Part shown: positions 1-64,000 of the stretch, piece by piece | How positions within the stretch are numbered: the stretch's first letter is position 1 | Layout: every line of letters starts with the position of its first letter | Assembly (NCBI RefSeq): GCF_988242995.1 | Contig: NZ_OZ547043.1 | Strand: one strand, 5' to 3' | DNA: 64,000 nucleotides | The notes under the pieces: model-generated | Database searches by the model: none | What the model was told of the DNA's origin: nothing | Seen by the model: the letters and a program-made list of their open reading frames with translations, nothing else | Program-made: the position numbers and the translations under genes

Positions 1-31
1 GTGTCGAGATGTTCTGCCGGTTTATAAGCTT

Positions 32-152
32 GTTTACGGGTTCTGTTGCCGGATGCGGCGTGAGCGCCTTATCCGGCCTACGGAGCTGGTTTGCTTGCCG
101 GATGCGGCGTGAAGGTAGGTCGGATAAGATGCGTCAGCATCGCATCCGACAG
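32..152. repeat. REP/BIME-like palindromic repeats downstream of wzc
   Basis: Repeated GCCGGATGCGGCGTGA...CCTTATCCGGCCTAC-type palindromic units typical of E. coli REP elements; lie 3' of the wzc stop. Confidence 0.5.
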
Positions 153-161
153 CGGATGTCG

Positions 162-2324
162 TTATTTCGCATCCGACTTATATTCGTATTCGTAATAGCC
201 ATAATCCTGATACGCGCTGGCGCGGCGGAAGATGGAGTTCAGAATCACCCCTTTCACCGGAATACCGTTTTGCTCAAAGCGGCTCAGACTGGTTTCCACT
301 TCTTTCAAGGTGTTGACCGCATAACGCGCCACCATTAACGTGGTTCCGACATGACGACCAACAATTGCCGCATCGGTCACTGCCAGAATCGGCGGCGTAT
401 CAATCAACACCAGGTCATAGTTTTTACTCGCCCAGTTCACCAGTTCGGCAAAGCGTTCGCTCATCAACAGTTCAGAAGGATTTGGCGGCACCTGACCGCG
501 CGGGATCAGGTCAAATTTGGCAATAGAGGTCGGTTTAGCAGCGGTAGTAATATCGCCCTGACCAATCAGAATTTCCGACAGGCCATTAACGTTATTAGTG
601 CCCAGCAGCTCGTGGGTGTAGCCTTTGCGCATATCGCAGTCGATCAACAACACCCGTTTATTGGTCTGGCTGATCACCGCCGCCAGGTTGGCGCAGACAA
701 AGGTTTTACCGATTGACGGGCTAACCCCGGTCATCATCAACACATTGTTCTGTGCCTGCATCATCGCGAAGTGCAAACTGGTACGCAGACTGCGGATGGC
801 TTCAATCGCCAGATCGGTTGGATTCCCCATCGCCAGTAGCTGGCTCTGTTTATAGCGTTTAATCCCTTTGATGGTTTTGACGCTATCGCGCGCTTTCTGC
901 CATTCCGACAGCGGGATGCTGGCATAGACGCTGATACCGTGTTCTTCCAGCACCTGCGGGCTTTCGATGCCGCGATTAAACAACGAGCGCAGCAGCACAC
1001 CCACGATAGAAAGCATCAGGCCAAGGATAATCGCGCCGAGGATAATCAGCCCTTTCTTCGGTTTCAGCACGCCAGGCTGGGTGATTGCCGGGTCAACAAT
1101 GCGCACATCGCCGACGGTGCTGGCTTCGGTGATTTTCAGCTCCTGCTCTTTATTCAGCAGTTGCATATAGACCTGCTGACCAGACTCGACATCGCGGGTC
1201 AGGCGCACAATCTCCTGCTGGGTTTTCGGCATCGCCGTTACGCGACCGTTAAGTTTGGCTTTCTCTTCTTCCAGCGCCTGACGTTTCTCCAGCAGCGTGC
1301 GGTACGCCGGGTGAACTTTGGTGTACAGCTTGGAGATTTCCGCCTCTTTAAAGGTCAGTTCGTTCAACTGCGCGTCGATGTTCACCATCGAATCGAGCAC
1401 CGCTTTCGCTTCCAGCGGCAGATCAACAGAATCTTTATCCTGACGGAAGGCATTCAGTTTGTTTTCGGCAACATCGAGGCGGCTACGTACTTCCGGTAAC
1501 TGTTGCGCGAGGAAAGCGAGGCTTTTCGACGCTTCCGCCGATTTGCGCTCAATATTTTGTTCCTGATAGTTACGGGCGATGCTGTTAAGAATGTCGCGGA
1601 TCTGTTCGCGATCTTCACCGGTATAAGTCAGGCTCAGTACGCCTGCGTCTTTGCCGTTCTCCGTTACCGTCAGGCTGTTTTGCAGTTGGTTGATCATCCC
1701 CAACGTGGAGTATTTGGTGACGGCAAACTCACTGCCCGGGCGGGCGTGAATGGCTTCAACCATCAGCGTGACGCCTTCTTTTTTCAGCATCTGGCCCGCT
1801 TGCCCACGGGCGCTAAAGCCGCCATCACTGCTCAGGGTGTAGTTTTTATTGTCCAGCACATTAAGCGTAAACACCTGGTCCGCCATCTCTTTCGGGCGGT
1901 TAAAGGTGGTCACTTTCACCGTCTCGTTCTGACGTCCCATCAAACGATCCCAGCCCGCACCGAAAATCGGGAACGTGTTTTTGCTCACCGCAATATCGAG
2001 GTCGAGATCGTCCACCGTTTTACCAAGCACCAGGCGCGAACGAATCAACTGGATCTCGGCGTCCGATGCAGGCGGTTTGTTGGCTAATGCCGAACCAATG
2101 TCCTGCACTAACGAATTGCCGCTGTTTTGCTCGATTTGTACCAGTGCGTCGGCACTATAAATCGGCGTGGCGAAGAAGGTGTAAACCACGGCACAGAGGG
2201 CAAATACAGCGGTGATGCCAATCACCCACCAGCGCGCTTCAATGACGGTGCCGACCAGGCGACCAATATCGATTTCATCACTGCCCGTTACCGGAGCGGC
2301 ATGTTGTTTTACTTTTTCTGTCAT
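162..2324 (-). CDS. wzc: Colanic acid/capsule tyrosine autokinase Wzc
   Basis: ORF track 162..2360; start trimmed to ATG at 2324 (MTEKVKQHAAPVTG...), giving 720 aa. Walker-type BY-kinase region and Tyr-rich C-terminus (YQDYGYYEYEYKSDAK). Confidence 0.9.
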   Translation of the reverse strand: MTEKVKQHAAPVTGSDEIDIGRLVGTVIEARWWVIGITAVFALCAVVYTFFATPIYSADALVQIEQNSGNSLVQDIGSALANKPPASDAEIQLIRSRLVLGKTVDDLDLDIAVSKNTFPIFGAGWDRLMGRQNETVKVTTFNRPKEMADQVFTLNVLDNKNYTLSSDGGFSARGQAGQMLKKEGVTLMVEAIHARPGSEFAVTKYSTLGMINQLQNSLTVTENGKDAGVLSLTYTGEDREQIRDILNSIARNYQEQNIERKSAEASKSLAFLAQQLPEVRSRLDVAENKLNAFRQDKDSVDLPLEAKAVLDSMVNIDAQLNELTFKEAEISKLYTKVHPAYRTLLEKRQALEEEKAKLNGRVTAMPKTQQEIVRLTRDVESGQQVYMQLLNKEQELKITEASTVGDVRIVDPAITQPGVLKPKKGLIILGAIILGLMLSIVGVLLRSLFNRGIESPQVLEEHGISVYASIPLSEWQKARDSVKTIKGIKRYKQSQLLAMGNPTDLAIEAIRSLRTSLHFAMMQAQNNVLMMTGVSPSIGKTFVCANLAAVISQTNKRVLLIDCDMRKGYTHELLGTNNVNGLSEILIGQGDITTAAKPTSIAKFDLIPRGQVPPNPSELLMSERFAELVNWASKNYDLVLIDTPPILAVTDAAIVGRHVGTTLMVARYAVNTLKEVETSLSRFEQNGIPVKGVILNSIFRRASAYQDYGYYEYEYKSDAK

Positions 2325-2326
2325 TC

Positions 2327-2770
2327 TTATACCTGCTCTGCGTTCAATGCCTGCGCCCACTGGCGGGCAGACCGTTCAAGTAATGTGTACACCGCTGCAA
2401 ACGTTTCCCGGCTTTTGCGATACGGATCGGGGATTTCACATTCGTTATCCCAGTGACCAAACAGCATCACTTTGCCGCGCATCTCAGGTGCCATCTCGCA
2501 TAAGCGTTCGATATGGCGCTTTTCCATGGTCAAAATCAGGTCGTAGTTGCGACACAGACGGCGGCTGATTTGACGGGCACAGTGACCTTCCAGAGACAGT
2601 TGATGTTCTGCGGCGACGCTGATAGCGGTAGGATCAGCGCCCTTACCGACCAGCGCGCCGAGTCCAGCGGACTCCACTTTCAGCTCCGGGTGATAACGTT
2701 GCAGTAAGCGTTCCGCCGTCGGGGAACGGCAAATATTGCCGACACAGACAACTAAGATGTTGTTAAACAT
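2327..2770 (-). CDS. wzb: Low-molecular-weight protein-tyrosine phosphatase Wzb
   Basis: 147-aa ORF; N-terminal CVGNICRSP motif (CX5R LMW-PTP signature); immediately upstream of wzc. Confidence 0.9.
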   Translation of the reverse strand: MFNNILVVCVGNICRSPTAERLLQRYHPELKVESAGLGALVGKGADPTAISVAAEHQLSLEGHCARQISRRLCRNYDLILTMEKRHIERLCEMAPEMRGKVMLFGHWDNECEIPDPYRKSRETFAAVYTLLERSARQWAQALNAEQV

Positions 2771-2775
2771 GACGA

Positions 2776-3915
2776 TTACCAGTTATGAATGTCGCTGGCT
2801 GTATCCGTCATGTAACGGACACCGCTAATAGTTGGCAGCAACTGATTGATCAGACGGTTCCAGCGGGAAACCGGGGCGGTGGTGACATACACCACGTCAT
2901 AAGGTTGCAGGCGGAATTCTGTCGCCATCACCAGCGACGTGGCATCGGACATATCCAGCTGGTAGATATTGGCAATCTTGCCGTTACGCCCGCCCTCGCC
3001 TTTCAGCGGACGAATGACAAAGATGCCGCTGGCGTTGGAGGTGGTCATGTCGATGCCTTCAGCATTGCCCAGGGCTTCGGTCAGGGTCATGCCGCTAAAG
3101 TCCATTTTCAGGGTGCTCTGTTTCTTCACTTCACCCATCACAAATACTTTCAGATCATCATTACGTGGCACGTAGAGAATATCGCCGGGGTAAAGCAGGC
3201 GATTCTGGTTGAGGTCGCCGTTTTGCATCAGCGCCTGCAAAGAAATGCGTTCTTCACGACCATTGTGTGTTAACACCACGTTGCGCCAGTCAGCGGTGTC
3301 GGTCAGGCCACCTGCGGCGTTGATGGCGTCGAGAATAGTCAGTGGCACGTTGGTGATCGCCTGTTGACCGGATTTATTCACCTGACCGGAGATATAGGCC
3401 TTTTGTGAGCGGAAGGCGGCGATATTAACGTCCACCTGCGGGTCAGCGATGTACGTCGCTAAGCGCCCGGTAATATCACTGCGGATTTCAGCGAGCGTTT
3501 TCCCGACTACGTGAACCTTGCCGATATACGGGTAGAACATAGTGCCGTCAGGCTGTACCCAGTTGCCGGTGTCGCTGGAGCTGCGGTACTGACCAGCTGG
3601 CGTGGTGAGTTCCGGGTGATCCCAGACGGTGACATTAAGAACGTCGCCCGGCCCGACGCGATACTGGTAATTCGCGATCTCACTTTCCAGCGTCATATTG
3701 GGGCGCGCTACATTCGGGCGTGGGCGTAATTGGTCAATCAGGCGCGGGGTCAACGGATAAACATTCACCATTTTGTCGAGATCGAAATCAGCGTCCTGCT
3801 GTTTGATGACGTCTTTGCCCATCGTCGACATATTGCTGCCCGGAAGTACTGTGCAACCGCTTATCAAGGTTACTGACACCAATAATGGCATCAATTTCAT
3901 TTTGGATTTCATCAT
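2776..3915 (-). CDS. wza: Outer-membrane polysaccharide export lipoprotein Wza
   Basis: 379-aa ORF; signal peptide with lipobox (LISGC); conserved wza-wzb-wzc order. Confidence 0.9.
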
Positions 3916-4093
3916 TGTTTATTTATCACTTTGGCAGAGTAATTATCCTGTGCACTATTAATAGCAATGTCGCCATGCACATTTACCTTGCAGTTAATTG
4001 AATAAAAATTTAACTGGCATCAGTCCTAAAAAAATTGATTTCATCCGCAGGCTATTGACAGAATAATTCAGACTGGTCTTTCAGGCATCCAGA

Positions 4094-4105
4094 CACGCTA
4101 CCGCC
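4094..4105 (-). promoter_or_regulatory. ops element (GGCGGTAGCGTG) within JUMPstart region of the wza leader
   Basis: Reverse complement of 4094..4105 reads GGCGGTAGCGTG, the RfaH-recruiting ops sequence; located in the untranslated leader upstream of wza. Confidence 0.6.
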
Positions 4106-4572
4106 CCTGGCTTTTTAGCTACCAATACACTGATTTAGCTTAATTTTTCAAACCCTCTCTGCATACAATCGTTGATGAGAAAGGGTTATTGCGGAAATTA
4201 ACTTCCGAATATAAGGTGACATTATGGTAATTGAATATTGGCTCTCCAATAATGCAGGAGGAAGTGTTACAGCTAACGGAATAGCAGGCAAGGTAACAAT
4301 TCGGCAATTGGCTATTTTTAAGAATTATATTAAGTGTCATTCAATATGGTTTTTAGGAGTTTCTTTAGGTTGACAATATTTAATATTGCGTCTCCACATG
4401 CGATATTTCTTAAATATGTTTTATTATTACCACTTTTAATTCAGGGATAATGTGAGGTTATTACCCTCAAATAATATGAGATAAATAGTGCTGCAACATT
4501 GCATTTTTGCCCCGATTTATCCATGATCGAATTGTGACATTTGTCATACAACGAATAGGTTTTGTACTTACT

Positions 4573-6156
4573 ATGGAATGGATTGCCGATCCGTCTATCT
4601 GGGCCGGGTTAATCACGCTGATTGTGATCGAACTGGTCCTCGGCATTGATAACCTGGTCTTTATTGCCATCCTCGCCGAAAAACTACCGCCGAAGCAGCG
4701 CGACCGCGCACGGGTTACCGGGCTGTTGCTGGCGATGTTAATGCGCCTGTTACTGCTGGCGTCAATCTCCTGGCTGGTCACCCTGACGCAACCGCTGTTC
4801 AGCTTCCGCTCGTTTACCTTTAGCGCCCGCGACTTAATCATGCTGTTTGGTGGTTTCTTCCTGTTGTTCAAAGCCACGATGGAGCTGAACGAACGGCTGG
4901 AAGGGAAAGACAGCAATAATCCCACACAACGCAAAGGTGCGAAGTTCTGGGGGGTGGTGACACAAATTGTGGTACTGGACGCCATCTTCTCTCTCGACTC
5001 AGTGATTACCGCCGTCGGGATGGTCGACCATTTACTGGTCATGATGGCCGCCGTGGTTATCGCTATCAGCCTGATGTTGATGGCCAGCAAGCCGTTAACG
5101 CAATTTGTTAACAGTCACCCGACCATCGTTATTCTCTGCTTAAGCTTCCTGTTGATGATTGGCTTTAGCCTGGTGGCAGAAGGTTTCGGCTTCGTCATTC
5201 CGAAAGGCTACCTGTACGCTGCTATTGGTTTCTCGGTGATGATCGAGGCGCTCAATCAGTTGGCTATCTTTAACCGGCGACGTTTTCTTTCCGCTAACCA
5301 GACGCTGCGCCAGCGGACTACCGAAGCGGTAATGCGCCTGCTTAGCGGGCAAAAAGAAGATGCGGAACTGGACGCCGAAACCGCGTCCATGCTGGTGGAT
5401 CATGGTAACCAGCAGATCTTTAATCCGCAGGAACGGCGGATGATTGAGCGGGTACTTAATCTTAACCAGCGTACCGTCAGCAGCATTATGACGTCGCGCC
5501 ACGATATTGAGCATATCGATCTCAACGCGCCGGAAGAAGAAATCCGCCAGTTACTGGAGCGAAACCAGCATACGCGGCTGGTGGTTACCGACGGTGATGA
5601 CGCAGAAGATTTGCTCGGTGTTGTTCACGTTATCGACCTGCTACAACAGTCACTGCGCGGCGAACCGCTCAACCTGCGGGTGTTGATTCGCCAGCCGCTG
5701 GTGTTCCCGGAAACCTTGCCGTTGTTACCTGCCCTGGAGCAGTTCCGTAATGCCCGCACACACTTTGCTTTTGTGGTGGATGAGTTTGGCTCGGTGGAAG
5801 GGATTGTGACATTAAGTGACGTCACTGAAACCATTGCCGGTAACTTACCGAACGAAGTGGAAGAGATCGACGCCCGCCATGATATTCAGAAGAATGCGGA
5901 CGGTTCCTGGACGGCGAATGGTCATATGCCGCTGGAAGATCTGGTGCAATATGTGCCGTTGCCGCTGGATGAAAAACGTGAATATCACACCATTGCCGGG
6001 CTATTGATGGAATATTTGCAACGTATTCCAAAACCTGGCGAAGAAGTTCAGGTGGGGGATTATTTGCTTAAAACGTTGCAGGTGGAAAGCCATCGCGTGC
6101 AGAAGGTGCAGATTATTCCGCTGCGTAAGGATGGCGAGATGGAGTACGAGGTGTGA
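4573..6156 (+). CDS. yegH: Inner-membrane protein YegH (TerC-like N-terminus plus CBS/CorC-type C-terminus)
   Basis: ORF track 4507..6156; start moved to ATG 4573 ([12 protein letters not shown]...), giving 527 aa; multiple TM helices then a soluble C-terminal domain. Confidence 0.85.
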
Positions 6157-6159
6157 TGG

Positions 6160-6205
6160 CATGTAGGCCTGATAAGACGCGTAAAGCGTCGCATCAGGCC
6201 TACAG
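6160..6205. repeat. REP element between convergent yegH and asmA
   Basis: Palindrome GCCTGATAAGACGCG...CGCATCAGGCCTACA typical of REP. Confidence 0.5.
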
Positions 6206-6223
6206 GACAGGTCACCTGGTAAC

Positions 6224-8077
6224 CTACATCTTCTCCAGCAACTTCTTCACATCTTTGCCATTGCGGGAATCTTTATTCCGCTCGGCCCAGTCGTTAAGAC
6301 GGCGTTTTGCTTCATCCTGTAGATGTTTACGCAGTAACTGATCCACTTGCAGGCTGTAATTAAGTTGCTGCCAGTTGCCATAAACCCGCAGCGGTACTGG
6401 CGTTTCTTTGAGGAAATCAATCAGTTTGCTTTCCCCGTTCCAGCCCCCCACGACCCGAATATCAAACTGGGTGTCACAGGTTTGATCTGCCAGATTCAAC
6501 ATGCCTTCCCCTGTCAGCACCAGCACAGGCGATTGACCTTGCATGTCGTTTAACGTCACGACGCCATCCTTCAACGTCAAATCGGTGGTAAAGCGGTCAA
6601 GACGCGTCACGTTATCGAAGTTTTCAGCGGCCTTCACATCACCACCATTACGTTCTACCGCTTGCTGAATCATCTGCTGGAAGTTCATCCCTTCCATGCG
6701 TGTATCAGTCATTTCGACATGTGCCTGCCCTTGCCAGTTGTGGCGGAATGCGTCGGCATCTATGTCAGCACCGGAGAAATCACCAGCCAGTGACATCTTT
6801 CCGGTCAACGAAATCGGATAGTTAAACGCCTTCAGAATGGTGCCAATCTCAACGTTTTCCAGCCGTGGCTGGAAGTTTATCCGCGGATTTATTGATGTCG
6901 CGTCCAACGTGCCCGGCAGTGAAACCTGTCCACCGTTAAGTTTGCCCTGCAGTTGAGTAATTTCCAGCAAACCCGACTTGTTGGTCATTTGCGTGGCAAC
7001 ATCTGTAAAATTCATTCCGCGCCAGCGCACGTTACTGGCCTGCAACAAAATATCAGCCGTAAAGCCTTGCAGTCCCTGATAGGCCGGTTCATCAATACGC
7101 GAAGAAATGACCGGGCGCGGCAACGTTGATTGGCTCTGCCCTTGCTGCGCGGCACCGTTCTCACCGTTCGCTGTTTCATTAAGGGGGATGAGGTTGTCAA
7201 GATTCAGTTGCGGGAATTGCAGTCTCAGCTGCCATTCCGGTTTCTCTGTCAACGTGACCTGTGCTTGCCCGCTCAGCGTACTGTCATTGGCGGTCAAACT
7301 AATTTGGTTAAATGAAAGGCGTTTATGTGACTCCTGCCACTGGACCTGGAAACTCCCCTGCCCCTGAATACCTTGTTTTGGTAAATCTGCACCCTGCAAC
7401 TGCCAGTTAACTTGTTCAATAGCCGCCGTTAAATCATGCGGATAATCAGAAGCATCTACCGTACCGTTAAGGGATATCGTGAGATCGCGCTGATCGCGAT
7501 TAACCCGCCCGGAGAACTCAAATGAACCACGATGTTGGGGATCTTGTTCCATTTGCAGGCGAATATTGCGGATTGTCACCTGCTCGTCATCTTCATGCTG
7601 GAACACCAGCACGCTGTCCGCCACCTTAAGACTGGATATATCAAACGACCATCCGCGATCGTCTGACAGATCCGGCAAGGTATTGTCGCGTGGTGCAACC
7701 GGGGCATCTTCACTGCGTACCGCTTCCGTCTGCGGCGTCAGTTGGATCACTGCCCCTTTTAGCATCACCTGCTTAACGCTCAGTTGATGACTCAGCAGTG
7801 GTAAAAGCGCCACGTCCAGACGCATGTTGTCTGCGCGAACCAGTGGCTGGCTCGCGCCCTGGGCAGTGAGAGACATTCGCCCGGAGAGGATACTAAGCTG
7901 CGGCCAGACGTGCCAACGCAGTGGCCCGTCGAGCTGCAATTGATAACCGCTACGTGCAGCAACTTGCTTGACCATATAGTCGCGGAAATCATTCGGATTC
8001 ACCAGCAACACTAACGCAGATAACCCGGCCACCAGCACGACCAGGAGTATCATCAGCGTCGTCAGAAATCGTCTCAT
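6224..8077 (-). CDS. asmA: Outer-membrane assembly protein AsmA
   Basis: 617-aa ORF with N-terminal TM anchor (MRRFLTTLMILLVVLVAGL); conserved position upstream of dcd. Confidence 0.9.
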   Translation of the reverse strand: MRRFLTTLMILLVVLVAGLSALVLLVNPNDFRDYMVKQVAARSGYQLQLDGPLRWHVWPQLSILSGRMSLTAQGASQPLVRADNMRLDVALLPLLSHQLSVKQVMLKGAVIQLTPQTEAVRSEDAPVAPRDNTLPDLSDDRGWSFDISSLKVADSVLVFQHEDDEQVTIRNIRLQMEQDPQHRGSFEFSGRVNRDQRDLTISLNGTVDASDYPHDLTAAIEQVNWQLQGADLPKQGIQGQGSFQVQWQESHKRLSFNQISLTANDSTLSGQAQVTLTEKPEWQLRLQFPQLNLDNLIPLNETANGENGAAQQGQSQSTLPRPVISSRIDEPAYQGLQGFTADILLQASNVRWRGMNFTDVATQMTNKSGLLEITQLQGKLNGGQVSLPGTLDATSINPRINFQPRLENVEIGTILKAFNYPISLTGKMSLAGDFSGADIDADAFRHNWQGQAHVEMTDTRMEGMNFQQMIQQAVERNGGDVKAAENFDNVTRLDRFTTDLTLKDGVVTLNDMQGQSPVLVLTGEGMLNLADQTCDTQFDIRVVGGWNGESKLIDFLKETPVPLRVYGNWQQLNYSLQVDQLLRKHLQDEAKRRLNDWAERNKDSRNGKDVKKLLEKM

Positions 8078-8098
8078 GGTATCCTCAATGGGCCTGAA

Positions 8099-8680
8099 TT
8101 AGTCTTTATCGATTCGGCTGGCTACCGCGCCCTGCTGGTTGCGATATTTCGCATCTTCACGGCGGTTGTAAGGTCGCGCCGCCGGGCCGGAAAGCGGCTC
8201 AAAGCTCAGCGCACCAATTAACATGCCCGGACGCAGCGCCAGCGGCAGCTTACCGGAGTTGTAGAACTCCAGCACAATACAGCCAGACCAGCCCGGATCG
8301 ATACGGTGCGCGGTGACGTGCACCATCAGCCCCAGACGCGCCAGTGAGGAACGACCGTCCAGCCATCCCACCAGATCGGCTGGCAGCGTCACCGACTCCA
8401 GCGTCACCGCCAGCGCCAGCTCTCCTGGGTGAAGATAAAACGCCTCGCTTTCATCGAGTACGATCTCATCGCTCATCACGCGGTCAAGCGCGGCGCTCAC
8501 TTCATCTTTGGGACCGCTCAGATCGATAAACGCTGCCGTGTGACCACGGAAGGTACGAAATTTATTGCCCAGGCGCACATCCACCGTCGCGCCATTAATA
8601 CGCTCCACTGGCGGACGTGGGTTGATCGACAAACGGCCTTCATCAAGCCAGGCTTCAATATCTCGGTCACACAGACGCAT
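8099..8680 (-). CDS. dcd: dCTP deaminase
   Basis: 193-aa ORF beginning [17 protein letters not shown]; conserved neighbour of udk. Confidence 0.9.
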
Positions 8681-8771
8681 GGCATTTTCTCCTTTCGTGC
8701 ATCACTCCCTTAACGCCAATTACGTCAAGGGCATACCAGGTTATCACTGAACGGTACACAATTTATCAAGC

Positions 8772-9413
8772 TTATTCAAAGAACTGACTTATTTTCGCTT
8801 TCAATATATCGATGGCGATGCGGTTTTTCCCGCCGCGCGGCACGATAATGTCCGCATATTGTTTAGAAGGCTCAATGAATTGCAGGAACATCGGGCGCAC
8901 GGTTTTTTGATATTGCGCCATCACTGAATCCATTGAACGCCCACGCTCGTTAACGTCACGCTTGATGCGGCGCATCAGGCAGATATCCAGCGGGGTATCA
9001 ACGAAAATGGAGAAGTTAAGTTCGTCACGCAAACGCGCATCTGTCAGCAACAAAATGCCTTCGAGAATGATGACCTTCTTCGGCTCAACCGTCACCGTTT
9101 CTTTCATTCGCGTATGTTCAACATAGCTGTAAACCGGCAGGTCAATTGCCGAGCCGCGTTTCAACGCTTGTAAATGCTCAAGCAACAGGCTGTGATCCAT
9201 CGCGCTGGGATGGTCGTAGTTGGTCTTAACGCGTTCTTCCATCGACAGATGGCTTTGATCTTTGTAATAGCAGTCTTCGGGAATTACGCCGATGTGTTCA
9301 TCACCGACTTGCTCACGTAATTCACGATAAAGGGTACTGGCAATAAGACTCTTGCCGGAAGCCGATGCGCCAGCGATACCGATAATGACGCACTGATGAG
9401 ACTGATCAGTCAT
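8772..9413 (-). CDS. udk: Uridine/cytidine kinase
   Basis: ORF track 8772..9476; start trimmed to ATG 9413 ([23 protein letters not shown]-loop), giving 213 aa. Confidence 0.9.
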
Positions 9414-9730
9414 ATATTTAGCGACCTGATTAACCTGGATGTTAGGAAGGGGGCGACGAAGCGCCAAACGCGGCAATTATAGGGATTTCATCCGCCTGAT
9501 ACCAGTCGAATAGCGTTGCCGCGCGCTCAGAGTTAATTGTTGACGAAGAATTCCCGGTGGCAAATTACGTTGATCAGTTTTATACAAGGTAAAAATTGTT
9601 ATACGCAGTTGCGCAAATTATCCGCCTTTACGTCACTTTATGAGCAATTCGCATATAAAATGTAAAACTTTTGTACTAGCATAAACACAGAAACGAATAC
9701 TGGCGACCTGGTCTTGCGGATAAAGCGGTA

Positions 9731-12700
9731 ATGAGCAAACAATCACAGCATGTATTAATTGCCCTGCCCCACCCGCTGCTTCACCTGGTCAGTTTAGGTT
9801 TAGTCTCGTTTATCTTTACCCTTTTCTCGCTTGAGCTTTCGCAGTTTGGCACCCAACTCGCCCCACTGTGGTTCCCGACGTCCATCATGATGGTGGCGTT
9901 TTATCGCCATGCCGGGCGCATGTGGCCGGGGATTGCGCTGAGCTGCTCGCTGGGAAATATCGCCGCATCCATCCTGCTTTTTTCCACCAGCTCGCTGAAC
10001 ATGACCTGGACGACCATCAATATTGTTGAAGCCGTGGTCGGGGCAGTGCTACTACGTAAATTGCTGCCGTGGTATAACCCATTGCAAAATCTGGCTGACT
10101 GGCTGCGTCTGGCACTCGGCAGCGCCATTGTTCCACCTCTGTTGGGGGGTGTTCTGGTTATCCTGCTGACGCCCGGAGACGATCCTCTCAGGGCATTTTT
10201 GATATGGGTACTGTCAGAATCCATCGGCGCACTGGCACTGGTGCCGCTGGGATTGTTATTTAAACCACACTATCTGCTGCGCCATCGCAACCCACGGTTG
10301 CTTTTTGAGTCGCTGCTCACGTTAGCCATCACACTGACGTTAAGCTGGCTTTCGATGCTGTATCTGCCGTGGCCTTTTACTTTCATTATTGTGCTGTTGA
10401 TGTGGAGCGCCGTGCGCCTGCCACGAATGGAAGCCTTTTTGATCTTCCTTACCACGGTGATGATGGTGTCACTGATGATGGCCGCTGATCCCTCCCTGCT
10501 TGCTACGCCGCGTACATACCTGATGAGCCATATGCCGTGGCTACCGTTTTTGCTGATCCTGCTGCCCGCCAACATCATGACCATGGTGATGTATGCCTTT
10601 CGTGCGGAACGCAAACACATTTCCGAAAGCGAAACCCGTTTTCGTAATGCCATGGAATATTCCGCCATCGGCATGGCATTAGTGGGCACCGAGGGACAAT
10701 GGCTGCAATCCAACAAAGCGCTCTGCCAGTTTCTCGGTTACAGTCAGGAAGAACTGCGCGGACTCACCTTTCAGCAACTGACCTGGCCGGAGGATCTCAA
10801 TAAAGATCTGCAACAGGTTGAAAAGCTGATCAGCGGTGAAATAAACACCTATTCAATGGAAAAACGCTACTACAACCGCAATGGCGATGTTGTCTGGGCG
10901 TTGCTTGCCGTCTCACTGGTGCGCCACACGGATGGCACGCCGCTCTATTTTATCGCTCAGATTGAAGACATTAACGAGCTAAAACGCACCGAACAGGTGA
11001 ACCAGCAACTGATGGAGCGCATCACGCTGGCTAACGAAGCGGGCGGGATTGGCATCTGGGAGTGGGAGCTAAAGCCGAATATTTTTAGCTGGGATAAGCG
11101 GATGTTCGAGCTGTATGAAATTCCTCCGCATATCAAACCGAACTGGCAGGTGTGGTACGAGTGCGTGCTGCCGGAAGATCGCCAGCATGCCGAAAAAGTG
11201 ATTCGTGATTCGTTGCAATCACGCTCGCCCTTTAAGCTGGAATTTCGCATTGCCGTGAAAGATGGCATCCGCCATATCCGCGCCCTCGCCAACCGGGTAC
11301 TGAATAAAGAAGGCGAAGTCGAACGTCTGCTCGGCATTAATATGGATATGACCGAGGTTAAACAGCTTAACGAGGCATTGTTTCAGGAAAAAGAGCGCCT
11401 GCACATTACGCTGGATTCCATCGGCGAAGCCGTGGTTTGTATTGATATGGCAATGAAAATTACCTTTATGAATCCGGTGGCGGAGAAGATGAGCGGCTGG
11501 ACGCAGGAAGAAGCGTTAGGTGTTCCACTCCTGACGGTGTTGCATATTACTTTTGGCGACAACGGACCATTAATGGAGAACATTTACAGTGCCGACACCT
11601 CACGTTCCGCGATTGAACAAGATGTGGTGTTGCACTGCCGAAGCGGCGGCAGCTACGACGTGCATTACAGTATTACGCCGTTAAGTACTCTGGACGGCAG
11701 CAATATTGGTTCGGTTCTGGTGATTCAGGACGTCACCGAATCGCGCAAAATGCTGCGCCAGCTGAGCTACAGCGCCTCCCATGATGCACTGACGCATCTC
11801 GCCAATCGCGCCAGTTTTGAGAAGCAACTGCGTATCCTGCTGCAAACGGTAAATAGTACGCACCAGCGACATGCCCTGGTGTTTATCGATCTTGATCGCT
11901 TTAAAGCGGTGAATGACAGCGCCGGGCACGCCGCTGGCGACGCTTTACTGCGCGAACTGGCGTCATTGATGCTGAGTATGCTGCGCTCCAGCGACGTGCT
12001 GGCGCGACTCGGTGGCGATGAATTTGGTCTGCTGCTGCCAGATTGTAATGTCGAAAGTGCGCGTTTTATCGCTACACGCATTATCAGCGCCGTGAATGAC
12101 TATCACTTTATCTGGGAAGGACGTGTACATCGGGTAGGTGCCAGTGCCGGGATTACCTTGATTGATGACAACAATCATCAGGCGGCTGAAGTGATGTCGC
12201 AGGCTGATATCGCCTGTTATGCCTCCAAAAATGGTGGCCGGGGCCGGGTGACGATTTACGAACCGCAGCAAGCTGCCGCACATAGCGAACGGGCGGCGAT
12301 GTCGCTTGATGAACAGTGGCGGATGATTAAAGAGAATCAGTTGATGATGATCGCCCACGGTGTCGCTTCGCCGCGGATCCCGCAAGCGCGTAATTTGTGG
12401 CTGATTTCACTTAAGCTCTGGAGTTGCGAAGGCGAGATTATTGATGAACAAACATTTCGTCGTAGCTTCAGCGATCCGGCACTTAGCCATGCTCTTGACC
12501 GACGGGTATTCCACGATTTTTTCCAGCAGGCCGCCAAAGCGGTTGCCAGTAAAGGTATAAGCATCGCCCTCCCGCTTTCCGTTGCCGGTTTGAGTAGCGC
12601 CACGCTGGTGAATGAACTAATTGAGCAGCTGGAAAATAGCCCTCTACCACCACGGTTATTACATCTGATTATTCCGGCAGACGCGATTTTAGATCACGCA

Positions 12701-13048
12701 GAAAGCGTGCAAAAACTGCGGCTGGCGGGATGTCGGATCGTATTCAGTCAGGTGGGCCGCGATCTGCAAATCTTCAACTCGCTGAAAGCGAATATGGCAG
12801 ATTACCTGCTACTTGATGGTGAGTTATGCGCCAACGTGCAGGGAAATTTGATGGATGAGATGCTGATTACGATCATTCAGGGGCACGCTCAGCGGCTCGG
12901 GATGAAGACCATCGCCGGGCCAGTAGTTTTACCCCTGGTGATGGATACGCTTTCTGGCATCGGCGTCGATCTGATTTATGGCGATGTGATTGCCGATGCC
13001 CAACCGCTGGATTTGCTGGTGAATAGCAGTTATTTCGCGATTAACTGA
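9731..13048 (+). CDS. dgcE: Diguanylate cyclase DgcE (MASE1 membrane domain, PAS domains, GGDEF, degenerate EAL)
   Basis: 1105-aa ORF; hydrophobic N-terminus; GGDEF motif (RLGGDEFGLL); C-terminal EAL-like region. Confidence 0.9.
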   Translation: MSKQSQHVLIALPHPLLHLVSLGLVSFIFTLFSLELSQFGTQLAPLWFPTSIMMVAFYRHAGRMWPGIALSCSLGNIAASILLFSTSSLNMTWTTINIVEAVVGAVLLRKLLPWYNPLQNLADWLRLALGSAIVPPLLGGVLVILLTPGDDPLRAFLIWVLSESIGALALVPLGLLFKPHYLLRHRNPRLLFESLLTLAITLTLSWLSMLYLPWPFTFIIVLLMWSAVRLPRMEAFLIFLTTVMMVSLMMAADPSLLATPRTYLMSHMPWLPFLLILLPANIMTMVMYAFRAERKHISESETRFRNAMEYSAIGMALVGTEGQWLQSNKALCQFLGYSQEELRGLTFQQLTWPEDLNKDLQQVEKLISGEINTYSMEKRYYNRNGDVVWALLAVSLVRHTDGTPLYFIAQIEDINELKRTEQVNQQLMERITLANEAGGIGIWEWELKPNIFSWDKRMFELYEIPPHIKPNWQVWYECVLPEDRQHAEKVIRDSLQSRSPFKLEFRIAVKDGIRHIRALANRVLNKEGEVERLLGINMDMTEVKQLNEALFQEKERLHITLDSIGEAVVCIDMAMKITFMNPVAEKMSGWTQEEALGVPLLTVLHITFGDNGPLMENIYSADTSRSAIEQDVVLHCRSGGSYDVHYSITPLSTLDGSNIGSVLVIQDVTESRKMLRQLSYSASHDALTHLANRASFEKQLRILLQTVNSTHQRHALVFIDLDRFKAVNDSAGHAAGDALLRELASLMLSMLRSSDVLARLGGDEFGLLLPDCNVESARFIATRIISAVNDYHFIWEGRVHRVGASAGITLIDDNNHQAAEVMSQADIACYASKNGGRGRVTIYEPQQAAAHSERAAMSLDEQWRMIKENQLMMIAHGVASPRIPQARNLWLISLKLWSCEGEIIDEQTFRRSFSDPALSHALDRRVFHDFFQQAAKAVASKGISIALPLSVAGLSSATLVNELIEQLENSPLPPRLLHLIIPADAILDHAESVQKLRLAGCRIVFSQVGRDLQIFNSLKANMADYLLLDGELCANVQGNLMDEMLITIIQGHAQRLGMKTIAGPVVLPLVMDTLSGIGVDLIYGDVIADAQPLDLLVNSSYFAIN

Positions 13049-13085
13049 GGCGTGCTTCCCCATCGCCTGATGCGGCGTATCAGGC

Positions 13086-13943
13086 CTACAATTCGTCCGT
13101 TCCGTCTGGTTGCCAGCCTTCCGTATACCAGATATGCAACAGCGCATAAGAACGCCAGGGCTTCCAGCGTTCGGCATAACGGCGGATTTGTGCCGGTGTC
13201 ATTCCCGGAAATCGCTGTTTAATCAGATAATCATCCGGCAGGAAAACATCTTTCGCCTGCCAGCCACGTAAGGCGAAATAATTCGCCGTCCAGCGCCCGA
13301 TACCCGGAAAAGTTTGCAGCGTTTTCATCGCTTGCTCTACGTCGCCCGGAATTGTCATTGGTAAGGTGCCCTCCAGCGCCGCATTTGCCAGATTAATCAG
13401 CGCCTCTGCCCGTTTCAACGGCATACCTAACGCTTTTAATGCCTGCGGGTCGGCTGCAGCCAGCCGCTGAGGCGTGGGGAAGCAGACATAATCCGGAAAA
13501 TCATCCAGCCGTTCGCCATAAAGCTGTGCCACTCTGGCGGTCAATTTTGCCGCCATCGCCACGCTCACCAGTTGGCCTAAAATCGCCCGCACGCCCTGCT
13601 CAAAAGCATCAACACTGCCGGGTAAACGCAATCCGGGCCGCGCCGCGCCTAACTTGCCCAACGCACCGTTAACAATCTGCGGGTTACATTGCAGATCAAA
13701 CAGGCGGCTCATTTTCGCCAGACACTCTGCGGCAACAGGTTCTAAACCTGCACTTAAATTTATGTGCAGAGTATGGCGGGCTATATCCGGAATAGCAGTC
13801 ACCACGCCGCGATATTCGCCCACCGCCAGACTACGGGCATAATAATCGTCAGCGACCGTTTCCACACCGTTCACCGCACGGGCGGCGAGAAATCCCAACA
13901 TCCACGACCAGTCATACGGCGGCTGCCAGTTCAGGGTATACAT
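13086..13943 (-). CDS. alkA: 3-methyladenine DNA glycosylase II
   Basis: 285-aa ORF beginning MYTLNWQPPYDWSWMLGFLAARAV; HhH-GPD region (TFPGIGRWTANYFALRG). Confidence 0.9.
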   Translation of the reverse strand: MYTLNWQPPYDWSWMLGFLAARAVNGVETVADDYYARSLAVGEYRGVVTAIPDIARHTLHINLSAGLEPVAAECLAKMSRLFDLQCNPQIVNGALGKLGAARPGLRLPGSVDAFEQGVRAILGQLVSVAMAAKLTARVAQLYGERLDDFPDYVCFPTPQRLAAADPQALKALGMPLKRAEALINLANAALEGTLPMTIPGDVEQAMKTLQTFPGIGRWTANYFALRGWQAKDVFLPDDYLIKQRFPGMTPAQIRRYAERWKPWRSYALLHIWYTEGWQPDGTDEL

Positions 13944-14076
13944 CGCATCTCCTTGTTAATCCGCTTTCAGCATAAACGTTATTCAGACGTTACGCTTTGC
14001 TTTCATATTCCGGTTGTCGCGACGGCAACATTTCGCTAAAGTCACGCCCCTTCTTCACCGGCATGGGGATTATTTC

Positions 14077-15429
14077 GTGTTTATTGGTTTTGATTACGGT
14101 ACAGCAAACTGTTCAGTGGCGGTCATGCGCGACGGTAAGCCGCAATTACTGAAAATGGAAAACGACAGCACGCTGCTGCCTTCAATGCTTTGCGCGCCAA
14201 CGCGTGAAGCGGTAAGCGAATGGCTGTACCGCCATCATGATGTTCCGGCAGACGACGATGAAACGCAGGCGCTGTTGCGTCGGGCGATTCGTTATAACCG
14301 CGAAGAAGATATCGATGTTACGGCGAAAAGCGTGCAGTTCGGTCTTTCCTCACTGGCACAGTACATTGATGATCCAGAAGAAGTGTGGTTTGTGAAATCA
14401 CCAAAATCGTTCCTCGGTGCCAGCGGCTTAAAACCGCAGCAGGTAGCGCTGTTTGAGGATCTGGTCTGCGCAATGATGTTGCACATTCGCCAGCAGGCGC
14501 AGGCACAGCTGCCAGAAGCGATTACTCAGGCGGTGATTGGTCGCCCTATCAACTTCCAGGGGCTTGGCGGCGATGAAGCAAACACCCAGGCGCAGGGGAT
14601 TCTGGAACGCGCGGCGAAGCGTGCCGGGTTTAAGGATGTGGTATTCCAGTACGAGCCGGTCGCGGCTGGGCTGGATTACGAAGCCACCTTGCAGGAAGAA
14701 AAACGGGTGCTGGTGGTGGATATCGGCGGTGGTACGACTGACTGTTCATTGCTGCTGATGGGGCCGCAGTGGCGTTCGCGTCTCGATCGTGAAGCCAGCC
14801 TGCTGGGTCACAGTGGTTGCCGTATTGGCGGTAACGATCTGGATATCGCGCTGGCGTTTAAAAACCTGATGCCGTTACTGGGCATGGGTGGCGAAACCGA
14901 AAAAGGCATCGCCCTGCCTATTCTGCCGTGGTGGAATGCGGTTGCCATCAACGACGTTCCTGCACAGAGTGATTTCTACAGTAGTGCCAACGGTCGTCTG
15001 CTTAACGACCTGGTACGCGATGCCCGCGAACCGGAAAAAGTGGCCCTGTTACAGAAAGTCTGGCGTCAGCGTTTAAGCTATCGCCTGGTACGTAGCGCAG
15101 AAGAGAGCAAAATTGCGCTTTCAAGCGTAGCGGAAACCCGCGCCTCACTGCCGTTTATCAGCGATGAACTGGCTACGCTGATTAGCCAGCAAGGGCTGGA
15201 AAGCGCCCTCAGCCAGCCACTGGCGCGGATTCTGGAACAGGTGCAACTGGCGCTGGATAACGCCCAGGAAAAACCGGATGTTATCTATCTGACCGGCGGT
15301 AGCGCCCGTTCACCGCTGATTAAAAAAGCGCTGACAGAACAGTTGCCGGGCATTCCGATTGCAGGTGGCGATGACTTTGGCTCCGTCACCGCCGGGCTCG
15401 CACGCTGGGCGGAAGTGGTGTTTCGTTAA
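14077..15429 (+). CDS. yegD: Hsp70-family actin-fold ATPase YegD
   Basis: ORF track 14014..15429; likely GTG start at 14077 (VFIGFDYGTANCSVAV..., Hsp70 phosphate-1 motif), giving 450 aa. Confidence 0.8.
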   Translation: MFIGFDYGTANCSVAVMRDGKPQLLKMENDSTLLPSMLCAPTREAVSEWLYRHHDVPADDDETQALLRRAIRYNREEDIDVTAKSVQFGLSSLAQYIDDPEEVWFVKSPKSFLGASGLKPQQVALFEDLVCAMMLHIRQQAQAQLPEAITQAVIGRPINFQGLGGDEANTQAQGILERAAKRAGFKDVVFQYEPVAAGLDYEATLQEEKRVLVVDIGGGTTDCSLLLMGPQWRSRLDREASLLGHSGCRIGGNDLDIALAFKNLMPLLGMGGETEKGIALPILPWWNAVAINDVPAQSDFYSSANGRLLNDLVRDAREPEKVALLQKVWRQRLSYRLVRSAEESKIALSSVAETRASLPFISDELATLISQQGLESALSQPLARILEQVQLALDNAQEKPDVIYLTGGSARSPLIKKALTEQLPGIPIAGGDDFGSVTAGLARWAEVVFR

Positions 15430-15441
15430 TTGAAAACTGGT

Positions 15442-17382
15442 TCAGCAACGGCTTAAATCAGCCTGCGCCTGAGCCAGTTTTTCTGCCGCCTGACGTAACG
15501 GTTCCATCAACGGCATGGTCCGTGCTGGAGCATGAAGGCGGAATCGCTGCAACTCTGTCGCACCGACAGTCAACGCCGATTCCAGCCGATGTCGTTTGGC
15601 GGCCATTTTTGCCATTACCGCTTGTCTGTCTGCAGGCGTTACCGCTTCGTTCGGCCTGAAAACAAAACGGCGTTCGCAACTCGCTTTCCAGTCGATAACC
15701 GCCTGGGTCAGATGATCACCAAAACCTTTCACTTGCTTAACGCTCCGTCGGGTAACGTCTGCCGCCGTTTCAATACCAAAGGACCGTAACGCAGCTTTAC
15801 GCGCAGGGCCAACGCCGGGAATAGAGGCAACATCAATAAAAAATCCCTCCAGAAACTTCTGCTTCTGCCGTTCCCTTGCGGTGTCCTGAAGTGCTGCCAG
15901 AGCGCGTTTCTCTTCTTCCGGTAACCCGAGCATTTCGTCCTTCATTTTTTCGAGCATCGTCCGTTTGGCGATAAAACCTTCCAGCCCGCCCAACCGTTGG
16001 ATCTGGCTGACTAAATGGTCATAGTCCATTTTCGCGCGATTAAACGCCTCACGGCGTTGCTGGATTTCTGCTTTGTACGCTTTGCTTGTCAGGCTGCCAA
16101 TAATCCAGATAGCCGCCAGCACAGGAACCAAAATAATATAACGCGGTTCTGCCTGAAGGCCGCAAAGCAACAGCGATAACGCTGACAGTGCGATCTCAAT
16201 CAGAATGATGTATTCGCGCCGTAACAGGCCTAAAGGAAGCGGCCTGCCAGTCAGTTGGAAATGATCGGGTAATGGCAGTTGCAATGCTGGCGGTGCTACT
16301 GACGCCATCACCATCGCCCAGACTTTCGCCAGCACAAAATCACCGCTGGTGGTAATGACCTCTTCGCCGAGATCAATAAAATAGATAACGCCTTGATTAT
16401 CCAGCGCACACCACGGGCAGTCAGTCAAATGACCGGGGTAAACATGCATTGCCGAAACGGTACATTTCTTTAACTGTTGGCGTAGTAAATCAAGTGCCGC
16501 AACCCACGCTTTTGCCGTCGGACGCCCGGTTGCCACGCCACTTTCCGTGAATGCCTGCTGAAACATGGTTTCAACATCGCCCGGTAACATCGACAGCGGA
16601 ATAGATCGTGGCGGCGGTTTTAAACCACGTCGCTGATTATCTGACGCGTAGGCATAACGGAAATGGGCAATATCCGTCTCCAGTGCATTACCCGCATCAG
16701 AGACAAGCGGTACACCGGAATAAGGATGCCGCCCACCAAACAAGACGTGAAAAATCAGCAACGCAAGGCCAAAATTATCGTGATTCGCGGTGCGTTCAAA
16801 GCCGACAAATGATGGCAAGGTTTGCAGCTCTGGCGGCGTAAAATGCGACACGCCGACTTCGCATAAATGCAGCGTGCCATTGGCGTTAATCTGAAAGGAG
16901 TCGCTATCAATCAACACCACTTTGCTGTCGCGACCTACCATAAAACTGTTCTGGTTTACGTCACCCACGACGTGCCCGTGCTCGTGAACCGTAGCAAAAG
17001 ATGAAGCAATATTGCGCGCAACATAGAGTAGAAAATCCCACGCACAATGAGGGTAACGTTGACGACGATGTGCCGGGCTATAGATCATATGAATCGGTTC
17101 TTTACCAGAAACTTTTGGCATCATAAAACCGATAACTTTTCCGCCTCGTCCACCGTGAAGCGTTGCCTGCGGCCAGGCGACATAATTCAACAATTGCGCG
17201 TCAGCTGTCGCAGCCATAAAGGCAAGTTTGTCCTGTTTTAAGGCGGGTGGCGGCGTGTGATAAATCTTGGCGACGCTATCGACAAACTCATTGATATCAT
17301 AAACCGCGCCTTCACCGCCTTTGCCCAGTTCACGGCCTGGCGTAACGCACTCACCAGTAGCAGTATATAAAGTGGGTTTCAT
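15442..17382 (-). CDS. yegI: Eukaryotic-like Ser/Thr protein kinase YegI
   Basis: ORF track 15442..17391; ATG at 17382 overlaps the pphC stop (ATGA); kinase-like N-terminal region, TM segment and C-terminal domain. Confidence 0.85.
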   Translation of the reverse strand: MKPTLYTATGECVTPGRELGKGGEGAVYDINEFVDSVAKIYHTPPPALKQDKLAFMAATADAQLLNYVAWPQATLHGGRGGKVIGFMMPKVSGKEPIHMIYSPAHRRQRYPHCAWDFLLYVARNIASSFATVHEHGHVVGDVNQNSFMVGRDSKVVLIDSDSFQINANGTLHLCEVGVSHFTPPELQTLPSFVGFERTANHDNFGLALLIFHVLFGGRHPYSGVPLVSDAGNALETDIAHFRYAYASDNQRRGLKPPPRSIPLSMLPGDVETMFQQAFTESGVATGRPTAKAWVAALDLLRQQLKKCTVSAMHVYPGHLTDCPWCALDNQGVIYFIDLGEEVITTSGDFVLAKVWAMVMASVAPPALQLPLPDHFQLTGRPLPLGLLRREYIILIEIALSALSLLLCGLQAEPRYIILVPVLAAIWIIGSLTSKAYKAEIQQRREAFNRAKMDYDHLVSQIQRLGGLEGFIAKRTMLEKMKDEMLGLPEEEKRALAALQDTARERQKQKFLEGFFIDVASIPGVGPARKAALRSFGIETAADVTRRSVKQVKGFGDHLTQAVIDWKASCERRFVFRPNEAVTPADRQAVMAKMAAKRHRLESALTVGATELQRFRLHAPARTMPLMEPLRQAAEKLAQAQADLSRC

Positions 17383-18140
17383 GGTAACCACAGCGCCAGT
17401 GCCAACGTTTTATCATCATCCGTACGCTCGTTTACCGCCGGGCTGGACAAAAACTGCTTTAACAATTCAGGTAATAAATCGAGTTGTTCCTGCGTTGCTG
17501 ACGCCAGTCCATTGAAAAACGGGGTAAAGAAAGGTACATGAGGAGAATTATCCAGCATATTTAACGCCAGTCGCTGGATACCATCCGTAAATGCTGCAAC
17601 TTTGTGCGCACGCCCAGTGCTGGTGAAAGTTTCCAGTCTGGAAACGGCATCTTCGTCGGTAATGAAGTGCGTCATATTGGCATATTCACCCACCATCGGC
17701 GTGAGAGGCAATTGCAGACCGTGACCCAAATCTACCACCATGCCGCCATCGCCAATCTGCATAATCAAGGTGCCGTCAGGCGATGAAATCAGTCCCAGAA
17801 ATGTACAGGCAAAATCGCGAACCGCTAATTCTTTGGCTTCCGCCTCGGCAAAAAGTCGTTGACGAATGGTCAGCACAATATCCGTGGCGAGGACATCATT
17901 AAGCCCCAATTCCCCGCCCTGCACTTTTTGCGACATATAAGCCATCGCTTCATTGACGGCGAGCATCGCGCCTTCGCCACCCTGCGAGACACTGCCTGCG
18001 CCATCAGCGACAAATACCGACAATAATGGCTGCTGGTCATTTAACCAGGCAACCTGCATCTGGCAGGCATCCTGGCAAGGCAAGTCCGCGCTGATGTGCG
18101 ACGTTCCAACGGTTGATGCATAGACCAGACGCCAGCTCAC
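17379..18140 (-). CDS. pphC: PP2C-family protein phosphatase PphC (YegK)
   Basis: 253-aa ORF; PP2C-like acidic motifs ([12 protein letters not shown]); translationally coupled to yegI and yegL. Confidence 0.85.
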
Positions 18141-18796
18141 ACTGACGTCCAGCCTTTTGGCGCTTCCAGCACAACTTCCGTTCCCGGCGTGGAGCGGGAA
18201 ACCGAACGCAGCGAACTGGATAACCAGCTAAACAGTTCACGGAATTGTAATCCCTGCAGTGGCAAAGGCTGACGAACGCTGATTTGTGCCAGCGTCTTCA
18301 TATCCGCCCCCTGTACACCAATGGTAAAGAAGGCAAACTTCTTATCTTCTTCCCCCTGAAACACTTTGTTGGCGGCAGCCTGCCACTCATCGGTTGGAGC
18401 GCCATCGGTGATCAGGAAAATCCACGGGCGATAATAGGAAATACCATTTGCACGATACTCACGTTTCCGCTCCTCTACCATATCCAGGGCTTTGGTAATG
18501 GCAGCGCCCATTGGTGTATCGCCCTGGGCAAACAGGATGGGCGGGAAAAAATTAGCGGCGCTGGTAAAGGGTTGTTCCACATGCACCGGGCCGAACGTCA
18601 CAATGCCGAGTTCCACTCTTTTTAAGGCTAGCGAATCGGCAAGCAGTTCATCGCGAAAGGTAACCAATCCGGCGTTAAGTTCATTAATAGGTCTACCACT
18701 CATCGAACCAGAAACATCCAACAGCAAAATGCAGGGGCAACGTGGTTCCGGGTTACTGGCAAAATCGCTGGTGGCAAACGTGATTTGTTCGCTCAT
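18137..18796 (-). CDS. yegL: von Willebrand factor A domain protein YegL
   Basis: 219-aa ORF with vWA MIDAS-type motif (DVSGSMSG); first gene of the yegL-pphC-yegI operon. Confidence 0.85.
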
Positions 18797-18979
18797 AAGA
18801 AATCCTTTCTTAGAGAATTATCGAGGTCCGGTATCATACCGATTGCAATAATGAAATAAGAGCAAACGAAGAAACTTTCAGAATTAGGCCCGGCGGCGCA
18901 GAAAATTTTGCTATTCGCCTCGCAAGAACGGAGAGCCGTCGATTGACACTAAGGGCGGAGTGACATAATTTCAGGAGTG

Positions 18980-19126
18980 AGGGTTAGGGAGAGGTTTCCC
19001 CCTCCCCCTGGTGTTCTTAGTAAGCCTGGAAGCTAATCACTAAGAGTATCACCAGTATGATGACGTGCTTCATCATAACCCTTTCCTTATTAAAAGCCCT
19101 CTTCTCCGGGAGAGGGTTTCCCGTTT
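18980..19126 (+). ncRNA. sibA: Sib antitoxin sRNA, copy 1 (antisense to ibs copy 1)
   Basis: Sigma70-like promoter TTGACA (18943-18948), 17-bp spacer, TAATTT (18966-18971); intrinsic terminator hairpin CCCTCTTCTCCGGGAGAGGG plus T-tract ending ~19126; fully overlaps ibs on the opposite strand. Ends are approximate. Confidence 0.6.
19017..19076 (-). CDS. ibsA: Type I toxin Ibs, copy 1 (MMKHVIILVILLVISFQAY)
   Basis: 19-codon ORF on the minus strand encoding a hydrophobic Ibs-family peptide; embedded in the first ~330-bp tandem unit. Confidence 0.75.
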   Translation of the reverse strand: MMKHVIILVILLVISFQAY

Positions 19127-19312
19127 CAGCGTCCCGCTGAAATCGTCGGCTTACCTCCTTTCGCCCTGAATGCAGTCTATCGCTAACGCGTGAACAAAAT
19201 AGTTTCCTCTGTGATTATTGCGTAACGACTCGCAAAGAATATTTGCTGGCAGGATCGCAGACTGCAAAGCCTGCGGATTGACAATCTTATCGTGAAGGCA
19301 TAATTTCAGGAG

Positions 19313-19454
19313 TGAGGGTAGAGCGGGGTTTCCCCCGCCCTGGTAGTCTTAGTAAGCGGGGAAGCTTATGACTAAGAGCACCACGATGATGAGTAGCTTC
19401 ATCATGACCCTTTCCTTATTTAAGGCCCCTTCCTCGGGAGGGGCTTTCCCGTTT
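19313..19454 (+). ncRNA. sibB: Sib antitoxin sRNA, copy 2
   Basis: Promoter TTGACA (19278-19283), 17-bp spacer, TAATTT (19301-19306); terminator hairpin GGCCCCTTCCTCGGGAGGGGC plus T-tract ending ~19454. Ends are approximate. Confidence 0.6.
19349..19405 (-). CDS. ibsB: Type I toxin Ibs, copy 2 (MMKLLIIVVLLVISFPAY)
   Basis: 18-codon minus-strand ORF; Ibs-family hydrophobic peptide within the second tandem unit. Confidence 0.75.
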   Translation of the reverse strand: MMKLLIIVVLLVISFPAY

Positions 19455-19640
19455 CAGCGTCCCGCTGAAATCGTCGACTTACCTCCTTTCGCCCTGTATG
19501 CAGTCTATCGCTGACTTGCGGATAAAATAGTTTCCAGTGTGATTATTGCGTAACGTCTCGCAAAGAATATTTGCTGGCAGGATCGCAGACTGCAAAGCCT
19601 GCAGATTGACAATCTTATCGTGAAGGCATACTTTCAGGAG

Positions 19641-19782
19641 TGAGGGTAGAGCGGGGTTTCCCCCGCCCTGGTAGTCTTAGTATGCTGGGTAGCTAATCAC
19701 TAAGAGCACCACGATGATGATCCACTTCATCATGACCCTTTCCTTATTTAAGGCCCCTTCCTCGGGAGGGGCTTTCCCGTTT
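19641..19782 (+). ncRNA. Sib antitoxin sRNA, copy 3
   Basis: Promoter TTGACA (19606-19611), 17-bp spacer, TACTTT (19629-19634); terminator hairpin plus T-tract ending ~19782. Ends are approximate. Confidence 0.55.
19677..19733 (-). CDS. Type I toxin Ibs, copy 3 (MMKWIIIVVLLVISYPAY)
   Basis: 18-codon minus-strand ORF, paralogous to copies 1 and 2, within the third tandem unit. Confidence 0.7.
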   Translation of the reverse strand: MMKWIIIVVLLVISYPAY

Positions 19783-19940
19783 CAGCGTCCCGCTGAAATC
19801 GTCGGCTTACCTCCTTTCGCCATGCAAGCAGTCTATCGCTAACGCGTAGATAAAATAGTTTCATGTGTTATTACTGGATGCGTGCTCGCAAATGTGCCCG
19901 TCATTCAGACGATTCCCGACAGTGTTTCATAATTCCTCCA

Positions 19941-19958
19941 TTTTTCTCCCTTATTGGC
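19941..19958 (+). promoter_or_regulatory. BaeR box upstream of mdtA (TTTTTCTCCCTTATTGGC)
   Basis: Near match to the BaeR binding consensus TTTTTCTCCATDATTGGC, about 55-70 bp upstream of the mdtA start. Confidence 0.6.
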
Positions 19959-20011
19959 TGGCTACACTAGTATCATTCCGCGAAACGTTTCAGGAAGAGA
20001 AACTCTTAACG

Positions 20012-21259
20012 ATGAAAGGCAGTTATAAATCCCGTTGGGTAATCGTAATCGTGGTGGTTATCGCCGCCATCGCCGCATTCTGGTTCTGGCAAGGCCGCAA
20101 TGACTCCCGGAGTGCAGCCCCAGGGGCGACGAAACAAGCGCAGCAATCGCCAGCGGGTGGTCGCCGTGGTATGCGTTCCGGCCCATTAGCCCCGGTTCAG
20201 GCGGCGACCGCCGTAGAACAGGCTGTTCCGCGTTACCTCACCGGGCTTGGCACCATTACCGCCGCTAATACTGTTACGGTGCGCAGCCGCGTGGACGGTC
20301 AACTGATGGCGTTACATTTCCAGGAAGGCCAGCAGGTCAAAGCAGGCGATTTACTGGCAGAAATTGACCCCAGCCAGTTCAAAGTTGCATTAGCACAAGC
20401 CCAGGGCCAACTGGCAAAAGATAAAGCCACGCTTGCCAACGCCCGCCGTGACCTGGCGCGTTATCAGCAACTGGCAAAAACCAATCTCGTATCTCGTCAG
20501 GAACTGGATGCCCAACAAGCGCTGGTCAGTGAAACCGAAGGCACCATTAAGGCTGATGAAGCAAGCGTCGCCAGCGCGCAGCTGCAACTCGACTGGAGCC
20601 GCATCACCGCACCAGTCGATGGTCGCGTTGGTCTCAAGCAGGTTGATGTTGGTAACCAAATCTCCAGTGGTGATACCACCGGGATTGTGGTGATCACCCA
20701 GACGCATCCTATCGATTTGCTCTTTACCCTGCCGGAAAGCGATATCGCTACCGTAGTACAGGCGCAAAAAGCCGGAAAACCGCTGGTTGTTGAAGCCTGG
20801 GATCGCACCAACTCGAAGAAATTAAGTGAAGGCACGCTGTTAAGTCTCGATAACCAAATCGATGCCACTACCGGTACGATTAAAGTGAAAGCACGCTTTA
20901 ATAATCAGGATGATGCGCTGTTTCCCAATCAGTTTGTTAACGCGCGTATGTTAGTCGACACCGAACAAAACGCCGTGGTGATCCCCACCGCCGCTCTGCA
21001 AATGGGCAACGAAGGCCATTTTGTCTGGGTGCTGAATAGCGAAAACAAGGTCAGCAAACATCTGGTGACGCCGGGCATTCAGGACAGTCAGAAAGTGGTG
21101 ATCCGCGCAGGTATTTCTGCGGGCGACCGCGTAGTGACAGACGGCATTGATCGCCTGACCGAAGGGGCGAAAGTGGAAGTAGTGGAAGCCCAGAGCGCCA
21201 CCACTCCGGAAGAGAAAGCCACCAGCCGCGAATACGCGAAAAAAGGAGCACGCTCCTGA
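20012..21259 (+). CDS. mdtA: RND efflux membrane-fusion protein MdtA
   Basis: ORF track 19865..21259; start set to ATG 20012 ([19 protein letters not shown]...), giving 415 aa. Confidence 0.9.
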
Positions 21260-24200
21260 TGCAGGTGTTACCCCCGAGCAGCACAGGCGGCCCGTCGCGC
21301 CTGTTTATTATGCGTCCTGTCGCCACCACGCTGCTGATGGTGGCGATCTTACTCGCCGGGATTATCGGTTATCGCGCCCTGCCCGTTTCGGCGCTGCCGG
21401 AAGTGGACTATCCGACCATTCAGGTAGTCACGCTCTACCCAGGTGCGAGCCCGGATGTCATGACCTCTGCCGTTACCGCGCCGCTTGAACGCCAGTTTGG
21501 GCAGATGTCTGGCCTGAAACAGATGTCGTCGCAAAGTTCCGGCGGTGCGTCAGTTATCACCTTACAGTTCCAGCTAACATTACCGCTCGATGTCGCCGAG
21601 CAGGAAGTGCAGGCCGCGATTAACGCTGCGACCAACTTGTTGCCGAGCGATCTGCCTAACCCGCCGGTTTACAGCAAAGTGAACCCGGCAGATCCACCAA
21701 TCATGACGCTCGCCGTCACCTCAACCGCCATGCCAATGACGCAAGTGGAAGATATGGTGGAAACCCGCGTCGCGCAGAAAATCTCGCAGATTTCCGGTGT
21801 CGGCCTGGTGACGCTTTCCGGCGGCCAGCGTCCGGCTGTTCGCGTCAAACTTAACGCTCAGGCGATTGCCGCCCTCGGCCTGACCAGCGAAACCGTACGC
21901 ACCGCTATTACCGGCGCTAACGTTAACTCGGCAAAAGGTAGCCTCGACGGCCCTTCCCGTGCGGTCACACTTTCCGCGAACGACCAGATGCAATCCGCCG
22001 AAGAGTATCGCCAGCTGATCATCGCCTACCAGAACGGCGCGCCGATTCGTCTGGGCGATGTCGCAACCGTAGAGCAAGGTGCAGAAAACAGCTGGCTCGG
22101 CGCATGGGCGAATAAAGAACAGGCCATTGTGATGAATGTTCAGCGCCAGCCCGGTGCTAACATTATCTCCACCGCCGACAGCATCCGGCAGATGCTGCCA
22201 CAGCTCACCGAGAGTCTGCCGAAATCGGTGAAGGTGACGGTACTTTCTGACCGTACCACCAATATCCGCGCATCCGTCGATGATACCCAGTTTGAACTGA
22301 TGATGGCTATCGCGCTGGTAGTCATGATTATCTACCTGTTTTTGCGCAATATTCCGGCGACCATCATTCCTGGCGTCGCAGTGCCGCTGTCGTTAATTGG
22401 CACCTTTGCGGTTATGGTGTTTCTCGATTTTTCAATCAATAACCTGACGCTGATGGCGTTAACTATCGCCACCGGATTCGTGGTCGATGACGCCATCGTG
22501 GTGATCGAGAACATTTCGCGCTATATCGAAAAAGGCGAAAAACCGCTGGCGGCGGCGCTCAAAGGCGCAGGTGAAATCGGCTTTACCATTATCTCGCTGA
22601 CCTTCTCACTGATTGCAGTGTTGATCCCACTGCTATTTATGGGCGATATCGTCGGGCGACTGTTCCGCGAATTTGCAATTACTCTGGCAGTCGCGATTTT
22701 GATCTCAGCCGTGGTGTCGCTGACCCTGACACCGATGATGTGTGCGCGGATGCTCAGCCAGGAGTCGCTGCGTAAACAGAACCGCTTCTCCCGTGCCTCG
22801 GAAAAAATGTTCGACAGGATAATCGCCGCCTATGGTCAGGGACTTGCGAAAGTGCTGAATCATCCGTGGCTGACCTTAAGCGTGGCGCTCAGCACGCTGC
22901 TGCTTAGCGTGCTGTTGTGGGTGTTCATTCCGAAAGGTTTCTTCCCGGTACAGGACAACGGCATTATTCAGGGCACTTTGCAGGCACCGCAATCCAGCTC
23001 CTTTACCAATATGGCCCAGCGGCAACGCCAGGTCGCGGATGTGATTTTGCAAGATCCGGCGGTGCAAAGTCTGACCTCATTTGTTGGCGTTGATGGCACT
23101 AACCCGTCGCTGAACAGTGCGCGTTTGCAGATCAACCTCAAACCGTTGGATGAACGTGATGATCGGGTGCAAAAAGTCATCGCCCGTCTGCAAACGGCGG
23201 TGGATAAAGTGCCGGGCGTCGATCTCTTCCTGCAACCAACGCAGGACCTGACCATCGATACTCAGGTCAGCCGCACCCAGTACCAGTTTACCTTGCAGGC
23301 CACGTCACTGGATGCGCTCAGTACCTGGGTGCCACAGTTGATGGAAAAACTCCAGCAACTGCCACAGCTTTCTGATGTCTCCAGCGACTGGCAGGACAAA
23401 GGGCTGGTGGCGTATGTCAATGTTGATCGCGACAGCGCCAGCCGTCTGGGGATCAGCATGGCGGACGTCGATAACGCCCTGTACAACGCGTTTGGTCAGC
23501 GACTGATTTCCACTATTTATACTCAGGCCAACCAGTATCGCGTGGTGCTGGAGCACAACACCGAAAATACTCCTGGGCTTGCGGCGCTGGATACTATTCG
23601 CCTGACCAGCAGCGACGGCGGCGTGGTGCCGCTAAGCTCAATTGCCAAAATTGAGCAGCGTTTTGCGCCGCTTTCCATCAACCATCTGGATCAGTTCCCG
23701 GTAACGACCATCTCCTTTAACGTGCCGGATAACTATTCGCTGGGCGATGCGGTGCAGGCGATTATGGACACCGAAAAGACGCTGAATCTGCCGGTGGATA
23801 TCACCACGCAGTTCCAGGGCAGCACCCTCGCCTTCCAGTCGGCGTTGGGCAGCACTGTCTGGCTGATTGTCGCGGCGGTGGTGGCGATGTATATCGTGCT
23901 CGGCATTCTGTACGAGAGCTTTATTCACCCGATCACCATTCTCTCGACGCTACCCACCGCAGGGGTCGGCGCACTGCTGGCGTTACTGATTGCCGGTAGC
24001 GAGCTGGATGTGATTGCGATTATCGGCATTATTTTGCTGATCGGTATCGTGAAGAAGAACGCCATCATGATGATCGACTTCGCGCTGGCTGCTGAGCGCG
24101 AGCAAGGCATGTCGCCGCGCGAGGCAATCTACCAGGCTTGTCTGTTACGTTTTCGTCCGATCCTGATGACCACTCTGGCGGCTCTGCTTGGCGCGCTGCC

Positions 24201-24381
24201 GCTGATGTTGAGTACCGGGGTCGGCGCGGAACTGCGTCGTCCGTTAGGTATCGGCATGGTCGGCGGTCTGATTGTCAGCCAGGTGCTGACGCTGTTCACC
24301 ACGCCGGTGATTTATCTGCTGTTCGACCGCCTGGCATTGTGGACCAAAAGTCGCTTTGCTCGCCATGAAGAGGAGGCGTAA
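21259..24381 (+). CDS. mdtB: RND multidrug efflux transporter MdtB
   Basis: 1040-aa ORF; 12-TM RND architecture; start overlaps the mdtA stop. Confidence 0.9.
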
Positions 24382-27300
24382 GTGAAGTTTTTTGCCCTCT
24401 TCATTTACCGCCCGGTGGCGACGATTTTACTGTCGGTCGCCATTACCCTGTGCGGCATACTGGGCTTCCGTATGCTGCCGGTCGCCCCACTGCCGCAGGT
24501 CGATTTTCCGGTGATTATGGTCAGCGCCTCGCTGCCCGGTGCGTCACCAGAAACAATGGCGTCTTCCGTTGCCACGCCGCTGGAACGTTCGCTTGGGCGC
24601 ATTGCCGGGGTTAGTGAAATGACCTCCAGCAGTTCGCTCGGCAGCACGCGCATTATTTTGCAGTTTGATTTTGACCGCGATATCAACGGCGCAGCGCGCG
24701 ATGTGCAAGCGGCGATCAACGCCGCGCAAAGTTTGCTGCCCAGCGGGATGCCAAGCCGTCCGACCTATCGCAAAGCGAACCCGTCGGATGCGCCAATAAT
24801 GATCCTGACGCTGACGTCCGATACTTATTCGCAGGGTGAACTGTACGATTTCGCCTCGACGCAGTTGGCTCCGACGATTTCGCAAATCGACGGTGTCGGT
24901 GATGTCGATGTTGGCGGCAGCTCGCTGCCCGCCGTACGCGTCGGGCTGAATCCGCAGGCGCTGTTTAATCAGGGCGTGTCGCTGGACGATGTGCGCAGCG
25001 CCATCAGCAATGCCAACGTGCGTAAACCGCAGGGGGCGCTGGAAGATAGCACTCACCGCTGGCAGATCCAGACCAACGATGAGCTAAAAACCGCCGCTGA
25101 ATATCAGCCGTTGATTATTCATTACAACAACGGCGGCGCGGTTCGTCTGGGCGATGTGGCGACGGTGACCGACTCGGTGCAGGATGTGCGCAACGCCGGG
25201 ATGACCAACGCCAAACCGGCTATTTTGCTGATGATCCGCAAGCTGCCGGAAGCCAATATTATCCAGACGGTTGACAGCATCCGGGCAAAATTACCGGAGT
25301 TGCAGGAGACCATTCCGGCGGCGATTGATCTGCAAATTGCCCAGGATCGCTCCCCCACTATTCGCGCCTCGCTGGAGGAAGTAGAGCAAACGCTGATTAT
25401 CTCGGTGGCGCTGGTCATTCTGGTGGTCTTTTTATTCCTGCGCTCGGGTCGCGCCACTATTATTCCCGCCGTTGCGGTGCCGGTTTCGCTGATTGGTACG
25501 TTTGCGGCGATGTACCTGTGCGGTTTCAGTCTCAATAACCTGTCGTTAATGGCGCTCACTATTGCTACTGGTTTCGTGGTGGATGACGCCATCGTGGTGC
25601 TGGAAAACATTGCCCGTCACCTGGAAGCGGGGATGAAACCACTACAGGCCGCACTGCAAGGTACTCGCGAAGTCGGTTTTACGGTGCTGTCGATGAGTCT
25701 GTCACTAGTGGCGGTGTTCCTGCCGCTGCTGTTGATGGGCGGATTGCCGGGCCGACTGTTACGCGAATTTGCCGTGACGCTTTCTGTTGCCATTGGGATT
25801 TCGTTGCTGGTTTCCCTGACGCTAACGCCGATGATGTGCGGCTGGATGCTAAAAGCCAGCAAGCCGCGCGAGCAAAAGCGACTGCGTGGTTTTGGTCGCA
25901 TGTTGGTAGCCCTGCAACAAGGCTATGGCAAGTCGCTGAAATGGGTGCTCAATCATACCCGTCTGGTGGGCGTGGTGCTGCTTGGCACCATTGCGCTGAA
26001 TATCTGGCTATATATCTCGATCCCGAAAACCTTCTTCCCGGAGCAGGACACCGGCGTGTTGATGGGCGGGATACAGGCGGATCAGAGTATTTCGTTTCAG
26101 GCGATGCGCGGTAAGTTGCAGGATTTTATGAAAATTATCCGTGACGATCCGGCGGTGGATAATGTCACCGGCTTTACCGGCGGTTCGCGGGTGAACAGTG
26201 GGATGATGTTTATCACCCTCAAGCCACGCGACGAACGCAGCGAAACGGCGCAGCAAATTATCGACCGTCTGCGCGTAAAACTGGCGAAAGAACCGGGGGC
26301 GAATCTGTTCCTGATGGCGGTACAGGATATTCGCGTTGGCGGACGTCAGTCGAACGCCAGTTACCAGTACACGTTGTTATCCGACGACCTGGCGGCACTG
26401 CGCGAATGGGAGCCGAAAATCCGCAAAAAACTGGCAACGTTGCCGGAACTGGCGGACGTGAACTCCGATCAGCAGGATAACGGCGCGGAGATGAATCTGG
26501 TTTACGACCGCGACACCATGGCGCGGCTGGGAATCGACGTGCAGGCCGCCAACAGCCTGTTAAATAACGCCTTCGGTCAGCGGCAAATCTCGACCATTTA
26601 CCAGCCGATGAACCAGTACAAAGTGGTGATGGAAGTGGATCCGCGCTATACCCAGGACATCAGCGCGCTGGAAAAAATGTTCGTTATCAATAACGAAGGA
26701 AAAGCGATCCCGCTGTCGTATTTCGCTAAATGGCAACCGGCGAATGCTCCGCTGTCGGTGAATCATCAGGGATTATCGGCGGCCTCGACCATTTCGTTTA
26801 ACCTGCCGACCGGGAAATCGCTCTCGGACGCCAGTGCGGCGATCGATCGCGCAATGACCCAGCTTGGTGTGCCTTCGACGGTGCGCGGTAGTTTTGCCGG
26901 CACGGCGCAGGTGTTCCAGGAGACGATGAACTCGCAGGTGATCCTGATTATCGCCGCCATCGCCACGGTGTATATCGTGCTGGGTATCCTTTACGAGAGT
27001 TACGTACATCCGCTGACGATTCTCTCCACCCTGCCCTCGGCGGGCGTTGGAGCGCTGTTGGCGCTGGAGCTGTTCAATGCCCCGTTCAGCCTAATCGCCC
27101 TGATAGGGATCATGCTATTAATCGGCATCGTGAAGAAAAACGCCATTATGATGGTCGATTTTGCGCTTGAAGCCCAACGGCACGGTAACCTGACGCCGCA
27201 GGAAGCTATTTTCCAGGCCTGTCTGCTGCGTTTTCGCCCGATTATGATGACTACCCTGGCGGCGCTGTTTGGTGCGCTGCCGCTGGTATTGTCGGGCGGT

Positions 27301-27459
27301 GACGGCTCGGAGTTGCGGCAACCATTGGGGATCACCATTGTCGGCGGTCTGGTCATGAGCCAGCTTCTGACGCTGTATACCACGCCGGTGGTGTATCTCT
27401 TTTTCGACCGTCTGCGGCTGCGTTTTTCGCGTAAACCTAAACAAGCGGTAACCGAGTAA
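24382..27459 (+). CDS. mdtC: RND multidrug efflux transporter MdtC
   Basis: 1025-aa ORF paralogous to MdtB; contiguous with mdtB. Confidence 0.9.
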
Positions 27460-28875
27460 ATGACAGATCTTCCCGACAGCACCCGCTGGCAATTGTGGAT
27501 TGTGGCTTTCGGCTTCTTTATGCAGTCGCTGGACACCACCATCGTTAACACCGCGCTTCCCTCAATGGCGCAAAGCCTCGGGGAAAGTCCGTTGCATATG
27601 CACATGGTCATTGTCTCTTATGTACTGACCGTGGCGGTGATGTTGCCTGCCAGCGGCTGGCTGGCGGACAAAGTCGGCGTACGCAATATTTTCTTTACCG
27701 CCATCGTGCTGTTTACTCTCGGTTCACTGTTTTGCGCGCTTTCCGGCACGCTGAACGAACTGTTGCTGGCACGCGCGTTACAGGGCGTTGGCGGTGCGAT
27801 GATGGTGCCGGTCGGCAGATTGACGGTGATGAAAATCGTACCGCGCGAGCAATATATGGCGGCGATGACCTTTGTCACACTGCCCGGTCAGGTCGGTCCG
27901 CTGCTGGGTCCGGCGCTCGGCGGTCTGCTGGTGGAGTACGCATCGTGGCACTGGATCTTTTTGATCAACATTCCGGTGGGGATTATCGGTGCGATCGCAA
28001 CACTAATGTTGATGCCGAACTACACCATGCAGACGCGGCGCTTCGATCTCTCCGGCTTTTTATTGCTGGCGGTTGGTATGGCGGTATTAACCCTGGCGCT
28101 GGACGGCAGTAAAGGTACAGGTTTATCGCCGCTGGCGATTGCTGGCCTGGTCGCAGTTGGCGTGGTAGCACTGGTGCTTTATTTGCTGCACGCCAGAAAT
28201 AACAACCGCGCCCTGTTCAGTCTGAAACTGTTCCGCACTCGTACCTTTTCGCTGGGCCTGGCGGGGAGTTTTGCCGGACGTATCGGTAGCGGCATGTTGC
28301 CCTTTATGACGCCGGTTTTCCTGCAAATTGGCCTTGGCTTCTCACCGTTTCATGCCGGACTGATGATGATCCCGATGGTGCTTGGCAGCATGGGGATGAA
28401 GCGAATTGTTGTACAGGTGGTGAATCGCTTTGGTTATCGTCGGGTGCTGGTGGCGACCACGCTGGGTCTGTCGCTGGTCACCCTGTTGTTTATGACCACC
28501 GCGCTGCTGGGCTGGTACTACGTTTTACCGTTCGTCCTGTTTTTACAAGGAATGGTCAACTCAACGCGTTTCTCCTCCATGAACACCCTGACGCTGAAAG
28601 ATCTCCCGGACAATCTGGCGAGCAGCGGAAACAGCCTGCTGTCGATGATTATGCAATTGTCGATGAGTATCGGCGTCACCATCGCCGGGCTGTTGCTGGG
28701 GCTTTTTGGTTCGCAGCATGTCAGCGTCGACAGCGGCACCACACAAACCGTCTTTATGTACACCTGGCTTAGCATGGCGTTTATCATCGCCCTTCCGGCG
28801 TTCATCTTTGCCAGAGTGCCGAACGATACGCATCAAAATGTAGCTATTTCGCGGCGAAAAAGGAGCGCGCAATGA
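27460..28875 (+). CDS. mdtD: MFS transporter MdtD
   Basis: 471-aa ORF, highly hydrophobic, MFS-like; part of the mdtABCD-baeSR operon. Confidence 0.9.
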
Positions 28876-30275
28876 AGTTCTGGCGACCCGGTATTACCGG
28901 CAAACTGTTTCTGGCGATTTTCGCCACCTGCATTGTCTTGCTGATCAGTATGCACTGGGCGGTGCGTATCAGTTTTGAGCGTGGCTTTATTGATTACATC
29001 AAGCATGGTAATGAACAGCGATTACAACTGTTAAGTGATGCGCTTGGCGAGCAGTATGCGCAGCATGGCAACTGGCGCTTCCTGCGCAACAATGATCGCT
29101 TTGTCTTTCAGATCCTGCGTTCATTTGAACACGAAAATTCGGAAGATAAACCCGGCCCGGGTATGCCGCCGCACGGCTGGCGTACCCAGTTCTGGGTGGT
29201 TGATCAAAACAACAAAGTGCTGGTTGGTCCGCGAGCGCCGATTCCACCTGACGGTACACGGCGACCCATTCTGGTCAACGGTGCGGAAGTGGGTGCGGTG
29301 ATTGCCTCCCCTGTTGAGCGACTGACCCGCAATACTGATATCAATTTCGATAAACAACAGCGGCAAACCAGCTGGCTGATTGTCGCCCTGGCTACGTTAC
29401 TCGCGGCACTCGCCACCTTTCTGCTGGCGCGTGGTCTGTTGGCCCCGGTCAAACGGCTGGTGGACGGCACGCACAAACTGGCGGCGGGCGATTTCACTAC
29501 CCGCGTGACACCCACCAGTGAAGATGAACTGGGCAAACTGGCGCAAGACTTCAACCAGCTTGCCAGCACGCTGGAGAAAAACCAGCAAATGCGGCGCGAT
29601 TTTATGGCCGATATTTCTCACGAACTGCGTACGCCATTAGCGGTGCTGCGCGGTGAACTGGAAGCCATTCAGGATGGCGTGCGTAAATTCACGCCGGAGA
29701 CGGTGGCGTCTTTACAGGCGGAGGTCGGTACACTGACCAAACTGGTTGACGATCTCCATCAGTTGTCGATGTCTGATGAAGGCGCTCTCGCCTATCAAAA
29801 AGCACCGGTAGATTTGATCCCACTGCTGGAAGTAGCGGGCGGCGCATTTCGCGAACGATTCGCCAGCCGTGGCCTGAAACTGCAATTTTCCCTGCCAGAC
29901 AGTATTACCGTATTTGGCGATCGCGACCGTTTAATGCAGTTATTCAATAACTTACTGGAAAACAGCCTGCGCTACACTGACAGCGGCGGTAGCCTGAAAA
30001 TCTCTGCCGAGCAGCACGACAAAACGGTGCGACTGACCTTTGCCGACAGCGCGCCGGGCGTCAGTGACGATCAGCTACAAAAATTGTTTGAACGTTTTTA
30101 TCGCACCGAAGGTTCCCGCAACCGAGCCAGCGGCGGTTCCGGGCTGGGGCTGGCGATTTGCCTGAACATTGTTGAAGCACATAATGGTCGCATTATTGCT
30201 GCCCATTCGCCTTTTGGCGGGGTAAGCATTACAGTAGAGTTACCGCTGGAACGGGATTTACAGAGAGAAGTATGA
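28872..30275 (+). CDS. baeS: Envelope-stress sensor histidine kinase BaeS
   Basis: 467-aa ORF; HAMP region, H-box ([11 protein letters not shown]), C-terminal ATP-binding G-boxes. Confidence 0.9.
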
Positions 30276-30994
30276 CCGAGTTACCAATCGACGAGAACAC
30301 ACCGCGTATTTTGATCGTGGAAGATGAACCAAAGCTGGGGCAGTTGCTCATTGATTATCTGCGTGCTGCGAGCTATGCGCCGACGCTTATCAGCCACGGC
30401 GATCAGGTACTGCCGTATGTGCGCCAGACACCACCGGATCTGATCCTGCTGGATCTGATGCTCCCTGGCACCGATGGCCTGACGCTGTGCCGGGAAATTC
30501 GTCGTTTTTCTGACATTCCGATCGTGATGGTGACAGCAAAAATCGAAGAGATCGACCGCCTGCTGGGGCTGGAAATTGGCGCTGATGACTACATCTGCAA
30601 ACCGTACAGCCCACGGGAAGTGGTAGCGCGCGTCAAAACCATTTTGCGCCGTTGCAAACCGCAGCGTGAGTTGCAGCAACAGGATGCTGAAAGCCCGTTG
30701 ATTATCGACGAAGGTCGTTTTCAGGCTTCCTGGCGCGGAAAAATGCTTGACCTGACGCCTGCGGAATTTCGTCTGTTGAAAACGCTCTCTCATGAACCAG
30801 GAAAAGTGTTCTCCCGCGAGCAATTGCTCAATCATCTTTATGACGACTACCGCGTAGTAACCGACCGCACCATCGACAGCCACATTAAAAACCTGCGTCG
30901 CAAGCTGGAATCTCTCGACGCCGAACAGTCCTTTATCCGTGCCGTTTACGGCGTCGGTTACCGCTGGGAAGCCGACGCCTGCCGCATCGTTTAA
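30272..30994 (+). CDS. baeR: OmpR-family response regulator BaeR
   Basis: 240-aa ORF; receiver domain (ILIVEDEP...LDLMLPG) plus winged-helix output domain. Confidence 0.9.
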
Positions 30995-31173
30995 CATTTT
31001 TACCTGCCGGAGAAGGCATTCACGCCGCATCCGGCAACATTATCCCGCGCATGGTCAGCAAACTGACATTATCTCTCCGCCCTGGCAACCGCCTGAAAAT
31101 CGCTCATACTTTAATCGGTAAACAGTTCTTTTAGATGCTGTTTTCGATACGCAATTTCAATCAAGGAGTCATT

Positions 31174-31506
31174 ATGGCTGGTTGGTTTGAACTCAGTAAG
31201 AGCAGTGATAATCAGTTCCGGTTTGTGCTAAAAGCGGGCAATGGTGAGACTATCCTCACCAGCGAGCTATATACCTCAAAAGCCTCTGCGGAAAAGGGTA
31301 TCGCGTCGGTGCGTAGCAACAGCCCGCAAGAAGAACGCTATGAGAAAAAAACGGCAAGCAACGGCAAATTCTATTTCAATCTGAAAGCCGCCAATCATCA
31401 AATTATCGGCTCCAGCCAGATGTACGCCACCGCGCAATCTCGTGAAACCGGAATTGCCTCCGTTAAAGCCAATGGCACAAGCCAGACGGTGAAAGACAAT
31501 ACGTAA
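31174..31506 (+). CDS. yegP: UPF0339-family protein YegP (tandem DUF1508 repeats)
   Basis: ORF track 31135..31506; start at ATG 31174 with AAGGAG RBS (MAGWFELSKSS...), giving 110 aa with an internal two-fold repeat. Confidence 0.85.
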   Translation: MAGWFELSKSSDNQFRFVLKAGNGETILTSELYTSKASAEKGIASVRSNSPQEERYEKKTASNGKFYFNLKAANHQIIGSSQMYATAQSRETGIASVKANGTSQTVKDNT

Positions 31507-31653
31507 TTACGATGCCGGGCGTGGGTTGTTGGCGTCCGGCGCTTTACCAGCTCCCCCCTACAGCGCTACAATGCCCGCCCTTAAAGTGGGGGCACTCCCC
31601 TGGCCGCTTCATCAGGTGAAGCGGATCTGACCTGTCATCAGAACGAGAGAATT

Positions 31654-33015
31654 ATGTTTAAACCGGAACTCCTTTCCCCGGCGGGAACGCTGAAAAATAT
31701 GCGTTACGCTTTCGCTTATGGCGCAGATGCTGTTTATGCGGGCCAGCCGCGTTACTCCCTGCGTGTGCGCAACAACGAATTTAACCACGAAAATCTTCAG
31801 CTCGGCATCAATGAAGCCCACGCGCTGGGGAAAAAGTTTTATGTCGTGGTCAACATTGCACCGCACAACGCCAAGCTGAAAACCTTTATCCGTGACCTGA
31901 AACCGGTGGTGGAAATGGGGCCGGATGCGCTGATTATGTCTGATCCAGGGCTGATTATGCTGGTGCGCGAGCACTTCCCTGAAATGCCGATCCATCTCTC
32001 AGTACAGGCTAACGCCGTGAACTGGGCGACGGTGAAATTCTGGCAGCAAATGGGTCTGACCCGCGTGATCCTCTCTCGCGAACTGTCACTGGAAGAGATT
32101 GAAGAGATCCGCAATCAGGTGCCAGATATGGAGATCGAAATCTTCGTTCACGGCGCGCTGTGCATGGCCTACTCCGGTCGCTGCCTGCTCTCTGGCTATA
32201 TCAACAAGCGCGACCCGAACCAGGGCACCTGCACCAACGCCTGCCGCTGGGAGTACAACGTCCAGGAAGGGAAAGAAGATGACGTTGGCAACATCGTGCA
32301 CAAGTACGAGCCGATTCCGGTGCAAAATGTTGAGCCGACGCTGGGTATCGGCGCACCAACTGACAAAGTGTTTATGATCGAAGAAGCCCAGCGTCCGGGC
32401 GAGTATATGACCGCGTTTGAAGATGAGCACGGCACTTACATCATGAACTCGAAAGATCTGCGCGCTATCGCCCACGTTGAACGCCTGACCAAAATGGGCG
32501 TGCATTCGCTGAAAATCGAAGGCCGTACTAAATCTTTCTACTATTGCGCACGCACCGCACAGGTTTACCGTAAAGCTATCGATGACGCCGCTGCGGGCAA
32601 ACCGTTCGATACCAGCCTGCTGGAAACTCTGGAAGGTCTGGCGCATCGTGGCTATACCGAAGGTTTCCTGCGTCGTCATACTCACGACGATTATCAGAAC
32701 TACGAATACGGTTATTCAGTTTCTGACCGCCAGCAGTTTGTTGGTGAGTTTACCGGTGAGCGCAAGGGCGACCTCGCGGCGGTAGCGGTGAAAAATAAAT
32801 TCTCCGTTGGCGACAGCCTTGAGCTGATGACGCCGCAAGGCAACATTAATTTTACCCTTGAGCACATGGAAAACGCCAAAGGTGAAGCTATGCCGGTCGC
32901 ACCAGGCGATGGTTATACTGTGTGGATCCCGGTGCCGCAGGATCTTGAGCTAAATTACGCGCTGCTGATGCGTAATTTCTCCGGGGAAACCACGCGTAAC
33001 CCCCACGGTAAGTGA
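31654..33015 (+). CDS. yegQ: Peptidase U32-family protein YegQ (TrhP-type)
   Basis: 453-aa ORF beginning MFKPELLSPAGTLKNMRYAFAYGADAVYAG; Cys-rich U32 motif region. Confidence 0.9.
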   Translation: MFKPELLSPAGTLKNMRYAFAYGADAVYAGQPRYSLRVRNNEFNHENLQLGINEAHALGKKFYVVVNIAPHNAKLKTFIRDLKPVVEMGPDALIMSDPGLIMLVREHFPEMPIHLSVQANAVNWATVKFWQQMGLTRVILSRELSLEEIEEIRNQVPDMEIEIFVHGALCMAYSGRCLLSGYINKRDPNQGTCTNACRWEYNVQEGKEDDVGNIVHKYEPIPVQNVEPTLGIGAPTDKVFMIEEAQRPGEYMTAFEDEHGTYIMNSKDLRAIAHVERLTKMGVHSLKIEGRTKSFYYCARTAQVYRKAIDDAAAGKPFDTSLLETLEGLAHRGYTEGFLRRHTHDDYQNYEYGYSVSDRQQFVGEFTGERKGDLAAVAVKNKFSVGDSLELMTPQGNINFTLEHMENAKGEAMPVAPGDGYTVWIPVPQDLELNYALLMRNFSGETTRNPHGK

Positions 33016-33047
33016 TTAATTTCGATTATTTTTCCCGGATGGAAAAT

Positions 33048-33069
33048 TCTTAGAAACCGATCACATACA
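33048..33069 (+). promoter_or_regulatory. Putative CRP site of the cyaR promoter
   Basis: TTCTTAGAAACCGATCACATAC has a good TCACA right half-site and a weaker left half, centred about 41 bp upstream of the inferred cyaR 5' end; cyaR is known to be CRP-activated. Confidence 0.35.
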
Positions 33070-33099
33070 GCTGCATTTATTAAGGTTATCATCTGTTTC

Positions 33100-33186
33100 G
33101 CTGAAAAACATAACCCATAAAATGCTAGCTGTACCAGGAACCACCTCCTTAGCCTGTGTAATCTCCCTTACACGGGCTTATTTTTT
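33100..33186 (+). ncRNA. cyaR: CyaR (RyeE) Hfq-dependent sRNA
   Basis: 87 nt recognised from memory as CyaR: GCTGAAAAACATAACCCATAAAATGCTAGCTGTACCAGGAACCACCTCCTTAGCCTGTGTAATCTCCCTTACACGGGCTTATTTTTT, ending in an intrinsic terminator. Confidence 0.85.
33160..33186. other. P2-type attachment-site core (27 bp) overlapping the cyaR 3' terminator
   Basis: AATCTCCCTTACACGGGCTTATTTTTT is the reverse complement of the P2 att core AAAAAATAAGCCCGTGTAAGGGAGATT as recalled; it abuts the ogr end of the prophage. Confidence 0.7.
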
Positions 33187-33250
33187 ACGCGTAACACAAT
33201 GAAATAAAAGGATTTATTTCTGGTCACGTCCACACATTGACCACATCGAC

Positions 33251-33278
33251 AAAAAAGCCCCTCGACTGAGGGGCTTCC
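33251..33278 (-). terminator. Intrinsic terminator downstream of ogr
   Basis: Hairpin GCCCCTC-GACT-GAGGGGC followed by TTTTTT when read on the minus strand. Confidence 0.6.
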
Positions 33279-33287
33279 TGTTTGTAA

Positions 33288-33506
33288 TTACATCCACATA
33301 ATTTGCTGCCCTGACGGCAACGGGTGCGGTCTTACGGCGTGGACTTCTCCCGGCTTCACGATGTATCGCTGTACCGACTCATAAGTGATGAATGTGGCGC
33401 TGCAATTCACGTTCTGACACTGGTGATAACGCTCTTTTGTCGTGTCAGTGATATAGCGGCTTGTACGCGCATGTGCGGCATGCTGGCATAAAGGACAATG
33501 AAACAT
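33288..33506 (-). CDS. ogr: Late-gene transcription activator Ogr (Cys4 zinc finger)
   Basis: ORF track 33288..33569; start at ATG 33506 (MFHCPLCQHAAHARTSRYITDTTKERYHQCQNVNCSATF...), giving 72 aa. Confidence 0.9.
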   Translation of the reverse strand: MFHCPLCQHAAHARTSRYITDTTKERYHQCQNVNCSATFITYESVQRYIVKPGEVHAVRPHPLPSGQQIMWM

Positions 33507-33587
33507 CGCGAGCACCTCTTCCGGTTTTGTTGATGGTGCCATTTTAGTTAATTTATCCTTATAAAACAAACAGATAAATAAATTACA

Positions 33588-34751
33588 TCACTCATCATCT
33601 TCTGTTTCGTACTCCACATCAGAAAGCCTGACCTCAAGCTCTAAGGACGTCGTGAAGCCGCTATTATTCAGAAAATGTGTCACCTTAGTGATTGTCCAGT
33701 CCTGCTCGTCTATGACGCGCTTAAAGCCTGATACTTTAACCGGTGTTTCCGTGTAAATATCAGCACGACCGGTAGCCAGGCTGATGGAGAACTCCGCAAC
33801 GCCCCGTTGCAGTTTATCCCACTTCGCCTGAGCGGCACGCATGGCCTGTGCTTTCGTGGCATATACCGTGGTCAGGGCAAAAACGTTGTCAGCCTCACCG
33901 GCCATGTATTCACCTTCGCGCGCTTCCGGTACTTTTGGCGCTTTCTTCTGCCTGACCGGTTTTGCTTTCGGGTGCTCCAGTGCGCGCAGGTGTTTTTCTT
34001 TCTTTTTGCGTTTCAGTTTTACCTTCTGCTTTTGCGGCTTCGGGTCTTTGGTGTGTAACCACTTTGCCGTTACGCCGGTATAGGCTCCACGGTCAGCAAT
34101 CGCAAAATGATGGCGGTCGCCGTCGCTGCGGGTGATGGTGACCTGCGGGATTTTTTTACCGCTGGCCGTCACCCCCTGCCCCGCTTTGAGAAACAGCAGT
34201 TTTCCCATTTTTACCGACACCTCACCGCCGTTGCGTTCTGCAAGACGGGTCAGGAATTTCGCATCAGACTCCTGCGACTGGTCGATGTGCGGGATTTTAA
34301 TTCCGGCCAGTGACGGCGCGACACTGGCTTCCAGCTTGTTACGGGAGGCTATCGCCTCAACAATCGCACCGAGCGTGGTGTCATGCCATGAGCCTTCACG
34401 GCGGGAATTGAGCGTCCCGCGAAAATCTGCACTCCGGGCGCGGATGGTGACCACATCCGGTGCGCCCCGGTGTTCAACCTCATCAACGGTAAATTTCCCT
34501 TTGCATACCAGGGCAAAACCTTTCCAGCCGATATACACCGTCAGAACAGCACCACGAACCGGCAGTTCGACCTGCCCGTCGGCATCGTTCAGTTCAATAT
34601 CAAGCTGGTCAGCCTCAAAGCCCCGGTTATCCGTCAGGGTCATGCTCATCAGACGGTCGCTGATATTGCCGGTAATATCCCTGCTGTCGAGCATCAGCAT
34701 GTAATCCGGCGTCAGCGTACTGCCTGCATCAAATGTCAGCGCATCCAGCAT
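33588..34751 (-). CDS. D: P2 gpD-like tail protein
   Basis: 387-aa ORF in the conserved position after ogr; lysine-rich central segment. Confidence 0.85.
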   Translation of the reverse strand: MLDALTFDAGSTLTPDYMLMLDSRDITGNISDRLMSMTLTDNRGFEADQLDIELNDADGQVELPVRGAVLTVYIGWKGFALVCKGKFTVDEVEHRGAPDVVTIRARSADFRGTLNSRREGSWHDTTLGAIVEAIASRNKLEASVAPSLAGIKIPHIDQSQESDAKFLTRLAERNGGEVSVKMGKLLFLKAGQGVTASGKKIPQVTITRSDGDRHHFAIADRGAYTGVTAKWLHTKDPKPQKQKVKLKRKKKEKHLRALEHPKAKPVRQKKAPKVPEAREGEYMAGEADNVFALTTVYATKAQAMRAAQAKWDKLQRGVAEFSISLATGRADIYTETPVKVSGFKRVIDEQDWTITKVTHFLNNSGFTTSLELEVRLSDVEYETEDDE

Positions 34752-35230
34752 TATCCTGCCCCCGTCATACCCGTGAATCTGGTCGCCATACTGCCGGCCT
34801 TACCGATGAGCGACTCCGCCTGTTTACCAATATCGCCATAAAGCGCGGCCAGTGATTCATCAACGCGGGTGAGAGACAGCGTAAAATCAATTTTCCGGGG
34901 TGTGCCGTCTGCAAAGAAAATACTCCCTGTTTCACTCACCCTGCTGATGACATACATGCCGTAAATCATGCCGGTGCCATCCAGCAACGGCCACGCCCGG
35001 CCTTCCTCTGCCATCAGCCTGAGAGTGGTCATCGTCAGCTTGCCGCCGGTCAGTTCGGGATAAAGCACACCGGCAAGCGTGATGTTTTCCTCGCCAACGC
35101 CGAGAAACTGATAGGCATCCCGTTTACCGATACGGGAATTTGAAGGCCAGCGATAATCAGATTCACGCTGCATGGTCTGGTGTGGCAACGTCTGGCGCAT
35201 AAAAACAAACATACCTAACGCGAGCATCAT
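34751..35230 (-). CDS. U: P2 gpU-like tail protein
   Basis: 159-aa ORF between T and D, stop/start overlapping D. Confidence 0.85.
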   Translation of the reverse strand: MMLALGMFVFMRQTLPHQTMQRESDYRWPSNSRIGKRDAYQFLGVGEENITLAGVLYPELTGGKLTMTTLRLMAEEGRAWPLLDGTGMIYGMYVISRVSETGSIFFADGTPRKIDFTLSLTRVDESLAALYGDIGKQAESLIGKAGSMATRFTGMTGAG

Positions 35231-35244
35231 TTTTCGTCACCTCC

Positions 35245-37692
35245 TTAACCGTCATGCATCATGCTGGCACGGGCGCGCGCACGTTTATCCCGCTCGTATT
35301 TTTCGAGCGCATCCTGTAACTGGCGGTCAAGCTGTGTCCCCGGCGCAGTACCGCCCGTCAGGTTGATGTGATATTCGTTTTTACTCTGGTCCACATAAGA
35401 GCGGCCAGCCAGTGCCGTGACTGGCTGATAAGCCTGATAGCCTGCATAAGAGCTGGTCGCCGGAATATAACCACCGGTGCCATACGTGGCGGCATGAGTT
35501 CTGGCGGCGGTCTGGTCAAGTGTGTCTGACTCTTTGTTGATGACCCCGAGCTTTTCCAGTACCCAGTCAATACCGCTGCGCAGTTTGTTGAACGCATTAA
35601 GCGGCAGCATCAACGCGTCAGCCAGTGCCTGCCCGAACATGACGCCCGTATCACGGCAACGGTTCAGGGTGTCCCGGGTGGCTTTGACCGGGGCAATCAG
35701 GTTTTTAAACCACTGCCACGCGGCCTGTAACTTTTCGCCCAGCCAGTCAAACACCGGCTTAAGTGGCGTGAACAGTTCCCCCACCGGCGCAAATGCCGCT
35801 TTCAGCCCTTCAACCACACCGCCAAAGAATGCGCTGACAGGCTCCCAGTATTTACGGATAAGTAACGCCCCGGCGACAATGGCGGCCACCACGGCCACAA
35901 CCGGCCAGCTAATCGCCCCGATGGCCGTCATAACAGCACTGCCAACCGTCGTGAAGATTGCTCCCATTGCGCCTGCTGCCGCGATGATGGCATTGATGCC
36001 GGTGATAACCGGCCAGGCTACGAGGCCAATGGCACCGATGACACCAATCAGCGCCAGTGCACCACCGACAATGATGCCGATGGTTGACGCCAGTGATTTG
36101 TTTTTCTGTATCCAGCCGTCGAGTTTTAACACATACTTTGTGGCCGTCTGCGTGAGCTTACGCAGTGCGCCTTCCTGCTGGTCAAACAGGTCAGTCCCCA
36201 CCGCCTCATAAGCGGACTGAAACTCCTTAAAGTCACCGCCGAGGTTGTCCTGCATGATATTTACCAGCTCGGCGGTCTTCCCGTCTGAGGCTTTAAACGC
36301 AGCGGTCAGTTTGTCCAGCTTTCCAGTTGAGGCGGCAGTCATCAGCACGGCGGCGGCTGAGCTGGCCTCCTCCCCGAAAATAGTTTTCATGTATTCAGCC
36401 TGCTGGGCAGTACCGAGCCGGTTTTTCTCAAAACTGGCCTGCATTTCTTTCAGAATGGTAAATACTGGTCGAGTATTCCCTTTACTGTCTGAGGTTTTCA
36501 CGCCAAGCTCTTTCAGTGCATCCCATGCTTTTCCCGTCGGTGCCTGCAGGCGGCTTAACACGGCACGGCTTCCCGTCCCCGCCATTGAACCGGTAATTTT
36601 TGCATCATGCAGCGCCCCGACCATTGCGGCGGTTTCTTCAATGCTGACACCAGCATTTTTTGCCACAGGTGCGGCATAGGTCAGCGCATCGCTCATGCCA
36701 TCAAAATCGGCGGCGGTTTTGTTCATCGTCATGGAGAGAACATCCCCGATATGAGCGACCTTATCGTTTGAAAGCTGAAAGGCGGATTTCATCCCCATCA
36801 GCAGGGCGGCGTTTTCTTCCATCGTGCGACGGTTCGCCAACGCCATATTCAGCGTGACCGGCGTTGCCGCCTGAATGGCATCAACATCCCCACCGGCTTT
36901 CGCAATAATAATCTGCGCACCGGCTGCATCATCTGCCGAGGCTGCGGTATTGTCGCCGAGCTGGCGCGCCTGCTTGCGTAGTGCAGCCATTTCGGCGGAG
37001 TCTTTTGCCACACCGAGCACAGCCTGCAATTCTGAGTTTTTCTGCGCAAACTCATAACCGGGCATCAGCAACTTAACTCCGGCCATCGTTCCCGCAGCAG
37101 CAATCCCCACACCGGCAGCGCCCACTGAGGCCATATTTCCGGCCAGTTCCTTTCCGGCCTGATAACGCTGTTTTACTGCGTTAAGTTTTGCCTGTTGTGC
37201 ACTGACACGCGCCAGCGCGTCACGCTGACGGTTAAGCTGTGCGGTGGTTTCACTGATACGGTTTTTCAGTCCCTGCTCATCATGTGCAAGATTGCGGGTA
37301 TTAATTCCCACAGCGGCCAGTTCCCGCTGCTGGCGTTTAATGGAATCTGTCAGGCGGTTATATTTCGCCTGTAAGTCCTCCGCCGCACGCTTTGCGGATT
37401 CCAGCACTTTCGCCTGAGCACGGGTCGGACGTTCAGTGTTTTTAAGCTGTGTGGCAAGGGCTTCGGCTTCCTGCCGTGCCTTTTCAAGTGCATGACCAGT
37501 CACGGCAAGCTGTGCGCTGGTCTTGCGAAATCCCTCAATACGGGATGCGTGACCGTTCAGCTCGCGCAGTGATTTTTGTGTTTCCCGGATATCCCCCGAC
37601 AGCGACTTACTCGCTGTGCGGATGGATTTAAACGGGCGGGATGCCTGGTCAACAGCCCTGAGCAATACCTGTAATTTTACATTGTTACTCAT
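35245..37692 (-). CDS. T: Tail tape-measure protein gpT
   Basis: 815-aa ORF, coiled-coil-rich with Ala/Gly-rich TM-like stretches; follows E/E'. Confidence 0.85.
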   Translation of the reverse strand: MSNNVKLQVLLRAVDQASRPFKSIRTASKSLSGDIRETQKSLRELNGHASRIEGFRKTSAQLAVTGHALEKARQEAEALATQLKNTERPTRAQAKVLESAKRAAEDLQAKYNRLTDSIKRQQRELAAVGINTRNLAHDEQGLKNRISETTAQLNRQRDALARVSAQQAKLNAVKQRYQAGKELAGNMASVGAAGVGIAAAGTMAGVKLLMPGYEFAQKNSELQAVLGVAKDSAEMAALRKQARQLGDNTAASADDAAGAQIIIAKAGGDVDAIQAATPVTLNMALANRRTMEENAALLMGMKSAFQLSNDKVAHIGDVLSMTMNKTAADFDGMSDALTYAAPVAKNAGVSIEETAAMVGALHDAKITGSMAGTGSRAVLSRLQAPTGKAWDALKELGVKTSDSKGNTRPVFTILKEMQASFEKNRLGTAQQAEYMKTIFGEEASSAAAVLMTAASTGKLDKLTAAFKASDGKTAELVNIMQDNLGGDFKEFQSAYEAVGTDLFDQQEGALRKLTQTATKYVLKLDGWIQKNKSLASTIGIIVGGALALIGVIGAIGLVAWPVITGINAIIAAAGAMGAIFTTVGSAVMTAIGAISWPVVAVVAAIVAGALLIRKYWEPVSAFFGGVVEGLKAAFAPVGELFTPLKPVFDWLGEKLQAAWQWFKNLIAPVKATRDTLNRCRDTGVMFGQALADALMLPLNAFNKLRSGIDWVLEKLGVINKESDTLDQTAARTHAATYGTGGYIPATSSYAGYQAYQPVTALAGRSYVDQSKNEYHINLTGGTAPGTQLDRQLQDALEKYERDKRARARASMMHDG

Positions 37693-37836
37693 TCGTGTTT
37701 CCGCTTCGCCGGAGCGCCTTTTCGCGCCATGTGATGAGTTCGGTCAGGCTCATGGGATACAGTTCTGATGGCGGCCAGTGAAATATCACTGCCACATCCG
37801 CCATCAGGTCATCGACCGAGAGATTTTTCGGGAACG

Positions 37837-38112
37837 TTACTGCACCGAGTTCGGCGACAAAAAACCGACCACCTTACCGGCCAGCGCCACAAGGTCAGGC
37901 AGTTCCAGCGCGGCGACTTCCTGCTCGGTCAGCATCGGTGCCGTCATGCGCGGCAGCACCTTAATCAGTGCATCGACTTCGGAGTTCGCGACCGCAGCCA
38001 GACTGACACCGCGCAGCGTCCCGGCATTAGGTTTCATCAGCGTGACCTGTTCGATAACCTGCTCACCACGCTTGACCGGATTGTCCAGGGTAATCACATT
38101 TTCTTTGTTCAT
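37837..38112 (-). CDS. E: Tail assembly chaperone gpE (E+E' made by -1 frameshift)
   Basis: 91-aa ORF MNKENVITLDNPVKRGEQVIEQVTLMKPNAGTLRGV...; C-terminal G-F-L codons form the slippery heptamer. Confidence 0.85.
   Translation of the reverse strand: MNKENVITLDNPVKRGEQVIEQVTLMKPNAGTLRGVSLAAVANSEVDALIKVLPRMTAPMLTEQEVAALELPDLVALAGKVVGFLSPNSVQ
37858..37864 (-). other. Programmed -1 ribosomal frameshift slippery site T_TTT_TTG for gpE+E'
   Basis: Minus-strand codons GGT-TTT-TTG near the 3' end of E give the canonical X_XXY_YYZ heptamer; conserved chaperone frameshift of long-tailed phages. Confidence 0.65.
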
Positions 38113-38168
38113 GGTTTTCTCACTTCTGAATCGGGGTTAACCGGTCAGCCAGGCTGACCGGATGAAAA

Positions 38169-38687
38169 TCACAGGCCGATATTGCGGCGGTGTTGCTCCA
38201 GCCGGTCGACGCCGTTCACCTTCTCAATCATGTTGATGGTGTCGATTTCGACCAGCTCCTTACCGTCCATCGTCAGCCGGAAATAGGTGCAGACCACGGA
38301 GATTTTCGACTCGGTGTCTTCTCCCTGTTTGCCCTCGCCGGTGTCGATTTCTTTCTGACGTCCACGCATGACCACCTCGACGGCCACCGTTTCGCCGGTA
38401 TCGTCGCGCTGGTAAGAGCCTGCAAAACGAATCGGTACGGAATCCACACCGGTTGCGGCGTAAAGCTCCCAGATAACCGAATCCGGGAAGCCACCGAGCG
38501 ACCACTCCATTGACAGCGCATCGTCATCAAGGCCGAGGTCTACCGGTGCGCTGCCGTTCATCCCCGCACCGCGATAGTTTTCGAGCTTACGGGTCAGTTT
38601 TGGTAGCGTGACGGACTTCGCGACGCCCTGATAGCTGTAGCCGTTCAGAAAGACGTTCATTAACTTGAGTTTGCGCGGCATTGCCAT
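38169..38687 (-). CDS. FII: Tail tube protein gpFII
   Basis: 172-aa ORF immediately downstream of FI. Confidence 0.85.
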   Translation of the reverse strand: MAMPRKLKLMNVFLNGYSYQGVAKSVTLPKLTRKLENYRGAGMNGSAPVDLGLDDDALSMEWSLGGFPDSVIWELYAATGVDSVPIRFAGSYQRDDTGETVAVEVVMRGRQKEIDTGEGKQGEDTESKISVVCTYFRLTMDGKELVEIDTINMIEKVNGVDRLEQHRRNIGL

Positions 38688-38699
38688 CGGTCAGGCTCC

Positions 38700-39890
38700 T
38701 TAATTGCTGTTAACCGAGGTGACCAGATTTGCCAGGTATTTATCGGTAATACGCTGGCGCAGGGTCAGGTTTTCAAGAGGAGGCACCGGTGTATAGTCGT
38801 AGTCGATATACAGTTTTCCGGCCTTGAGGGTTTCCGCATCGTTGGATTCTTCGCTGAACCAGCAGGTCGCATCCACGATATAGCCGTTTGTTTTCAGCTC
38901 ACGGAATTTGGCATTGATGCCGTCAACGATGTCGCGAATCAGCGTTGCGGTGATGGGCTTGTCCACCGCCCACATGTGCGCCTCAGCCATCGTGTCGGCC
39001 ATCACCTGCGCGGTGCGGGTGTAGTTTTCAAAGAGGAACAGCGGGTCATCAGAGCAGGTACGGTTACCCCAGAATCGGAAACCGTCGCGGCGAATCAGCG
39101 TAGTGACGCCTGACTCGTTAAGCAGGTCAGCATCGGTGCCGGACTCCTGCAAATCCCAGAATACAGATGCGCTGATGCCGGTAACACCGTTTACCCCGAC
39201 GTTGGACAGCGTTTTATGCCAGCCCTGCTCCTGGTCGATTTTAGCGCGCAGACCCAGCGCACGGGCGGTGGCATACGCGGTGGCGGTGGTACTGGTGACC
39301 GTATCCCATGCGAGGAAATCCGGCCAGATGACCATCAGCTCACGCTGGCTGAAATTCTGGCGGTAGGCTTTCACCTCGGAAATGGTCTTACAGCCCCATG
39401 CGCTGATATATCCGAAAGCGCGCAGCTTCTGACAGACGGATGCCAGTGCAACAGCCACCTCTTTGGTATCCAGTCCCGGCACGCCGAGAATACGCGGTTT
39501 AACACCGGTTACCGACTCCGCCGCCAGCAGGGCTTTCAGTCCGGTGTACTGACCGTTTTCGTCGGTGGTGCCGATGATATTGGAAACGGTCTGCGCAAGT
39601 TTCGTTTCCTCGTCATCACCGGTGCCGTCTTCCACGCGCACGACAACGGTGACCGGTTTTGACTGGTCAGCGATGGCCTGCAACGATGCCGCCAGCGTGC
39701 CTTTTTTACCGGCCTTTGCAATTGCGCTCTGCACATTGGTAATCAGCACCGGTTTATTGAGGGGGAAGGTTTCCGCATCCGCATCGCTGGCCGTGCAGAC
39801 CATGCCGACAATGGCAGTGGATACGGTGGAAATGACGCGGGTGCCGTCGTTAATCTCCAGCACCTGCACGCCGTGATGATAGTCACTCAT
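38700..39890 (-). CDS. FI: Contractile tail sheath protein gpFI
   Basis: 396-aa ORF beginning MSDYHHGVQVLEINDGTRVISTVSTAIVG. Confidence 0.9.
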   Translation of the reverse strand: MSDYHHGVQVLEINDGTRVISTVSTAIVGMVCTASDADAETFPLNKPVLITNVQSAIAKAGKKGTLAASLQAIADQSKPVTVVVRVEDGTGDDEETKLAQTVSNIIGTTDENGQYTGLKALLAAESVTGVKPRILGVPGLDTKEVAVALASVCQKLRAFGYISAWGCKTISEVKAYRQNFSQRELMVIWPDFLAWDTVTSTTATAYATARALGLRAKIDQEQGWHKTLSNVGVNGVTGISASVFWDLQESGTDADLLNESGVTTLIRRDGFRFWGNRTCSDDPLFLFENYTRTAQVMADTMAEAHMWAVDKPITATLIRDIVDGINAKFRELKTNGYIVDATCWFSEESNDAETLKAGKLYIDYDYTPVPPLENLTLRQRITDKYLANLVTSVNSN

Positions 39891-40257
39891 CCGTTTAACT
39901 CCGTGGTTAATGGGTGCAACTATTTTCTGTTGTGCAGAGCATGAGACGCTATTTGCCCTGGATGGTCAGTGGATGAAACAACAGATACAGAAAAGGCGGG
40001 CAATTCGCCCGCATTTCCTAATTTGTACTAACCCAGCTTCCAACTGACAATTTACGTAGCCAAAAAGCTATCAAGTCTGGCAGACTGATTTGTACGAGGT
40101 GTGGATAACCATAATTATGTGCATGCTAACATCACGGTGCATGAGTCAATCGGGTCTATGCCAAAGAATTACGCCTTGATTGACCATAGATTGCTTGCCC
40201 TTGAATTTGACCATTCCAATAAAATGAATTATGATAATCGTCAAATGGAGGTGCACA

Positions 40258-40902
40258 ATGATCAAACACACCGCAGCAGAAAGGGAAACCAACACTTCAG
40301 CTAAGCTGAATGAATACCAGTTGAACCTTCTGAAAAGAATTAACAACCTCGCTATTTCCCTGATGCCTGAATTTGAAGACAAAAACCAGGCAATTAATGC
40401 TATCACGCTGGATGATAGTTCACTGATGCAATTGCTCTACACCGTTCAACTCGAACAGAAGACTCGTGTCAATGACTACGAACTACGTAAAGTGCGCCGT
40501 CGTCGCGAAAATCTGGAACGATTTTATCGTGGGCTTCAGGAGTTAGGCGGTACGCTAAAGGTAAATGACGTGGTCGATATTCTTGGAATCACCCGCCAGG
40601 CGATCAACATTCGCGTTAAGAAGAACAAGCTTTTAGCATTCAAGCAGAACGGTGATTTTATTTTCCCGAAATTTCAGTTCACAGATAACGGGCTGATTCC
40701 CGGCTTTGAAGACGTAATGGCGGCATTTGACGAGAATACCCATCCAATGCTGAGGTTGGGTGTGCTGAAATCACCAATAGAGGTTAATAGCGAAGGCCTG
40801 AAAAAGACGCCGATTCAAATCATGCAGGACGGCGCTAAAAATAGTGAACTTAGTCTGGCTATCCGTGCCGCTAAACAGTTCGGAAATCATGTATCCAGTT
40901 AA
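40258..40902 (+). CDS. Hotspot cargo: HTH protein with C-terminal MbcA/ParS (DUF2384)-like toxin-binding region; putative antitoxin or regulator
   Basis: ORF track 40231..40902; ATG 40258 has a GGAGG RBS, giving 214 aa. Central HTH-like segment (VVDILGITRQAINIRVKKN); C-terminal SPIEVNSEGLKKTPIQIMQDG...LSLAIRAAKQFG resembles the MbcA/ParS toxin-binding domain as recalled; not in the P2 core. Confidence 0.45.
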   Translation: MIKHTAAERETNTSAKLNEYQLNLLKRINNLAISLMPEFEDKNQAINAITLDDSSLMQLLYTVQLEQKTRVNDYELRKVRRRRENLERFYRGLQELGGTLKVNDVVDILGITRQAINIRVKKNKLLAFKQNGDFIFPKFQFTDNGLIPGFEDVMAAFDENTHPMLRLGVLKSPIEVNSEGLKKTPIQIMQDGAKNSELSLAIRAAKQFGNHVSS

Positions 40903-40908
40903 TTGTTT

Positions 40909-40940
40909 TAAAAAGAGGGGCTAGCCAGCCCCTCTTTGGT
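40909..40940. terminator. Bidirectional intrinsic terminator between the convergent cargo genes
   Basis: Hairpin AGAGGGGCT-AGCC-AGCCCCTCT flanked by T-rich runs on both strands, lying in the 38-bp gap between the two stop codons. Confidence 0.6.
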
Positions 40941-41651
40941 TTACATTGGTTCTGGCGTAATTTCGAATCCAAGCAGTTCTTCGAACATCTCTTCACCTGA
41001 CATCGTTCCTTTGTGCCACCCTTTAGGGAAGATACCTTCGTCATTTTCGATGTAACTGGCATAAGGCACCATCCCCTGAGGGGTATCGGTAAAGGCTGGT
41101 GTACTATCCGGTCGTTCCCAAAAGGCATAACAGCGTTTATAGCGTTTATGCCTTGAGGTATAGGCTATCCCGTCATAGTCACGCCCGAAATGTGTATAAA
41201 GATGTTCCATTAGCCATTGAGTAAAAGTGTAATCCTCGTTCTCTAAGCTATCCAAAGGAATATGTAACAACTCACAGAGCGCTACAACATCGATCACTTT
41301 CACTGGCCTCATGACATCCACAGAGCACATATAGTGTTGTGAAAGTACCGATTCAGGATAAGAAATCGTCCCTTCGAGATGGAGCAAACGCCCATAAGCT
41401 TCTGCCGCCGCCGTTAACGCAGAGTCAGAGGCATACCATACCGCCACACATCCCCCTGGGGGGTTGTATCGCCCACATTCATTTTCCTCAATTGGCGCTC
41501 TGAAGTTGATTGCGCTTTCATACAACGCCCTTTGATGACGCTTCAAAAGACCAGAGCCTGGTTGAATGTCAATCGCCGGAATACGTCCAGATTTATTTTT
41601 TGCAGCAATTCCTTGTGCAACAATATTTTTTTCAAATGTCCATTTGGTCAT
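40941..41651 (-). CDS. Hotspot cargo: RES-domain protein (putative NAD+-consuming toxin)
   Basis: ORF track 40941..41699; ATG 41651 has an AAGGAG RBS, giving 236 aa. N-terminal CGRYNPPGGCVAVWYASDSALTAAAE matches the RES signature GGRWNPP...Y.A.S...A..E (Arg, Glu); later DGIAYTSRH supplies the conserved Ser. Confidence 0.55.
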   Translation of the reverse strand: MTKWTFEKNIVAQGIAAKNKSGRIPAIDIQPGSGLLKRHQRALYESAINFRAPIEENECGRYNPPGGCVAVWYASDSALTAAAEAYGRLLHLEGTISYPESVLSQHYMCSVDVMRPVKVIDVVALCELLHIPLDSLENEDYTFTQWLMEHLYTHFGRDYDGIAYTSRHKRYKRCYAFWERPDSTPAFTDTPQGMVPYASYIENDEGIFPKGWHKGTMSGEEMFEELLGFEITPEPM

Positions 41652-42066
41652 TTTTACTACTCCTTCTATAAACAGATTAAGCCATAGGCTCCTCTCCATA
41701 TTGATTGAAAATAATCCCTACCGTGCTTGCCCGGCAGGGGGTATGAGAACATGTGTATCTCAATCTCGATTATACCAAGCAAATTTTCTATTTTTCGGAA
41801 ATTTAGAGAGTTTTTTTAATGCTTCGCATGCCTTCTCGATGTATTGATGGGGCTGAAAAGAAGAAATAACGCAGGAAGTTTTACGGAAAGGAGAACTATA
41901 AAGATTTTTTTCAAGTGAATTAGAAATAAGAACTTCGCAGGATACTGCATTTTTAGTGAAGATGGGTTGAGTTTCTCAGCAAGAGTCCCGCGAGAGCCGT
42001 ATTGACAGCATGCATGACTCGGAGATTATTCCCCATGCAGGATGGTACACCAATGCAAGAGTTGGT

Positions 42067-42255
42067 TTACGCAAATGATTGGATGATCGCGATTACCGAC
42101 CGTACATTGCGCAAATAACGTTCTGCGTCGATGCTATTAAGATGCCCCGACCACACCGTACGACGGACGCCGTAGTGATCCGAGCTTAAGAATAGATAAT
42201 CTTTTCTCTCCGGATTCACCGTTCGCAGTGCGTTTTCCATAGCTGTCGCAAGCAC
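42067..42255 (-). CDS. Small hypothetical ORF in the Z/fun-equivalent region
   Basis: 62-aa ORF (MLATAMENALRTVNPERKDYLFLSSDHYGVRR...) without a recognisable RBS; may be a gene remnant. Confidence 0.2.
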   Translation of the reverse strand: MLATAMENALRTVNPERKDYLFLSSDHYGVRRTVWSGHLNSIDAERYLRNVRSVIAIIQSFA

Positions 42256-42345
42256 AATACTTCCGCTACAGGCACAGAGCGGACTGTCAGATTAGGTTTT
42301 ACTCTGTGCCATAGATGAGTAATCTCACACCAGATCTAATACGAT

Positions 42346-42924
42346 TTATTGTGGCATTTCAGGCCATTCTATATCCGGAGCATCTTCCGGCTGAACGCGA
42401 TTCAGTAGCACACGGTATTTTTTCCAGTGTGTCAGGCTTAACTTTTCTTCCTCGGTAGCCATATCTAAATCGACAGCATCCTGCAGCGTGGCAATAATTT
42501 CACCTGCATATGCAATCAGCTCTTTCTTCTGAGAGTCAGCCGCTCTGACAAGCGCATCACGCTCTGCATTCTCATCATTCACCCACGCATTTCCGTTCCA
42601 TTTCTGATAATCCCCATCCGGGGAAATGGCTGTCACGTCTGGAGGTAATGCGCCAAGTTCAGAAATATAAATGGCTGCTCCCGTTTTCGTTTCGTAGACA
42701 GTCTTTCCGCGATGATCTTCCATCAACTCCCATTTTATTTCATCTGCATTGAAAACGGCTGCATAACCAGCCGGTATATCAGGCGGCGCAATATCTGTAC
42801 TGTTTGCAGGCAGACCTGTATACGGTGGAATATACGCGTCACTTTCCCCAATAAATTCATTGGTTCCATCAAGTAAATTAAATACGCGGATAGTTTGTGC
42901 TTCTGCACTCATTCTGAAAGCCAT
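42346..42924 (-). CDS. G: Tail fiber assembly chaperone (gpG/Tfa-like)
   Basis: 192-aa ORF immediately downstream of and overlapping the tail fiber gene stop; conserved position. Confidence 0.7.
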
Positions 42925-45542
42925 TATGCAAGCCTCACAATATAGTTAAATGCGATGTTTTTTACGGTATTTTCTGTATTACCTGTAGCATTAACGGTAA
43001 TAGAGTGCCCGTGTGAGCCAATAGCAACCGTGTGTGAATGTGCACCAATACCAACAGTATGGTTATGTGCTCCAATGTCGACTGTATGTGCATGATTGCC
43101 TGATGAACTTGTAGTCGTAGCACCTTTATCACTTCGCGGAACACCATAATCTGCACCGCCTGATTGCACGCTCACAGCAAAACCGACGGTATGTGTATGA
43201 TTGCCAGAAGTATTGGTTGATTTTGTGCCGTGGTTAAACGTACTGACTGTTTTTGTCCCGTAATCAAATGAACTGGTTGTTTTCGTTCCCAAATCCGTAT
43301 TTGACGCACTGGCGCTGTGAGTATGCGATTTAATCCCGTCCTGTTCCTGTGACAATACGGCACGCCCACTGGCAGGTTTGCCCTTGATTGTCCAGCCGCG
43401 CATATCAGGAATAACACCTGAAGGATAGGCAACAGCCAGTTTCGGATATGCAGCCTTATCAAACGTCTGCCCCTGCATAATTGCATAGCCCGCAGGTGGT
43501 GTATCTGATGGCCACGGCAACGGAACACCTGGCGGAAACGCTTCAATATCTTTCGTCCCGTCAAACGTTACGCCATTAATCGCCCTTGCCGTTTTCAGCT
43601 TTGTAGCTGTAGCCGCATTGCCGGACAGTTCGCCTGAAAGACCGGCGCTGAAGGTTTGTTTCGCCGCCCATGTCTGAGCTTCGTCGATAATTGGCACACG
43701 TCTTGTCGTGATCGTGCGGCTTCCCGGATTTCCTGAAATACGCACCATAAAAAAGCGGTAGTTCGCTTTACTTACAGTGCTGCGCCATACATGCATTGAG
43801 CGCCCAGTACCGGAATCATCACTCGGACCAACTGCGATGTTTATCAGGTTGCCATCAATGACGCCCCAGTCCATACCGTCGGGAATATTGGTCATGTTAT
43901 CAAGCCGAACGGTTATCAGACTGCCCGGCACAAAGTCGTGGGTCTGCCAGTCCAGGCTGGTGAGTTTTGCCACTGCACCGCCGATACCCAGATTCAGGGG
44001 AAGTGAATACGAGGTGTAGACTTCCCGCCATTCGCTCCACGAGCTGCCGGTATAGACGCGCTCAAACGTGCGACCTTTAAGGGTTGCACCTGTTCCGGCA
44101 GTTGTATAACGCTGCCATACGTTAACACCATCAAAGCGCCTCAACACTTCCAGAATACCGAGGACTGTCACGCCGTTTCCGTCCAGTATTGGACCGTTGG
44201 TCGCTTTACCTGTAACGCTGTAAATACCTGGTGAAGTCACATCATTCAAATCCCCGTCGTAATAACGACTCTCTGACTGATGACCGACTCTTAACCACGG
44301 TTCCCACTGCGGATTTGATGCATCCCAGCTTGCCGCAAGGCAGCGGACATACATATTTCCACGGCGAGTGGTATAACGTTGCGTTCTTCCATAATTCCCG
44401 CCTTCGAGGATCTCAAGCGTCCCCTGAGCAAAGCCGCCTTCCTCTGGATAATTGCGTTCATATGAAGCTATAGCCGAGCTACTGTTACGCCATAAACCAA
44501 GATGTTCGGCGGCTCCAAGCGTATTCAGGTCTATAGTCGTACTCAAAGGGCGGGTAGCTGATTGAGTGTGACGCCATACGCCCCATGGACCATCAGTACC
44601 ATTCCACTGATTGGCGAGTTTACGCATGTATACATTGCCGTCTCTCGTGATAAAGCGTTGCGTGCCTGCAAAATTGCCGGCAGCAAAAACCTCAAGCACA
44701 CCGACAGCATTATCTTCCGGGAAATTTTTCTCCAGTGTTGCGTTAGTTGAGGTAGCTTTAGACCAGATCCCCAGATAAGCCTTAACGGGACCAAATGTAT
44801 TCAGATCAGCATCAACCGGCATTTCGCCGTTGTTTTTCATAAACGTCAGGCTGGTAACGCCAACATTGTCCAGAAAAGCGTCCTTATCTGGAATATCGCC
44901 ACCGTTCTGGTCTTTCTGCAGACGTTTCTCAGCATTGTCATAGGCTGCTTTTACTGCCTTTGGCGTTGCCGCCAGCTTTTCACTGGTGCTGTTTGTTGCA
45001 CTGCTTAACTGAGTAAAACCTTTTTCTGTCAGCGTGGCGTCAGGATGGCGGCGGGACTGCTCATGCTCTGCGATTTTGTCATCGACGTAATCCTGCGTCG
45101 CCATCACCGTGCTGGCATCAATACTCAGCTCAACGGACGCCACGTTGCTGAGAATAATAACCATGCGGCAGGTCTGCGCACGTCCGGAGCCTTCAGCCAG
45201 TTCTGGCTTATAGCTTTCTGCCATGTTGGATACCGCAATCAGTGTTCCGGCATCGTCATACAGACCAAGCTCACGCATCCAGAAGCCGCCCACTTCGGGC
45301 GGTACAACCAGTTCAGCCACGATATAGTTTTTATTCTTGTTATCCACGCTGACTTTATTCAGAGCGTGACGCCAGACCTCATGCACCAGTTTCGTCTGAC
45401 CGGCATCCGGCACCGGCAATTTGCCATTACCGTCACCCACGGCCATTGCAGACAGGTTTACTTTTTTCCCGCCGGGGACAGTGGCGGCTGCCAGCTTTGC
45501 GGCTCCGGCAGTAGTGATAACGGTTTTAAATTTCGTGCTCAT
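42924..45542 (-). CDS. H: Tail fiber protein gpH, mosaic, with His-box-rich C-terminal receptor-binding region
   Basis: 872-aa ORF; P2 H-like N-terminus ([40 protein letters not shown]...); C-terminal repeated GNHxHTV/GxHxH motifs. Confidence 0.85.
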
Positions 45543-45552
45543 TGTTTCTCAC

Positions 45553-46083
45553 TTATCCGGGATAAACAGTAATAACATCACCATCACAGACCACACCGCC
45601 TGTATACAGATAGCCGGGAATGTCCTGGATAATGTTCAGGCCGATAAGGTGGCGACTTGCGGGTTTGGCATCGGCAATCAGCCGTTCCATTTCCAGATAC
45701 ATCTCCTCCGTGATACCGCTTTCCAGCACACCGATATCAAGGCGAAAGGTTCCGGGCGGGTCGTTTGTCTCCCACCATTCCTTTACGTTAATGAGATAGC
45801 CGAGCGGCTCCACCACACGCCGGATTGCGCCGACAGTGCCTTTATGACAATGAATGAAATACGCATCGCGGATAACGGCGCGTTTTGTCGCTTCCGGCCA
45901 CTTTTCATCCCACCTGTCGACCGAAAACGCCCACGCCAGCCACGGCAGCAGATTTGCCGGACAGGTATCCGGGTTCCACAGCTCACGAATACTGACCGGC
46001 GTTTTTTCAATTTCCGCACAGGCTTTTGCGGCAGCAACTTCAAGCGGTGATGAGCCGGTCGGCAGCAGTCGCGAATCACTCAT
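45553..46083 (-). CDS. I: Baseplate protein gpI
   Basis: 176-aa ORF between J and H. Confidence 0.85.
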   Translation of the reverse strand: MSDSRLLPTGSSPLEVAAAKACAEIEKTPVSIRELWNPDTCPANLLPWLAWAFSVDRWDEKWPEATKRAVIRDAYFIHCHKGTVGAIRRVVEPLGYLINVKEWWETNDPPGTFRLDIGVLESGITEEMYLEMERLIADAKPASRHLIGLNIIQDIPGYLYTGGVVCDGDVITVYPG

Positions 46084-46984
46084 CCGAGCCTCCGGTCACG
46101 ACGCGGTATTCGGTACAGAAAGACGCCTGCGTACTGTTGAGCACGATGTCAGCCAGTGGTGCAGTCAGTTCGACACGCTGCACGCCTTCCACATGCAAAG
46201 CGGCATAAATGGCAGACAGACGGATGTCGCGCCCCAGCCGGTGCTGTGCCGTGATATACGCTTCCAGTTTTTTTACTGCGGCCGCGCGGATGGGTTCGCT
46301 TTCGGGACCAGGGTAAAGGTAAAGCGTGGCGTTTATCTGGTATTCAACGATGGCGGCAGACTGCACGGTCACGCGGTCGGCCACCGGCCTGACATCCTCG
46401 CCATTAAGGGCGTTACGTACCACAGCCAGCAGGTCTTCGGATGCCACACCGTTATTCTCACGTGACAGCACAGAGATGGTGACGCAGGCCGGAGACGGAC
46501 TGGTGACAGAGATATCCGCGACACGCCCGTCGGCACTGCGGCCATGATACTGATAGGCACCCACCGACCCGGCGACGCTTAAACCTTCAAACGCCTGCTG
46601 AATACGCAGACGATAATCGGTGTCAGATTCCATCACTGCCGGTGTCGGCGGGAGGGTCGAATCATCTGCCGGGGTGATAATCAGGCGCGTGGTGTTGTAA
46701 TTGGCACCAATCACATCAAGGTCATTACCGGCTGCACAGGCCAGCATCACCGCCCGTGCAGCCTCATTCACACGCTGACGCCAGATAAGCTCACGATAAG
46801 CATTTTCCTCCAGCAGTTTGACGAGAGGCTCAGATTCCAGCGTCAGGGTACGGGCGACCGCCTCCTGCTGGTCTTCCGGGTAAAGGGAAATCAGTGTCGC
46901 CTTGCGTTCGGCGAGAATGGTTTCAAAGTCCAGCTCCTCGACCACATCCGGTGCGGGTAGCTGGTTCAGGTCGATAATCGGCAT
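46076..46984 (-). CDS. J: Baseplate wedge protein gpJ
   Basis: 302-aa ORF overlapping the W and I boundaries. Confidence 0.85.
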   Translation of the reverse strand: MPIIDLNQLPAPDVVEELDFETILAERKATLISLYPEDQQEAVARTLTLESEPLVKLLEENAYRELIWRQRVNEAARAVMLACAAGNDLDVIGANYNTTRLIITPADDSTLPPTPAVMESDTDYRLRIQQAFEGLSVAGSVGAYQYHGRSADGRVADISVTSPSPACVTISVLSRENNGVASEDLLAVVRNALNGEDVRPVADRVTVQSAAIVEYQINATLYLYPGPESEPIRAAAVKKLEAYITAQHRLGRDIRLSAIYAALHVEGVQRVELTAPLADIVLNSTQASFCTEYRVVTGGSDE

Positions 46985-46988
46985 GGTT

Positions 46989-47336
46989 TCAACTCACAGG
47001 GATGGTTAACGAAAGTGGCTGGCCGGTGTCGTTGTGCTGGCCGGTTAACGTGACCGTCATTCGCCCGTCAAAACTGCGCGCCGTGGTGACAGATGACAGC
47101 GTGACGCGGGGTTCCCATTTCAGCACCGCCATGTAACAGGCGACCTTAATCTGCAACTCAAGCGCCGGGGTCTGCGGCTGGTCAATCATTGACGCCAGCA
47201 ACGAGCCGTAATCACGACGCATCACCCGTGAGCCGACCGGTGTGCGCAGGATATCGCCGATACTCTGGCTGATATGCTCAAGGTCAGTGACAGTCAGGCC
47301 ATCACTGCGATTCATTCCGAGATAACGCGCTGTCAT
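46989..47336 (-). CDS. W: Baseplate protein gpW (gp25-like)
   Basis: 115-aa ORF, conserved position. Confidence 0.85.
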   Translation of the reverse strand: MTARYLGMNRSDGLTVTDLEHISQSIGDILRTPVGSRVMRRDYGSLLASMIDQPQTPALELQIKVACYMAVLKWEPRVTLSSVTTARSFDGRMTVTLTGQHNDTGQPLSLTIPVS

Positions 47337-47968
47337 AGAGGGCTCCCGGTTGTGCCGCCGCTGTCGCCGGGGTGTTTATGGGTATGCAGTACCTTACCGT
47401 TTGATGAGAGTTCACCGCCGGTGTGTTCAATGTTGCCGCGCATCGTCCCGCCCTTCTGCACTTCCAGCGTGCCGGTAATCAGCCTGTTGGTGCAGACCAC
47501 CTCCGGTGTGTCCAGGGTGACGCGGGTTGATGCTTTCACCATGACCACCGGCACCGTGGCAGTAACAGAATCAGAAGCCGTCACGCTGGCCGTTTTAATT
47601 CCGCTTACCGTGAGTGCACTGGTTTCAGGTTCATATTCAATCACCGCCCCGTCAGGGAAACGGATATGCAGGGCATCCGCCGACGCAGACGGCGCGGGGT
47701 TATTGCCGGAATAAATCCCCGGCAGAACGAACGCCGTGTCGAGTTCACCGCCCACGGCCAGAATCAGCACCTGCTCCCCCACGGAAGGTGCCCACCATGT
47801 GCGCGAACGACCGGCACGATGGGTCAGCCACTGAAGCCAGTCAGTGCACATGCCGCCGGTCTGCACACGGCAGCGACCGGCGTTAAGGTCGGTTTCGACG
47901 ACAAGGCCGGTGCGGATCATGTTGCGCAGTGCGCGCGCGATTTCCTGAATATTTGCGAGAGTGTTCAT
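47333..47968 (-). CDS. V: Baseplate spike protein gpV
   Basis: 211-aa ORF beginning MNTLANIQEIARALRNMIRTGLV. Confidence 0.85.
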   Translation of the reverse strand: MNTLANIQEIARALRNMIRTGLVVETDLNAGRCRVQTGGMCTDWLQWLTHRAGRSRTWWAPSVGEQVLILAVGGELDTAFVLPGIYSGNNPAPSASADALHIRFPDGAVIEYEPETSALTVSGIKTASVTASDSVTATVPVVMVKASTRVTLDTPEVVCTNRLITGTLEVQKGGTMRGNIEHTGGELSSNGKVLHTHKHPGDSGGTTGSPL

Positions 47969-48034
47969 AACGGGAAGGATGCCGCCGGGTCATACCGGCG
48001 GCAATGTGACGATGAGGTGTCGGGAATGGCACAA

Positions 48035-48487
48035 CTAACGGTCGAGGTGAGCCAGGATAATCTCTTCAATCATCTGTACATCCTCACCGGTGAAGCCGAG
48101 CAGAGGGCGCGCCGGATAATCAATTTTCTTACCGTCTTTCCGGTTTTCTTCCGACAGACCGAACTGATGCACACTGGCGATTTTCGGTGACTTCCCGCCG
48201 TAAAACTCCATTGATGCCTGTTCCGGGCTGGCGCGGATATGCAAAAAACGACTGGTGATAAGTTTCGCAAACATTTTTCGCTTAACACGACCGGTCTTTT
48301 TTCTGGCGCTCTGCTGCTGGCGTGGCGCATAGGGTGTGCCGTCCGGGGCTTTCTGTGCCATCACCCGACGCTGCTGACTCTGTCGCAGACGTTTTGCCAG
48401 TTCGGCACTCAGTCGCCGACGCCCTGATGGTGACAGTGATTCAATCAGCCCGGTCAGCCGGTCTTCAAAACGCTTAAACTCATTCAT
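48035..48487 (-). CDS. S: Tail completion protein gpS
   Basis: 150-aa ORF, conserved position. Confidence 0.8.
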   Translation of the reverse strand: MNEFKRFEDRLTGLIESLSPSGRRRLSAELAKRLRQSQQRRVMAQKAPDGTPYAPRQQQSARKKTGRVKRKMFAKLITSRFLHIRASPEQASMEFYGGKSPKIASVHQFGLSEENRKDGKKIDYPARPLLGFTGEDVQMIEEIILAHLDR

Positions 48488-48947
48488 CCCACTTGCTCAC
48501 CAGTTCGCCATTGATATAAAGCTCCATCGGGCGGGTGACCGGCTCCGGCGGCGGAGGTTCCGGGATATTCTTCACATGCAGTGCGCCGTCCACCTCACTG
48601 ACCAGCGTGCGCTCGGTCAGCATCAGGCTGATGCTGATATCAAAGCTGCTGTCATTGTTGATGTCCGCATAAAACGTGAAGCCCTTTTTCTGGCCTTCGT
48701 CGGTGGTCATGATGTCGGGCTGATTTTCCCGCAGCCACGCCAGCACCGGCACGATGAGCAGGTCAAAATCACCGGTAAAGTCGGTCACAATGACATTGAG
48801 CGTGTAACGCTTTTCGAATGACAGCGACGTCGCCAGTGTGGAGGCAATACTCCCGTTATCCACGAATATCCGCAGCATCTCTGGACTGGTTTTCAGCACC
48901 GTGACGGCATCAGTCAGCGCCCTGCGCAGGCTGTCGGGTTTGAGCAT
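48480..48947 (-). CDS. R: Tail completion protein gpR
   Basis: 155-aa ORF, conserved position. Confidence 0.8.
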   Translation of the reverse strand: MLKPDSLRRALTDAVTVLKTSPEMLRIFVDNGSIASTLATSLSFEKRYTLNVIVTDFTGDFDLLIVPVLAWLRENQPDIMTTDEGQKKGFTFYADINNDSSFDISISLMLTERTLVSEVDGALHVKNIPEPPPPEPVTRPMELYINGELVSKWDE

Positions 48948-49200
48948 CGTTTTCGTCCTGACAGTGTTTAATCATTTTTACCTGGCTGGCACAGCGTGCC
49001 AGCGCGTTCTCAAGCTGCCGGATATCGGCACTTAAATCGCCGTTCTTCTGCGGGTCACTGCCCGGCATCGGGCAAAGACTCACTTTCGGGCAGGCGTTGT
49101 GGACAATCACTGGCGTCGGCGCAGGCCGGGCGCTGGTGCAACCGGCGCACAGCATCAGGCAGGTCAGCACCGTACCAGCGGCGGAAATCTTCGTTTTCAT
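48910..49200 (-). CDS. lysC: LysC (Rz1-like outer-membrane lipoprotein spanin component), nested out of frame in lysB
   Basis: Start at ATG 49200 (MKTKISAAGTVLTCLMLCAGCTS..., lipobox LCAGC), about 96 aa; overlaps lysB in another frame. Confidence 0.7.
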   Translation of the reverse strand: MKTKISAAGTVLTCLMLCAGCTSARPAPTPVIVHNACPKVSLCPMPGSDPQKNGDLSADIRQLENALARCASQVKMIKHCQDENDAQTRQPAQGAD

Positions 49201-49480
49201 TAAGTAACCTCGTGATGGTTTTCTCGCGCAGTGCTTCACGCTTCGCGGCGTTCTCCAGTTCCTGACGCAGTGCCACCTGCGCCAGCTCGTTTTTGTCTGC
49301 CCTGGTGAGGGCAACATGAAGCTGGTTTTTCAGCATGGTGATGGTCGTCTGCTGTTCACTGGCGACGTTGTTCACCCTGTCCAGCGAGGCGCGCAGGCTG
49401 GCGTTTTCATGCTTCGCCAGAAACAGCCCCGCCACCGCCAGCGATAACAACACAACCAGCACAATCATCAGCTTTGACAT
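49055..49480 (-). CDS. lysB: LysB (Rz-like inner-membrane spanin component)
   Basis: 141-aa ORF with N-terminal TM segment (MSKLMIVLVVLLSLAVAGLFLA) and coiled-coil periplasmic region. Confidence 0.8.
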   Translation of the reverse strand: MSKLMIVLVVLLSLAVAGLFLAKHENASLRASLDRVNNVASEQQTTITMLKNQLHVALTRADKNELAQVALRQELENAAKREALREKTITRLLNENEDFRRWYGADLPDAVRRLHQRPACADASDCPQRLPESESLPDAGQ

Positions 49481-49893
49481 GGTTCCCGCCCCTCAAGACG
49501 TTGACGGCAGGCCGTACGTATCAGCCGGAAGAACACCGACGCCACGAGATAAATCAGCGCGGTAAAAATCCACCCGGCAGCGACCAGCGAGATAAATGTC
49601 GCCACCATCACCACCAGAGCCGCCGCCCGTCTGCACCACGGCACCGGCTGCAAAAACAGCGACATGACAATCTTCACGGCCAGCGACTCCGGTGGCAGCT
49701 CCCACCCGTAGCGTTCCAGCGCATACTCAGTGGCATAAACGCCGACACCACCGGCAACCACACAGATAACCGTCGCCAGAATCGCCCAGGCAGCGACAAA
49801 ATTGACGGCCACGCTCTGCGGGTAAATCAGGGACAGTGCCAGCATCAGCGCCAGCGACACGTGCAGCATCAGTGAAAGGGATAATTTCTTCAT
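49468..49893 (-). CDS. lysA: LysA (membrane protein, lysis timing)
   Basis: 141-aa hydrophobic ORF between K and lysB. Confidence 0.75.
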   Translation of the reverse strand: MKKLSLSLMLHVSLALMLALSLIYPQSVAVNFVAAWAILATVICVVAGGVGVYATEYALERYGWELPPESLAVKIVMSLFLQPVPWCRRAAALVVMVATFISLVAAGWIFTALIYLVASVFFRLIRTACRQRLEGREPCQS

Positions 49894-49907
49894 GGTGTTT
49901 ACTCCGT

Positions 49908-50405
49908 TTAAGCCGGTACGCCGCCAGCGGTACGCCAGACGGTGACCAGTTTTTCCAGTGAATGCTCACGCTGACCGTAACCGGCACCCGGCAGGGACGC
50001 CCAGATATTGCGACAGCGTGAAATGGCGCGCTCAATGCGTCCCGCCCGGATGTCATCCAGTGCACCGCGTTCGCGGATCAACTGAATGGCGAGTCTGTCC
50101 TGCGACAACGGACTGAAATCCGGCAGGGCAAGCTGTTTGCGGTAGTGCGGCCAGAACAGGTAAAGCTGCTGATAGCGACCGGAGGCCGTGGATTTTTCAC
50201 CGCGACGGTTAAACACCTTCGCCGGTCGGCCATGTGCGAACGGGTGGTCACTGTAGTCGGTGAAGATTTCCGGCTTCCCGTCCAGTCCGGTGACTATCAC
50301 GTCATAGCCCCGGTTTTTCGTCAGCGGGTGATTCGCCGTCCCTTCGGACACGGCCAGCATGTCGAGAAAGGCAGCGATATTCTGATGCGTGTTAATTACC
50401 GGCAT
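49908..50405 (-). CDS. K: Endolysin gpK
   Basis: 165-aa ORF downstream of holin Y. Confidence 0.85.
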   Translation of the reverse strand: MPVINTHQNIAAFLDMLAVSEGTANHPLTKNRGYDVIVTGLDGKPEIFTDYSDHPFAHGRPAKVFNRRGEKSTASGRYQQLYLFWPHYRKQLALPDFSPLSQDRLAIQLIRERGALDDIRAGRIERAISRCRNIWASLPGAGYGQREHSLEKLVTVWRTAGGVPA

Positions 50406-50686
50406 TACTGTTTCCCCCTGCCCTTAAAGCGGCGCTGAATGGCAATCTCAATCACCTGATAACCGGCGATACCCAGCATGGAGCCGATGCCGCACACCGC
50501 AGGCAGTGACAGGTCAGGAAACTGCACCAGAACAACACCGGCAACCATCGAGACAAAACCACCGAGCAACATGCGCCCGATAAACAGACGCGGGGTGATG
50601 GGTTCACCACCGGCAAGCACCTTGCCGACAACAATCAGCACCCCAATCATGAAAAGCGACAGGACGCTTTTTTCTTCTGCTGTCAT
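50405..50686 (-). CDS. Y: Holin gpY
   Basis: 93-aa ORF with TM segments and charged C-terminus (RRFKGRGKQ). Confidence 0.8.
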   Translation of the reverse strand: MTAEEKSVLSLFMIGVLIVVGKVLAGGEPITPRLFIGRMLLGGFVSMVAGVVLVQFPDLSLPAVCGIGSMLGIAGYQVIEIAIQRRFKGRGKQ

Positions 50687-50689
50687 GCG

Positions 50690-50893
50690 TTACTCCCACA
50701 GATTGACAGTTTCAGCCACGGGCGCGGTCTGAACGTCGGGCAGTTCGACGGCGGTGCTGTGCGGCAGCACCGCACCCAGTTCAGCCAGTCCCGGATTTGC
50801 GGCGAGCACGGCCTCAACCACGCCCTCAGTGCGCCCGTAATACCGGACACAAATGGCGTCGAGCGTGTCGCCCTGTAGCGCAAAGGTCTTCAT
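50690..50893 (-). CDS. X: Tail protein gpX
   Basis: ORF track 50690..50962; start at ATG 50893 (MKTFALQGDTLDAICVRYYGRTEGV...), giving 67 aa. Confidence 0.8.
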   Translation of the reverse strand: MKTFALQGDTLDAICVRYYGRTEGVVEAVLAANPGLAELGAVLPHSTAVELPDVQTAPVAETVNLWE

Positions 50894-51402
50894 CAGATTT
50901 GACTCACGATGCAGCGCGGCTTGTCCTGGATACGCGCCACCGCCCAGCGCATATCCCGCCACAGTTCATCAATGGTGCTGTCAATGCTGTCGGCCTTCTT
51001 GTCGCCTTTCGCACTGGCATCCACGCCGCGATAACGCTCATAAAGCGACGCGGTCGCCATCGCACACACGGCGCGCTCGTAGTAAAAAACTTTGATGCTT
51101 TCACCGTCGATATCGTCTGCCGGGACGTCAGCCAGACGCGTAAAACCGGCGGCAATTTTCTGTTCGCGGTACTCGTACAGCTCCGCATTCGTTTCAGCCA
51201 TGCCTGACTTGATGGCCTCACGCAGACGGGCGGGGGCGACGGTCTGCTCAAGGCGCATACGTTCCCGGACGCGCTTCGGGTCGATATCGGGAAAAAAGAA
51301 CGTGTTTTTAATCACCGGCTCGTCGCCTGCCGGTTGCGGGATGACCACCGTACCCTCACCGGACACGGGAGCCTCCTTTCGCGGAATAATCAGCGTCATC
51401 AT
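50893..51402 (-). CDS. L: Head completion protein gpL
   Basis: ORF track 50893..51462; start trimmed to 51402 (MMTLIIPRKEAPVSGEG...), giving 169 aa. Confidence 0.8.
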   Translation of the reverse strand: MMTLIIPRKEAPVSGEGTVVIPQPAGDEPVIKNTFFFPDIDPKRVRERMRLEQTVAPARLREAIKSGMAETNAELYEYREQKIAAGFTRLADVPADDIDGESIKVFYYERAVCAMATASLYERYRGVDASAKGDKKADSIDSTIDELWRDMRWAVARIQDKPRCIVSQI

Positions 51403-51501
51403 GACTACCTCTGAAAAGTCGGGCGGTGGACGCCGGTACAGTGTCAGGTGATTCACCCTCACTGACCGGCGTGCCGCCCTGGCGCGGGGCGCATTCGGTT
51501 G

Positions 51502-52245
51502 TTAACTGGCTTTCTTTTTCGGGCGTCCACGTTTTGCCGGTGTCACGCTCCGGGTCTTACGCGGGGTACGGGTGGCCGCTTTTGGCTGCGGCTCCGGCTT
51601 CGGTTTCAGCTCCCGCTCCAGTCGTTCAATCTCTTTTTTGACGCCTGCCTGACAGTCGAGCTGCGTCGCACGTTGCAGGTGAGCCAGCGCACCGGCGGCA
51701 TCACCACCGTCACGCAGAAACAGACCGGTGATTTTGTGCAGCTTTGCGCGCACTTCATCAGGCATGTCAGCCGTGGCGGTCAGTTCAAGGGTCTCCGTCA
51801 GCAGGCGGGTATCCACAGACTCACCGGCAGCGTGAGCGCGCATGGCCGCAAGCGCTACCTCCTCGGTGAACATGTACGGCGGGGTACGGCGGTGTTTACC
51901 CGGCATGGTCAGACCGTACTTCAGGGCATAACGGGCAATCTCCAGCGCACCGGCAATATCGCCGGTATCCAGACGCCACAGCATGACCGTCATCAGAATG
52001 TCATCCTGTGCACCTTTGCCCTGCTCCAGCACGCCGTTCACCCACGGCAACCAGAACGGCAGCAGTTCGCGTTTTTTCGCGGCCTTCAGCTCTTTTGAAT
52101 AAATCGCTTTCAGTGTGCGCTGGTCTGCGGCGAGCTTAACCAGCATCTGCTCATAGACAGTTGCATGTCGCAGCGGGGCGGCTTCCCGCTGCGCGGTCAT
52201 CGCTGCCGAGACCCGCATCATGTGGCGCTGTGCGGGACTCGTCAT
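51502..52245 (-). CDS. M: Terminase small (endonuclease) subunit gpM
   Basis: 247-aa ORF with basic C-terminus. Confidence 0.85.
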   Translation of the reverse strand: MTSPAQRHMMRVSAAMTAQREAAPLRHATVYEQMLVKLAADQRTLKAIYSKELKAAKKRELLPFWLPWVNGVLEQGKGAQDDILMTVMLWRLDTGDIAGALEIARYALKYGLTMPGKHRRTPPYMFTEEVALAAMRAHAAGESVDTRLLTETLELTATADMPDEVRAKLHKITGLFLRDGGDAAGALAHLQRATQLDCQAGVKKEIERLERELKPKPEPQPKAATRTPRKTRSVTPAKRGRPKKKAS

Positions 52246-52248
52246 CGG

Positions 52249-53322
52249 TTACGCTCCCGGCTCTGCGGTCGCTTTAGCCAGTGTGGAGAAATCACCGACC
52301 TTAATTTTTTCCACCAGACAACCGGCGGCGTAGTCTTCCACCACGTAATCAATGTTCATTGACTCGTAGTTCTCCACGCGGTCGAGTTTCGGGTTTTCCT
52401 CAATCACGCGGCGATGGCTGTCATCCATGTAGTAGATGGACAGGTTTTCCAGCTTTGTGATGAGCATCGCATCCGCCGGGAAGTACGGGACGCGTACCGC
52501 CGGCAGGTTACCGATGCGTTTCTGGCTGATGATGACGTCAGCGGCCAGCATTTCGCTGTTGTCCTGCTCCTTGTTGACGATGGGAAAATACTTGTCCGCC
52601 AGTAGCTGACGTCCCACAATCACCACAAGGTCAGGGTCTTCCTGATACCACGGCTCAATCAGGTTGTTGGTCGCATCCATCACCAGTGCGTCAAGGCTGG
52701 CATAATCACCGCCCTTACCCACGCGGATAACCTCAGAGGTCGTGCGGCCTTCCTCGTCAGTGACCTTGCTCATCACGCGCGCCGGGGCTTCATTGCGGTA
52801 TTTCTGCAGCCAGCCGACCGCCACATCCTGCAGCATCGGATTGCTGCTGCGGTCAGAGGTTTCTGCACGCTTCACGCCGTTAAAACCGGCCATAATGAAA
52901 TCAAGGGACTGGCGTTTGATAATGGCGTTACGGACACGGAGCTGGAAATCCTGATAACGCGCCCACAGGTCAAGCGTTTTGTAGCGGATATAAAAATCGA
53001 AGTTAATCTGGTCGCATTCGTACTTGTTTGACGCCAGCTTCGAGAAGTCCTTCGGCTGACGCTCGGTGCCACCGGCAGTGTCGGTGGTGCTGGCGATTGA
53101 GCCGGTGACACCAATACCAATTTTTTCCCCTTTCATTTCGCTGACCGGCACAATGTTGATGCGGGTCAGAAAATCAGAGGACTCCTGCATGGTGTTCATC
53201 AGGGTCTGGGTGACCGACGGTTCAACGGTGAATTTTTTCGACACATCACCGGCGTCGATGCCGTTCAGTTCGGCAACACGGGACAGGTAGGCATTAAATT
53301 TAAAGCGGGTTTCCTGGCGCAT
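52249..53322 (-). CDS. N: Major capsid protein gpN
   Basis: 357-aa ORF, conserved position. Confidence 0.9.
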   Translation of the reverse strand: MRQETRFKFNAYLSRVAELNGIDAGDVSKKFTVEPSVTQTLMNTMQESSDFLTRINIVPVSEMKGEKIGIGVTGSIASTTDTAGGTERQPKDFSKLASNKYECDQINFDFYIRYKTLDLWARYQDFQLRVRNAIIKRQSLDFIMAGFNGVKRAETSDRSSNPMLQDVAVGWLQKYRNEAPARVMSKVTDEEGRTTSEVIRVGKGGDYASLDALVMDATNNLIEPWYQEDPDLVVIVGRQLLADKYFPIVNKEQDNSEMLAADVIISQKRIGNLPAVRVPYFPADAMLITKLENLSIYYMDDSHRRVIEENPKLDRVENYESMNIDYVVEDYAAGCLVEKIKVGDFSTLAKATAEPGA

Positions 53323-53380
53323 AGTTTTTCCTGAAATTAAGGGTTAATCGTGAAGGTTTTCCCGGACTGACTGACGCCGG

Positions 53381-54235
53381 TCAGCAGTTCGTCATCAGGG
53401 CGTCACCGCCACCGCCGGTGGCCTTGCTGCGGCGCTGCTGGGTCAGACTTTCGGTGTGGTCGAGACTGTTTTTCAGGCGGGTGAATGCCTGGCTGGTTTC
53501 ATCCGCCCTGTCTGTCACCTCCTGCTTAAGTGCGGAAAAGGCAGTTTCCATCTCAGCGAGGCGCTGCTCAGTGGCGCTCAGTTTTTCCTGCACATGTTCA
53601 GCAACAGCGGTCACCGCTTCATGCACGTCATTCAGACGGGCGTCATCGCTGGCCTGTTTGCGGCCAAAAATGGACTTCACCTTTTCGGTCAGGGCGGTGA
53701 ACACGGTTTCAGGCAGGTCTTCAAATTCCAGCTCAACGGGCGTTGCCACTGAAATCAGGTTTTCAGGGCTTAATTTGAAGCGGTTCAGGGGGTTGTGTTT
53801 TGCCGTGCGGCAGAATTCCAGGTATTCCGTGCCGAGGCTTGCCGGGTCATCGGTGACGGCCAGTCCCACCAGATAACATTTGCCGGTGTTGGCAAAGTTC
53901 GGCTGAATTTCCATTGAGGTGTAGACCTTCTGCGCGGCCTTGTTCATCGCGATAAGGTCATCGGTCGGGGTGATTTTCGCAAACAGCGCCCATTTGCCTT
54001 TCAGCGCCGAATCATCGTCAATCTTTTCGGCCTTCAGTTCGACCACATCGCCATAACGCTTAAAAATACCGTCAGGCAGGATGCCGCGCAGATGTTCCAG
54101 GTTAATGCGGCAACCATAGACTCGCGGGTCAAAGGTTTCGGCCATTTCCTGAATATCCTGCGCACTGATGACACGCCCGTCACAGGTGTCACCCTCAACG
54201 CCGATACGAAAGAATTTTGAGACTTTTTTTGCCAT
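53381..54235 (-). CDS. O: Capsid scaffold protein gpO
   Basis: ORF track 53381..54301; start at ATG 54235 (MAKKVSKFFRIGVEGDTCDGR...), giving 284 aa. Confidence 0.85.
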   Translation of the reverse strand: MAKKVSKFFRIGVEGDTCDGRVISAQDIQEMAETFDPRVYGCRINLEHLRGILPDGIFKRYGDVVELKAEKIDDDSALKGKWALFAKITPTDDLIAMNKAAQKVYTSMEIQPNFANTGKCYLVGLAVTDDPASLGTEYLEFCRTAKHNPLNRFKLSPENLISVATPVELEFEDLPETVFTALTEKVKSIFGRKQASDDARLNDVHEAVTAVAEHVQEKLSATEQRLAEMETAFSALKQEVTDRADETSQAFTRLKNSLDHTESLTQQRRSKATGGGGDALMTNC

Positions 54236-54408
54236 TGTCAGGAGTCCTGAATAGTGATTAGAGGAGTCACATGTCGGCATCAGTTTCCCGACGATACGCA
54301 TCCTCCGCCATCAGTCCCGGATGGCTTATCACTGACACAACAGCACCTTAGCGAATCGCGGGGCGCGACTCAGTAGCCTTGCCGTGTATTCATCACGGCG
54401 AGGTATTC

Positions 54409-56181
54409 ATGACCATCACCACAGACACCACTCTTTTACACGACCCGCGTCGTCAGGCGGCGCTGCTGTACTGGCAGGGGTTTTCCGTGCCGCAGATTGC
54501 CGCCATGTTGCAGATGAAACGCCCGACGGTGCAGAGCTGGAAACAGCGCGACGGCTGGGACAGCGTTGCCCCCATCAGCCGTGTCGAAATGAGTCTGGAA
54601 GCGCGGCTGACCCAGCTCATCATCAAACCGCAGAAAACCGGCGGTGACTTCAAGGAAATTGACCTGCTCGGACGCCAGATTGAACGACTGGCACGGGTCA
54701 ACCGTTACAGTCAGACCGGCAACGAGGCAGACCTTAATCCGAACGTCGCTAACCGCAACAAAGGCGGGCGTCGCAAACCGAAAAAGAATTTTTTCAGTGA
54801 CGAGGCCATCGAAAAGCTGGACCAGATTTTCTTTGAGCAGTCTTTCGAATATCAGTTGCACTGGTATCGCGCCGGGCTTGAGCACCGCATCCGCGATATC
54901 CTGAAATCCCGCCAGATTGGCGCGACGTTTTATTTTTCCCGCGAGGCGCTGCTGCGCGCCCTGAAAACCGGTCATAACCAGATTTTTCTGTCGGCCAGTA
55001 AAACGCAGGCGTATGTGTTCCGCGAATACATCATCGCCTTTGCCCGGCTGGTTGACGTTGACCTGACCGGTGACCCGATTGTCCTGGGCAATAACGGCGC
55101 AAAACTGATTTTTCTCGGCACCAACTCCAACACCGCGCAGAGCCATAACGGCGACCTGTACGTCGACGAGATTTTCTGGATCCCGAATTTTCAGGTACTG
55201 CGTAAGGTGGCATCAGGTATGGCCTCACAGAGTCACCTGCGTTCGACCTATTTCTCCACCCCGTCCACGCTGGCGCACGACGCCTACCCGTTCTGGTCGG
55301 GTGAACTGTTTAACCGGGGACGCGCCAGCGCCGCCGAACGCGTGGAAATCGACGTCAGTCATAACGCCCTTGCCGGTGGACTTCTCTGTGCGGACGGCCA
55401 GTGGCGGCAGATTGTCACCATTGAGGACGCCCTGAAAGGCGGCTGCACGCTGTTCGACATTGAGCAGCTTAAACGCGAAAACAGCGCCGACGATTTTAAA
55501 AACCTGTTCATGTGTGAATTTGTTGACGACAAGGCGTCGGTGTTCCCGTTCGAGGAGCTGCAACGCTGCATGGTCGACACGCTGGAAGAATGGGAAGACT
55601 ATGCGCCGTTTGCCGCGAATCCGTTCGGCTCCCGCCCGGTATGGATTGGTTACGACCCGTCACACCGTGGCGACAGCGCCGGATGCGTGGTACTGGCACC
55701 GCCGGTGGTGGCCGGTGGCAAATTCAGAATACTTGAGCGTCACCAGTGGAAAGGCATGGACTTTGCCACTCAGGCTGAATCCATCCGCAAACTCACCGAA
55801 AAATACAACGTCGAATACATCGGTATTGATGCCACCGGCCTCGGTGTCGGCGTGTTCCAGCTCGTGCGCTCGTTCTATCCCGCCGCGCGCGACATCCGCT
55901 ACACGCCGGAAATGAAAACCGCAATGGTGCTCAAGGCAAAAGACGTTATCCGCCGTGGCTGTCTGGAATATGACGTCAGCGCCACCGACATCACCAGCTC
56001 GTTTATGGCTATCCGCAAGACCATGACCAGCAGCGGGCGCAGCGCCACCTATGAGGCCAGCCGCAGCGAGGAAGCCAGCCACGCCGACCTCGCCTGGGCG
56101 ACCATGCACGCCCTGTTAAATGAGCCACTCACCGCCGGTATCAGCACCCCGCTGACATCCACCATTCTGGAGTTTTACTGA
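54409..56181 (+). CDS. P: Terminase large (ATPase) subunit gpP
   Basis: ORF track 54379..56181; start at ATG 54409 with GAGGT RBS (MTITTDTTLLHDPRRQAALLYWQG...), giving 590 aa. Confidence 0.9.
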   Translation: MTITTDTTLLHDPRRQAALLYWQGFSVPQIAAMLQMKRPTVQSWKQRDGWDSVAPISRVEMSLEARLTQLIIKPQKTGGDFKEIDLLGRQIERLARVNRYSQTGNEADLNPNVANRNKGGRRKPKKNFFSDEAIEKLDQIFFEQSFEYQLHWYRAGLEHRIRDILKSRQIGATFYFSREALLRALKTGHNQIFLSASKTQAYVFREYIIAFARLVDVDLTGDPIVLGNNGAKLIFLGTNSNTAQSHNGDLYVDEIFWIPNFQVLRKVASGMASQSHLRSTYFSTPSTLAHDAYPFWSGELFNRGRASAAERVEIDVSHNALAGGLLCADGQWRQIVTIEDALKGGCTLFDIEQLKRENSADDFKNLFMCEFVDDKASVFPFEELQRCMVDTLEEWEDYAPFAANPFGSRPVWIGYDPSHRGDSAGCVVLAPPVVAGGKFRILERHQWKGMDFATQAESIRKLTEKYNVEYIGIDATGLGVGVFQLVRSFYPAARDIRYTPEMKTAMVLKAKDVIRRGCLEYDVSATDITSSFMAIRKTMTSSGRSATYEASRSEEASHADLAWATMHALLNEPLTAGISTPLTSTILEFY

Positions 56182-57215
56182 TGAGCAAGAAAAAAGGGAA
56201 AACACCGCAACCTGCGGCAAAAAAAATGACCGCCAGCGCCCCGAAAATGGAGGCATTCACCTTTGGTGAGCCGGTGCCGGTACTCGACCGCCGTGACATT
56301 CTGGATTACGTCGAGTGCATCAGTAACGGCAGATGGTATGAGCCACCGGTCAGCTTTACCGGTCTGGCAAAAAGTCTGCGTGCTGCCGTGCATCACAGCT
56401 CACCGATTTACGTTAAACGCAATATTCTGGCCTCGACATTTATCCCGCATCCGTGGCTTTCGCAACAGGATTTCAGCCGCTTTGTGCTGGATTTTCTGGT
56501 GTTCGGTAATGCGTTTCTGGAAAAGCGTTACAGCACCACCGGTAAGGTCATCAGACTGGAAACCTCACCGGCCAAATATACCCGTCGTGGCGTGGAGGAG
56601 GATGTTTACTGGTGGGTGCCGTCCTTCAACGAGCCGACAGCCTTCGCGCCCGGCTCCGTGTTTCACCTGCTGGAGCCTGATATTAATCAGGAGCTGTACG
56701 GCCTGCCGGAATATCTCAGCGCCCTTAACTCTGCCTGGCTGAATGAGTCGGCCACGCTGTTCCGCCGCAAGTATTACGAAAACGGCGCACATGCCGGATA
56801 CATCATGTACGTCACCGATGCCGTGCAGGACCGCAACGATATCGAAATGCTTCGCGAAAACATGGTTAAGTCGAAAGGCCGCAATAACTTTAAAAATCTG
56901 TTTCTCTATGCCCCACAGGGGAAAGCCGACGGCATTAAAATTATCCCGCTCAGTGAAGTGGCAACGAAGGACGATTTTTTTAATATCAAAAAAGCCAGTG
57001 CCGCAGACCTGCTGGACGCGCACCGCATCCCCTTTCAGTTGATGGGGGGCAAGCCGGAGAACGTCGGGTCGCTGGGTGATATTGAGAAAGTGGCAAAGGT
57101 CTTTGTCCGCAATGAGCTTATCCCGTTACAGGACAGGATCCGAGAGATAAACGGCTGGCTCGGTCAGGAGGTCATCCGCTTTAAAAACTACTCACTGGAC
57201 ACTGACAACGACTGA
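56181..57215 (+). CDS. Q: Portal protein gpQ
   Basis: 344-aa ORF overlapping the P stop. Confidence 0.9.
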   Translation: MSKKKGKTPQPAAKKMTASAPKMEAFTFGEPVPVLDRRDILDYVECISNGRWYEPPVSFTGLAKSLRAAVHHSSPIYVKRNILASTFIPHPWLSQQDFSRFVLDFLVFGNAFLEKRYSTTGKVIRLETSPAKYTRRGVEEDVYWWVPSFNEPTAFAPGSVFHLLEPDINQELYGLPEYLSALNSAWLNESATLFRRKYYENGAHAGYIMYVTDAVQDRNDIEMLRENMVKSKGRNNFKNLFLYAPQGKADGIKIIPLSEVATKDDFFNIKKASAADLLDAHRIPFQLMGGKPENVGSLGDIEKVAKVFVRNELIPLQDRIREINGWLGQEVIRFKNYSLDTDND

Positions 57216-57384
57216 ACATCGCCGCCTGCGGGCGGCTTTTTTACATCCCGTCATCACGCCCTCACACGCTCACCACCGCACAAAACACCCCTTAGACACA
57301 CCAACGCCCCGACGCACAATCTAAACGCCATCACGACGCGCTCAGACGCTGAAAAAATAAAATCAGCACCACCGCCAGCGCGCA

Positions 57385-57403
57385 GTGCTTTCCCCGCCTC
57401 GCC
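57385..57403. other. P2 cos cohesive-end sequence (19 nt)
   Basis: GTGCTTTCCCCGCCTCGCC is the reverse complement of the P2 cohesive end GGCGAGGCGGGGAAAGCAC as recalled; located just past Q. Confidence 0.75.
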
Positions 57404-57554
57404 CGCCCGCTTCATGGGTCGGTTTGAATGCAGTTGAATTACAACTACCAAACCAAGCAATCCCTACTATTACGCAGAAAATGCATACTGAAATACCTCG
57501 TGCAAATTGATGCAGCTAAGTATGCATAGGTTTTATGCCTCAACGTATACGTTA

Positions 57555-59387
57555 TCAAACAGAGCCCTGTTCAAAAACAGTATCAAAATATGGTAGGAGA
57601 GGATAAGCACACAGAAAGAAAATCAGGATGCATGCATATGTCGTTGTTTCATCGTAACAAGCATTAGTATATAAATTACCATGTGCTAATTTATGTCTTA
57701 AGGTTGCCCCACTCTTTCTGTTAAAAAGAACATCGATAGTCAAAACAAGATTTTTAGAAAAGATACTTTCCAAATCATCTCTGCATTTATCTAGAAGCTG
57801 AGAAATACTTGTTGACTCCTCTAATCCCTTATCCAAATATCTAGTAGCATCCTTTCCACTAAGCTCATAATAATAACGAACCATACCTTCCATTTGTGGT
57901 ATTAAAAGATAAGCTGCACTGATGTAATCTCCCTGCCATAATTTGTAAAAGCCCAAATTAAAAATCTCCCTAAACTCCGGCTTGACAATTGGACTAGTTG
58001 TAACCAATTTAACGAATGTTGACAACGTCAAGCCATGTTCTTGAGAAAGTACATAGCGAGCAGGTTCAAAGACACCGTTTACAAAAATCTTATGAGTAAT
58101 CTCGAAATTTCTTAGATATTGATCAATAACAACATCATCACTCATATCTTTTTTATTATCCAACGGCGGGATTGTATATATCTTACGCCCACTCTCATCA
58201 TTAATTTCTGTTCCAACAAAACTAGAGAATAAACTTTTTTCTGATAATCTTAAAACTTGTTCCCTCATGCTTTCAATATTTTCAATCGGTGTTTCACTCA
58301 TTAAAACTTTGAATATATCGGGCAAAGAACGCCCCGTCAGTTTTTTTTCACTTTCAGCAACCAAGTCACTAATATCAATAGAATGGCTTAAAGTGACATA
58401 TTCACTCCTTACTTCTTCTCTCAAATTAGCAAGTTGTTCCTTTAAATCTTCTATCTGTTGGCTATCACCACCGTACTGTCTTAATTCAGAGATAGCTGTT
58501 CTTAACCAAGAGATCTTACCCATATTATCAGGTCGTTCTGTTGCAACTTTAATAGTAATATTTGCAGATGCCAGTTTACATCTCTTGGCACGTTCATACT
58601 CACCATTTTTTTCATAAATAACTGCACTTGTCATATAAAGTGATTTTACAGCATCATAATATTTTTTATCTTTATGCTGCTCAGCCATCTTCTCAGCATT
58701 TTCCGCATACTGCAGATTATACCCATCAAAATCACGCACCATAAACCAAGTCAAATTATTGAAACCTTCAAAGATTAATCTTTCATTTTGAATACTATAA
58801 AGAGAATGAATGGCATTTTTAATCGCCATGTTTCCTTCTGATTTTCTAGGGTAGACCATTTTATTAATGTGCAAAGCCCTAGCAATATAATCACGAGCAA
58901 AAATAAAGCAATTTAAATCACTTTCATCCATGCTTTCGTTTTTTATTATTAGCTTTTCAATTGCTATATTTAGCATTTCAGCATAGGAATCAATTGCTTT
59001 AATTGCCACGTCTTTATTTTTCCGATTATTACACCAAACAACATCATATATTCTTGATAACAAAAATGGATTGGTTATTTTTTGAGAAACATATAAAAGA
59101 CAGTCATTCACCTGCTCATCAAAATCTTCAGGCAATATTGATCTTTTATTACCCCAAATCATTTGGGGTTCAAATGCTGGAGTGTTGTTAACAACTTGCA
59201 AATTGAAACTATATAGCATACCAAAAAGAGATGCTAATTTTTTCTCTTTGGGGTTTTCTGATGACTCAGCAATCCCATCCAGATATTTTTTTATTTTATG
59301 TGCATGAAATGTAACTGGTATATACATAAAAACACTATAATCTAGTGTTTCAAGCTCTTCCCTTGTAAGAACAAAGATATCATTCAT
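57555..59387 (-). CDS. Hotspot cargo: large AT-rich protein of unknown family with C-terminal HEPN-like Rx4H motif; candidate anti-phage effector
   Basis: ORF track 57555..59492; likely start ATG 59387 with AAGGTGA RBS (MNDIFVLTREELETLDY...), giving 610 aa. Occupies the position of P2 tin/old; codon usage visibly AT-rich; no Walker A, TOPRIM or RT motif seen; LRHKLAHG near the C-terminus. Confidence 0.6.
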   Translation of the reverse strand: MNDIFVLTREELETLDYSVFMYIPVTFHAHKIKKYLDGIAESSENPKEKKLASLFGMLYSFNLQVVNNTPAFEPQMIWGNKRSILPEDFDEQVNDCLLYVSQKITNPFLLSRIYDVVWCNNRKNKDVAIKAIDSYAEMLNIAIEKLIIKNESMDESDLNCFIFARDYIARALHINKMVYPRKSEGNMAIKNAIHSLYSIQNERLIFEGFNNLTWFMVRDFDGYNLQYAENAEKMAEQHKDKKYYDAVKSLYMTSAVIYEKNGEYERAKRCKLASANITIKVATERPDNMGKISWLRTAISELRQYGGDSQQIEDLKEQLANLREEVRSEYVTLSHSIDISDLVAESEKKLTGRSLPDIFKVLMSETPIENIESMREQVLRLSEKSLFSSFVGTEINDESGRKIYTIPPLDNKKDMSDDVVIDQYLRNFEITHKIFVNGVFEPARYVLSQEHGLTLSTFVKLVTTSPIVKPEFREIFNLGFYKLWQGDYISAAYLLIPQMEGMVRYYYELSGKDATRYLDKGLEESTSISQLLDKCRDDLESIFSKNLVLTIDVLFNRKSGATLRHKLAHGNLYTNACYDETTTYACILIFFLCAYPLLPYFDTVFEQGSV

Positions 59388-59506
59388 CGTTTTCACCTTT
59401 TTCAGTATAAATTTGCACGCATTATTATTAGCAACATAATCATCAATAGTTAACACATGCAGATAGACAGCAATTTTACTATTATGCAACAAATTAAATC
59501 AGATGT

Positions 59507-61789
59507 TTATTGCTCTGAATAACAATAAAACCAACTCCACTCATCAGCGACCGGATACGTAAATTTTTTCCCGTTGTAATTTACGGTCGCTCCACGCGCC
59601 AGCGCCTCCATCTCCCATCGCTGCGGCCTGATACCGTTCTGAGCAAGGTCAACGCGGATACGGGTAATTTGCATTCGTTCCGACCGGGTCAGTCTGGCCG
59701 ATGGCGCTATTTCATGCGGTTTTAGCGGGCTTCCGTTTCTTTGCTGACGATTTAGCGTTCTCAGCCCGTGTTTTAATGCGCCCCTGAGCGCCTTCACGAC
59801 CTCCGGGTCATTCCATTCGATAACACCGTCATTAACCAGATTAAGCACTGCTGCGGCGTGCTCAGAAGGTGTGGGAGCCGGTAACGAAGTATCACCACCA
59901 GTGAGCTTTCCACAGTTATTGACAGGACTCCGAGGCGCGGCGATGCCGCTTTTTAAAGTCAAAGGCTCAACGACCGGAACTTTCGGCACAATGCGCCAGT
60001 CCGTCGTTCTGGTGATATGAATATGACGCGCGCCGAGATGCGGCGCGTAAATGCCGACCACTCTCTCAACTTCTTCCTCGTACTCGTTAACGTCATCCGA
60101 CGGGCTACGGGCAACCCTGACAGTCTGACAATCGCGCGGGACATTTGCCCCACCCTGCGCGCTGATATACAACGCAAAATCACCACTGTCTGCGGCGGCG
60201 CGTGCAGCCTCGACGCGTTCGTCAAACTCATCAGCAATGCTGACGCCGCGAGGCAATTTGCGTAGTTCACGGTAAGCCCCCATTGTCGGCAGGCCAACCG
60301 TTTTAAATTGCGGGATGCGCCACGTTGACGCCCATGCGGTAACAGCCGCGGCAGTGTCATTCAGCGGTCTGCCGGTATCATTATCGAGCTGACCATCCAG
60401 TGCATATCCGTCGATATTTTTTGAGATGTATTTCGCGATATACCCCGCAGCACCGCCCCGGTTAAGGTGTTTCGCCTGAAAACGGTTTCGCGCGGCTCCT
60501 CTTTCGTCGCCATCCTCTTTGAGCGCGTAGCGACGCATGATTTCAATAATCTGGTTACGCTGGCGTGGATTACAAAAAAGCATCATATGCCAGTGCGGCG
60601 TTCCGTCGTGGTGTGGCTCGACGACTCGCAAACCGTAGACCTGTAAATCATTATCCTTGAATGCCGTGCGCATCAGGCTCCAGATACGGCAGAGATAACG
60701 CTGCGCATCCTTTGGATTAAATGCCTCATCGTTCCAGCCGTGATTAAGCTGGACGGTTTTACTTTCGCCTTTTCCGACCTGACGTGTCGGGTGATACTTT
60801 GACGGCGCGGTCAGCGTGATAAACATCCCCACATCACCCTCTGCGGCGGCGTAACGCTCAATACCGGCAATGGTGTTCATCAGCTCCATCCGGCGAATTT
60901 CAGGATTAGAAATACTGCCCATCACCTTACTGATAAGGTCGATGCGCTCGCCGGTTTCCCTGTTTTCAAGGTCACACGATTTAAGAAATTCCAGATTTGC
61001 CTGGCGGCGTGCACGTACATCACGAATGGCATGTTTACTGGCATAAGGAGAACGGTCTTTATTCACCTCCCCGACAGCAATCAGTAACGCCTCATGCCAG
61101 CGCATACGCTGGCCTTTAAGCTGATGAGTCCACCACTCATCGTTAAACAGACGGGCAATGGCAGAATATGCCTGCCTCGTGGTCATCTGTCCTTTACGGT
61201 ATTTTTTCCAGTAGAGAGGGGAAATATTGAAAGCACGTGCAGCGCCAGCAACATGACCATAGAGGTGAGCCTGCGCCTCATCCGTAAACAGCGATTCTTT
61301 CTCGCCATGCGCATCCACCCAGGCATCGCAGAGTTCCTCATACATCATGAAAAGCTGCGATGAGATACGGGCAGCAAATTTTTTCAGCTCCTTGTCATTC
61401 ATTCCCGGCAGGCGCGCATACTGGTCGCGCTCTGCCAGAAACAGCAACGACGCATCGGTGTTCATTTCATGGCGCTGATTCACACGATCAATGCGCGGCC
61501 ATAAACGACGCTGAAAAGTGGATGTGAGGAAATAAAACCCGTGCACTGGGCTTTTATTGCGCCTGATGTAGTCATAGCGTGAAGTAAACAGCGAGCGCAA
61601 AAAGTAAGGCAGGCGGTTAATCGTGGATAAAACACCTTGCACCTGACGCATCTCATCACGTGTAAGAGGTCTTTCGCGCCCGACAGCCTCGCGTGGCGCG
61701 TTCCATGCATAAGCACCGGTAAACATCTTACCGGTGCCTGCGGCAAATGCTGACGGAGGGACAAAACGCCCGGAGGCTTTAACGGCCAT
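59507..61789 (-). CDS. A: Replication initiation protein gpA (rolling-circle nickase)
   Basis: ORF track 59507..61831; probable start at 61789 (MAVKASGRFVPPSAFAAGTGKMF...), giving about 760 aa. Confidence 0.85.
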   Translation of the reverse strand: MAVKASGRFVPPSAFAAGTGKMFTGAYAWNAPREAVGRERPLTRDEMRQVQGVLSTINRLPYFLRSLFTSRYDYIRRNKSPVHGFYFLTSTFQRRLWPRIDRVNQRHEMNTDASLLFLAERDQYARLPGMNDKELKKFAARISSQLFMMYEELCDAWVDAHGEKESLFTDEAQAHLYGHVAGAARAFNISPLYWKKYRKGQMTTRQAYSAIARLFNDEWWTHQLKGQRMRWHEALLIAVGEVNKDRSPYASKHAIRDVRARRQANLEFLKSCDLENRETGERIDLISKVMGSISNPEIRRMELMNTIAGIERYAAAEGDVGMFITLTAPSKYHPTRQVGKGESKTVQLNHGWNDEAFNPKDAQRYLCRIWSLMRTAFKDNDLQVYGLRVVEPHHDGTPHWHMMLFCNPRQRNQIIEIMRRYALKEDGDERGAARNRFQAKHLNRGGAAGYIAKYISKNIDGYALDGQLDNDTGRPLNDTAAAVTAWASTWRIPQFKTVGLPTMGAYRELRKLPRGVSIADEFDERVEAARAAADSGDFALYISAQGGANVPRDCQTVRVARSPSDDVNEYEEEVERVVGIYAPHLGARHIHITRTTDWRIVPKVPVVEPLTLKSGIAAPRSPVNNCGKLTGGDTSLPAPTPSEHAAAVLNLVNDGVIEWNDPEVVKALRGALKHGLRTLNRQQRNGSPLKPHEIAPSARLTRSERMQITRIRVDLAQNGIRPQRWEMEALARGATVNYNGKKFTYPVADEWSWFYCYSEQ

Positions 61790-62054
61790 ATGAGCCAAAA
61801 GCCTCTGAGCAACGCTTGCTGAGTTGCTCAACCTGCGCGTTTAAATCAGCAAAAGACTTTGCGCTTCCGGTCAGAATATCGTGATGCATCAGGCCGGAAA
61901 CGAGCTGGCTTAATTTCGGGTAATAACCAACCACCGCCAGCCATTCCTGACCGGCGTTTTTACCGCTTTCCGCTCTCTTTTTCTCGTGGAGAATAAACTG
62001 AAAGCTGTCACTGGTAACGACATAACGTTCGCCAATTTCGATACGAATACTCAT
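61779..62054 (-). CDS. P2 orf83-like hypothetical protein
   Basis: 91-aa ORF in the conserved early-operon position. Confidence 0.6.
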   Translation of the reverse strand: MSIRIEIGERYVVTSDSFQFILHEKKRAESGKNAGQEWLAVVGYYPKLSQLVSGLMHHDILTGSAKSFADLNAQVEQLSKRCSEAFGSYGR

Positions 62055-62275
62055 GCCATTCTCCGGTAATGCTTGTTTTTTGCTTCAAAGACTGACTGAC
62101 AGGAAACACAACGCGTGGCTGACGGATAAGCCGCACGACGGGCAGCAGGTATTGGCGCGTCACACTCTTCGCAAACCAGCGCAGAAACACCGCAATGTTT
62201 CCCCCTTGCCGCGTTAATCTGGCGCTCCAGTAATTCAGCCTGTTGTTCCTGAATAAAATCCACGTTGTCCGGCAT
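62051..62275 (-). CDS. TraR/DksA-type C4 zinc-finger protein (P2 orf82-like)
   Basis: 74-aa ORF with CxxC...CxxC (CEECDAPIP...CVSCQ). Confidence 0.7.
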   Translation of the reverse strand: MPDNVDFIQEQQAELLERQINAARGKHCGVSALVCEECDAPIPAARRAAYPSATRCVSCQSVFEAKNKHYRRMA

Positions 62276-62277
62276 TA

Positions 62278-62580
62278 TCAGCTCCTTTTATCGTTAAGTT
62301 TCCTGGATACATCAACGCAATAACTGGCAAGTTCTGTCGTTAATTTTGTTAGTTCATCCACTGAGGAAATTTGCTTGTGGAATACAGCGCGTTTAACAAG
62401 TAAATTGACCACATCAGACAGGAGGTTTAATTCATTCTGATAAATCGCGATAACAGATTCAGTTATGTCGCGTTTTTCTTTATCAAGACAAAGTTGAATA
62501 AGAGACAAATCGCCATTTTTCATAACGGCGATTTTTAAGGCGTTATTCAGTAATACAACTGAACGAGAACAGGACATCAA
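62278..62580 (-). CDS. P2 orf81-like hypothetical protein
   Basis: 100-aa ORF in the early operon. Confidence 0.6.
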
Positions 62581-62834
62581 AGCACCTCCCCGCGAGACAA
62601 TCCGATATTGTGAAATTTTTCCGACTCCTGACTGAGCAGCTCGACTATCTCCACGCGGGATAACTCCGCCTTTGTGATGTGGCGAATCATGGCGTCAAGA
62701 TGAGAAGAAAAGCGGGTCGCAGCGTCGGCCTGTGCTTCGGTTCTGGCCTGTTGCAGCAGTAATGCGTATATACCGCACTGATTTTCAGAAACTGTATGCA
62801 TGACTTTCTCCAGGCAAAAAGAAGCCCCGCACAA
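62577..62834 (-). CDS. P2 orf80-like hypothetical protein
   Basis: 85-aa ORF in the early operon. Confidence 0.6.
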
Positions 62835-62864
62835 TTAAGTGCGTTAAAAACTCTGGTTAATTAC

Positions 62865-63365
62865 TTAATGCAGATATTGCTCTGGTTTTACCGACGTCAG
62901 AATTGTCGGTGCATACTCAAACAGACTGAATAATTCACGTAATGCACGGAATAAAGCATCACGCCAGTAACATGATTCTTCATTAATTCGCCAGTATGGC
63001 TGGTTAAATTCTTTTTCTGTCAGTCGTGCGTGCATAAATAAAGTGCGACGCTGACTGACTGTTAAAAAACTAATATATGCATACTCACTTGCGCCAACCT
63101 GACGGCGTTTTGAGAATGCCCCACGCAATTCATCAATTGCACATACCAGTCGTTCACGTTCGACATCATTCATTTCTTCAAAACGCATCGTTGCGTGACG
63201 CTGTTTTAACTGAGCATGGAAGCAAACCGTTAGCCGTTCGCGTTCCATCATCTGATTATAATAATCACATGTCTCCTGCCAGCGAGGGACGGCAAGATGC
63301 TTACCAATTATCCGGCGCATAGTTGCTGGCTGTTTTTCAACGAGATTGAGCGTCATCACTGTCAT
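62865..63365 (-). CDS. B: Replication protein gpB (helicase-loader-like)
   Basis: 166-aa ORF in the conserved position. Confidence 0.8.
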   Translation of the reverse strand: MTVMTLNLVEKQPATMRRIIGKHLAVPRWQETCDYYNQMMERERLTVCFHAQLKQRHATMRFEEMNDVERERLVCAIDELRGAFSKRRQVGASEYAYISFLTVSQRRTLFMHARLTEKEFNQPYWRINEESCYWRDALFRALRELFSLFEYAPTILTSVKPEQYLH

Positions 63366-63556
63366 TTCCAGACCCTCCGGCTTTTCAGAAAGGTCAGAGC
63401 CTTTTTTAACGGACTCTGTTTTTTGGTGCGGATAATGATTCCCTTACGCCCCTTACCGTGGGTGATGGTGAAGTCAATCGCCCTGGGGCTTTCGTTACGC
63501 AGTAACTGAGCAATACAACGAGGCTCATTCATACGGTTCTCCTTAACGTGGTTCAC
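63362..63556 (-). CDS. P2 orf78-like small protein
   Basis: 64-aa ORF between cox and B. Confidence 0.6.
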   Translation of the reverse strand: MNHVKENRMNEPRCIAQLLRNESPRAIDFTITHGKGRKGIIIRTKKQSPLKKALTFLKSRRVWK

Positions 63557-63818
63557 CGAGACCTAACCACATCAACCAGCCGTCACGAATCTCTTTAGGA
63601 CGGCTTTCATAAGCCAGTTTTAGTCCGTTATTCCATGCCGGAAGGTATACCCAATATTCACCTGCACGACCTGAAGCTGATTGTGGATCGGTCATATCAA
63701 TTACTGGCAGCTTTCCTTTATCGATCATCCGACGAACCGCTCCTGTCGATTTTCCTATTAGTTTTGCGAACTCCTGATAAGGAATCGCATCAGTCATGAG
63801 TGTTACTTGCTTGCTCAT
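63543..63818 (-). CDS. cox: Cox (excision directionality factor / repressor of Pc)
   Basis: 91-aa ORF MSKQVTLMTDAIPYQEFAKLIGKSTGAVRRMIDKGKLPV... recognised as P2 Cox. Confidence 0.9.
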   Translation of the reverse strand: MSKQVTLMTDAIPYQEFAKLIGKSTGAVRRMIDKGKLPVIDMTDPQSASGRAGEYWVYLPAWNNGLKLAYESRPKEIRDGWLMWLGLGEPR

Positions 63819-63899
63819 GTCGTCCTCCAGCCCTCATGAATTGCGTTTAATGCCTTATAATGCCTTTTAGTGCCCACATCCAAGCACTAAACAATCTAC

Positions 63900-63929
63900 A
63901 TCTAAACTAAATACTATTGAGATCTAAAC
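63900..63929 (+). promoter_or_regulatory. Immunity operator: two ATCTAAAC direct repeats 22 bp apart in the Pe/Pc switch region
   Basis: ATCTAAAC at 63900-63907 and 63922-63929, directly upstream of the C start; P2 repressor C binds direct repeats spaced about two helical turns apart. Confidence 0.55.
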
Positions 63930-63932
63930 ACC

Positions 63933-64000
63933 ATGTCAAACACGATAAGCGAGAAGATAGTCTTAATGCGAAAATCAGAGTATTTGAGCAGACAACAACT
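63933..64000 (+). CDS. C: Immunity repressor C, 5' fragment (continues past window end)
   Basis: ATG at 63933 followed by MSNTISEKIVLMRKSEYLSRQQ, matching the P2 C N-terminus; truncated by the window. Confidence 0.8.
   Translation, partial: MSNTISEKIVLMRKSEYLSRQQ

Follow-up and report, generated by a model that had tools for sequence, protein, structure and literature searches.

A predicted P2-type -1 frameshift site joining the tail chaperone genes E and E' in a prophage

Tail genes and reading frames at the E/E' locus

The window, by which we mean the whole analyzed stretch of 64,000 nucleotides of contig NZ_OZ547043.1 (NCBI RefSeq assembly GCF_988242995.1), contains the late tail genes of a prophage on its minus strand (Table 1). 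The gene order FI-FII-E-T-U-D matches the map of phage P2, with E/E' between FII and T, and with U and D as the distal genes of this operon. The frames of FI, FII, E, T, U, D and Ogr are all open and have lengths equal to those of the P2 genes. From these reading frames the tail-core operon is apparently complete, and the suggestion that the site belongs to a functional-looking tail-assembly module was borne out as far as open genes, P2 lengths and Pfam domains can tell. The spacer of 56 nt between FII and E contains a perfect 10-bp palindrome (38141..38161, CCGGTCAGCC / GGCTGACCGG, arms 1 nt apart) and folds at -18.8 kcal/mol. At the equivalent position in phage 186 a 'partial terminator tI' is annotated, and the palindrome may lower the expression of E-T-U-D relative to the sheath and the tube.

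Table 1. Tail genes of the prophage and elements of the E/E' locus, with positions in the window
Feature	Position	Strand	Details
FI, tail sheath, first gene of the F operon	38700..39890	-	396 aa; Pfam sheath domains
FII, tail tube, immediately upstream of E	38169..38687	-	172 aa; PF04985 Phage_tube, 202.9 bits
E, tail assembly chaperone, zero-frame product	38112..37837	-	91 aa; ORF list and translation
Candidate slippery heptamer T_TTT_TTG (TTTTTTG)	37864..37858	-	zero-frame codons GGT TTT TTG = G-F-L
0/-1 overlap, both frames open	37873..37837	-	37 nt; E stop codon ends at 37837
Predicted E' extension	37858..37685	-	57 codons + stop, -1 frame from G37858; TAA 37687..37685
Predicted E+E' fusion	38112..37685	-	85 + 57 = 142 aa; junction between ...KVVGFL and VAELG...
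T, tape measure	35245..37692	-	815 aa; PF10145 PhageMin_Tail, 155.7 bits
U	34751..35230	-	159 aa; Pfam Phage_P2_GpU, 150 bits
D	33588..34751	-	387 aa; Pfam Phage_GPD, 94 bits
ogr	33288..33506	-	72 aa; Pfam Ogr_Delta

In the minus-strand translation, the C-terminal end of E reads ...KVVGFLSPNSVQ (also given as ...AGKVVGFLSPNSVQ) before the stop codon, and the underlying nucleotides at the 3' end of the gene are ...GTG GTC GGT TTT TTG TCG CCG AAC TCG GTG CAG TAA. The original prediction had placed a T_TTT_TTG heptamer in the GGT-TTT-TTG (G-F-L) codons at this end of E, and both the sequence and the phase are as it stated. Relative to E, the heptamer is in the X_XXY_YYZ phase that tandem -1 slippage needs. 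A TAA located 9 nt upstream of the heptamer closes the -1 frame, which confines a productive shift to the 37 nt of the overlap (37873..37837). Within these 37 nt exactly one in-phase X_XXY_YYZ motif is present, T_TTT_TTG.

Translation downstream of the heptamer in the -1 frame yielded an open E' extension; the frame does not close within a few codons of the heptamer but continues for 57 codons to the TAA at 37687..37685. Read from the G of the heptamer, the E' peptide is VAELGAVTFPKNLSVDDLMADVAVIFHWPPSELYPMSLTELITWREKALRRSGNTNE, followed by the stop codon. It overlaps the start of T (ATG 37692) by 8 nt (AATGAGTAA). The predicted extension into the interval at the start of T therefore stands with its 57 open codons, and only its end needs a trivial correction, from 37693 to 37685. 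The predicted peptide spanning the junction of E and E' is ...GFLVAELGAVTFPK, and the predicted tryptic peptide over the junction is VVGFLVAELGAVTFPK.

The motif as such is uninformative. TTTTTTG occurs 17 times in the window, compared to 16.9 ± 4.1 times in dinucleotide shuffles, and motif enrichment was dropped as an argument; as the heptamer alone is at chance frequency, the case rests on its context. One element of this context is codon usage, as TTG was used for none of the 24 other leucine codons in the flanking ORFs of the window.

Both frames match known protein families. The zero-frame E product matches PF10109 (Phage_TAC_7; 47 bits, cut-off 25), described as 'tail assembly chaperone proteins, E, or 41 or 14', and PHROG 103 ('tail protein', E = 2.6e-45). 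The -1 frame peptide matches PF06528 (Phage_P2_GpE; 78.7 bits, cut-off 23, E = 2e-22), the model of which covers only residues 19-54 of the peptide, and PHROG 1756 (E = 1.4e-28). In a search of NCBIfam with E, E' and the fusion, no model matched any of the three. An AlphaFold2 model of the 142-aa fusion, based on a 16-sequence alignment, has a mean pLDDT of 90 and a pTM of 0.79, and consists of a β-hairpin followed by helices, to which E' adds three further helices.

Identity with phage P2 and conservation among relatives

Over 451 nt spanning E, E' and the start of T, the window and phage P2 (AF063097) share 99% identity; the heptamer is the same in both, and E' is almost entirely so. The GenBank record of P2 contains a two-piece CDS with the description 'gpE+E'; shares amino terminus with gpE; -1 frameshift; essential tail protein', and the 'site of -1 translational frameshift' in this record is the base directly after the heptamer. 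When the P2 fusion was built in the same way as ours (through TTG, then GTC), a protein of 142 aa was obtained that exactly matches AAD03292.1 / NP_046780.1 / O64312, the last of which carries the name 'Tail assembly protein E'' in UniProt (TAPFS_BPP2). The fusion encoded in the window differs from it by a single residue change, S29N. The identity, the P2 annotation and the exact match of the P2 fusion together support the assignment of the site to the E+E' fusion of P2-like phages.

The two loci agree in their genes, heptamer, frame relation, product lengths (91 and 142 aa), location between FII and T, and extent of the overlap with T (8 nt). They differ in S29N and a few synonymous changes in E/E', in the stop codon of E (TGA in P2, TAA in the window), and in the other cargo genes present elsewhere in the prophage of the window. 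In their treatment of the site, Lynch et al. (PMC3091744) describe a shift at TTTTTTG in P2, by which a 142-aa E+E' is made beside the 91-aa E. The passage of PMC5009743 concerned with P2, citing Christie et al. (2002), puts its frameshift efficiency at 2-3 times that of lambda G-T. The E/E+E' frameshift site is an already known, textbook site of P2, and it is intact in the window.

The original prediction had also called the site conserved. A tblastn search with the fusion against 50,697 phage records matched 418 records, 401 of which covered at least 80% of the query. Among the matches listed (60 of 418), each record with at least 80% coverage aligns as two pieces, corresponding to two reading frames. 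For a comparison of the site itself 17 relatives were used, from more than 12 genera (Peduovirus, Eganvirus, Felsduovirus, Elveevirus, Citexvirus, Aresaunavirus, Simpcentumvirus, Xuanwuvirus, Baylorvirus, Vhmlvirus and others), with 35% to 80% identity to the fusion of the window. Each of the 17 encodes E' in the -1 frame, which extends upstream without interruption as far as the heptamer. The conservation is supported by an in-phase slippery heptamer in 17/17 of these diverged phages, with T_TTT_TTG in 13/17 and one variant each in Smp131 (T_TTT_TTT), Vibrio MAR (T_TTT_TTC), P88 (A_AAT_TTT) and Mannheimia PHL101 (G_GGA_AAG). In the phages of Burkholderia, Pseudomonas, Ralstonia and Halomonas, TTT accounts for 0% of the other phenylalanine codons and TTG for 0-13% of the leucine codons. 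The heptamer is therefore kept against codon usage, indicating selection on the nucleotide sequence and not only on the residues G-F-L.

The E/E' pairs of other Peduoviridae resemble the locus in the window in several respects. Phage 186 (orf51/orf52, gene H), KS5, KS14, KL3, Smp131, Milagro and RE-2010 share the -1 relation with an in-phase T_TTT_TTG, and in 186 and the other pairs E' ends at or near the start of the tape measure gene. The pairs differ from the locus in the window in protein identity (35-80%), in the heptamer in a few cases, and in the length of the N-terminal extension of E and the position of its stop codon. Of 5426 complete E. coli genomes, 1582 match a 601-nt query taken around the site; the P2-type element carrying it is common in this species, and the host of the prophage is very probably E. 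coli.

RNA context of the heptamer and alternative readings

E. coli dnaX (A_AAA_AAG) resembles the site studied here in its tandem -1 slippage on an X_XXY_YYZ heptamer, but has in addition an upstream Shine-Dalgarno (SD)-like element at about 10 nt and a downstream stem-loop at 5-9 nt, neither of which has a counterpart in the window by these criteria. The downstream stem-loop that the original prediction had proposed to look for was not found by folding against shuffles, by alignment folding or with Rfam: no conserved stimulatory stem-loop at canonical spacing was present in folds of 60, 73, 100 and 143 nt, in the folds of individual relatives or in the alignment fold. The 60 nt after the heptamer fold with z = +0.10 compared to shuffles. 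For the 45 nt after the heptamer, z is -1.16 in the window and ranges from -3.2 to +0.9 over 18 sequences, with no shared structure, and covariation contributes -0.03 kcal/mol when eight aligned enterobacterial sequences are folded together. A 5-bp hairpin starting 2 nt after the heptamer was rejected as too close, too weak and non-significant (73-nt fold z = 0.42). An Rfam scan of 37300..38300 gave nothing above the gathering score; two chance matches below threshold, flpD (18 bits, versus 40) and UCA1 (15 bits, versus 80), lie on the opposite strand. The portion of Lynch et al. (PMC3091744) on this subject lists no hairpins within 60 bp for KS5, KS14 and KL3 and cites their absence in P2. 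As none is reported for P2 there either, the missing stem-loop does not weaken the reading of the site as a frameshift signal.

Upstream of the heptamer, an SD-like sequence TAAGGTGGT (also given as TAAGGUGGU and TAAGGTGG) is found at 37867..37875, at a distance of 3 nt. Its pairing with the anti-SD (-8.1 kcal/mol) ranks in the top 1.3% of 9-mers of the locus. The best SD-like sites in the relatives range from -1.5 to -10.6 kcal/mol with a spacing of 0 to 15 nt, two relatives have none, and GAGGTG/GGAGGT motifs occur 2-15 nt upstream of the heptamer in many relatives, though not in all. The upstream SD-like sequence was rejected as a stimulator since its strength and spacing are inconsistent across relatives and it is confounded by conserved (K/E)-V codons. 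Some 50 nt downstream of the heptamer, E' contains a perfect 10-bp inverted repeat (37807..37798 / 37774..37765, CTGATGGCGG / CCGCCATCAG, arms separated by 23 nt), and a 100-nt fold containing it has z = -3.2. The repeat encodes the conserved LMAD...WPPS; in enterobacterial relatives its conservation is that of coding sequence only, and covariation is absent. It is unlikely that such undescribed cis elements (the SD-like TAAGGUGGU and the inverted repeat) tune the efficiency of P2-type sites; the repeat could alternatively modulate the translation of T. As no stimulatory RNA element was found, the efficiency is not predictable from the sequence.

Based on the heptamer in its phase, the two conserved frames and the near-identity with P2, the site is most probably (at a probability of about 0.96, judged from sequence) a programmed -1 ribosomal frameshift of the E/E+E' chaperone pair of a P2-type (Peduovirus) prophage. 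On GGU UUU UUG most ribosomes would keep the zero frame and terminate 6 codons further on, producing the 91-aa gpE. In a minority, the P-site tRNA-Phe paired with UUU and the A-site tRNA-Leu paired with UUG would both move back by one base onto U_UUU_UU; such slippage reportedly occurs at about 10% in P2. Translation would then continue with GUC in the -1 frame for 57 codons, yielding the 142-aa gpE+E' that ends just inside the start of T. In this manner the frameshift would fix the ratio of gpE to gpE+E'. Complementation experiments are said to have demonstrated that E' is essential in P2. By analogy with gpG/gpGT of lambda, the shared E part may coat the tape measure protein while the E' domain may recruit tube subunits, and gpE and gpE+E' would act as assembly factors instead of being major parts of the virion. 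The slippage itself, the essentiality of E' and the division of labor between E and E' are thus presumed here from published work on P2 and lambda. The lambda genes are likewise two overlapping ORFs between the major tail/tube gene and the tape measure gene, and neither they nor the P2 type need a strong stimulatory RNA structure; they differ in that the heptamer of lambda is G_GGA_AAG and that P2 has a contractile tail with a sheath. The tail-chaperone frameshift of long-tailed phages is presented as conserved in the section of PMC5009743 that summarizes it (Levin, 1993; Xu, Hendrix and Duda, 2004, 2013, 2014).

The same -1 frame could also be expressed without any frameshift, as a separate gene E' that starts at its own ATG (37804) and encodes a 39-aa 'GpE family phage tail protein'. 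RefSeq records of E. coli carry a stand-alone CDS of 120 nt exactly there, several phage records do likewise, and the PF06528 match (residues 19-54) corresponds to the part downstream of this ATG. However, the ATG is not conserved: 6/17 relatives (RE2010, Kp4871-2, Ralstonia, Vibrio MAR, Acidovorax and PHL101) have V, A, W or I at the aligned residue, and in all 17 no stop interrupts the -1 frame between the heptamer and this position. The 18 residues preceding the ATG are kept as protein, with the pattern VAE.G...FP..LSVDDL in P2, 186, YenM and Kp4886 and.AEG....P.RVEDA in beta- and gammaproteobacterial phages, and the 14 nt before the ATG (CGGTCGATGACCTG) contain no SD-like sequence. Both the reference annotation of P2 and the relevant part of PMC3091744 give the fusion as the essential product, and we consider an independently initiated E' very improbable. 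Also very improbable is slippage of RNA polymerase on the six-T run, by which one U would be added to some mRNAs and E+E' would result from normal translation. The site is a homopolymer here (T6) and in Smp131 (T7), and an mRNA with one inserted base would encode the very protein that a -1 ribosomal shift produces. Yet the heptamers of P88 (A_AAT_TTT) and PHL101 (G_GGA_AAG) are non-homopolymeric and fit re-pairing of tRNAs, not slippage of the polymerase, and the motif holds its phase with respect to E without exception. Runs of 6 are, moreover, short for efficient slippage by bacterial RNA polymerase. The P2 record and PMC3091744, where it deals with the site, also describe the frameshift as translational.

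In the third reading the T-run is the tail of a terminator-like hairpin within E (GCUGGCCGG-UAAGGU-GGUCGGU, then UUUUUUG) that attenuates T, U and D, and its likeness to a frameshift site is coincidental. Although a consensus scan flags a stem of 8 pairs with the T-run at 37885..37864, the scan gave 2 overlapping matches where 1.2 ± 1.1 were expected in shuffles, half of the pairs are G-U, and the minimum-free-energy fold of the 30 nt upstream omits the hairpin. In the relatives the upstream pairing is not conserved, whereas the T-run is. As the conserved, Pfam-matching ORF in the -1 frame is also left unexplained, a terminator appears extremely improbable.

Annotation and prophage surroundings

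In the RefSeq/PGAP annotation of E. coli, E' appears as an independent 39-aa 'GpE family phage tail protein', for instance in two loci that we designate L003 (1897..2016) and L021 (6897..7016); both annotations are the equivalent of 37804..37685 in the window. This annotation gap is systematic: since RefSeq lists E' as a separate protein of 39 aa, standard E. coli annotations and most proteomes lack the 142-aa product. The fusion of the window, in its exact 142-aa form, is absent from a collection of 15 billion proteins, in which the P2 version is present. The value of the site in the window is one of annotation only, and the understanding of frameshifting or tail assembly is unchanged by it. 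The intact E/E+E' signal, together with full-length FI, FII, T, U and D, is relevant to the question of whether the prophage could still make particles.

The ogr end of the prophage adjoins a chromosomal U32 peptidase gene (31654..33015; Pfam Peptidase_U32, 298 bits), and the second end is located outside the window. In another E. coli strain with an E region that is 100% identical, the prophage lies beside fieF/pfkA. These different chromosomal neighbors indicate that the same tail module occurs at different integration sites.

A pair of convergent, AT-rich (43% GC) genes (40231..41699) occupies the position that Z/fun has in P2, with FI on one side and the tail-fibre assembly gene G on the other. 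The plus-strand ORF (223 aa) has no Pfam or PADLOC match, and the minus-strand ORF (252 aa) contains a RES domain (PF08808, 48 bits). The pair resembles a RES-toxin module that the prophage carries as cargo, and it is absent from PADLOC. In the old/tin slot of P2, between Q and the gpA-like replication gene, a 645-aa ORF (57555..59492, minus strand) with 33% GC has a DUF7380 match and a weak DUF4209 match, and matches the PADLOC candidate defence family PDC-S39 (282 bits). Finally, the tail-fibre ORF at the position of P2 H (42924..45542, minus strand) encodes 872 aa and is longer than the 764-aa tail fibre (L021, 770..3064) of another prophage whose E region is identical; P2-type prophages that are otherwise almost the same differ in their receptor-binding modules.

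Follow-up and report, generated by a model that had tools for sequence, protein, structure and literature searches.

The gap described here lies in the tail region of a P2-like prophage, encoded on the minus strand of the window, by which we mean the whole 64,000-nucleotide stretch of contig NZ_OZ547043.1 (NCBI RefSeq assembly GCF_988242995.1) that was analysed. It separates a gene for a RES-domain toxin from gene G, with gene H and the tail sheath gene FI also in place (Table 1). The toxin was recognized by Pfam (PF08808; E = 1.5e-12; score, 48 bits; cut-off, 23), carries the RefSeq product name 'RES family NAD+ phosphorylase' and belongs to a small subfamily of 34 clusters in Enterobacterales. 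In 13 of 13 contexts, the next gene after RES is a convergent one for a winged-helix protein of 213–214 aa; in the window, a bidirectional intrinsic terminator lies between the two.

RES starts at the ATG at 41651, which is also the start used by RefSeq/PGAP in identical E. coli prophages. A second ATG in the same frame, at 41699, would extend the protein by 16 codons and was rejected: the extension carries a frameshift in locus L011 and TAA follows in L015, L023 and L025. Because the reading frame from 41699 is not conserved as coding, the gap truly begins at 41652. The gap is present at 99.3–99.4% identity in 9 complete E. coli genomes (5,426 searched), and the RefSeq annotation of all nine leaves it empty. 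Its longest wholly internal ORF encodes 62 aa, and two longer listed ORFs merely enter its RES end (93 aa at 41566..41847 on the plus strand, and the 252-aa RES frame from 41699). GC content is 0.429 for the whole gap versus 0.526 for the whole window. The low GC is spread unevenly (leader, 0.416; promoter and upstream DNA, 0.341; IS66 relic, 0.495; phage P2 repeat, 0.452) and is concentrated in the RES-proximal 330 bp. The original prediction of about 700 bp of non-coding, AT-rich DNA is thus borne out, with no credible gene and a GC content of 0.43 against 0.53, and the 62-aa minus-strand ORF is present as it was described.

Table 1 Features of the gap and its surroundings (window coordinates)
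Feature	Position	Strand	Basis or remark
Tail sheath FI	38700-39890	-	
Degenerate 'right inverted repeat', FI side	40060..40097	.	Alignment with P2-EC30 and plasmid cassette flanks
Winged-helix DNA-binding protein, 214 aa, candidate RES partner	40258..40902	+	Synteny
Bidirectional intrinsic terminator between RES and partner	40912..40937	.	11-bp stem (6 GC pairs), A and T runs flanking
RES-domain toxin gene, 236 aa	40941..41651	-	Pfam RES
Gap between RES and gene G	41652-42345		694 bp; RES start codon to G stop
RES Shine-Dalgarno AAGGAG	41660..41665	-	8 nt before ATG 41651; conserved in alignments
Near-invariant leader block AATCAATATGGAGAGGAGCCTATGGCTTAATCTGT	41672..41706	-	Alignments
Leader hairpin P2 and U-rich tract	41707..41739	-	Terminator scan, covariation, RNAalifold
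Leader hairpin P1, predicted 5' end of RES mRNA	41745..41761	-	Folding
Predicted RES promoter, extended -10 TGGTATAAT	41769..41777	-	Conservation
-35-like hexamer CCGAAA (weak)	41798->41793	-	
AT-rich upstream region native to RES cassette	41778..41978	-	GC 0.34
Decayed 3' end of IS66-family element: TnpC C-terminal remnant and right terminal inverted repeat	41979..42261	-	blastn, tblastn, IRR alignment
62-aa ORF, frame-preserved IS66 TnpC fragment, not a gene	42067..42255	-	tblastn
'Left inverted repeat' of Z/fun variable locus, phage P2 backbone, just downstream of G	42262..42345	.	84 bp
Gene G, tail-fibre assembly	42346-42924	-	Pfam Caudo_TAP, E 3e-40
Gene H	42924-45542	-	

A predicted promoter and structured leader upstream of RES

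The extended −10 element assigned to RES is invariant in the five cassettes found by BLAST, and it predicts a transcription start near 41762 and a leader of about 113 nt in the window. We assembled a leader set of 24 distinct sequences from 27 loci, each 113–122 nt long. Throughout this set a TATAAT-like hexamer occupies the same place, preceded in most members by the extended TG, which is missing in L021, L009 and L025 (GGGTA..) and in L023 (AGGTGTAAT). A possible operator shared by the RES and partner promoters beside the −10 (ATAATCG) was discarded, as it is not kept in diverged cassettes.

The leaders follow a common plan, in which a 5′ hairpin, P1, is followed by hairpin P2, a U-rich tract, a block of the form ATGGAG-N3-4-GCCTATGGCYTRATCTG, the Shine–Dalgarno sequence AAGGAG and the RES ATG. 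This leader is absent from L024 and L026, the most distant cassettes. In the window the leader folds better than its shuffled versions (z = −2.2). Hairpin P1 is present as a helix of 4–8 bp at this position in every sequence class, with sequences that are unrelated between clades; its position and stability are kept, and it is conserved as structure only. A search of 39800–43000 with Rfam covariance models (E ≤ 1) returned nothing in 41652–42345, its sole hit being a below-threshold match to IS009 inside gene G.

Hairpin P2 (41739->41716) consists of the stem CCCTGCCG / CGGTAGGG and the loop GGCAAGCA, and its 8 pairs (6 GC) lead into the U-rich tract AUUAUUUUC (41715->41707), a combination that was listed by the terminator scan. 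In an alignment that was not fitted to the structure, 6 of the 8 stem pairs were changed on both sides (for example, CCCTGCC/GGTAGGG, CCCAGCC/GGCTGGG, CTCTG/CAGAG and CCTTG/CAAGG). The covariation score of the stem was reached by 0 of 500 shuffles, slid controls all scored far lower, and RNAalifold recovered the same helix. The loop is mostly conserved, reading GGGCAAGCAC in most lineages and differing in L015, L031 and L038. Hairpin and tract together resemble an intrinsic terminator or attenuator. The clade of the window has a strong U tract, and L023 and L025 a weak one, so termination cannot be the sole reason that hairpin P2 is kept.

The five BLAST-found cassettes differ by one substitution in the stretch of about 55 nt that separates the U tract from the ribosome-binding site of RES, while the third codon positions of their RES genes are 77–88% identical (12–23% divergence). 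The block in this stretch carries GGAG motifs and a mini-ORF, ATG GCT TAA (Met-Ala-stop; 41685->41677). The ATG of the mini-ORF is found in 24 of 24 leaders, 7–8 nt after a GGAG, and opens an ORF of 2–9 codons: the variants GCT/GCC and TAA/TGA preserve Ala-stop, and in two lineages the stop comes after 5 and 9 sense codons instead. Because 7 of the 24 distinct leaders came from two exact-match pattern searches, the invariance of the block across the set is partly by construction and inflated. A degenerate version of the block pattern occurred at 12 places in a metagenome collection, all 12 of them upstream of RES homologues. RNAalifold also places a helix in the block, which shows no covariation because its columns are invariant; conservation at the level of DNA could explain the block equally well.

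From these features we propose a scheme of control for RES. The toxin gene would be transcribed from its own promoter, hairpin P1 would cap or stabilize the 5′ end of the RNA, and hairpin P2 with its U tract would stop most of the transcripts that start at the RES promoter, that is, attenuate them. The same site would also stop read-through from the late V-to-G operon of the phage. The annotated V-operon terminator of phage P2 (15639–15666) falls in the phage P2 segment replaced by the foreign insert (see below), which would make hairpin P2 the first strong terminator-like site for late transcription coming from G as well. Toxin mRNA would thereby be held low, and the block, with its three GGA motifs and Met-Ala-stop mini-ORF, would tune ribosome access to the RES start. 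The structured leader is a small, previously undescribed, putative cis-regulatory element of this RES subfamily, a new and modest finding. The expectation that the gap would hold promoter or regulatory elements, or a small RNA, for RES is supported for its RES-proximal 150 bp or so, where the invariant extended −10 and the covarying-hairpin leader (24 distinct sequences) are found.

We regard as unlikely an alternative in which the convergent winged-helix protein would use the leader block, and perhaps the loop of hairpin P2, as DNA operator sites. In its favour, the nucleotide sequence of the block does not vary, shows no covariation and contains an 11-bp palindrome (AGCC-TAT-GGCT), and the protein has a DNA-binding fold. 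Its gene has a conserved promoter of its own with the inverted half-sites TTGACCATT / AATCGTCAA and a block-like AATC..ATGGAG stretch. However, these half-sites were not found in the RES leader, the covariation of the P2 stem argues for base pairing, and the block lies about 60–100 nt downstream of the predicted transcription start, which would be unusual for a repressor.

It is also rather improbable that hairpin P1, hairpin P2 and the U tract form a separate small RNA, about 55 nt long, either trans-acting or serving as an RNA antitoxin through the loop GGGCAAGCAC. The terminator-like hairpin does lie within about 55 nt of the promoter, its covarying stem and mostly conserved loop are what kissing-loop regulators have, and the order of promoter, RNA, terminator and toxin resembles type III toxin–antitoxin loci. 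Against this, the leader matches no Rfam family at the threshold used and has no tandem repeats (TRF found none in the gap, and a repeat search gave just weak two-copy matches), the loop changes in three lineages and the U tract is poor in two (L023 and L025). The loop can pair with 40191–40200 upstream of the partner gene (−18.1 kcal/mol; 0 of 100 shuffles). This pairing was rejected because the complement, the only one found in the cassette, is confined to the lineage of the window.

Similarly speculative is a stronger version of the proposed leader control, in which the leader would serve specifically to control, at the RNA level, a toxin with a convergently encoded protein partner. Here the terminated transcript of about 55 nt, or the hairpin loop, might be bound by the partner, the toxin or a phage product, turning RES on during infection, and the mini-ORF might act as a ribosome trap. 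If true, this would constitute a new class of cis-regulatory RNA for RES toxins in phage defence hotspots. The conserved leader as such offers a concrete handle on the question of how the module stays silent in the lysogen and is released on infection.

A convergent gene as the likely partner of RES

In canonical RES systems, mbcA-mbcT among them, the antitoxin comes first in the operon (PMC6436930). We looked in 41652–42345 for an antitoxin gene directly upstream of RES and found none. What accompanies RES is the convergent gene on its other side. Its product had no family match in Pfam, NCBIfam, PADLOC or PDB sequences and a single profile hit, to Rv2175c (E = 0.023), and its predicted structure is confident for residues 95–210. 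Homologues of this protein also occur without RES. Because the convergent gene follows RES in 13 independent contexts, we describe the module as a non-canonical RES pair and not as a RES orphan. The winged-helix protein is the likely partner of RES, and synteny and weak fold similarity make it a candidate antitoxin: neutralization of RES would probably be supplied by this protein and not by anything encoded in the gap.

The gap had also been proposed to hold a decayed ancestral antitoxin gene; we considered this as an upstream gene of Xre type in a once-canonical antitoxin–RES operon. The antitoxin-first order of known RES operons would lead one to look there and the gap is long enough for a gene, yet we find this very improbable. 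The only ORF in the gap is a fragment of IS66 TnpC, and no frame of the gap is similar to antitoxins. The 24 distinct leader sequences of this subfamily place the RES promoter and leader directly against the gene, the upstream region is free of genes in every context in which we examined the cassette, and the Kalamiella cassette has an upstream spacer of just 120 bp. The conserved neighbour of RES in 13 of 13 contexts is, instead, the downstream partner gene.

Assembly of the gap from three sources

Read from G towards RES, the gap is a mosaic of a phage P2 backbone repeat (42262–42345), the 3′ end of an IS66 element (41979–42261) and the cassette's own RES upstream region (41652–41978). The last of these is 78–88% identical to unannotated RES-adjacent DNA on plasmids of Pantoea, Klebsiella and Rahnella, and is less similar to the RES-adjacent DNA of an E. 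coli A28 island. For its AT-rich part (41778–41978), identity to the equivalent DNA of the same plasmids and island is 65–81%, and homology is lost in more distant cassettes. These 200 bp are probably without a function of their own.

RES, its convergent partner and the upstream DNA recur together on plasmids, islands and chromosomes, and a 2.18-kb form of the cassette that includes the IS66 relic is found again on plasmids and chromosomes, bounded by the same repeats. Since the fusion point and the positions of the repeats are shared across contexts, the unit in this lineage can be written as repeat, IS66 relic, AT-rich upstream DNA, promoter and leader, RES, partner, repeat. On plasmids its neighbours include ArdA, ArdC, umuDC and a methyltransferase, which are typical leading-region genes. 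This setting led us to consider whether the conserved non-coding DNA is a single-strand promoter of the Frpo/ssi type found in plasmid leading regions. That reading is hardly credible: neither strand of 41700–41990, taken as single-stranded DNA, has a fold more stable than those of shuffles (z = +0.91 and +0.93), and long inverted repeats are absent.

The middle piece was identified by its similarity to IS66. A distant blastn match (68%) links 41992–42238 to a gene annotated as an IS66-family transposase on a plasmid of Pantoea dispersa, and the translated 62-aa ORF, which has no family match in Pfam or NCBIfam, aligns with residues 438–492 of the corresponding 512-aa TnpC (32 of 55 residues identical, 58%; E = 4e-13). 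The terminal repeat of the relic aligns with the intact IRR of the P. dispersa element (...CAATACGGTTCTCACTACACGCTTAC), which ends in GTAAGCG... and is flanked by an 8-bp target duplication. In the window the tip has decayed at 41979, from GTAAGC to GCAAGA, such that GCAAGAGTCC aligns to GTAAGCGTCC in Proteus and GTAAGCGTGT in P. dispersa; the tip in Proteus is intact at the homologous place (GGACGCTTAC). A search for a complete IS66 at the gap recovered just these ~283 bp, with no tnpA, tnpB, left end or target duplication. The matches identify 41979–42261 as the defunct 3′ end of an IS66 element, a relic and not an IS, and by itself it is probably without function. A second candidate IS66 end at 40120–40137 (inverted repeat I2) was dropped, as it belongs to the conserved flank of the cassette in all contexts. 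IS66 relics are in themselves commonplace.

The fusion of repeat and relic falls at the same nucleotide in three non-phage contexts (L029, L008 from Pluralibacter gergoviae, and L028), whose flanks encode HerA, an IS110 transposase, LysR, a MurQ-like protein and a sensor kinase. The four copies of the relic, including that of the window, differ solely by internal deletions, and that of the window is the longest. Three other cassettes (L003, L006 and L011) are without the relic. Because the non-phage copies share the fusion point, the relic in this cassette lineage had been joined to the repeat before entry into phage P2. Shared sequence junctions thus indicate that the prophage gained the relic together with the cassette, and that it was not formed in situ.

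The remaining piece lies directly after gene G, as in the Z/fun loci of P2-like phages, and matches dozens of these phages over 81–90 bp at roughly 84–89% identity. The matching stretch is labelled 'left inverted repeat' in GenBank entries AJ512676, AJ512681, AJ512683 and AJ512685, and forms a hairpin with the arms GGCACAGAG (42271–42279) and CTCTGTGCC (42302–42310) and the core CGGACTGTCAG. The right repeat is degenerate: it was missed when up to 6 mismatches were allowed, and it aligns with P2-EC30 and with the plasmid copies. In L004, L006, L029, L035 and L036 the repeat core precedes the partner gene by about 160–185 bp, a position that matches the right repeat of the window. In a blastn comparison with reference phage P2, backbone homology stops at 42262 and restarts at 40083, which delimits the foreign insert to 40084–42261 (2,178 bp). 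The repeat and the variable Z slot of P2-like coliphages have reportedly been known since 2004, from the work of Nilsson et al. in Mol Biol Evol 21:1.

The slot between G and FI is where phage P2 has fun(Z), and a remnant of that displaced gene had been suggested as the content of the gap. Its position apart, this explanation is extremely unlikely: tblastn of phage P2 Fun(Z) (528 aa) against 39891–42345 gave a best E value of 0.17, outside the gap, and blastn found only the end of G with the repeat and the FI-proximal backbone to be shared with phage P2.

We consider it likely that the gap consists of three unrelated pieces that were joined when a mobile RES cassette entered the Z/fun slot of a P2-like prophage, with the proposed leader control of RES in addition. 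The gap is largely ordinary, and the feature is real. An IS66-scarred, repeat-bounded RES cassette has moved as one unit among plasmids, chromosomes and the Z/fun slot of phage P2. Small scraps of pseudogenes between genes in the defence loci of P2 and P4 have been described as recombination remnants (bioRxiv 10.64898/2026.02.27.708500), and the history of this cassette fits that view. It also removes a false lead, in that a lengthy 'empty' interval next to a toxin gene, within a phage hotspot, can be understood as a trace of how the cargo arrived. A literature search by RefSeq accessions found no paper.

Comparison with known systems

The locus resembles the Z/fun loci of P2-like coliphages (AJ512676–AJ512685) in its position between G and FI, in its left repeat (roughly 84–89% identity) and in carrying foreign, defence-like cargo. 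In P2-EC30, the slot is occupied by Abi-P2 (PMC9508834). Here, in contrast, the cargo is a RES module with an IS66 relic, and the right repeat is degenerate. With the IS66 family (tnpA-tnpB-tnpC, GTAAGCG... ends and an 8-bp target duplication), the relic shares the C terminus of TnpC (58% over 55 aa) and a recognizable right terminal repeat, but it comprises only the last ~280 bp of such an element, fused to a hairpin repeat, and lacks tnpA/tnpB, the left end and the target duplication.

The leader shares with intrinsic-terminator leaders and with type III toxin–antitoxin systems (ToxIN) the succession of a promoter, a short structured RNA, a terminator-like hairpin and then the toxin. Unlike these, it has no tandem RNA repeats, no leader peptide upstream of the terminator and no known ligand or Rfam match, and termination is predicted. 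Finally, the module differs from the Xre–RES type II systems (MbcA–MbcT, ParS–ParT and NatR–NatT), whose antitoxin gene lies upstream in the toxin operon, whereas here the partner gene lies downstream in convergent orientation, has a promoter of its own and is set off by a bidirectional terminator. The DNA-binding domain of this partner is predicted to be a winged helix of the Rv2175c type, like those of MerR and excisionase, rather than an Xre domain, the protein has no Pfam DUF2384 hit, and the toxin has a structured leader of its own. The gene order indicates that this RES subfamily departs from the rule of an operon with the antitoxin first, and the convergent architecture is a new, if modest, addition to the known arrangements of RES modules.

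Hairpin repeats flanking the cassette

Outside phages, too, the RES cassette has on either side the hairpin 'inverted repeats' that border the Z/fun slot of P2 (table below). In approximately 59 of the 66 plasmid records matched by a blastn search, this repeat alone accounted for the match. The Z/fun hairpin repeat may serve more generally to delimit cassettes or as a site of recombination.

Plasmids of Klebsiella and Salmonella also carry these repeats, located between small accessory genes; in K. michiganensis, DUF2268 and GrpB + DUF4440 are enclosed by them, close to an IS110 element and a serine recombinase.

Coordinates of features in the window and in related loci (L-numbers; L029, non-phage cassette copy)
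Feature	Sequence	Position	Strand
Z/fun-type hairpin inverted repeats	window	42262-42345; 40060-40097	
	L029	5211-5235 / 7272-7296	
	L039	3153; 3932-3951; 5014-5033	
	L040	5001-5072	
Partner gene promoter, TTGACC-17-TATGAT	window	within 40207-40250	
Complement of hairpin P2 loop, TTGCTTGCCC	window	40191-40200	
Partner homologues without RES	L017/L018	3001-3630	
	L019	1896-2537; 3001-3642	
9-14 codon ORF of relatives (MITSLDTVF...)	window	41926-41955	+ (opposite RES)
Sub-threshold Rfam IS009 match	window	42383-42581	-

Partner gene and its promoter

The 214-aa partner has homologues at 66-67% identity in loci without RES. It may be not a dedicated antitoxin but a regulator that defence modules can reuse. 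Its promoter lies between conserved inverted half-sites, TTGACCATT and AATCGTCAA, which form a perfect palindrome in the related locus L013; this region is probably autoregulatory. Next after the half-sites is AATCGTCAAATGGAGG, which is similar to the RES leader block AATCAATATGGAGAGG. The loop of leader hairpin P2 has a perfect 9-nt complement, TTGCTTGCCC; the predicted duplex (-18.1 kcal/mol) outperformed 100 of 100 shuffles, and this complement is limited to the window's own lineage.

Among the RES-less homologues, one follows a large integrase and is convergent with a reverse-transcriptase and AAA_21 ATPase pair; another is present as two tandem copies.

RES variants and adjacent sequences

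RES is a pseudogene in some cassette copies (L009, L012): it is truncated at 51 codons in Pantoea sp. Mb-10 and at 82 codons in Rahnella ecdela, where a single contig carries two copies of the leader. One metagenome gene call (protein P0140) consists of an IS66 C-terminal domain fused to RES. Upstream of RES, the small MITSLDTVF... ORF, preceded in Pantoea by AGGAG 8 nt upstream, is lost in the window, where ATA replaces ATG. The IS009 match (52 bits, E = 2e-10; gathering score, 117) falls within the coding sequence of the tail-fibre assembly gene G.

Cassette neighbours on plasmids and islands

On plasmids and conjugative islands (L004, L003, L021), the cassette neighbours are ArdA, ArdC, umuDC, a DNA methyltransferase and TraI, which are typical leading-region anti-defence neighbours.

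What the first reader, a model, noticed from the sequence alone, without database searches (positions are those of the whole stretch)
42346..45542. Mosaic tail fibre: P2-like N-terminus joined to a His-box-rich receptor-binding tip, plus cognate chaperone
The 872-aa H protein starts like P2 H (virion-attachment part) but is much longer than I recall P2 H to be. Its C-terminal ~100 aa contain repeated GNHxHTV/GxHxH motifs (GNHTHTVG...[36 protein letters not shown]), reminiscent of the metal-coordinating His boxes of T4-type long tail fibre tips. Together with the downstream Tfa-like chaperone this indicates horizontal exchange of the host-range module.
Basis: partly seen in the sequence, partly recalled or inferred. 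Interest (0 to 1): 0.45.

Follow-up and report, generated by a model that had tools for sequence, protein, structure and literature searches.

The report
Mosaic P2-type prophage tail fibre
This is the tail-fibre gene of a P2-like prophage in E. coli. Its host-recognition tip and the matching assembly chaperone were swapped in from the T4/lambda family of fibres, which is a real but long-known and common kind of phage gene shuffling.

Summary
On the minus strand, 42924-45542 encodes an intact 872-aa H protein and 42346-42924 a 192-aa Tfa-type chaperone.

H is built from three modules, not two:
- **aa 1-202** match canonical P2 H at 85% (P2 H is 669 aa). Nothing after that matches canonical P2 H.
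- **aa 203-666** are a shaft of tandem knob-like domains. Many peduoviruses share it at 96% nucleotide identity, and T-even gp37 proteins at about 60% amino-acid identity.
- **aa 667-872** are homologous to the solved T4 gp37 receptor-binding tip (2XGF, E = 1.8e-77, 64% identity) and to Ur-lambda Stf (60%).

The tip has six HxH motifs. All 12 histidines are invariant in 118-119 of 119 aligned sequences, while the apex loop (aa 785-816) is hypervariable. G is 65% identical to lambda Tfa and matches P2 G only over its C-terminal half (39%).

DNA breakpoints define a cassette of about 1.18 kb (42370-43544). P2-type sequence resumes in the last eight codons of G. The same apex loop sits on Mu-like and lambda-like prophage fibres.

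Ninety-seven complete E. coli genomes carry this H+G at 96-97%, and Peduovirus P24A7b has the same architecture. The receptor is unknown.

The parts
42924..45542 (-). Gene H, tail fibre, 872 aa, intact ORF
   Evidence: ORF; PF12571, PF03406, PF07484; PHROG tail-fibre families
45090..45542 (-). H aa 1-151: P2-type N-terminal baseplate-attachment domain (PF12571)
   Evidence: E = 3.7e-57; 85% identical to P2 H aa 1-204
44913..45035 (-). H aa 170-210: Phage_fiber_2 repeat (PF03406). It contains junction 1, where DNA similarity to canonical P2 ends at window 44937 (aa 202)
   Evidence: It also matches Mu S (5YVQ/8JU3) aa 110-176
43545..44936 (-). H aa 203-666: middle shaft module. It is absent from canonical P2 H. 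P2SIDE7-type peduoviruses share it at 96% nt, and T-even gp37 (Shigella phage JK23) at about 60% aa
44547..44804 (-). Knob-like repeat K1 (aa 247-332)
   Evidence: K1/K2 local alignment z about 30. AF2 model pLDDT 75.7. Foldseek hits to the knob-domain fibres 5EFV and 6CL5. NCBI names homologues 'pyocin knob domain-containing'
44271..44534 (-). Knob-like repeat K2 (aa 337-424)
43983..44252 (-). Probable third knob-like repeat K3 (aa 431-520). It shares only the GxLEV...QRYTT...W..W motif
   Evidence: z about 2, weak; beta-rich in the AF2 model
43545..43625 (-). H aa 640-666: conserved linker [23 protein letters not shown]. This is junction 2, where the different tips are joined
   Evidence: Residue differences from the E. 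coli alleles cluster here
42370..43544 (-). Exchanged host-range cassette: H aa 667-872 plus nearly all of G. It is lambda stf-tfa type (71-79% nt to Ur-lambda)
43329..43544 (-). H aa 667-738: collar/D10-like domain (Pfam Collar PF07484 covers aa 672-719)
   Evidence: aligned to T4 gp37 807-881
42927..43328 (-). H aa 739-872: needle (D11-like) domain with six HxH motifs (aa 740, 782, 817, 826, 835, 844) and the conserved C-terminus [15 protein letters not shown]
43095..43190 (-). H aa 785-816: hypervariable apex loop, the presumed receptor contact. It is flanked by the GNHTHTV and GNHAHTV His-box codons, which form a 34-nt direct repeat (43079-43112 and 43184-43217)
   Evidence: It corresponds to the T4 gp37 tip subdomain 932-959 (PMC6957217)
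42346..42924 (-). Gene G, Tfa-type tail-fibre assembly chaperone, 192 aa
   Evidence: PF02413 at E = 3.3e-40; 65% to lambda Tfa, 98% to P24A7b G, 29% to T4 gp38, 39% to P2 G over aa 95-192 only; Mu gpU 5YVQ_B at E = 2.7e-10
42262..42369 (-). Right-hand junction: the last 8 codons of G plus about 84 nt downstream, where 83% identity to P2 and P2SIDE7 resumes

Best explanation
H and G are the tail fibre and its assembly chaperone of a P2-like prophage. The prophage is inserted next to yegQ in an E. coli chromosome. The fibre is a three-module mosaic produced by recombination at two conserved linker motifs.

Module 1 (aa 1-202) is the P2-family N-terminus, which anchors the trimer to the baseplate.

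Module 2 (aa 203-666) is a shaft of two or three tandem knob-like domains plus a beta-rich domain. A large subgroup of peduoviruses and some T-even gp37 proteins share it.

Module 3 (aa 667-872) is a T4 gp37 / lambda Stf-type receptor-binding tip, made of a collar domain and a needle. In the needle, each of six HxH motifs from the three chains would form an octahedral metal (iron) site along the axis. The needle ends in a 30-residue hypervariable apex loop that contacts the receptor.

Module 3 arrived together with its cognate lambda-Tfa-type chaperone as one cassette of about 1.18 kb. In this chaperone family, the variable N-terminal half recognises the tip and the conserved C-terminal half drives trimerisation.

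Shown here: homology of every module, the breakpoints, invariance of the histidines, variability of the apex, and presence of the same tip on Mu-like and lambda-like prophage fibres. Inferred: trimer formation, iron binding, chaperone dependence, and that the apex loop sets host range. The receptor is not known. T4 gp37 uses OmpC and LPS glucose, and Ur-lambda Stf is linked to OmpC and O-antigen. The apex here is unrelated to both.
For: - ORFs are intact.
- Pfam finds PF12571, PF03406 and PF07484 in H, and PF02413 in G.
- The PDB sequence search puts H aa 664-872 on T4 gp37 tip 2XGF at E = 1.8e-77.
- BLASTP segments: P2 H covers only aa 1-204 (85%); T4 gp37 807-1026 matches at 64%; Ur-lambda Stf 523-774 matches at 60%. 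G is 65% to lambda Tfa, and 39% to P2 G over its C-terminal half only.
- P2SIDE7 H is 96% identical over aa 1-673, then switches to a P2-H-like tip with a P2-G-like chaperone.
- DNA breakpoints lie at window 44937, 43545 and 42369.
- The junction motifs are visible in alignments.
- Differences from 97%-identical E. coli alleles cluster at aa 181-225 and 631-670.
- All 12 HxH histidines are present in 118-119 of 119 aligned sequences, while apex-loop conservation is 0-30%.
- Peduovirus P24A7b has the same stems and a wholly different apex loop.
- The same apex loop occurs on a Mu-like prophage fibre (L009) and on a lambdoid remnant (L011). The cassette DNA is 82-84% identical from window 43517 onward.
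- The knob-domain assignment rests on an AF2 model (pLDDT 75.7), Foldseek hits to 5EFV and 6CL5, and source names in the homologue search.
- The role of HxH iron sites and the gp37 domain boundaries come from PMC6957217 and PMC6116203. The Tfa modular model comes from PMC9608196, citing North et al. 2019.
Against: - No experiment supports any step. Metal binding, trimerisation and receptor use all rest on homology.
- The single-chain AF2 model of the tip was unusable (mean pLDDT 52.5), so the fold claim depends on 64% sequence identity to 2XGF.
- This needle has six HxH motifs against seven in T4. The site equivalent to T4 HTH-915 reads FNH-G here, and the exact correspondence of the 'down' strand motifs differs between the HMMER and MAFFT alignments.
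- The third knob repeat is weakly supported (z about 2).
- PGAP annotates the 97%-identical gene in some genomes as three pseudogene fragments, although the ORF there is intact.
- The direction and order of the exchanges cannot be read from these data.
Confidence: 0.9

Rival explanations
1. Vertical divergence: the long H is simply an old, fast-evolving lineage of P2-family fibre, with no horizontal exchange of the tip and chaperone.
For: Colinear full-length relatives exist within the Peduoviridae. P24A7b is 76% identical in amino acids, and 97 E. coli prophages are 96-97% identical in DNA.
Against: Identity profiles change abruptly. Identity to P2SIDE7-type phages is 96% nt up to window 43545 and undetectable beyond it. 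P2-type identity returns at 42369. The tip is closer to the fibres of Mu-like and lambda-like prophages (90-95% aa, same apex loop) than to most peduovirus tips. G matches lambda Tfa over its full length but P2 G only over the C-terminal half.
Confidence: 0.03
2. Programmed host-range switching: the tip and chaperone are part of an invertible segment (as in Mu G or P1 C with Gin/Cin) or of a diversity-generating retroelement, and are not a fixed recombinant.
For: The Phage_fiber_2 region matches Mu S. The Tfa family includes Mu U, whose gene lies in the invertible G segment (my own knowledge). The apex loop is hypervariable among homologues.
Against: There are no inverted repeats of 18 nt or more anywhere in 41600-45700. 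There is no second, oppositely oriented tip or tfa copy downstream of G: 41700-42345 holds only a 62-aa ORF. No invertase or reverse-transcriptase gene lies next to the fibre genes; the neighbouring ORFs are a RES-domain gene and an HTH gene. The only local direct repeat is the pair of His-box codon stretches, 34 nt at 79% identity.
Confidence: 0.02
3. Decayed, non-functional fibre gene: the prophage is defective and H is a pseudogene. PGAP's three 'incomplete' fragments for the same gene in several genomes could suggest this.
For: In AR_0089 and other genomes, PGAP annotates three partial pseudogene pieces under the aligned H region.
Against: The 872-codon frame is open in the window and in AR_0089 and 1217KP, with the first stop at codon 873. 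In 1217KP the same gene is annotated as one intact CDS. Substitutions are concentrated in the linkers, not scattered as frameshifts or stops. All flanking P2 tail genes (I, J, W, V, FI, FII, T, U, D) are present as intact ORFs.
Confidence: 0.05

Closest known systems
Bacteriophage T4 gp37 distal long-tail-fibre tip (PDB 2XGF) with its chaperone gp38
   Same: The collar and needle of H aa 663-872 are 64% identical to gp37 807-1026, including the C-terminal [15 protein letters not shown] and four consecutive HxH boxes on the returning strand. The apex loop occupies the position of the gp37 tip subdomain 932-959, which carries the OmpC/LPS contact residues (PMC6957217).
   Different: There are six HxH motifs here against seven in T4. 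The apex loop sequence is unrelated. The upstream 660 aa are P2-type and knob-type, not the gp37 shaft. The chaperone is only 29% identical to gp38. The phage is temperate and has a P2-type baseplate.
Ur-lambda side tail fibre Stf with Tfa
   Same: This is the closest classical cassette. The 3' part of stf plus tfa is 71-79% identical in DNA across the cassette. The Stf tip is 60% and Tfa 65% identical in protein. The gene order is the same, with tfa immediately downstream.
   Different: Ur-lambda Stf has eight HxH motifs and a much longer apex insertion. It attaches to a siphovirus tail through an unrelated N-terminus.
Canonical P2 H (669 aa) and G (175 aa)
   Same: The N-terminal 202-204 aa match (84% nt, 85% aa). 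The genomic position between I and the Z/fun hotspot is the same. The last codons of G and the downstream flank match.
   Different: There is no detectable similarity after aa 204. P2 H has no HxH motif at all. P2 G matches only the C-terminal half of this G, at 39%.
Peduovirus P24A7b tail fibre (NC_049390, YP_009877362) and its assembly protein
   Same: The three-module architecture is the same. Its H is 874 aa and 76% identical, its G is 98% identical, and the cassette DNA is 90.6% identical.
   Different: The apex loop (aa 785-816) is completely different, and part of the knob region (aa 415-501) is too diverged for blastn. Receptor specificity therefore probably differs.
R-type pyocin fibres (PDB 6CL5/6CL6) and Staphylococcus phage phi11 gp45 (5EFV): tandem knob domains
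   Same: The AF2 model of aa 225-638 gives Foldseek hits at E of about 1e-6 to 1e-7 to these knob-bearing fibres. Source databases name homologues 'pyocin knob domain-containing'.
   Different: Sequence identity is 12-14% and TM-scores are low (0.24-0.26), because the domain arrangement in a single-chain model differs. The pyocin fibre ends in a lectin-like domain with one HxH iron site, not a gp37-type needle (PMC6116203).

Membership tests
P2-family tail fibre (gpH) | N-terminal tail-collar fibre domain (PF12571) homologous to P2 H | tested here: met
   PF12571 at E = 3.7e-57 over aa 1-151; 85% identity to P2 H aa 1-204
P2-family tail fibre (gpH) | Position in a P2-type late operon: V-W-J-I-H-G, followed by a variable locus and FI-FII | tested here: met
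   ORF order; colinear with the P2 and P24A7b annotation
P2-family tail fibre (gpH) | C-terminal receptor-binding part homologous to P2 H aa 205-669 | tested here: not met
   No BLASTP or blastn match to canonical P2 H after aa 204. Family membership therefore holds only for the N-terminal module
T4 gp37 / lambda Stf-type receptor-binding tip | Sequence homology to the solved collar and needle (2XGF), including the C-terminus | tested here: met
   E = 1.8e-77 over aa 664-872 against chain residues 24-242; 64% identity
T4 gp37 / lambda Stf-type receptor-binding tip | An array of HxH motifs conserved among homologues | tested here: met
   Six motifs; all 12 His present in 118-119 of 119 aligned sequences; 0 of 20,000 shuffles reach six
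T4 gp37 / lambda Stf-type receptor-binding tip | Octahedral iron sites formed by the HxH motifs in an intertwined trimer | not testable with these tools
   Only a single-chain AF2 model was possible, and it was unusable (pLDDT 52.5). Testing needs expression and metal analysis, or a multimer model
T4 gp37 / lambda Stf-type receptor-binding tip | Binding of OmpC and/or LPS through the apex subdomain | not testable with these tools
   The apex loop aa 785-816 is unrelated to those of T4 and lambda. The T4 contact residues 933-953 (PMC6957217) have no counterparts here
Tfa / Caudo_TAP tail-fibre assembly proteins | Caudo_TAP domain (PF02413) with a conserved C-terminal region | tested here: met
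   E = 3.3e-40 over aa 72-192; Mu gpU 5YVQ_B at E = 2.7e-10; phrog_105 at E = 1.3e-89
Tfa / Caudo_TAP tail-fibre assembly proteins | Encoded immediately downstream of the fibre, with a variable N-terminal half that tracks the tip type | tested here: met
   The G start overlaps the H stop. The N-terminal half matches lambda Tfa (65% over the full length) but not P2 G. Tip and tfa are contiguous in Mu-like and lambdoid loci
Invertible host-range segment (Mu G / P1 C type) | Inverted repeats flanking the variable fibre part, plus an alternative tip and chaperone copy | tested here: not met
   No inverted repeats of 18 nt or more in 41600-45700; no second tip or tfa ORF

The most novel reading that the evidence does not exclude
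The apex loop aa 785-816 ([28 protein letters not shown]) may specify a receptor different from those of T4 gp37 and Ur-lambda Stf. It may circulate as a ready-made tip-plus-Tfa cassette among P2-like, Mu-like and lambda-like prophages of E. coli. Three unrelated tail types would then compete for one still unidentified surface receptor.
Probability: 0.5. Interest if true: 0.25.

Novelty: new member of a known kind. Interest (0 to 1): 0.15.

Why it matters
It matters little for basic biology. Exchange of tail-fibre tips together with their chaperones among P2, Mu, P1, lambda and T-even phages has been textbook knowledge since the early 1990s (Haggård-Ljungquist, Halling and Calendar 1992, cited). 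This allele is common in sequenced E. coli.

Its practical value is modest. The junction coordinates (the [17 protein letters not shown] linker and the last codons of G) give clean splice points for retargeting P2-based particles or tailocins. The apex-loop allele, shared by three prophage types, could be used to identify a receptor.

Tried and rejected
- **Single-chain AF2 model of the tip** (aa 660-872, 28-sequence alignment). Mean pLDDT was 52.5 and pTM 0.20, so it was unusable and I ran no fold search on it. The fold claim rests on sequence identity to 2XGF.
- **NCBIfam scan** of H, G and the cargo ORFs gave no hits.
- **PDB sequence search with the middle region** gave no hit even at E = 10. 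The knob assignment needed the AF2 model and Foldseek, and the TM-scores there are low.
- **Invertible-segment or DGR idea.** Rejected because there are no inverted repeats and no alternate copy.
- **Pseudogene idea**, raised by PGAP's fragment annotation. Rejected because the frame is open.
- **Papers not held.** I could not read Haggård-Ljungquist 1992 (PMC206541) or Casjens and Grose 2016 (PMC4969182). Statements about them rest on citations in other papers and on my own knowledge.
- **tRNA scan** of the window found none. I did not map the attachment site.
Full report
**Observation**

The ORF scan finds an 872-aa ORF at 42924..45542 on the minus strand. It is followed directly by a 192-aa ORF at 42346..42924, whose start overlaps the stop of the first. 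I count six HxH motifs, at aa 740, 782, 817, 826, 835 and 844. Shuffling the protein gives a mean of 0.53 such motifs, and none of 20,000 shuffles reaches six. Canonical P2 H is 669 aa, so the protein is indeed longer.

**Context**

- The window is an E. coli-type chromosome. Positions 30000-34000 (annotated baeS, baeR, yegP and yegQ) are 98.7% identical to complete E. coli genomes.
- From about 33.3 kb onward it carries a P2-like prophage: D, U, T, E, FII, FI, a variable locus, then G, H, I, J, W, V, S, R, lysis genes and head genes.
- This order is colinear with the annotated P2 and Peduovirus P24A7b records.
- GC content falls from about 0.58 in the neighbouring baseplate genes to 0.44-0.52 across H and G.

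**Anatomy of H**

Pfam finds the P2-type N-terminal fibre domain PF12571 (aa 1-151, E = 3.7e-57), one Phage_fiber_2 repeat (aa 170-210) and a Collar domain (aa 672-719).

Pairwise BLASTP and blastn against reference phages resolve three modules:

- **Module 1 (aa 1-202).** It is 84% (nt) and 85% (aa) identical to canonical P2 H. Similarity to P2 stops at window 44937, inside the Phage_fiber_2 repeat (…[10 protein letters not shown]).
- **Module 2 (aa 203-666).** It has no counterpart in canonical P2 H. It is 96% identical to a large set of peduoviruses, including P2SIDE7/NC_070906, 10W, P22H1 and Yersinia phages vB_YpM_22 and vB_YpM_50. Those phages then continue with a P2-H-like tip and a P2-G-like chaperone.
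- **Module 3 (aa 667-872).** It begins just after the conserved linker [23 protein letters not shown].

**Module 2 is a knob-domain shaft**

- Module 2 contains an internal duplication: aa 247-332 against aa 337-424, local alignment z of about 30. A probable third, much weaker copy follows.
- An AF2 model built on 21 sequences (mean pLDDT 75.7) hits the Staphylococcus phage phi11 receptor-binding protein (5EFV), related staphylococcal fibres and the R1 pyocin fibre (6CL5) at E of about 1e-6 to 1e-7.
- The pyocin-fibre paper lists the pyocin fibres and phi11 gp45 (5EFV) as carriers of trimeric knob domains (PMC6116203).
- Source databases name many homologues 'pyocin knob domain-containing'.
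- The same module occurs at about 60% identity in the distal long-tail-fibre subunit of a T-even phage, Shigella phage JK23.

**Module 3 is a gp37/Stf-type tip**

- It matches the crystallised T4 gp37 receptor-binding tip (2XGF) at E = 1.8e-77. It is 64% identical to gp37 807-1026 and 60% identical to Ur-lambda Stf 523-774.
- According to PMC6957217, the gp37 needle holds seven iron atoms coordinated by histidines. It consists of a stem (882-931 and 960-1009) and a tip subdomain (932-959) that carries the LPS and OmpC contact residues.
- In the alignment, the window protein keeps the collar, both stem strands and the C-terminus. It has six HxH motifs where T4 has seven. The equivalent of T4 HTH-915 reads FNH-G here.
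- The segment that replaces the T4 tip subdomain (aa 785-816) is unrelated in sequence.

**Conservation test**

- A search with aa 650-872 found 1,730 proteins at E of 1e-10 or better.
- In an alignment of 119 sequences (the window tip, 115 of these hits with complete C-termini, and T4 gp37, Ur-lambda Stf and P24A7b H), each of the 12 histidines of the six HxH motifs is present in 118 or 119.
- The lone His-771 is not conserved, and the apex segment shows 0-30% conservation.
- P24A7b, the closest characterised phage, has identical stems and a completely different apex loop.

**The chaperone and the cassette**

- G is a Caudo_TAP protein (PF02413, E = 3.3e-40).
- It is 65% identical to lambda Tfa over its full length, 98% to P24A7b G and 29% to T4 gp38. 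It matches P2 G only over aa 95-192, at 39%.
- It also matches Mu gpU in the solved fibre-chaperone complex 5YVQ.
- This fits the modular picture of Tfa proteins: a variable N-terminal half specific for the fibre tip, and a conserved C-terminal trimerisation half (PMC9608196).
- At the DNA level, lambda-type similarity runs from 43541 to 42360. P2-type similarity resumes at 42369, in the last eight codons of G, and continues about 84 nt downstream.
- The exchanged unit is therefore about 1.18 kb (42370-43544) and contains the tip and essentially all of the chaperone gene.

**Direct evidence for exchange**

- The same apex loop ([11 protein letters not shown][D/N][14 protein letters not shown]…) is found on fibres with unrelated N-termini.
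- One lies in a Mu-like prophage, behind Mu gp45/46/47/48-type baseplate genes (L009). Another lies in a lambdoid tail-gene remnant upstream of a run of biosynthetic genes that I read, from my own knowledge, as the bio operon (L011). Each has a Tfa gene immediately downstream.
- The cassette DNA is 82-84% identical to the window from position 43517 onward.
- In the 97 complete E. coli genomes that carry the full H+G at 96-97% identity, the few amino-acid differences from the window cluster at the two linkers (aa 181-225 and 631-670). The tip is identical. That is the pattern expected if these linkers are repeatedly used as crossover points.

**Rivals**

- **Invertible segment or diversity-generating element.** This is excluded as far as sequence can show. 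There are no inverted repeats of 18 nt or more, no alternate tip copy, and no invertase or reverse transcriptase nearby.
- **Pseudogene.** PGAP annotates the near-identical gene as three fragments in several genomes. This does not fit, because the 872-codon frame is open in all copies I checked.
- **Purely vertical divergence.** The abrupt identity steps contradict it.

**Comparison with what is known, and verdict**

Horizontal transfer of tail-fibre segments among P2, Mu, P1, lambda and T-even phages is the subject of Haggård-Ljungquist et al. 1992. I could not read that paper; it is cited. Recombination hotspots in peduovirus fibre genes are reported repeatedly, for example in PMC8986868. 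The relationship between the gp37 tip and lambda Stf, and between gp38 and Tfa, is classical; this rests on my own knowledge and on the comparisons.

The object is a common allele of a well-understood kind. What remains unknown is the receptor recognised by the apex loop.

Interest is low (0.15). Novelty: new member of a known kind.

Noticed in passing
window 40231-41699: The variable locus between G and FI is the position of Z/fun in P2. Here it holds a RES-domain protein (40941..41699 -, PF08808 at E = 1.5e-12; PGAP calls the homologue 'RES family NAD+ phosphorylase'). A 223-aa ORF with an excisionase-like HTH (40231..40902 +) converges on it, with a hairpin at 40912-40937 between them. No PADLOC hit. 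In strain 1217KP the same slot instead holds an AAA ATPase plus a DUF4435 protein.
   Followed up: partly
window 57555-59492 (-): A 645-aa ORF lies between the head gene Q and a 774-aa ORF that I take to be replication gene A by its size and position (not tested). This is the tin/old position in P2. It matches the PADLOC candidate defence family PDC-S39 (E = 2.9e-84) and phrog_5183, and is probably a prophage-borne anti-phage gene.
   Followed up: partly
L008 (NZ_CP032265.1) 4079-6697, homologous to window 42924-45542: RefSeq/PGAP annotates the intact 872-codon H gene of several E. coli genomes as three 'incomplete, partial in the middle of a contig' pseudogene fragments. This looks like an annotation artefact caused by the mosaic protein.
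   Followed up: yes
window 43079-43112 and 43184-43217: A 34-nt direct repeat (79% identical) is formed by the codons of the two GNHxHTV His boxes that bracket the hypervariable apex loop. It could serve as a short homology handle for swapping the loop alone, as the window-versus-P24A7b difference suggests.
   Followed up: partly
window 43545-44936 (H aa 203-666); protein P0063: The knob-domain shaft module of this temperate P2-type fibre is about 60% identical over its full length to the distal long-tail-fibre subunit of a T-even-type phage (Shigella phage JK23, on a 168-kb contig). Exchange with virulent T-even phages therefore also involves the shaft, not only the tip.
   Followed up: no
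window 31654-34751: The prophage's ogr/D end abuts yegQ. In total, 1,232 of 5,426 complete E. coli genomes match at least 80% of window 30000-34000, including a 'phage late control D' gene. This suggests that this site often holds P2-like prophages or their remnants. I did not map the att site, and no tRNA is present in the window.
   Followed up: partly

Follow-up and report, generated by a model that had tools for sequence, protein, structure and literature searches.

On its minus strand, the 64,000-nt window (the whole stretch of contig NZ_OZ547043.1 that was analysed) carries two partly superimposed reading frames, lysB and lysC, which lie at the end of a phage lysis cassette and directly before the tail-completion gene R (Table 1). 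The start codon of lysC is located 280 nt downstream of that of lysB, which places lysC in the +1 frame. An earlier note on this DNA, which gave the coordinates, the start codon and the peptide correctly and left out the strand (minus), had described a lipoprotein ORF that starts at 49200 and lies out of frame within and beyond lysB. This is the arrangement we found, the two genes having 146 nt in common and lysC running on for 145 nt after lysB has ended. The title of that note calls the pair "nested", which does not fit: lysC outlasts lysB and enters R by 38 nt, which is the "overlapped" class, and the SpaninDB row for the P2 pair is likewise marked "ovl" (overlapped i-/o-spanin, lipobox LCAG). 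The LysC precursor begins with MKTKISAAGTVLTCLMLCAGC, and its mature form is predicted to be 76 residues long. The 20 nt preceding lysB read cgtcttGAGGGGcgggaacc; the sequence upstream of lysC is aaccatcacGAGGttactta, identical in P2, and the GAGG element 7 nt before the lysC ATG is kept in P2, Wphi and PSP3.

Table 1. Features of the lysB/lysC locus and its surroundings (window coordinates).
Feature	Position	Strand	Remarks
lysB	49480..49055	minus	putative i-spanin (inner-membrane spanin subunit), 141 aa, N-terminus MSKLMIVLVV
lysC	49200..48910	minus	putative o-spanin (outer-membrane lipoprotein spanin subunit), 96-aa precursor
Two-frame stretch	49055..49200	minus	146 nt; LysB residues 94-141 and LysC residues 1-49
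lysC/R overlap	48910..48947	minus	38 nt; 3′ end of lysC over the start of R
R, tail-completion gene	48947..48480	minus	PF06891, 153 bits
Shine-Dalgarno-like GAGGGG	49489..49494	minus	5′ of lysB; the same element is given for P2 in SpaninDB
Shine-Dalgarno GAGG	49208..49211	minus	within lysB, 7 nt 5′ of the lysC ATG
LysB transmembrane segment LMIVLVVLLSLAVAGLFLA	49415..49471	minus	codons 4-22, N-terminal
LysC signal peptide MKTKISAAGTVLTCLMLCAG and predicted lipidated Cys21	49138..49200	minus	codons 1-21; Cys21 codon at 49138-49140
Hairpin GCTGGCAC-GCT-GTGCCAGC	48985..49003	minus	inside lysC, 8-bp stem, just upstream of R and S
Y, holin	50686..50405	minus	100% identical to P2; PF04550 (Phage_holin_3_2), 143.6 bits
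K, endolysin	50405..49908	minus	100% identical to P2 K, full length
lysA	49893..49468	minus	92.9% identical to P2 LysA, full length
27-bp P2 att core AAAAAATAAGCCCGTGTAAGGGAGATT	33160-33186	minus	exact, single copy in the window; adjoins ogr and marks one prophage end

Both products match curated families. LysB scores 164.6 bits against the NCBIfam equivalog TIGR03495 (phage_LysB; cutoff 92.75), while LysC scores 125.6 bits (E = 6.6e-37) against the NCBIfam equivalog NF038368 (P2_Rz1; cutoff 27) and 56 bits against Pfam PF23793 (LysC; cutoff 27). In PHROG, LysB falls in family 89 and LysC in family 456, both described as "Rz-like spanin". Judged by the scores of the family models, the two ORFs are far beyond chance. 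A protein identical to this LysB is recorded under the name "Rz-like lysis system protein LysB [Escherichia coli]". Of the 5426 complete E. coli genomes, 1603 carry the 571-bp region, for which the PGAP label is lysB/lysC. A 2.4-kb stretch that includes the pair is 97-98% identical at the DNA level to fiAA91-ss, HQ103, Wphi and several Peduovirus P2 isolates, whose annotation there gives X, Y, K, lysA, lysB, lysC and R. When the PDB was searched with LysB and LysC profiles, nothing significant came up, the matches being to coiled coils or noise (E of at least 0.015).

The ATG at 49200 is the better start for lysC, because it has GAGG 7 nt upstream, because it is the start annotated in P2 and because in Wphi a stop codon stands directly before this ATG. 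The mechanical list of ORFs opens a frame of 135 aa at an ATG at 49317; we rejected this start, which is unconserved and has no ribosome-binding site, the frame being closed by a stop in Wphi and nearly so in PSP3. The Met16 start chosen by PGAP, yielding 81 aa, was also rejected: it leaves LysC with neither a signal peptide nor a Shine-Dalgarno sequence. RefSeq/PGAP annotation of E. coli genomes commonly has lysC start at this Met16, with an 81-aa product that begins MLCAGC; what is lost (49156-49200, minus) is the part of the signal peptide that contains the n- and h-regions. The LysC of the window in its exact 81-aa form is recorded on 57 contigs, and the exact 96-aa LysC has no entry in a collection of 15 billion proteins. 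The 96-aa start is the one used by the P2 RefSeq record and by SpaninDB. Annotation from Met16 would hide LysC from lipoprotein predictors, and the 96-aa start should be used; beyond correct annotation, the importance of the locus is small.

It could be argued that lysC is a chance open frame in and after lysB and not a gene at all, given that it runs out of frame within another gene and that gene callers often omit or shorten it. The conservation data refute this idea, whose probability we put at practically nil: LysC matches an equivalog model, its signal peptide, cysteines and NGDLSADIR sequence are kept in relatives, and the GAGG element is conserved. In an alignment of 20 LysC homologues (61-98% identity), L15, L17, C18, T22, C37, C70, C80 and the NGDLSADIR core show no variation, and M1, A7, G9, G20, C21 and C43 almost none. 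A tblastn search with LysC found 273 phage records, in 254 of which the match extends over 80% or more of the protein; LysC of more distant Peduoviridae shows about 35-45% identity. Interruption of the ORF in homologues, which the earlier note had named as the result that would speak against it, was looked for in six Peduoviridae phages with hosts in Salmonella, Yersinia, Klebsiella, Burkholderia and Pseudomonas (PSP3, YenM_06.16-2, SEN8, ST79, PaeM-D14A and Kp4846-2). The lysC frame is open in all six, with a start in the +1 frame, 146-176 nt shared with lysB and 94-157 nt past the lysB stop.

The DNA that specifies the LysC signal peptide (residues 1-21) also encodes residues 94-115 of LysB. 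Of the seven LysB positions that do not vary over nine aligned phages, six fall in this section (R100, W102, L107, P108, R113 and L114). It is reasonable to suppose that the sequence-tolerant signal peptide of LysC faces the part of LysB that is under the strongest constraint. Wherever the overlap differs from P2, the substitution is silent in one of the two frames and alters the amino acid in the other; this pattern is uninformative, since it is largely dictated by the +1 geometry.

LysB residues 4-22 have the highest 19-residue Kyte-Doolittle mean in the protein (2.99) and are helical in the AlphaFold model, for which a nine-sequence alignment was the input; SpaninDB gives the transmembrane domain of P2 LysB as 22 residues. 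In this model, LysB is a single continuous helix from residue 3 to residue 95 (10-residue block-mean pLDDT of 70-93), and the rest of the chain forms two short helices and a disordered tail. Of the 119 residues of the periplasmic part, 31% are charged; its two cysteines, Cys120 and Cys126, lie towards the C-terminal end. An i-spanin is marked by one N-terminal transmembrane segment and a mostly helical periplasmic domain, and LysB has both.

The LysC signal consists of an n-region with Lys2 and Lys4, a hydrophobic core, and A-G-C at positions −2, −1 and +1, in accordance with the charged n-region, hydrophobic core, small residues and Cys of an o-spanin lipoprotein signal. Cys21 is followed by Thr22 and Ser23; the +2 residue is not Asp, as is proper to sorting to the outer membrane, and Thr22 is invariant in the LysC alignment. 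The mature form contains eight Pro, as well as Cys37, Cys43, Cys70 and Cys80. The periplasmic cysteines available for disulfide links, two in LysB and four in LysC, equal the P2 counts in SpaninDB. In the AlphaFold model, LysC begins with a signal helix; residues 21-55 form a Pro-rich linker without structure, and residues 56-88 a second helix, predicted with the best confidence over residues 61-80.

Strict lipobox patterns (PROSITE PS51257; DOLOP [LVI][ASTVI][GAS]C) do not match LysC, because position −3 is occupied by Cys (L-C-A-G before Cys21). The LysC of P2 itself fails these patterns in the same way, so that the failure is no argument against family membership; the Cys at −3 is a property of the P2 family and not a defect of the present copy. 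The entry for P2 LysC in SpaninDB, a supplement to Kongari et al. 2018 (PMC6139136), has a 20-residue signal, "LCAG", a 76-residue mature form and four periplasmic Cys, with the remark that LipoP gives cleavage at 20 and 17 and that there is "No hit by Prosite". The counterpart of Cys21 in distant homologues is the Cys of a canonical lipobox, namely LSGC (YenM_06.16-2, SEN8 and Kp4846-2), LPAC (ST79) and LAGC (PaeM-D14A), which supports the predicted lipidation at Cys21. Cys18, at −3, is invariant in the P2/PSP3 subgroup, and Leu stands there in the more distant LysC homologues. Both Cys18 and Cys21 might be used, by alternative lipidation or processing or in a signal-peptide disulfide, giving two forms of LysC that tune the timing of lysis; we consider this a long shot.

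The lysB/lysC pair described here is already known throughout: it is a close variant of the textbook pair of P2. In P2 (NC_001895), lysB occupies 7922-8347 (NP_046767.1), lysC 8202-8492 (NP_757382.1) and R 8455-8922. The two loci agree in the lengths of the products (141 and 96 aa), the +1 frame, the 146-nt overlap, the 145-nt extension and the 38-nt overlap with R, and equally in the ribosome-binding sites, the LCAG/C lipobox, the positions of the cysteines, the hairpin and the place in the Y-K-lysA-lysB-lysC-R-S operon. Over the full length of LysB, the amino acid identity with P2 is 93.6% (nine substitutions). For LysC, the comparison with P2 that the earlier note had proposed as a check gave the same geometry and 94.8% amino acid identity, with five substitutions: R2K, F6S, P25R, P34H and T52K. 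The substitutions spare the lipobox, the cysteines and the invariant R-x-W...LP....RL motif of LysB. The lysis region is 97.4-97.7% identical in DNA sequence to those of Wphi and fiAA91-ss, from which it differs by point substitutions only, with the same annotation; the identity with the best E. coli chromosomes is 98.6%. P2 LysB/LysC is the paradigm of a two-component spanin and the example of the "overlapped" architecture (Kongari 2018, PMC6139136), and another paper (PMC3091744) has P2 lysC start in the +1 frame within lysB and stop out of frame in R.

The same overlapped +1 layout and the same place before R were seen in SEN8 (Fels-2-like), KS14/KL3, ST79 and the phiCTX-like D14A, where KS14/KL3, ST79 and D14A make up a comparison set of Burkholderia and Pseudomonas P2-like phages. 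This group shares the LysB R-x-W...LP...RL motif and the C-P-x-V...C...N-G-D-L core of LysC with the present pair, but the identity is only about 21-45%, and the lipoboxes are canonical (LSGC, LAGC, LPAC) instead of CAGC.

The likeness to lambda Rz/Rz1 lies in the combination of an inner-membrane subunit (N-terminal transmembrane segment and helical periplasmic domain) with an outer-membrane lipoprotein, the latter encoded in the +1 frame, and in the location of the pair at the end of the lysis cassette. Lambda Rz1 is embedded, wholly inside Rz, whereas the present lysC passes lysB into the next gene. Mature Rz1 of lambda, with 40 aa and 10 Pro, has no secondary structure (PMC6139136); in contrast, mature LysC counts 76 aa and eight Pro and has a confidently predicted C-terminal helix. 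Neither protein matched an Rz/Rz1 family in the Pfam, NCBIfam and PHROG results, and the NCBIfam and Pfam matches were to the LysB and LysC models only. As far as its sequence tells, the pair is one that would work like Rz/Rz1 but stands outside the Rz/Rz1 family. Direct mechanistic work has been done almost only on lambda Rz/Rz1 (PMC6139136).

The reading frames and their geometry, the family membership, the membrane-targeting features and the conservation in relatives lead us to read lysB/lysC, with a probability of about 0.95, as the overlapped two-component spanin of a P2-like (Peduovirus) prophage. The two genes would be transcribed late, in the O operon, together with Y, K, lysA, R and S. 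LysB would be a type II inner-membrane protein, with the transmembrane helix 4-22 followed by a long helical periplasmic stalk, while LysC would be translated in the +1 frame from its own ribosome-binding site inside lysB. The LysC precursor would then be exported, cut by signal peptidase II after Gly20 and lipidated on Cys21, and the lipoprotein is expected to go to the outer membrane, the +2 residue being Thr and not Asp. LysB and LysC are thought to pair via their C-terminal periplasmic parts into a complex that spans the periplasm. Once the holin Y has freed the endolysin K and the meshwork of the cell wall is broken down, the spanin complex would be free to act; its destruction of the outer membrane, most likely through fusion with the inner one, would be the last step of lysis. 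We infer the lipidation, the LysB-LysC complex and the disruption of the outer membrane from the work on lambda Rz/Rz1 and on P2.

A different role is suggested by the P2 RefSeq notes ("nonessential; affects timing of lysis" and "regulation of lysis") and by the older name "LysB family phage lysis regulatory protein", which survives in databases: LysB and LysC could be mere accessory regulators of lysis timing that do not themselves break the outer membrane. The transmembrane segment of LysB, the lipoprotein signal of LysC and the arrangement of the genes are, however, those of Rz/Rz1 equivalents, and both the curated family models and SpaninDB class LysB/LysC as spanins. Markov and co-workers reportedly found in 2004 that lysB and lysC, when co-expressed, complemented lambda Rz/Rz1 null mutants, which likewise counts against a purely regulatory role. 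Spanin mutants, as known from lambda Rz/Rz1, look "nonessential" in shaken cultures without added divalent cations. We therefore hold a purely regulatory role to be highly improbable and retain the spanin reading.

The earlier note had also counted Y, K and lysA with the pair as a complete lysis cassette, and rightly so: the three genes lie directly upstream, full length and undamaged. Y, K, lysA and lysB share one strand and succeed each other at spacings of −1, +14 and −13 nt within one holin-endolysin cassette, and Y, K and lysA all match PHROG lysis families. The endolysin K is recognised by PHROG only, with no Pfam or NCBIfam match at E ≤ 0.01.

The lysA gene is labelled "endolysin" in RefSeq phage records and in PHROG 162, and "DNZ54_00345 family" in NCBIfam. 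Its product is a hydrophobic membrane protein of 141 aa, described in the P2 note as nonessential and affecting lysis timing; in PMC3091744, LysA is presented as an antiholin with four TMDs. The label "endolysin" looks like a propagated misannotation.

All P2 proteins were mapped onto the window to establish the gene content of the prophage. The late genes Q, P, O, N, M, L, X, Y, K, lysA, lysB, lysC, R, S, V, W, J, I, FI, FII, E, T, U, D and ogr are full length, and so are the early genes cox, orf78, B, orf80-83 and A (orf81 and A within one or two residues); identity to P2 over these late and early genes is 89-100%. H departs from P2 after residue 207 and G is divergent, as is usual for tail fibres. 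The mapping found no counterpart of P2 orf30, fun(Z), orf91, tin or old in the window. The gap between S and V amounts to only about 67 nt (47968-48035), the nonessential orf30 of P2 being missing there, as in Wphi. To the left of the att core lie the host genes mdtC, mdtD, baeS, baeR and yegQ, in a flank that shares 98.2% identity with E. coli. The end of the window cuts through the repressor gene C, most of which lies outside, and int is located beyond it, as is the other end of the prophage.

Intact lysis genes may be silent passengers, if the prophage is defective or never induced. The window ends inside C and int is not visible in it, and E. coli K-12 is known to carry P2 remnants at the same chromosomal site by yegQ, which would favour such a state. 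Against it stand the 25 comparable late genes from Q to ogr, all full length with 93-100% amino acid identity to P2 (a count that sets aside the variable C-terminus of the tail fibre H, G and the cargo genes), the full-length cox, B and A, the exact att core and a lysis cassette without frameshift or stop. On balance, we find silent passengers unlikely and keep to lysB/lysC as the spanin genes of a P2-like prophage. A complete and undamaged lysis cassette fits an active phage without proving one; to speak of a "functional prophage", as the earlier note did, goes beyond the evidence, with C cut and int outside the window.

The hairpin within lysC (Table 1) corresponds exactly to P2 8399-8417, annotated in P2 as a "putative transcription attenuator" of the O operon. 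A terminator scan does not see it, because no T-run (U-tract) follows the hairpin. Between 47900 and 51000, the promoter scan yielded no promoter-like sites, and the four terminator-like sites were not in excess over the 3.5 expected from shuffled sequence. That the hairpin attenuates transcription into the tail genes R and S is a minor possibility.

Two slots of the prophage hold genes other than those of P2. The slot of old, tin and orf91 is taken by a gene for a 645-aa protein (57555-59492, minus), which matches DUF7380 (131.5 bits), weakly DUF4209, and the PADLOC candidate defence system PDC-S39 (282 bits). The fun(Z) slot (40231-41699) carries as cargo a RES-domain protein of 252 aa (40941-41699, minus), accompanied by a divergent ORF of 223 aa (40231-40902, plus) without a family match; this cargo may be a toxin-type or defence module.

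Follow-up and report, generated by a model that had tools for sequence, protein, structure and literature searches.

In the prophage analysed here a 611-aa gene of low GC content lies beside the portal gene Q, and the gap between the two raises the question of whether a phage packaging site has been kept there, and whether the neighbouring gene would be carried along with the phage. A preliminary description of the locus had proposed both, on the strength of a 19-nt cohesive-end sequence with its flanks. Working from sequence comparison within the window (the whole 64,000-nucleotide stretch that was analysed), we are confident that positions 57216..57554 are where a P2-type (Peduovirus) prophage has its cos packaging site, at the canonical place. 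The segment is an entire intergenic gap, from the stop of the portal gene to the stop of the cargo gene. Base 57216 lies directly 3' of the Q stop (Q = 56181..57215, plus strand), while base 57554 abuts the stop codon of the cargo ORF, which is on the minus strand with its stop beginning at 57555. The placement between Q and the cargo gene was therefore correctly described, with exact stop-to-stop borders. The features of the gap, and the gene that closes it, are as follows.

57221..57242, plus strand: tQ, the intrinsic terminator of the P-Q operon, a GC hairpin followed by a T run (-14.4 kcal/mol, z -3.15)
57246..57345, plus strand: tract rich in C (47%) and poor in G (13%), lying between tQ and cos
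57378..57439: conserved cos core of ~60 bp, delimited by a four-way alignment, information content over 94 clusters and core-only BLAST matches
57385..57403, minus strand: 19-nt cohesive end, an exact single match identical to P2 cosL/cosR
57428..57439: proximal ATGCA box, here ATGCAGTTGAAT, consensus ATGCAGTTGCAT
57440..57498: variable spacer, fixed in length and free in sequence, unconserved across clusters
57499..57527: distal ATGCA repeats, with GTGCA at 57500, ATGCA at 57510 and ATGCA at 57522
57555..59390, minus strand: cargo gene, 611 aa from the first ATG, ~33% GC, with a DUF7380 domain and a putative DUF4209/HEPN-like C-terminus

The P2 cohesive end, GGCGAGGCGGGGAAAGCAC, is matched at 19 of 19 positions at 57385..57403 on the minus strand, the plus-strand letters there being its reverse complement, GTGCTTTCCCCGCCTCGCC. 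This is the sole site in the 64-kb window even when up to three mismatches are permitted, against 0.02 expected from shuffled sequences, and an exact, unique site against such an expectation rules out a chance occurrence. Phage P2 (NC_001895) has the identical 19-mer as its cosL/cosR, and P4 has it at its left end. Annotations of P2 and 186 lead us to infer nicks at 57384/57385 (plus strand) and 57403/57404 (minus strand), leaving 5' overhangs. Several P2-like phage records (H26, H28-H30) start exactly at the base equivalent to 57403 and, taken as deposited, these starts are consistent with termini at the 19-mer. The reported cohesive end thus stands and its flanks align to P2-like phages. A comparison with the P2 cos flanks had been proposed as a check; the 169 bp on the Q side share 89% identity with canonical P2 and 94-98% with other P2-like phages, and on the cargo side 26 of the first 30 bp agree with P2.

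To place these flanks within the wider family, IMG/VR was scanned with TGCTTTCCCCGCCNCGCC, yielding 120 loci, 118 of them with full flanks, which fell into 94 flank clusters. Loci were chosen by an exact 17-of-18-base core pattern, and since this pattern covers the bases concerned, conservation within 57386..57403 is by construction; elsewhere it is not. A leave-one-out weight matrix over the cos flanks gave the window 97 bits (rank 34 of 93), compared with 62 bits for canonical P2 and about -160 for shuffles, and a matrix for the right part of the core scored the window at 56.1 against a family median of 57.2. The cos site in the window is without decay and mid-range for the P2 family.

Reading from Q towards the cargo gene, the first element is the terminator at 57221..57242, homologous to the annotated tQ of P2 (160..181). 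The C-rich tract that follows is not peculiar to this prophage, as the sampled left flanks share the bias (medians of 46% C and 17% G, with C at least double G in 64/94 clusters). Lying on the strand of the P-Q transcript, 57246..57345 looks like a rut-type Rho loading region that might back up tQ. A minus-strand terminator abutting cos (57381..57366), raised by a pattern scan, was unsupported by folding (z 0.24), and a search for RNA families within 57000..59700 gave none, its sole match being at chance level (E 0.33).

The core itself is common to the window, P2, P4 and 186 in a four-way alignment that used the circularised ends of the three phages. It opens with GCGCGCA at 57378 and closes with the box ATGCAGTTGCAT at 57428..57439. 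Within this proximal box ATGCA stands at offset 43 in 88/94 clusters, with a TGCAT partner in 53/94. A 55-bp cos core common to P2 and P4 (and 186) was described by Ziermann and Calendar in 1990, as cited in passages of PMC5694545 and PMC9594776, and to judge from the alignment the ~60-bp core at 57378..57439 corresponds to it.

Past the core the window and P2 part company. In the two, neither the spacer at 57440..57498 nor the sequence past the repeats is related, yet the same distal ATGCA repeats return at the same distance. In the four-way alignment the distal element ATGCAA-N5-ATGCAC is equidistant from cos in the window, P2, P4 and 186. Across the sample ATGCA lies at offset 114/115 in 74/94 clusters and at 124/125 in 74/94, and the other 22 clusters keep the register with degenerate distal repeats, mostly with one mismatch. 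At control offsets the tandem pattern was seen 0 times, and its rate in the rest of these loci was 1 per 149 kb. The repeats, ~95-125 bp to the right of the cut and spaced by ~10 bp, are position-fixed family-wide, and they are nearly invariant across P2-type and 186-type cos sites. They were also found in 4/4 P4-like clusters, in which this flank of cos borders on psu and there is no hotspot; this speaks for a function in packaging, not in expression of the cargo. We infer that the distal repeats may be the distal arm of the terminase recognition signal. A cos pattern from Ralstonia phage RSA1, meant as a comparison with a divergent lineage, had no matches in IMG/VR.

Several palindromes were seen on this side of cos. 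In many 186-type and P4-type flanks (IMG/VR loci L013, L014, L018, L081 and others) the spacer that separates core from distal repeats holds a palindromic CCGCGCCAGCTCTGGCG, at offsets +68..+84 from the first cos base, equivalent to 57453..57469 of the window; the window and canonical P2 are without it. The window has a perfect 12-nt palindrome, AACGTATACGTT, at 57542..57553, one base downstream of the cargo stop codon, and a 9-nt perfect inverted repeat, ATGCATACT / AGTATGCAT, at 57481..57489 / 57519..57527, which pairs an extra ATGCA box with the third distal box. Folding gave no significant structure for either the 12-nt palindrome or the 9-nt inverted repeat.

Alignments of other P2-like prophages to the window end at 57432..57452, and one locus (L112) is identical at 180/180 positions on the Q side and identical through cos as far as 57418, diverging after that. 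Matches of ~60 bp confined to the core (57376..57436) come from loci in E. coli genomes with no annotated portal gene, presumably P4-like satellites and similar elements. When IMG/VR flanks were compared pairwise, spacer and distal repeats were similar in 17 of 24 pairs with a similar cargo side, as against 6 of 318 pairs with a similar Q side; the sequence of the spacer is thus linked to the cargo module and not to the phage backbone. Such co-variation with the cargo side, together with alignments that end in the core, indicates that the right arm of cos moves together with the cargo, the breakpoint lying inside the core. Put together with the fixed position of the repeats, a bipartite packaging signal can be proposed for the P2/P4 family, in which the core and the ATGCA array act across a fixed-length spacer and the right arm is exchanged with the cargo at a breakpoint in the core. 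We put this forward tentatively, as a possible reading of the sequences that we would not yet favour. A breakpoint within cos is compatible with the idea of recombination at cos ends raised in passages of PMC9122126, without proving it. The searched passages of that paper and of the preprint 10.64898/2026.02.27.708500 held no statement of a breakpoint in the cos core. Only if the older P2/186 literature lacks them would the repeats and the position of the breakpoint be new.

The main alternative holds that the cos site consists of the core only, and that 57440..57554, ATGCA repeats included, is 3' untranslated or regulatory DNA of the cargo cassette (a terminator, promoter or operator). BLAST homology to other P2-like phages does end at ~57440, the segment from there to 57554 co-varies with the cargo and not the backbone, and what the literature names, in the passages of PMC9594776 and PMC5694545 that describe it, is a 55-bp core. 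It also should be considered that in P2 the distal repeats sit just upstream of the old promoter, near the transcript starts of old and tin, so that a transcriptional role is possible there. Against these points, the distance from repeats to cut is fixed in essentially all 94 clusters despite unrelated spacer and cargo, and the repeats are present in P4-like satellites, where this side faces psu in place of a hotspot. No intrinsic terminator for the cargo gene, and no significant RNA structure, was found in 57470..57556 by pattern scan and folding on the cargo strand. Longer cos flanks, moreover, were reported to improve cosmid transduction (PMC9594776). On balance we consider it unlikely that the cos site ends with its core.

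As for the rest of the prophage, the plus strand of the window has the orientation opposite to that of the P2 map. The genes that bear most directly on cos, and on the far border of the cargo slot, are these.

51502..52245, minus strand: gpM, the small (endonuclease) terminase subunit, which acts on cos; 247/247 aa, 99.2% identical to P2 M (Pfam Phage_term_smal, E 3e-48)
54409..56181, plus strand: gpP, the large (ATPase) terminase subunit, with an N-terminal helix-turn-helix; 590/590 aa, 99.7% identical to P2 P
56181..57215, plus strand: gpQ portal gene, transcribed towards cos; 344/344 aa, 99.4% identical to P2 Q (Pfam Phage_portal)
59507..61831, minus strand: gpA replication endonuclease, the far border of the hotspot; 759/761 aa aligned, 96.7% identical to P2 A

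The large subunit has the Pfam domains Terminase_5, Terminase_6N and Terminase_6C; the alignment to P2 A ends at 59513, and the protein matches Pfam Phage_GPA. All P2 proteins were compared with the window by tblastn. Present at full length and 93-100% identical to P2 are Q, P, O, N, M, L, X, Y, K, lysA, lysB, R, S, V, W and J, and likewise I, FI, FII, E, T, U, D, ogr, cox, orf78, B, orf80-83 and A. By the same search no frameshifts or truncations were found in essential P2 genes inside the window, and P2 orf30 (between S and V in P2), fun(Z), orf91, tin and old were absent from it. At one end of the prophage the exact P2 att core, as the reverse complement of AAAAAATAAGCCCGTGTAAGGGAGATT, lies at 33160..33186 and adjoins a U32-peptidase gene (31654..33015) that we take to be yegQ. 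At the other the window cuts the C gene, whose first 22 residues equal those of P2 C, and int and the second att site (attL) fall past the edge of the window. E. coli Z0117EC0062 has a locus of 99.4% identity that extends into C, int, yegR and yegS, from which the length of the prophage can be estimated at ~32.3 kb, compared with 33.6 kb for P2. With near-identical P2 genes at full length and an intact terminase, the prophage reads as a very close relative of P2, apparently complete as far as the window reaches.

Two further parts of the prophage differ from P2. The tail-fibre module at 42346..45542 is swapped: the H homologue, of 872 aa, resembles P2 H only in its first 207 residues (84% identity), the G homologue, of 192 aa with a Caudo_TAP domain, is 39% identical to P2 G, and both are intact ORFs. 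This suggests a different host range. In the slot between FI and G, a second P2 hotspot (39890..42346), there is no fun(Z); an ORF of 252 aa on the minus strand (40941..41699) has a RES domain (Pfam RES, E 1.5e-12), and one of 223 aa on the plus strand (40231..40902) is without a family match. Neither the 252-aa RES ORF nor the 223-aa ORF had a PADLOC match.

In P2, excision by Int/Cox, replication driven by gpA, nicking by gpM/gpP, packaging through the gpQ portal and re-annealing of the ends are established biology; packaging proceeds from monomeric circles rather than concatemers, and P2-type prophages are not known to be SOS-inducible. The prophage in the window would be expected to follow the same route. 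Derepression would be followed by Int/Cox excision, and gpA-driven replication would yield monomeric circles. The terminase gpM/gpP would then bind cos and make staggered nicks at 57384/57385 (plus strand) and 57403/57404 (minus strand), leaving 19-nt 5' overhangs, and one genome length would be threaded through the gpQ portal into the capsid. Virion DNA made in this way should have Q and P at its left end and the cargo at its right end, the cargo stop codon 151 bp from the terminus, and after injection the ends would re-anneal.

The site could instead be a relic in a defective (cryptic) prophage that can neither excise nor make particles, its cargo being inherited vertically only. One may point to int, attL and most of C lying outside the window, and to tail-fibre genes H and G unlike those of P2; yegQ/yegR is also the site of a cryptic P2 remnant in E. 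coli K-12. Yet the essential P2 genes that the window covers are all full-length ORFs of 93-100% identity, free of frameshifts and truncations, the variant tail-fibre genes H (872 aa) and G (192 aa, Caudo_TAP) have unbroken reading frames, and a near-identical prophage elsewhere has int and C. The estimated size of ~32.3 kb is close to the 33.6 kb of P2, and the cos flanks score mid-range for the family. A cryptic prophage is accordingly a very unlikely explanation, and with cos core and flanks within the family range and gpM, gpP and gpQ at full length, the claim that the packaging site has been retained appears well founded. That the gap encodes a 68-aa protein (ORF 57254..57460, minus strand) is the least credible reading of all, since this ORF, which does exist and is entered as a 'hypothetical protein' CDS in ON470601 and other GenBank records of P2-like phages, has no credible family match, is the complement of a C-rich, low-complexity tract, was left uncalled by RefSeq PGAP in a near-identical prophage and spans the cos cut, so that it would be broken in linear phage DNA; we rejected it as a real gene, and it is probably an annotation artefact.

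The cargo protein matches DUF7380 (Pfam, E 3e-38) and, more weakly, DUF4209 (E 7e-4; 20.0 bits, under the 22.3-bit gathering cut-off), and its translation contains the motif RHKLAH (compare the HEPN motif Rx4-6H); DUF4209 has been classed as HEPN (PMC3710099). It also matches the PADLOC phage-defence candidate PDC-S39 (E 2e-84). A literature search for published anti-phage activity of PDC-S39-like DUF7380/DUF4209 cargo found none. An in-frame upstream TTG and other starts would stretch the ORF to as much as 645 aa, with its limit at 59492. Transcription of the gene runs towards cos, on the strand that also encodes A and opposite to old and tin of P2. Upstream of it lies an AT-rich leader of ~115 bp (59391..59506) with sigma-70-like promoter matches at 59453..59424 and 59509..59481, which are pattern matches only; transcription of the cargo may start at a promoter of its own, or may reach it by read-through from the A operon.

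The cargo occupies the cos-adjacent gpA-gpQ hotspot, described for defence genes in passages of Rousset et al. 2022 (PMC9122126) and of the preprint 10.64898/2026.02.27.708500. The borders are the same as in those passages of PMC9122126 (the end of A on one side, cos/Q on the other), the cargo is foreign and of low GC with a match to a PADLOC candidate, and content varies among otherwise near-identical prophages. Prophages otherwise similar to the one in the window likewise vary between gpA and cos/gpQ, and GC in the window falls there to ~33%. P2 itself has orf91, tin and old in this position, with the old promoter, whereas the window has a single gene in the opposite orientation, pointing towards cos. 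The region from Q to cos was matched in 2155/5426 complete E. coli genomes (~40%), the cargo beside cos in only 51-54/5426 (~1%); in those 51-54 genomes, from varied hosts, the Q-cos-cargo arrangement is at least 99% identical. The closest 'phage' record with the same cargo, vB_EcoM-569R9, was rejected as proof of packaging, being an in-silico prophage and not virion DNA. Because it sits in the gpA-gpQ hotspot, inside the phage, with 151 bp between its stop codon and the point where cos is cut, the cargo would move with the phage, as had been suggested at the outset.

How unusual is such a site? Four traits of a P2-family cos are seen here: the 19-nt end, a core of ~55 bp, a location downstream of Q and its terminator that faces the accessory region at the right end, and the cognate gpM/gpP. 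P2 has the identical 19-nt end (cosL 1..19 / cosR 33575..33593) in the same place downstream of Q and tQ, with near-identical terminase and portal. The retained cos is the default P2 architecture, and no special retention need be invoked; the placement of cos and the hotspot adjacent to it are published and already known for the P2 family. An analogy may also be drawn with the cos of lambda, organised as cosQ-cosN-cosB with R sites for gpNu1 and an IHF site, in that a nicking site with phased repeats flanking it on one side and positioning terminase may be alike in the two. There is no sequence relationship, and the overhang of 19 nt in the window contrasts with 12 nt in lambda, as judged from the P2-type 19-nt end.

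A candidate defence gene next to cos is, then, best annotated as phage-borne cargo of a probably viable P2-type prophage, which is useful for annotation and also what one would expect. If the bipartite signal proposed above were true, swapping at the hotspot would fit with recombination seeded by cos ends, a mechanism left open in passages of the hotspot papers. The design of P2/P4 cosmids and models for the swapping of defence cassettes should allow for the conserved distal ATGCA repeats, and for a right arm of cos that travels with the cargo.
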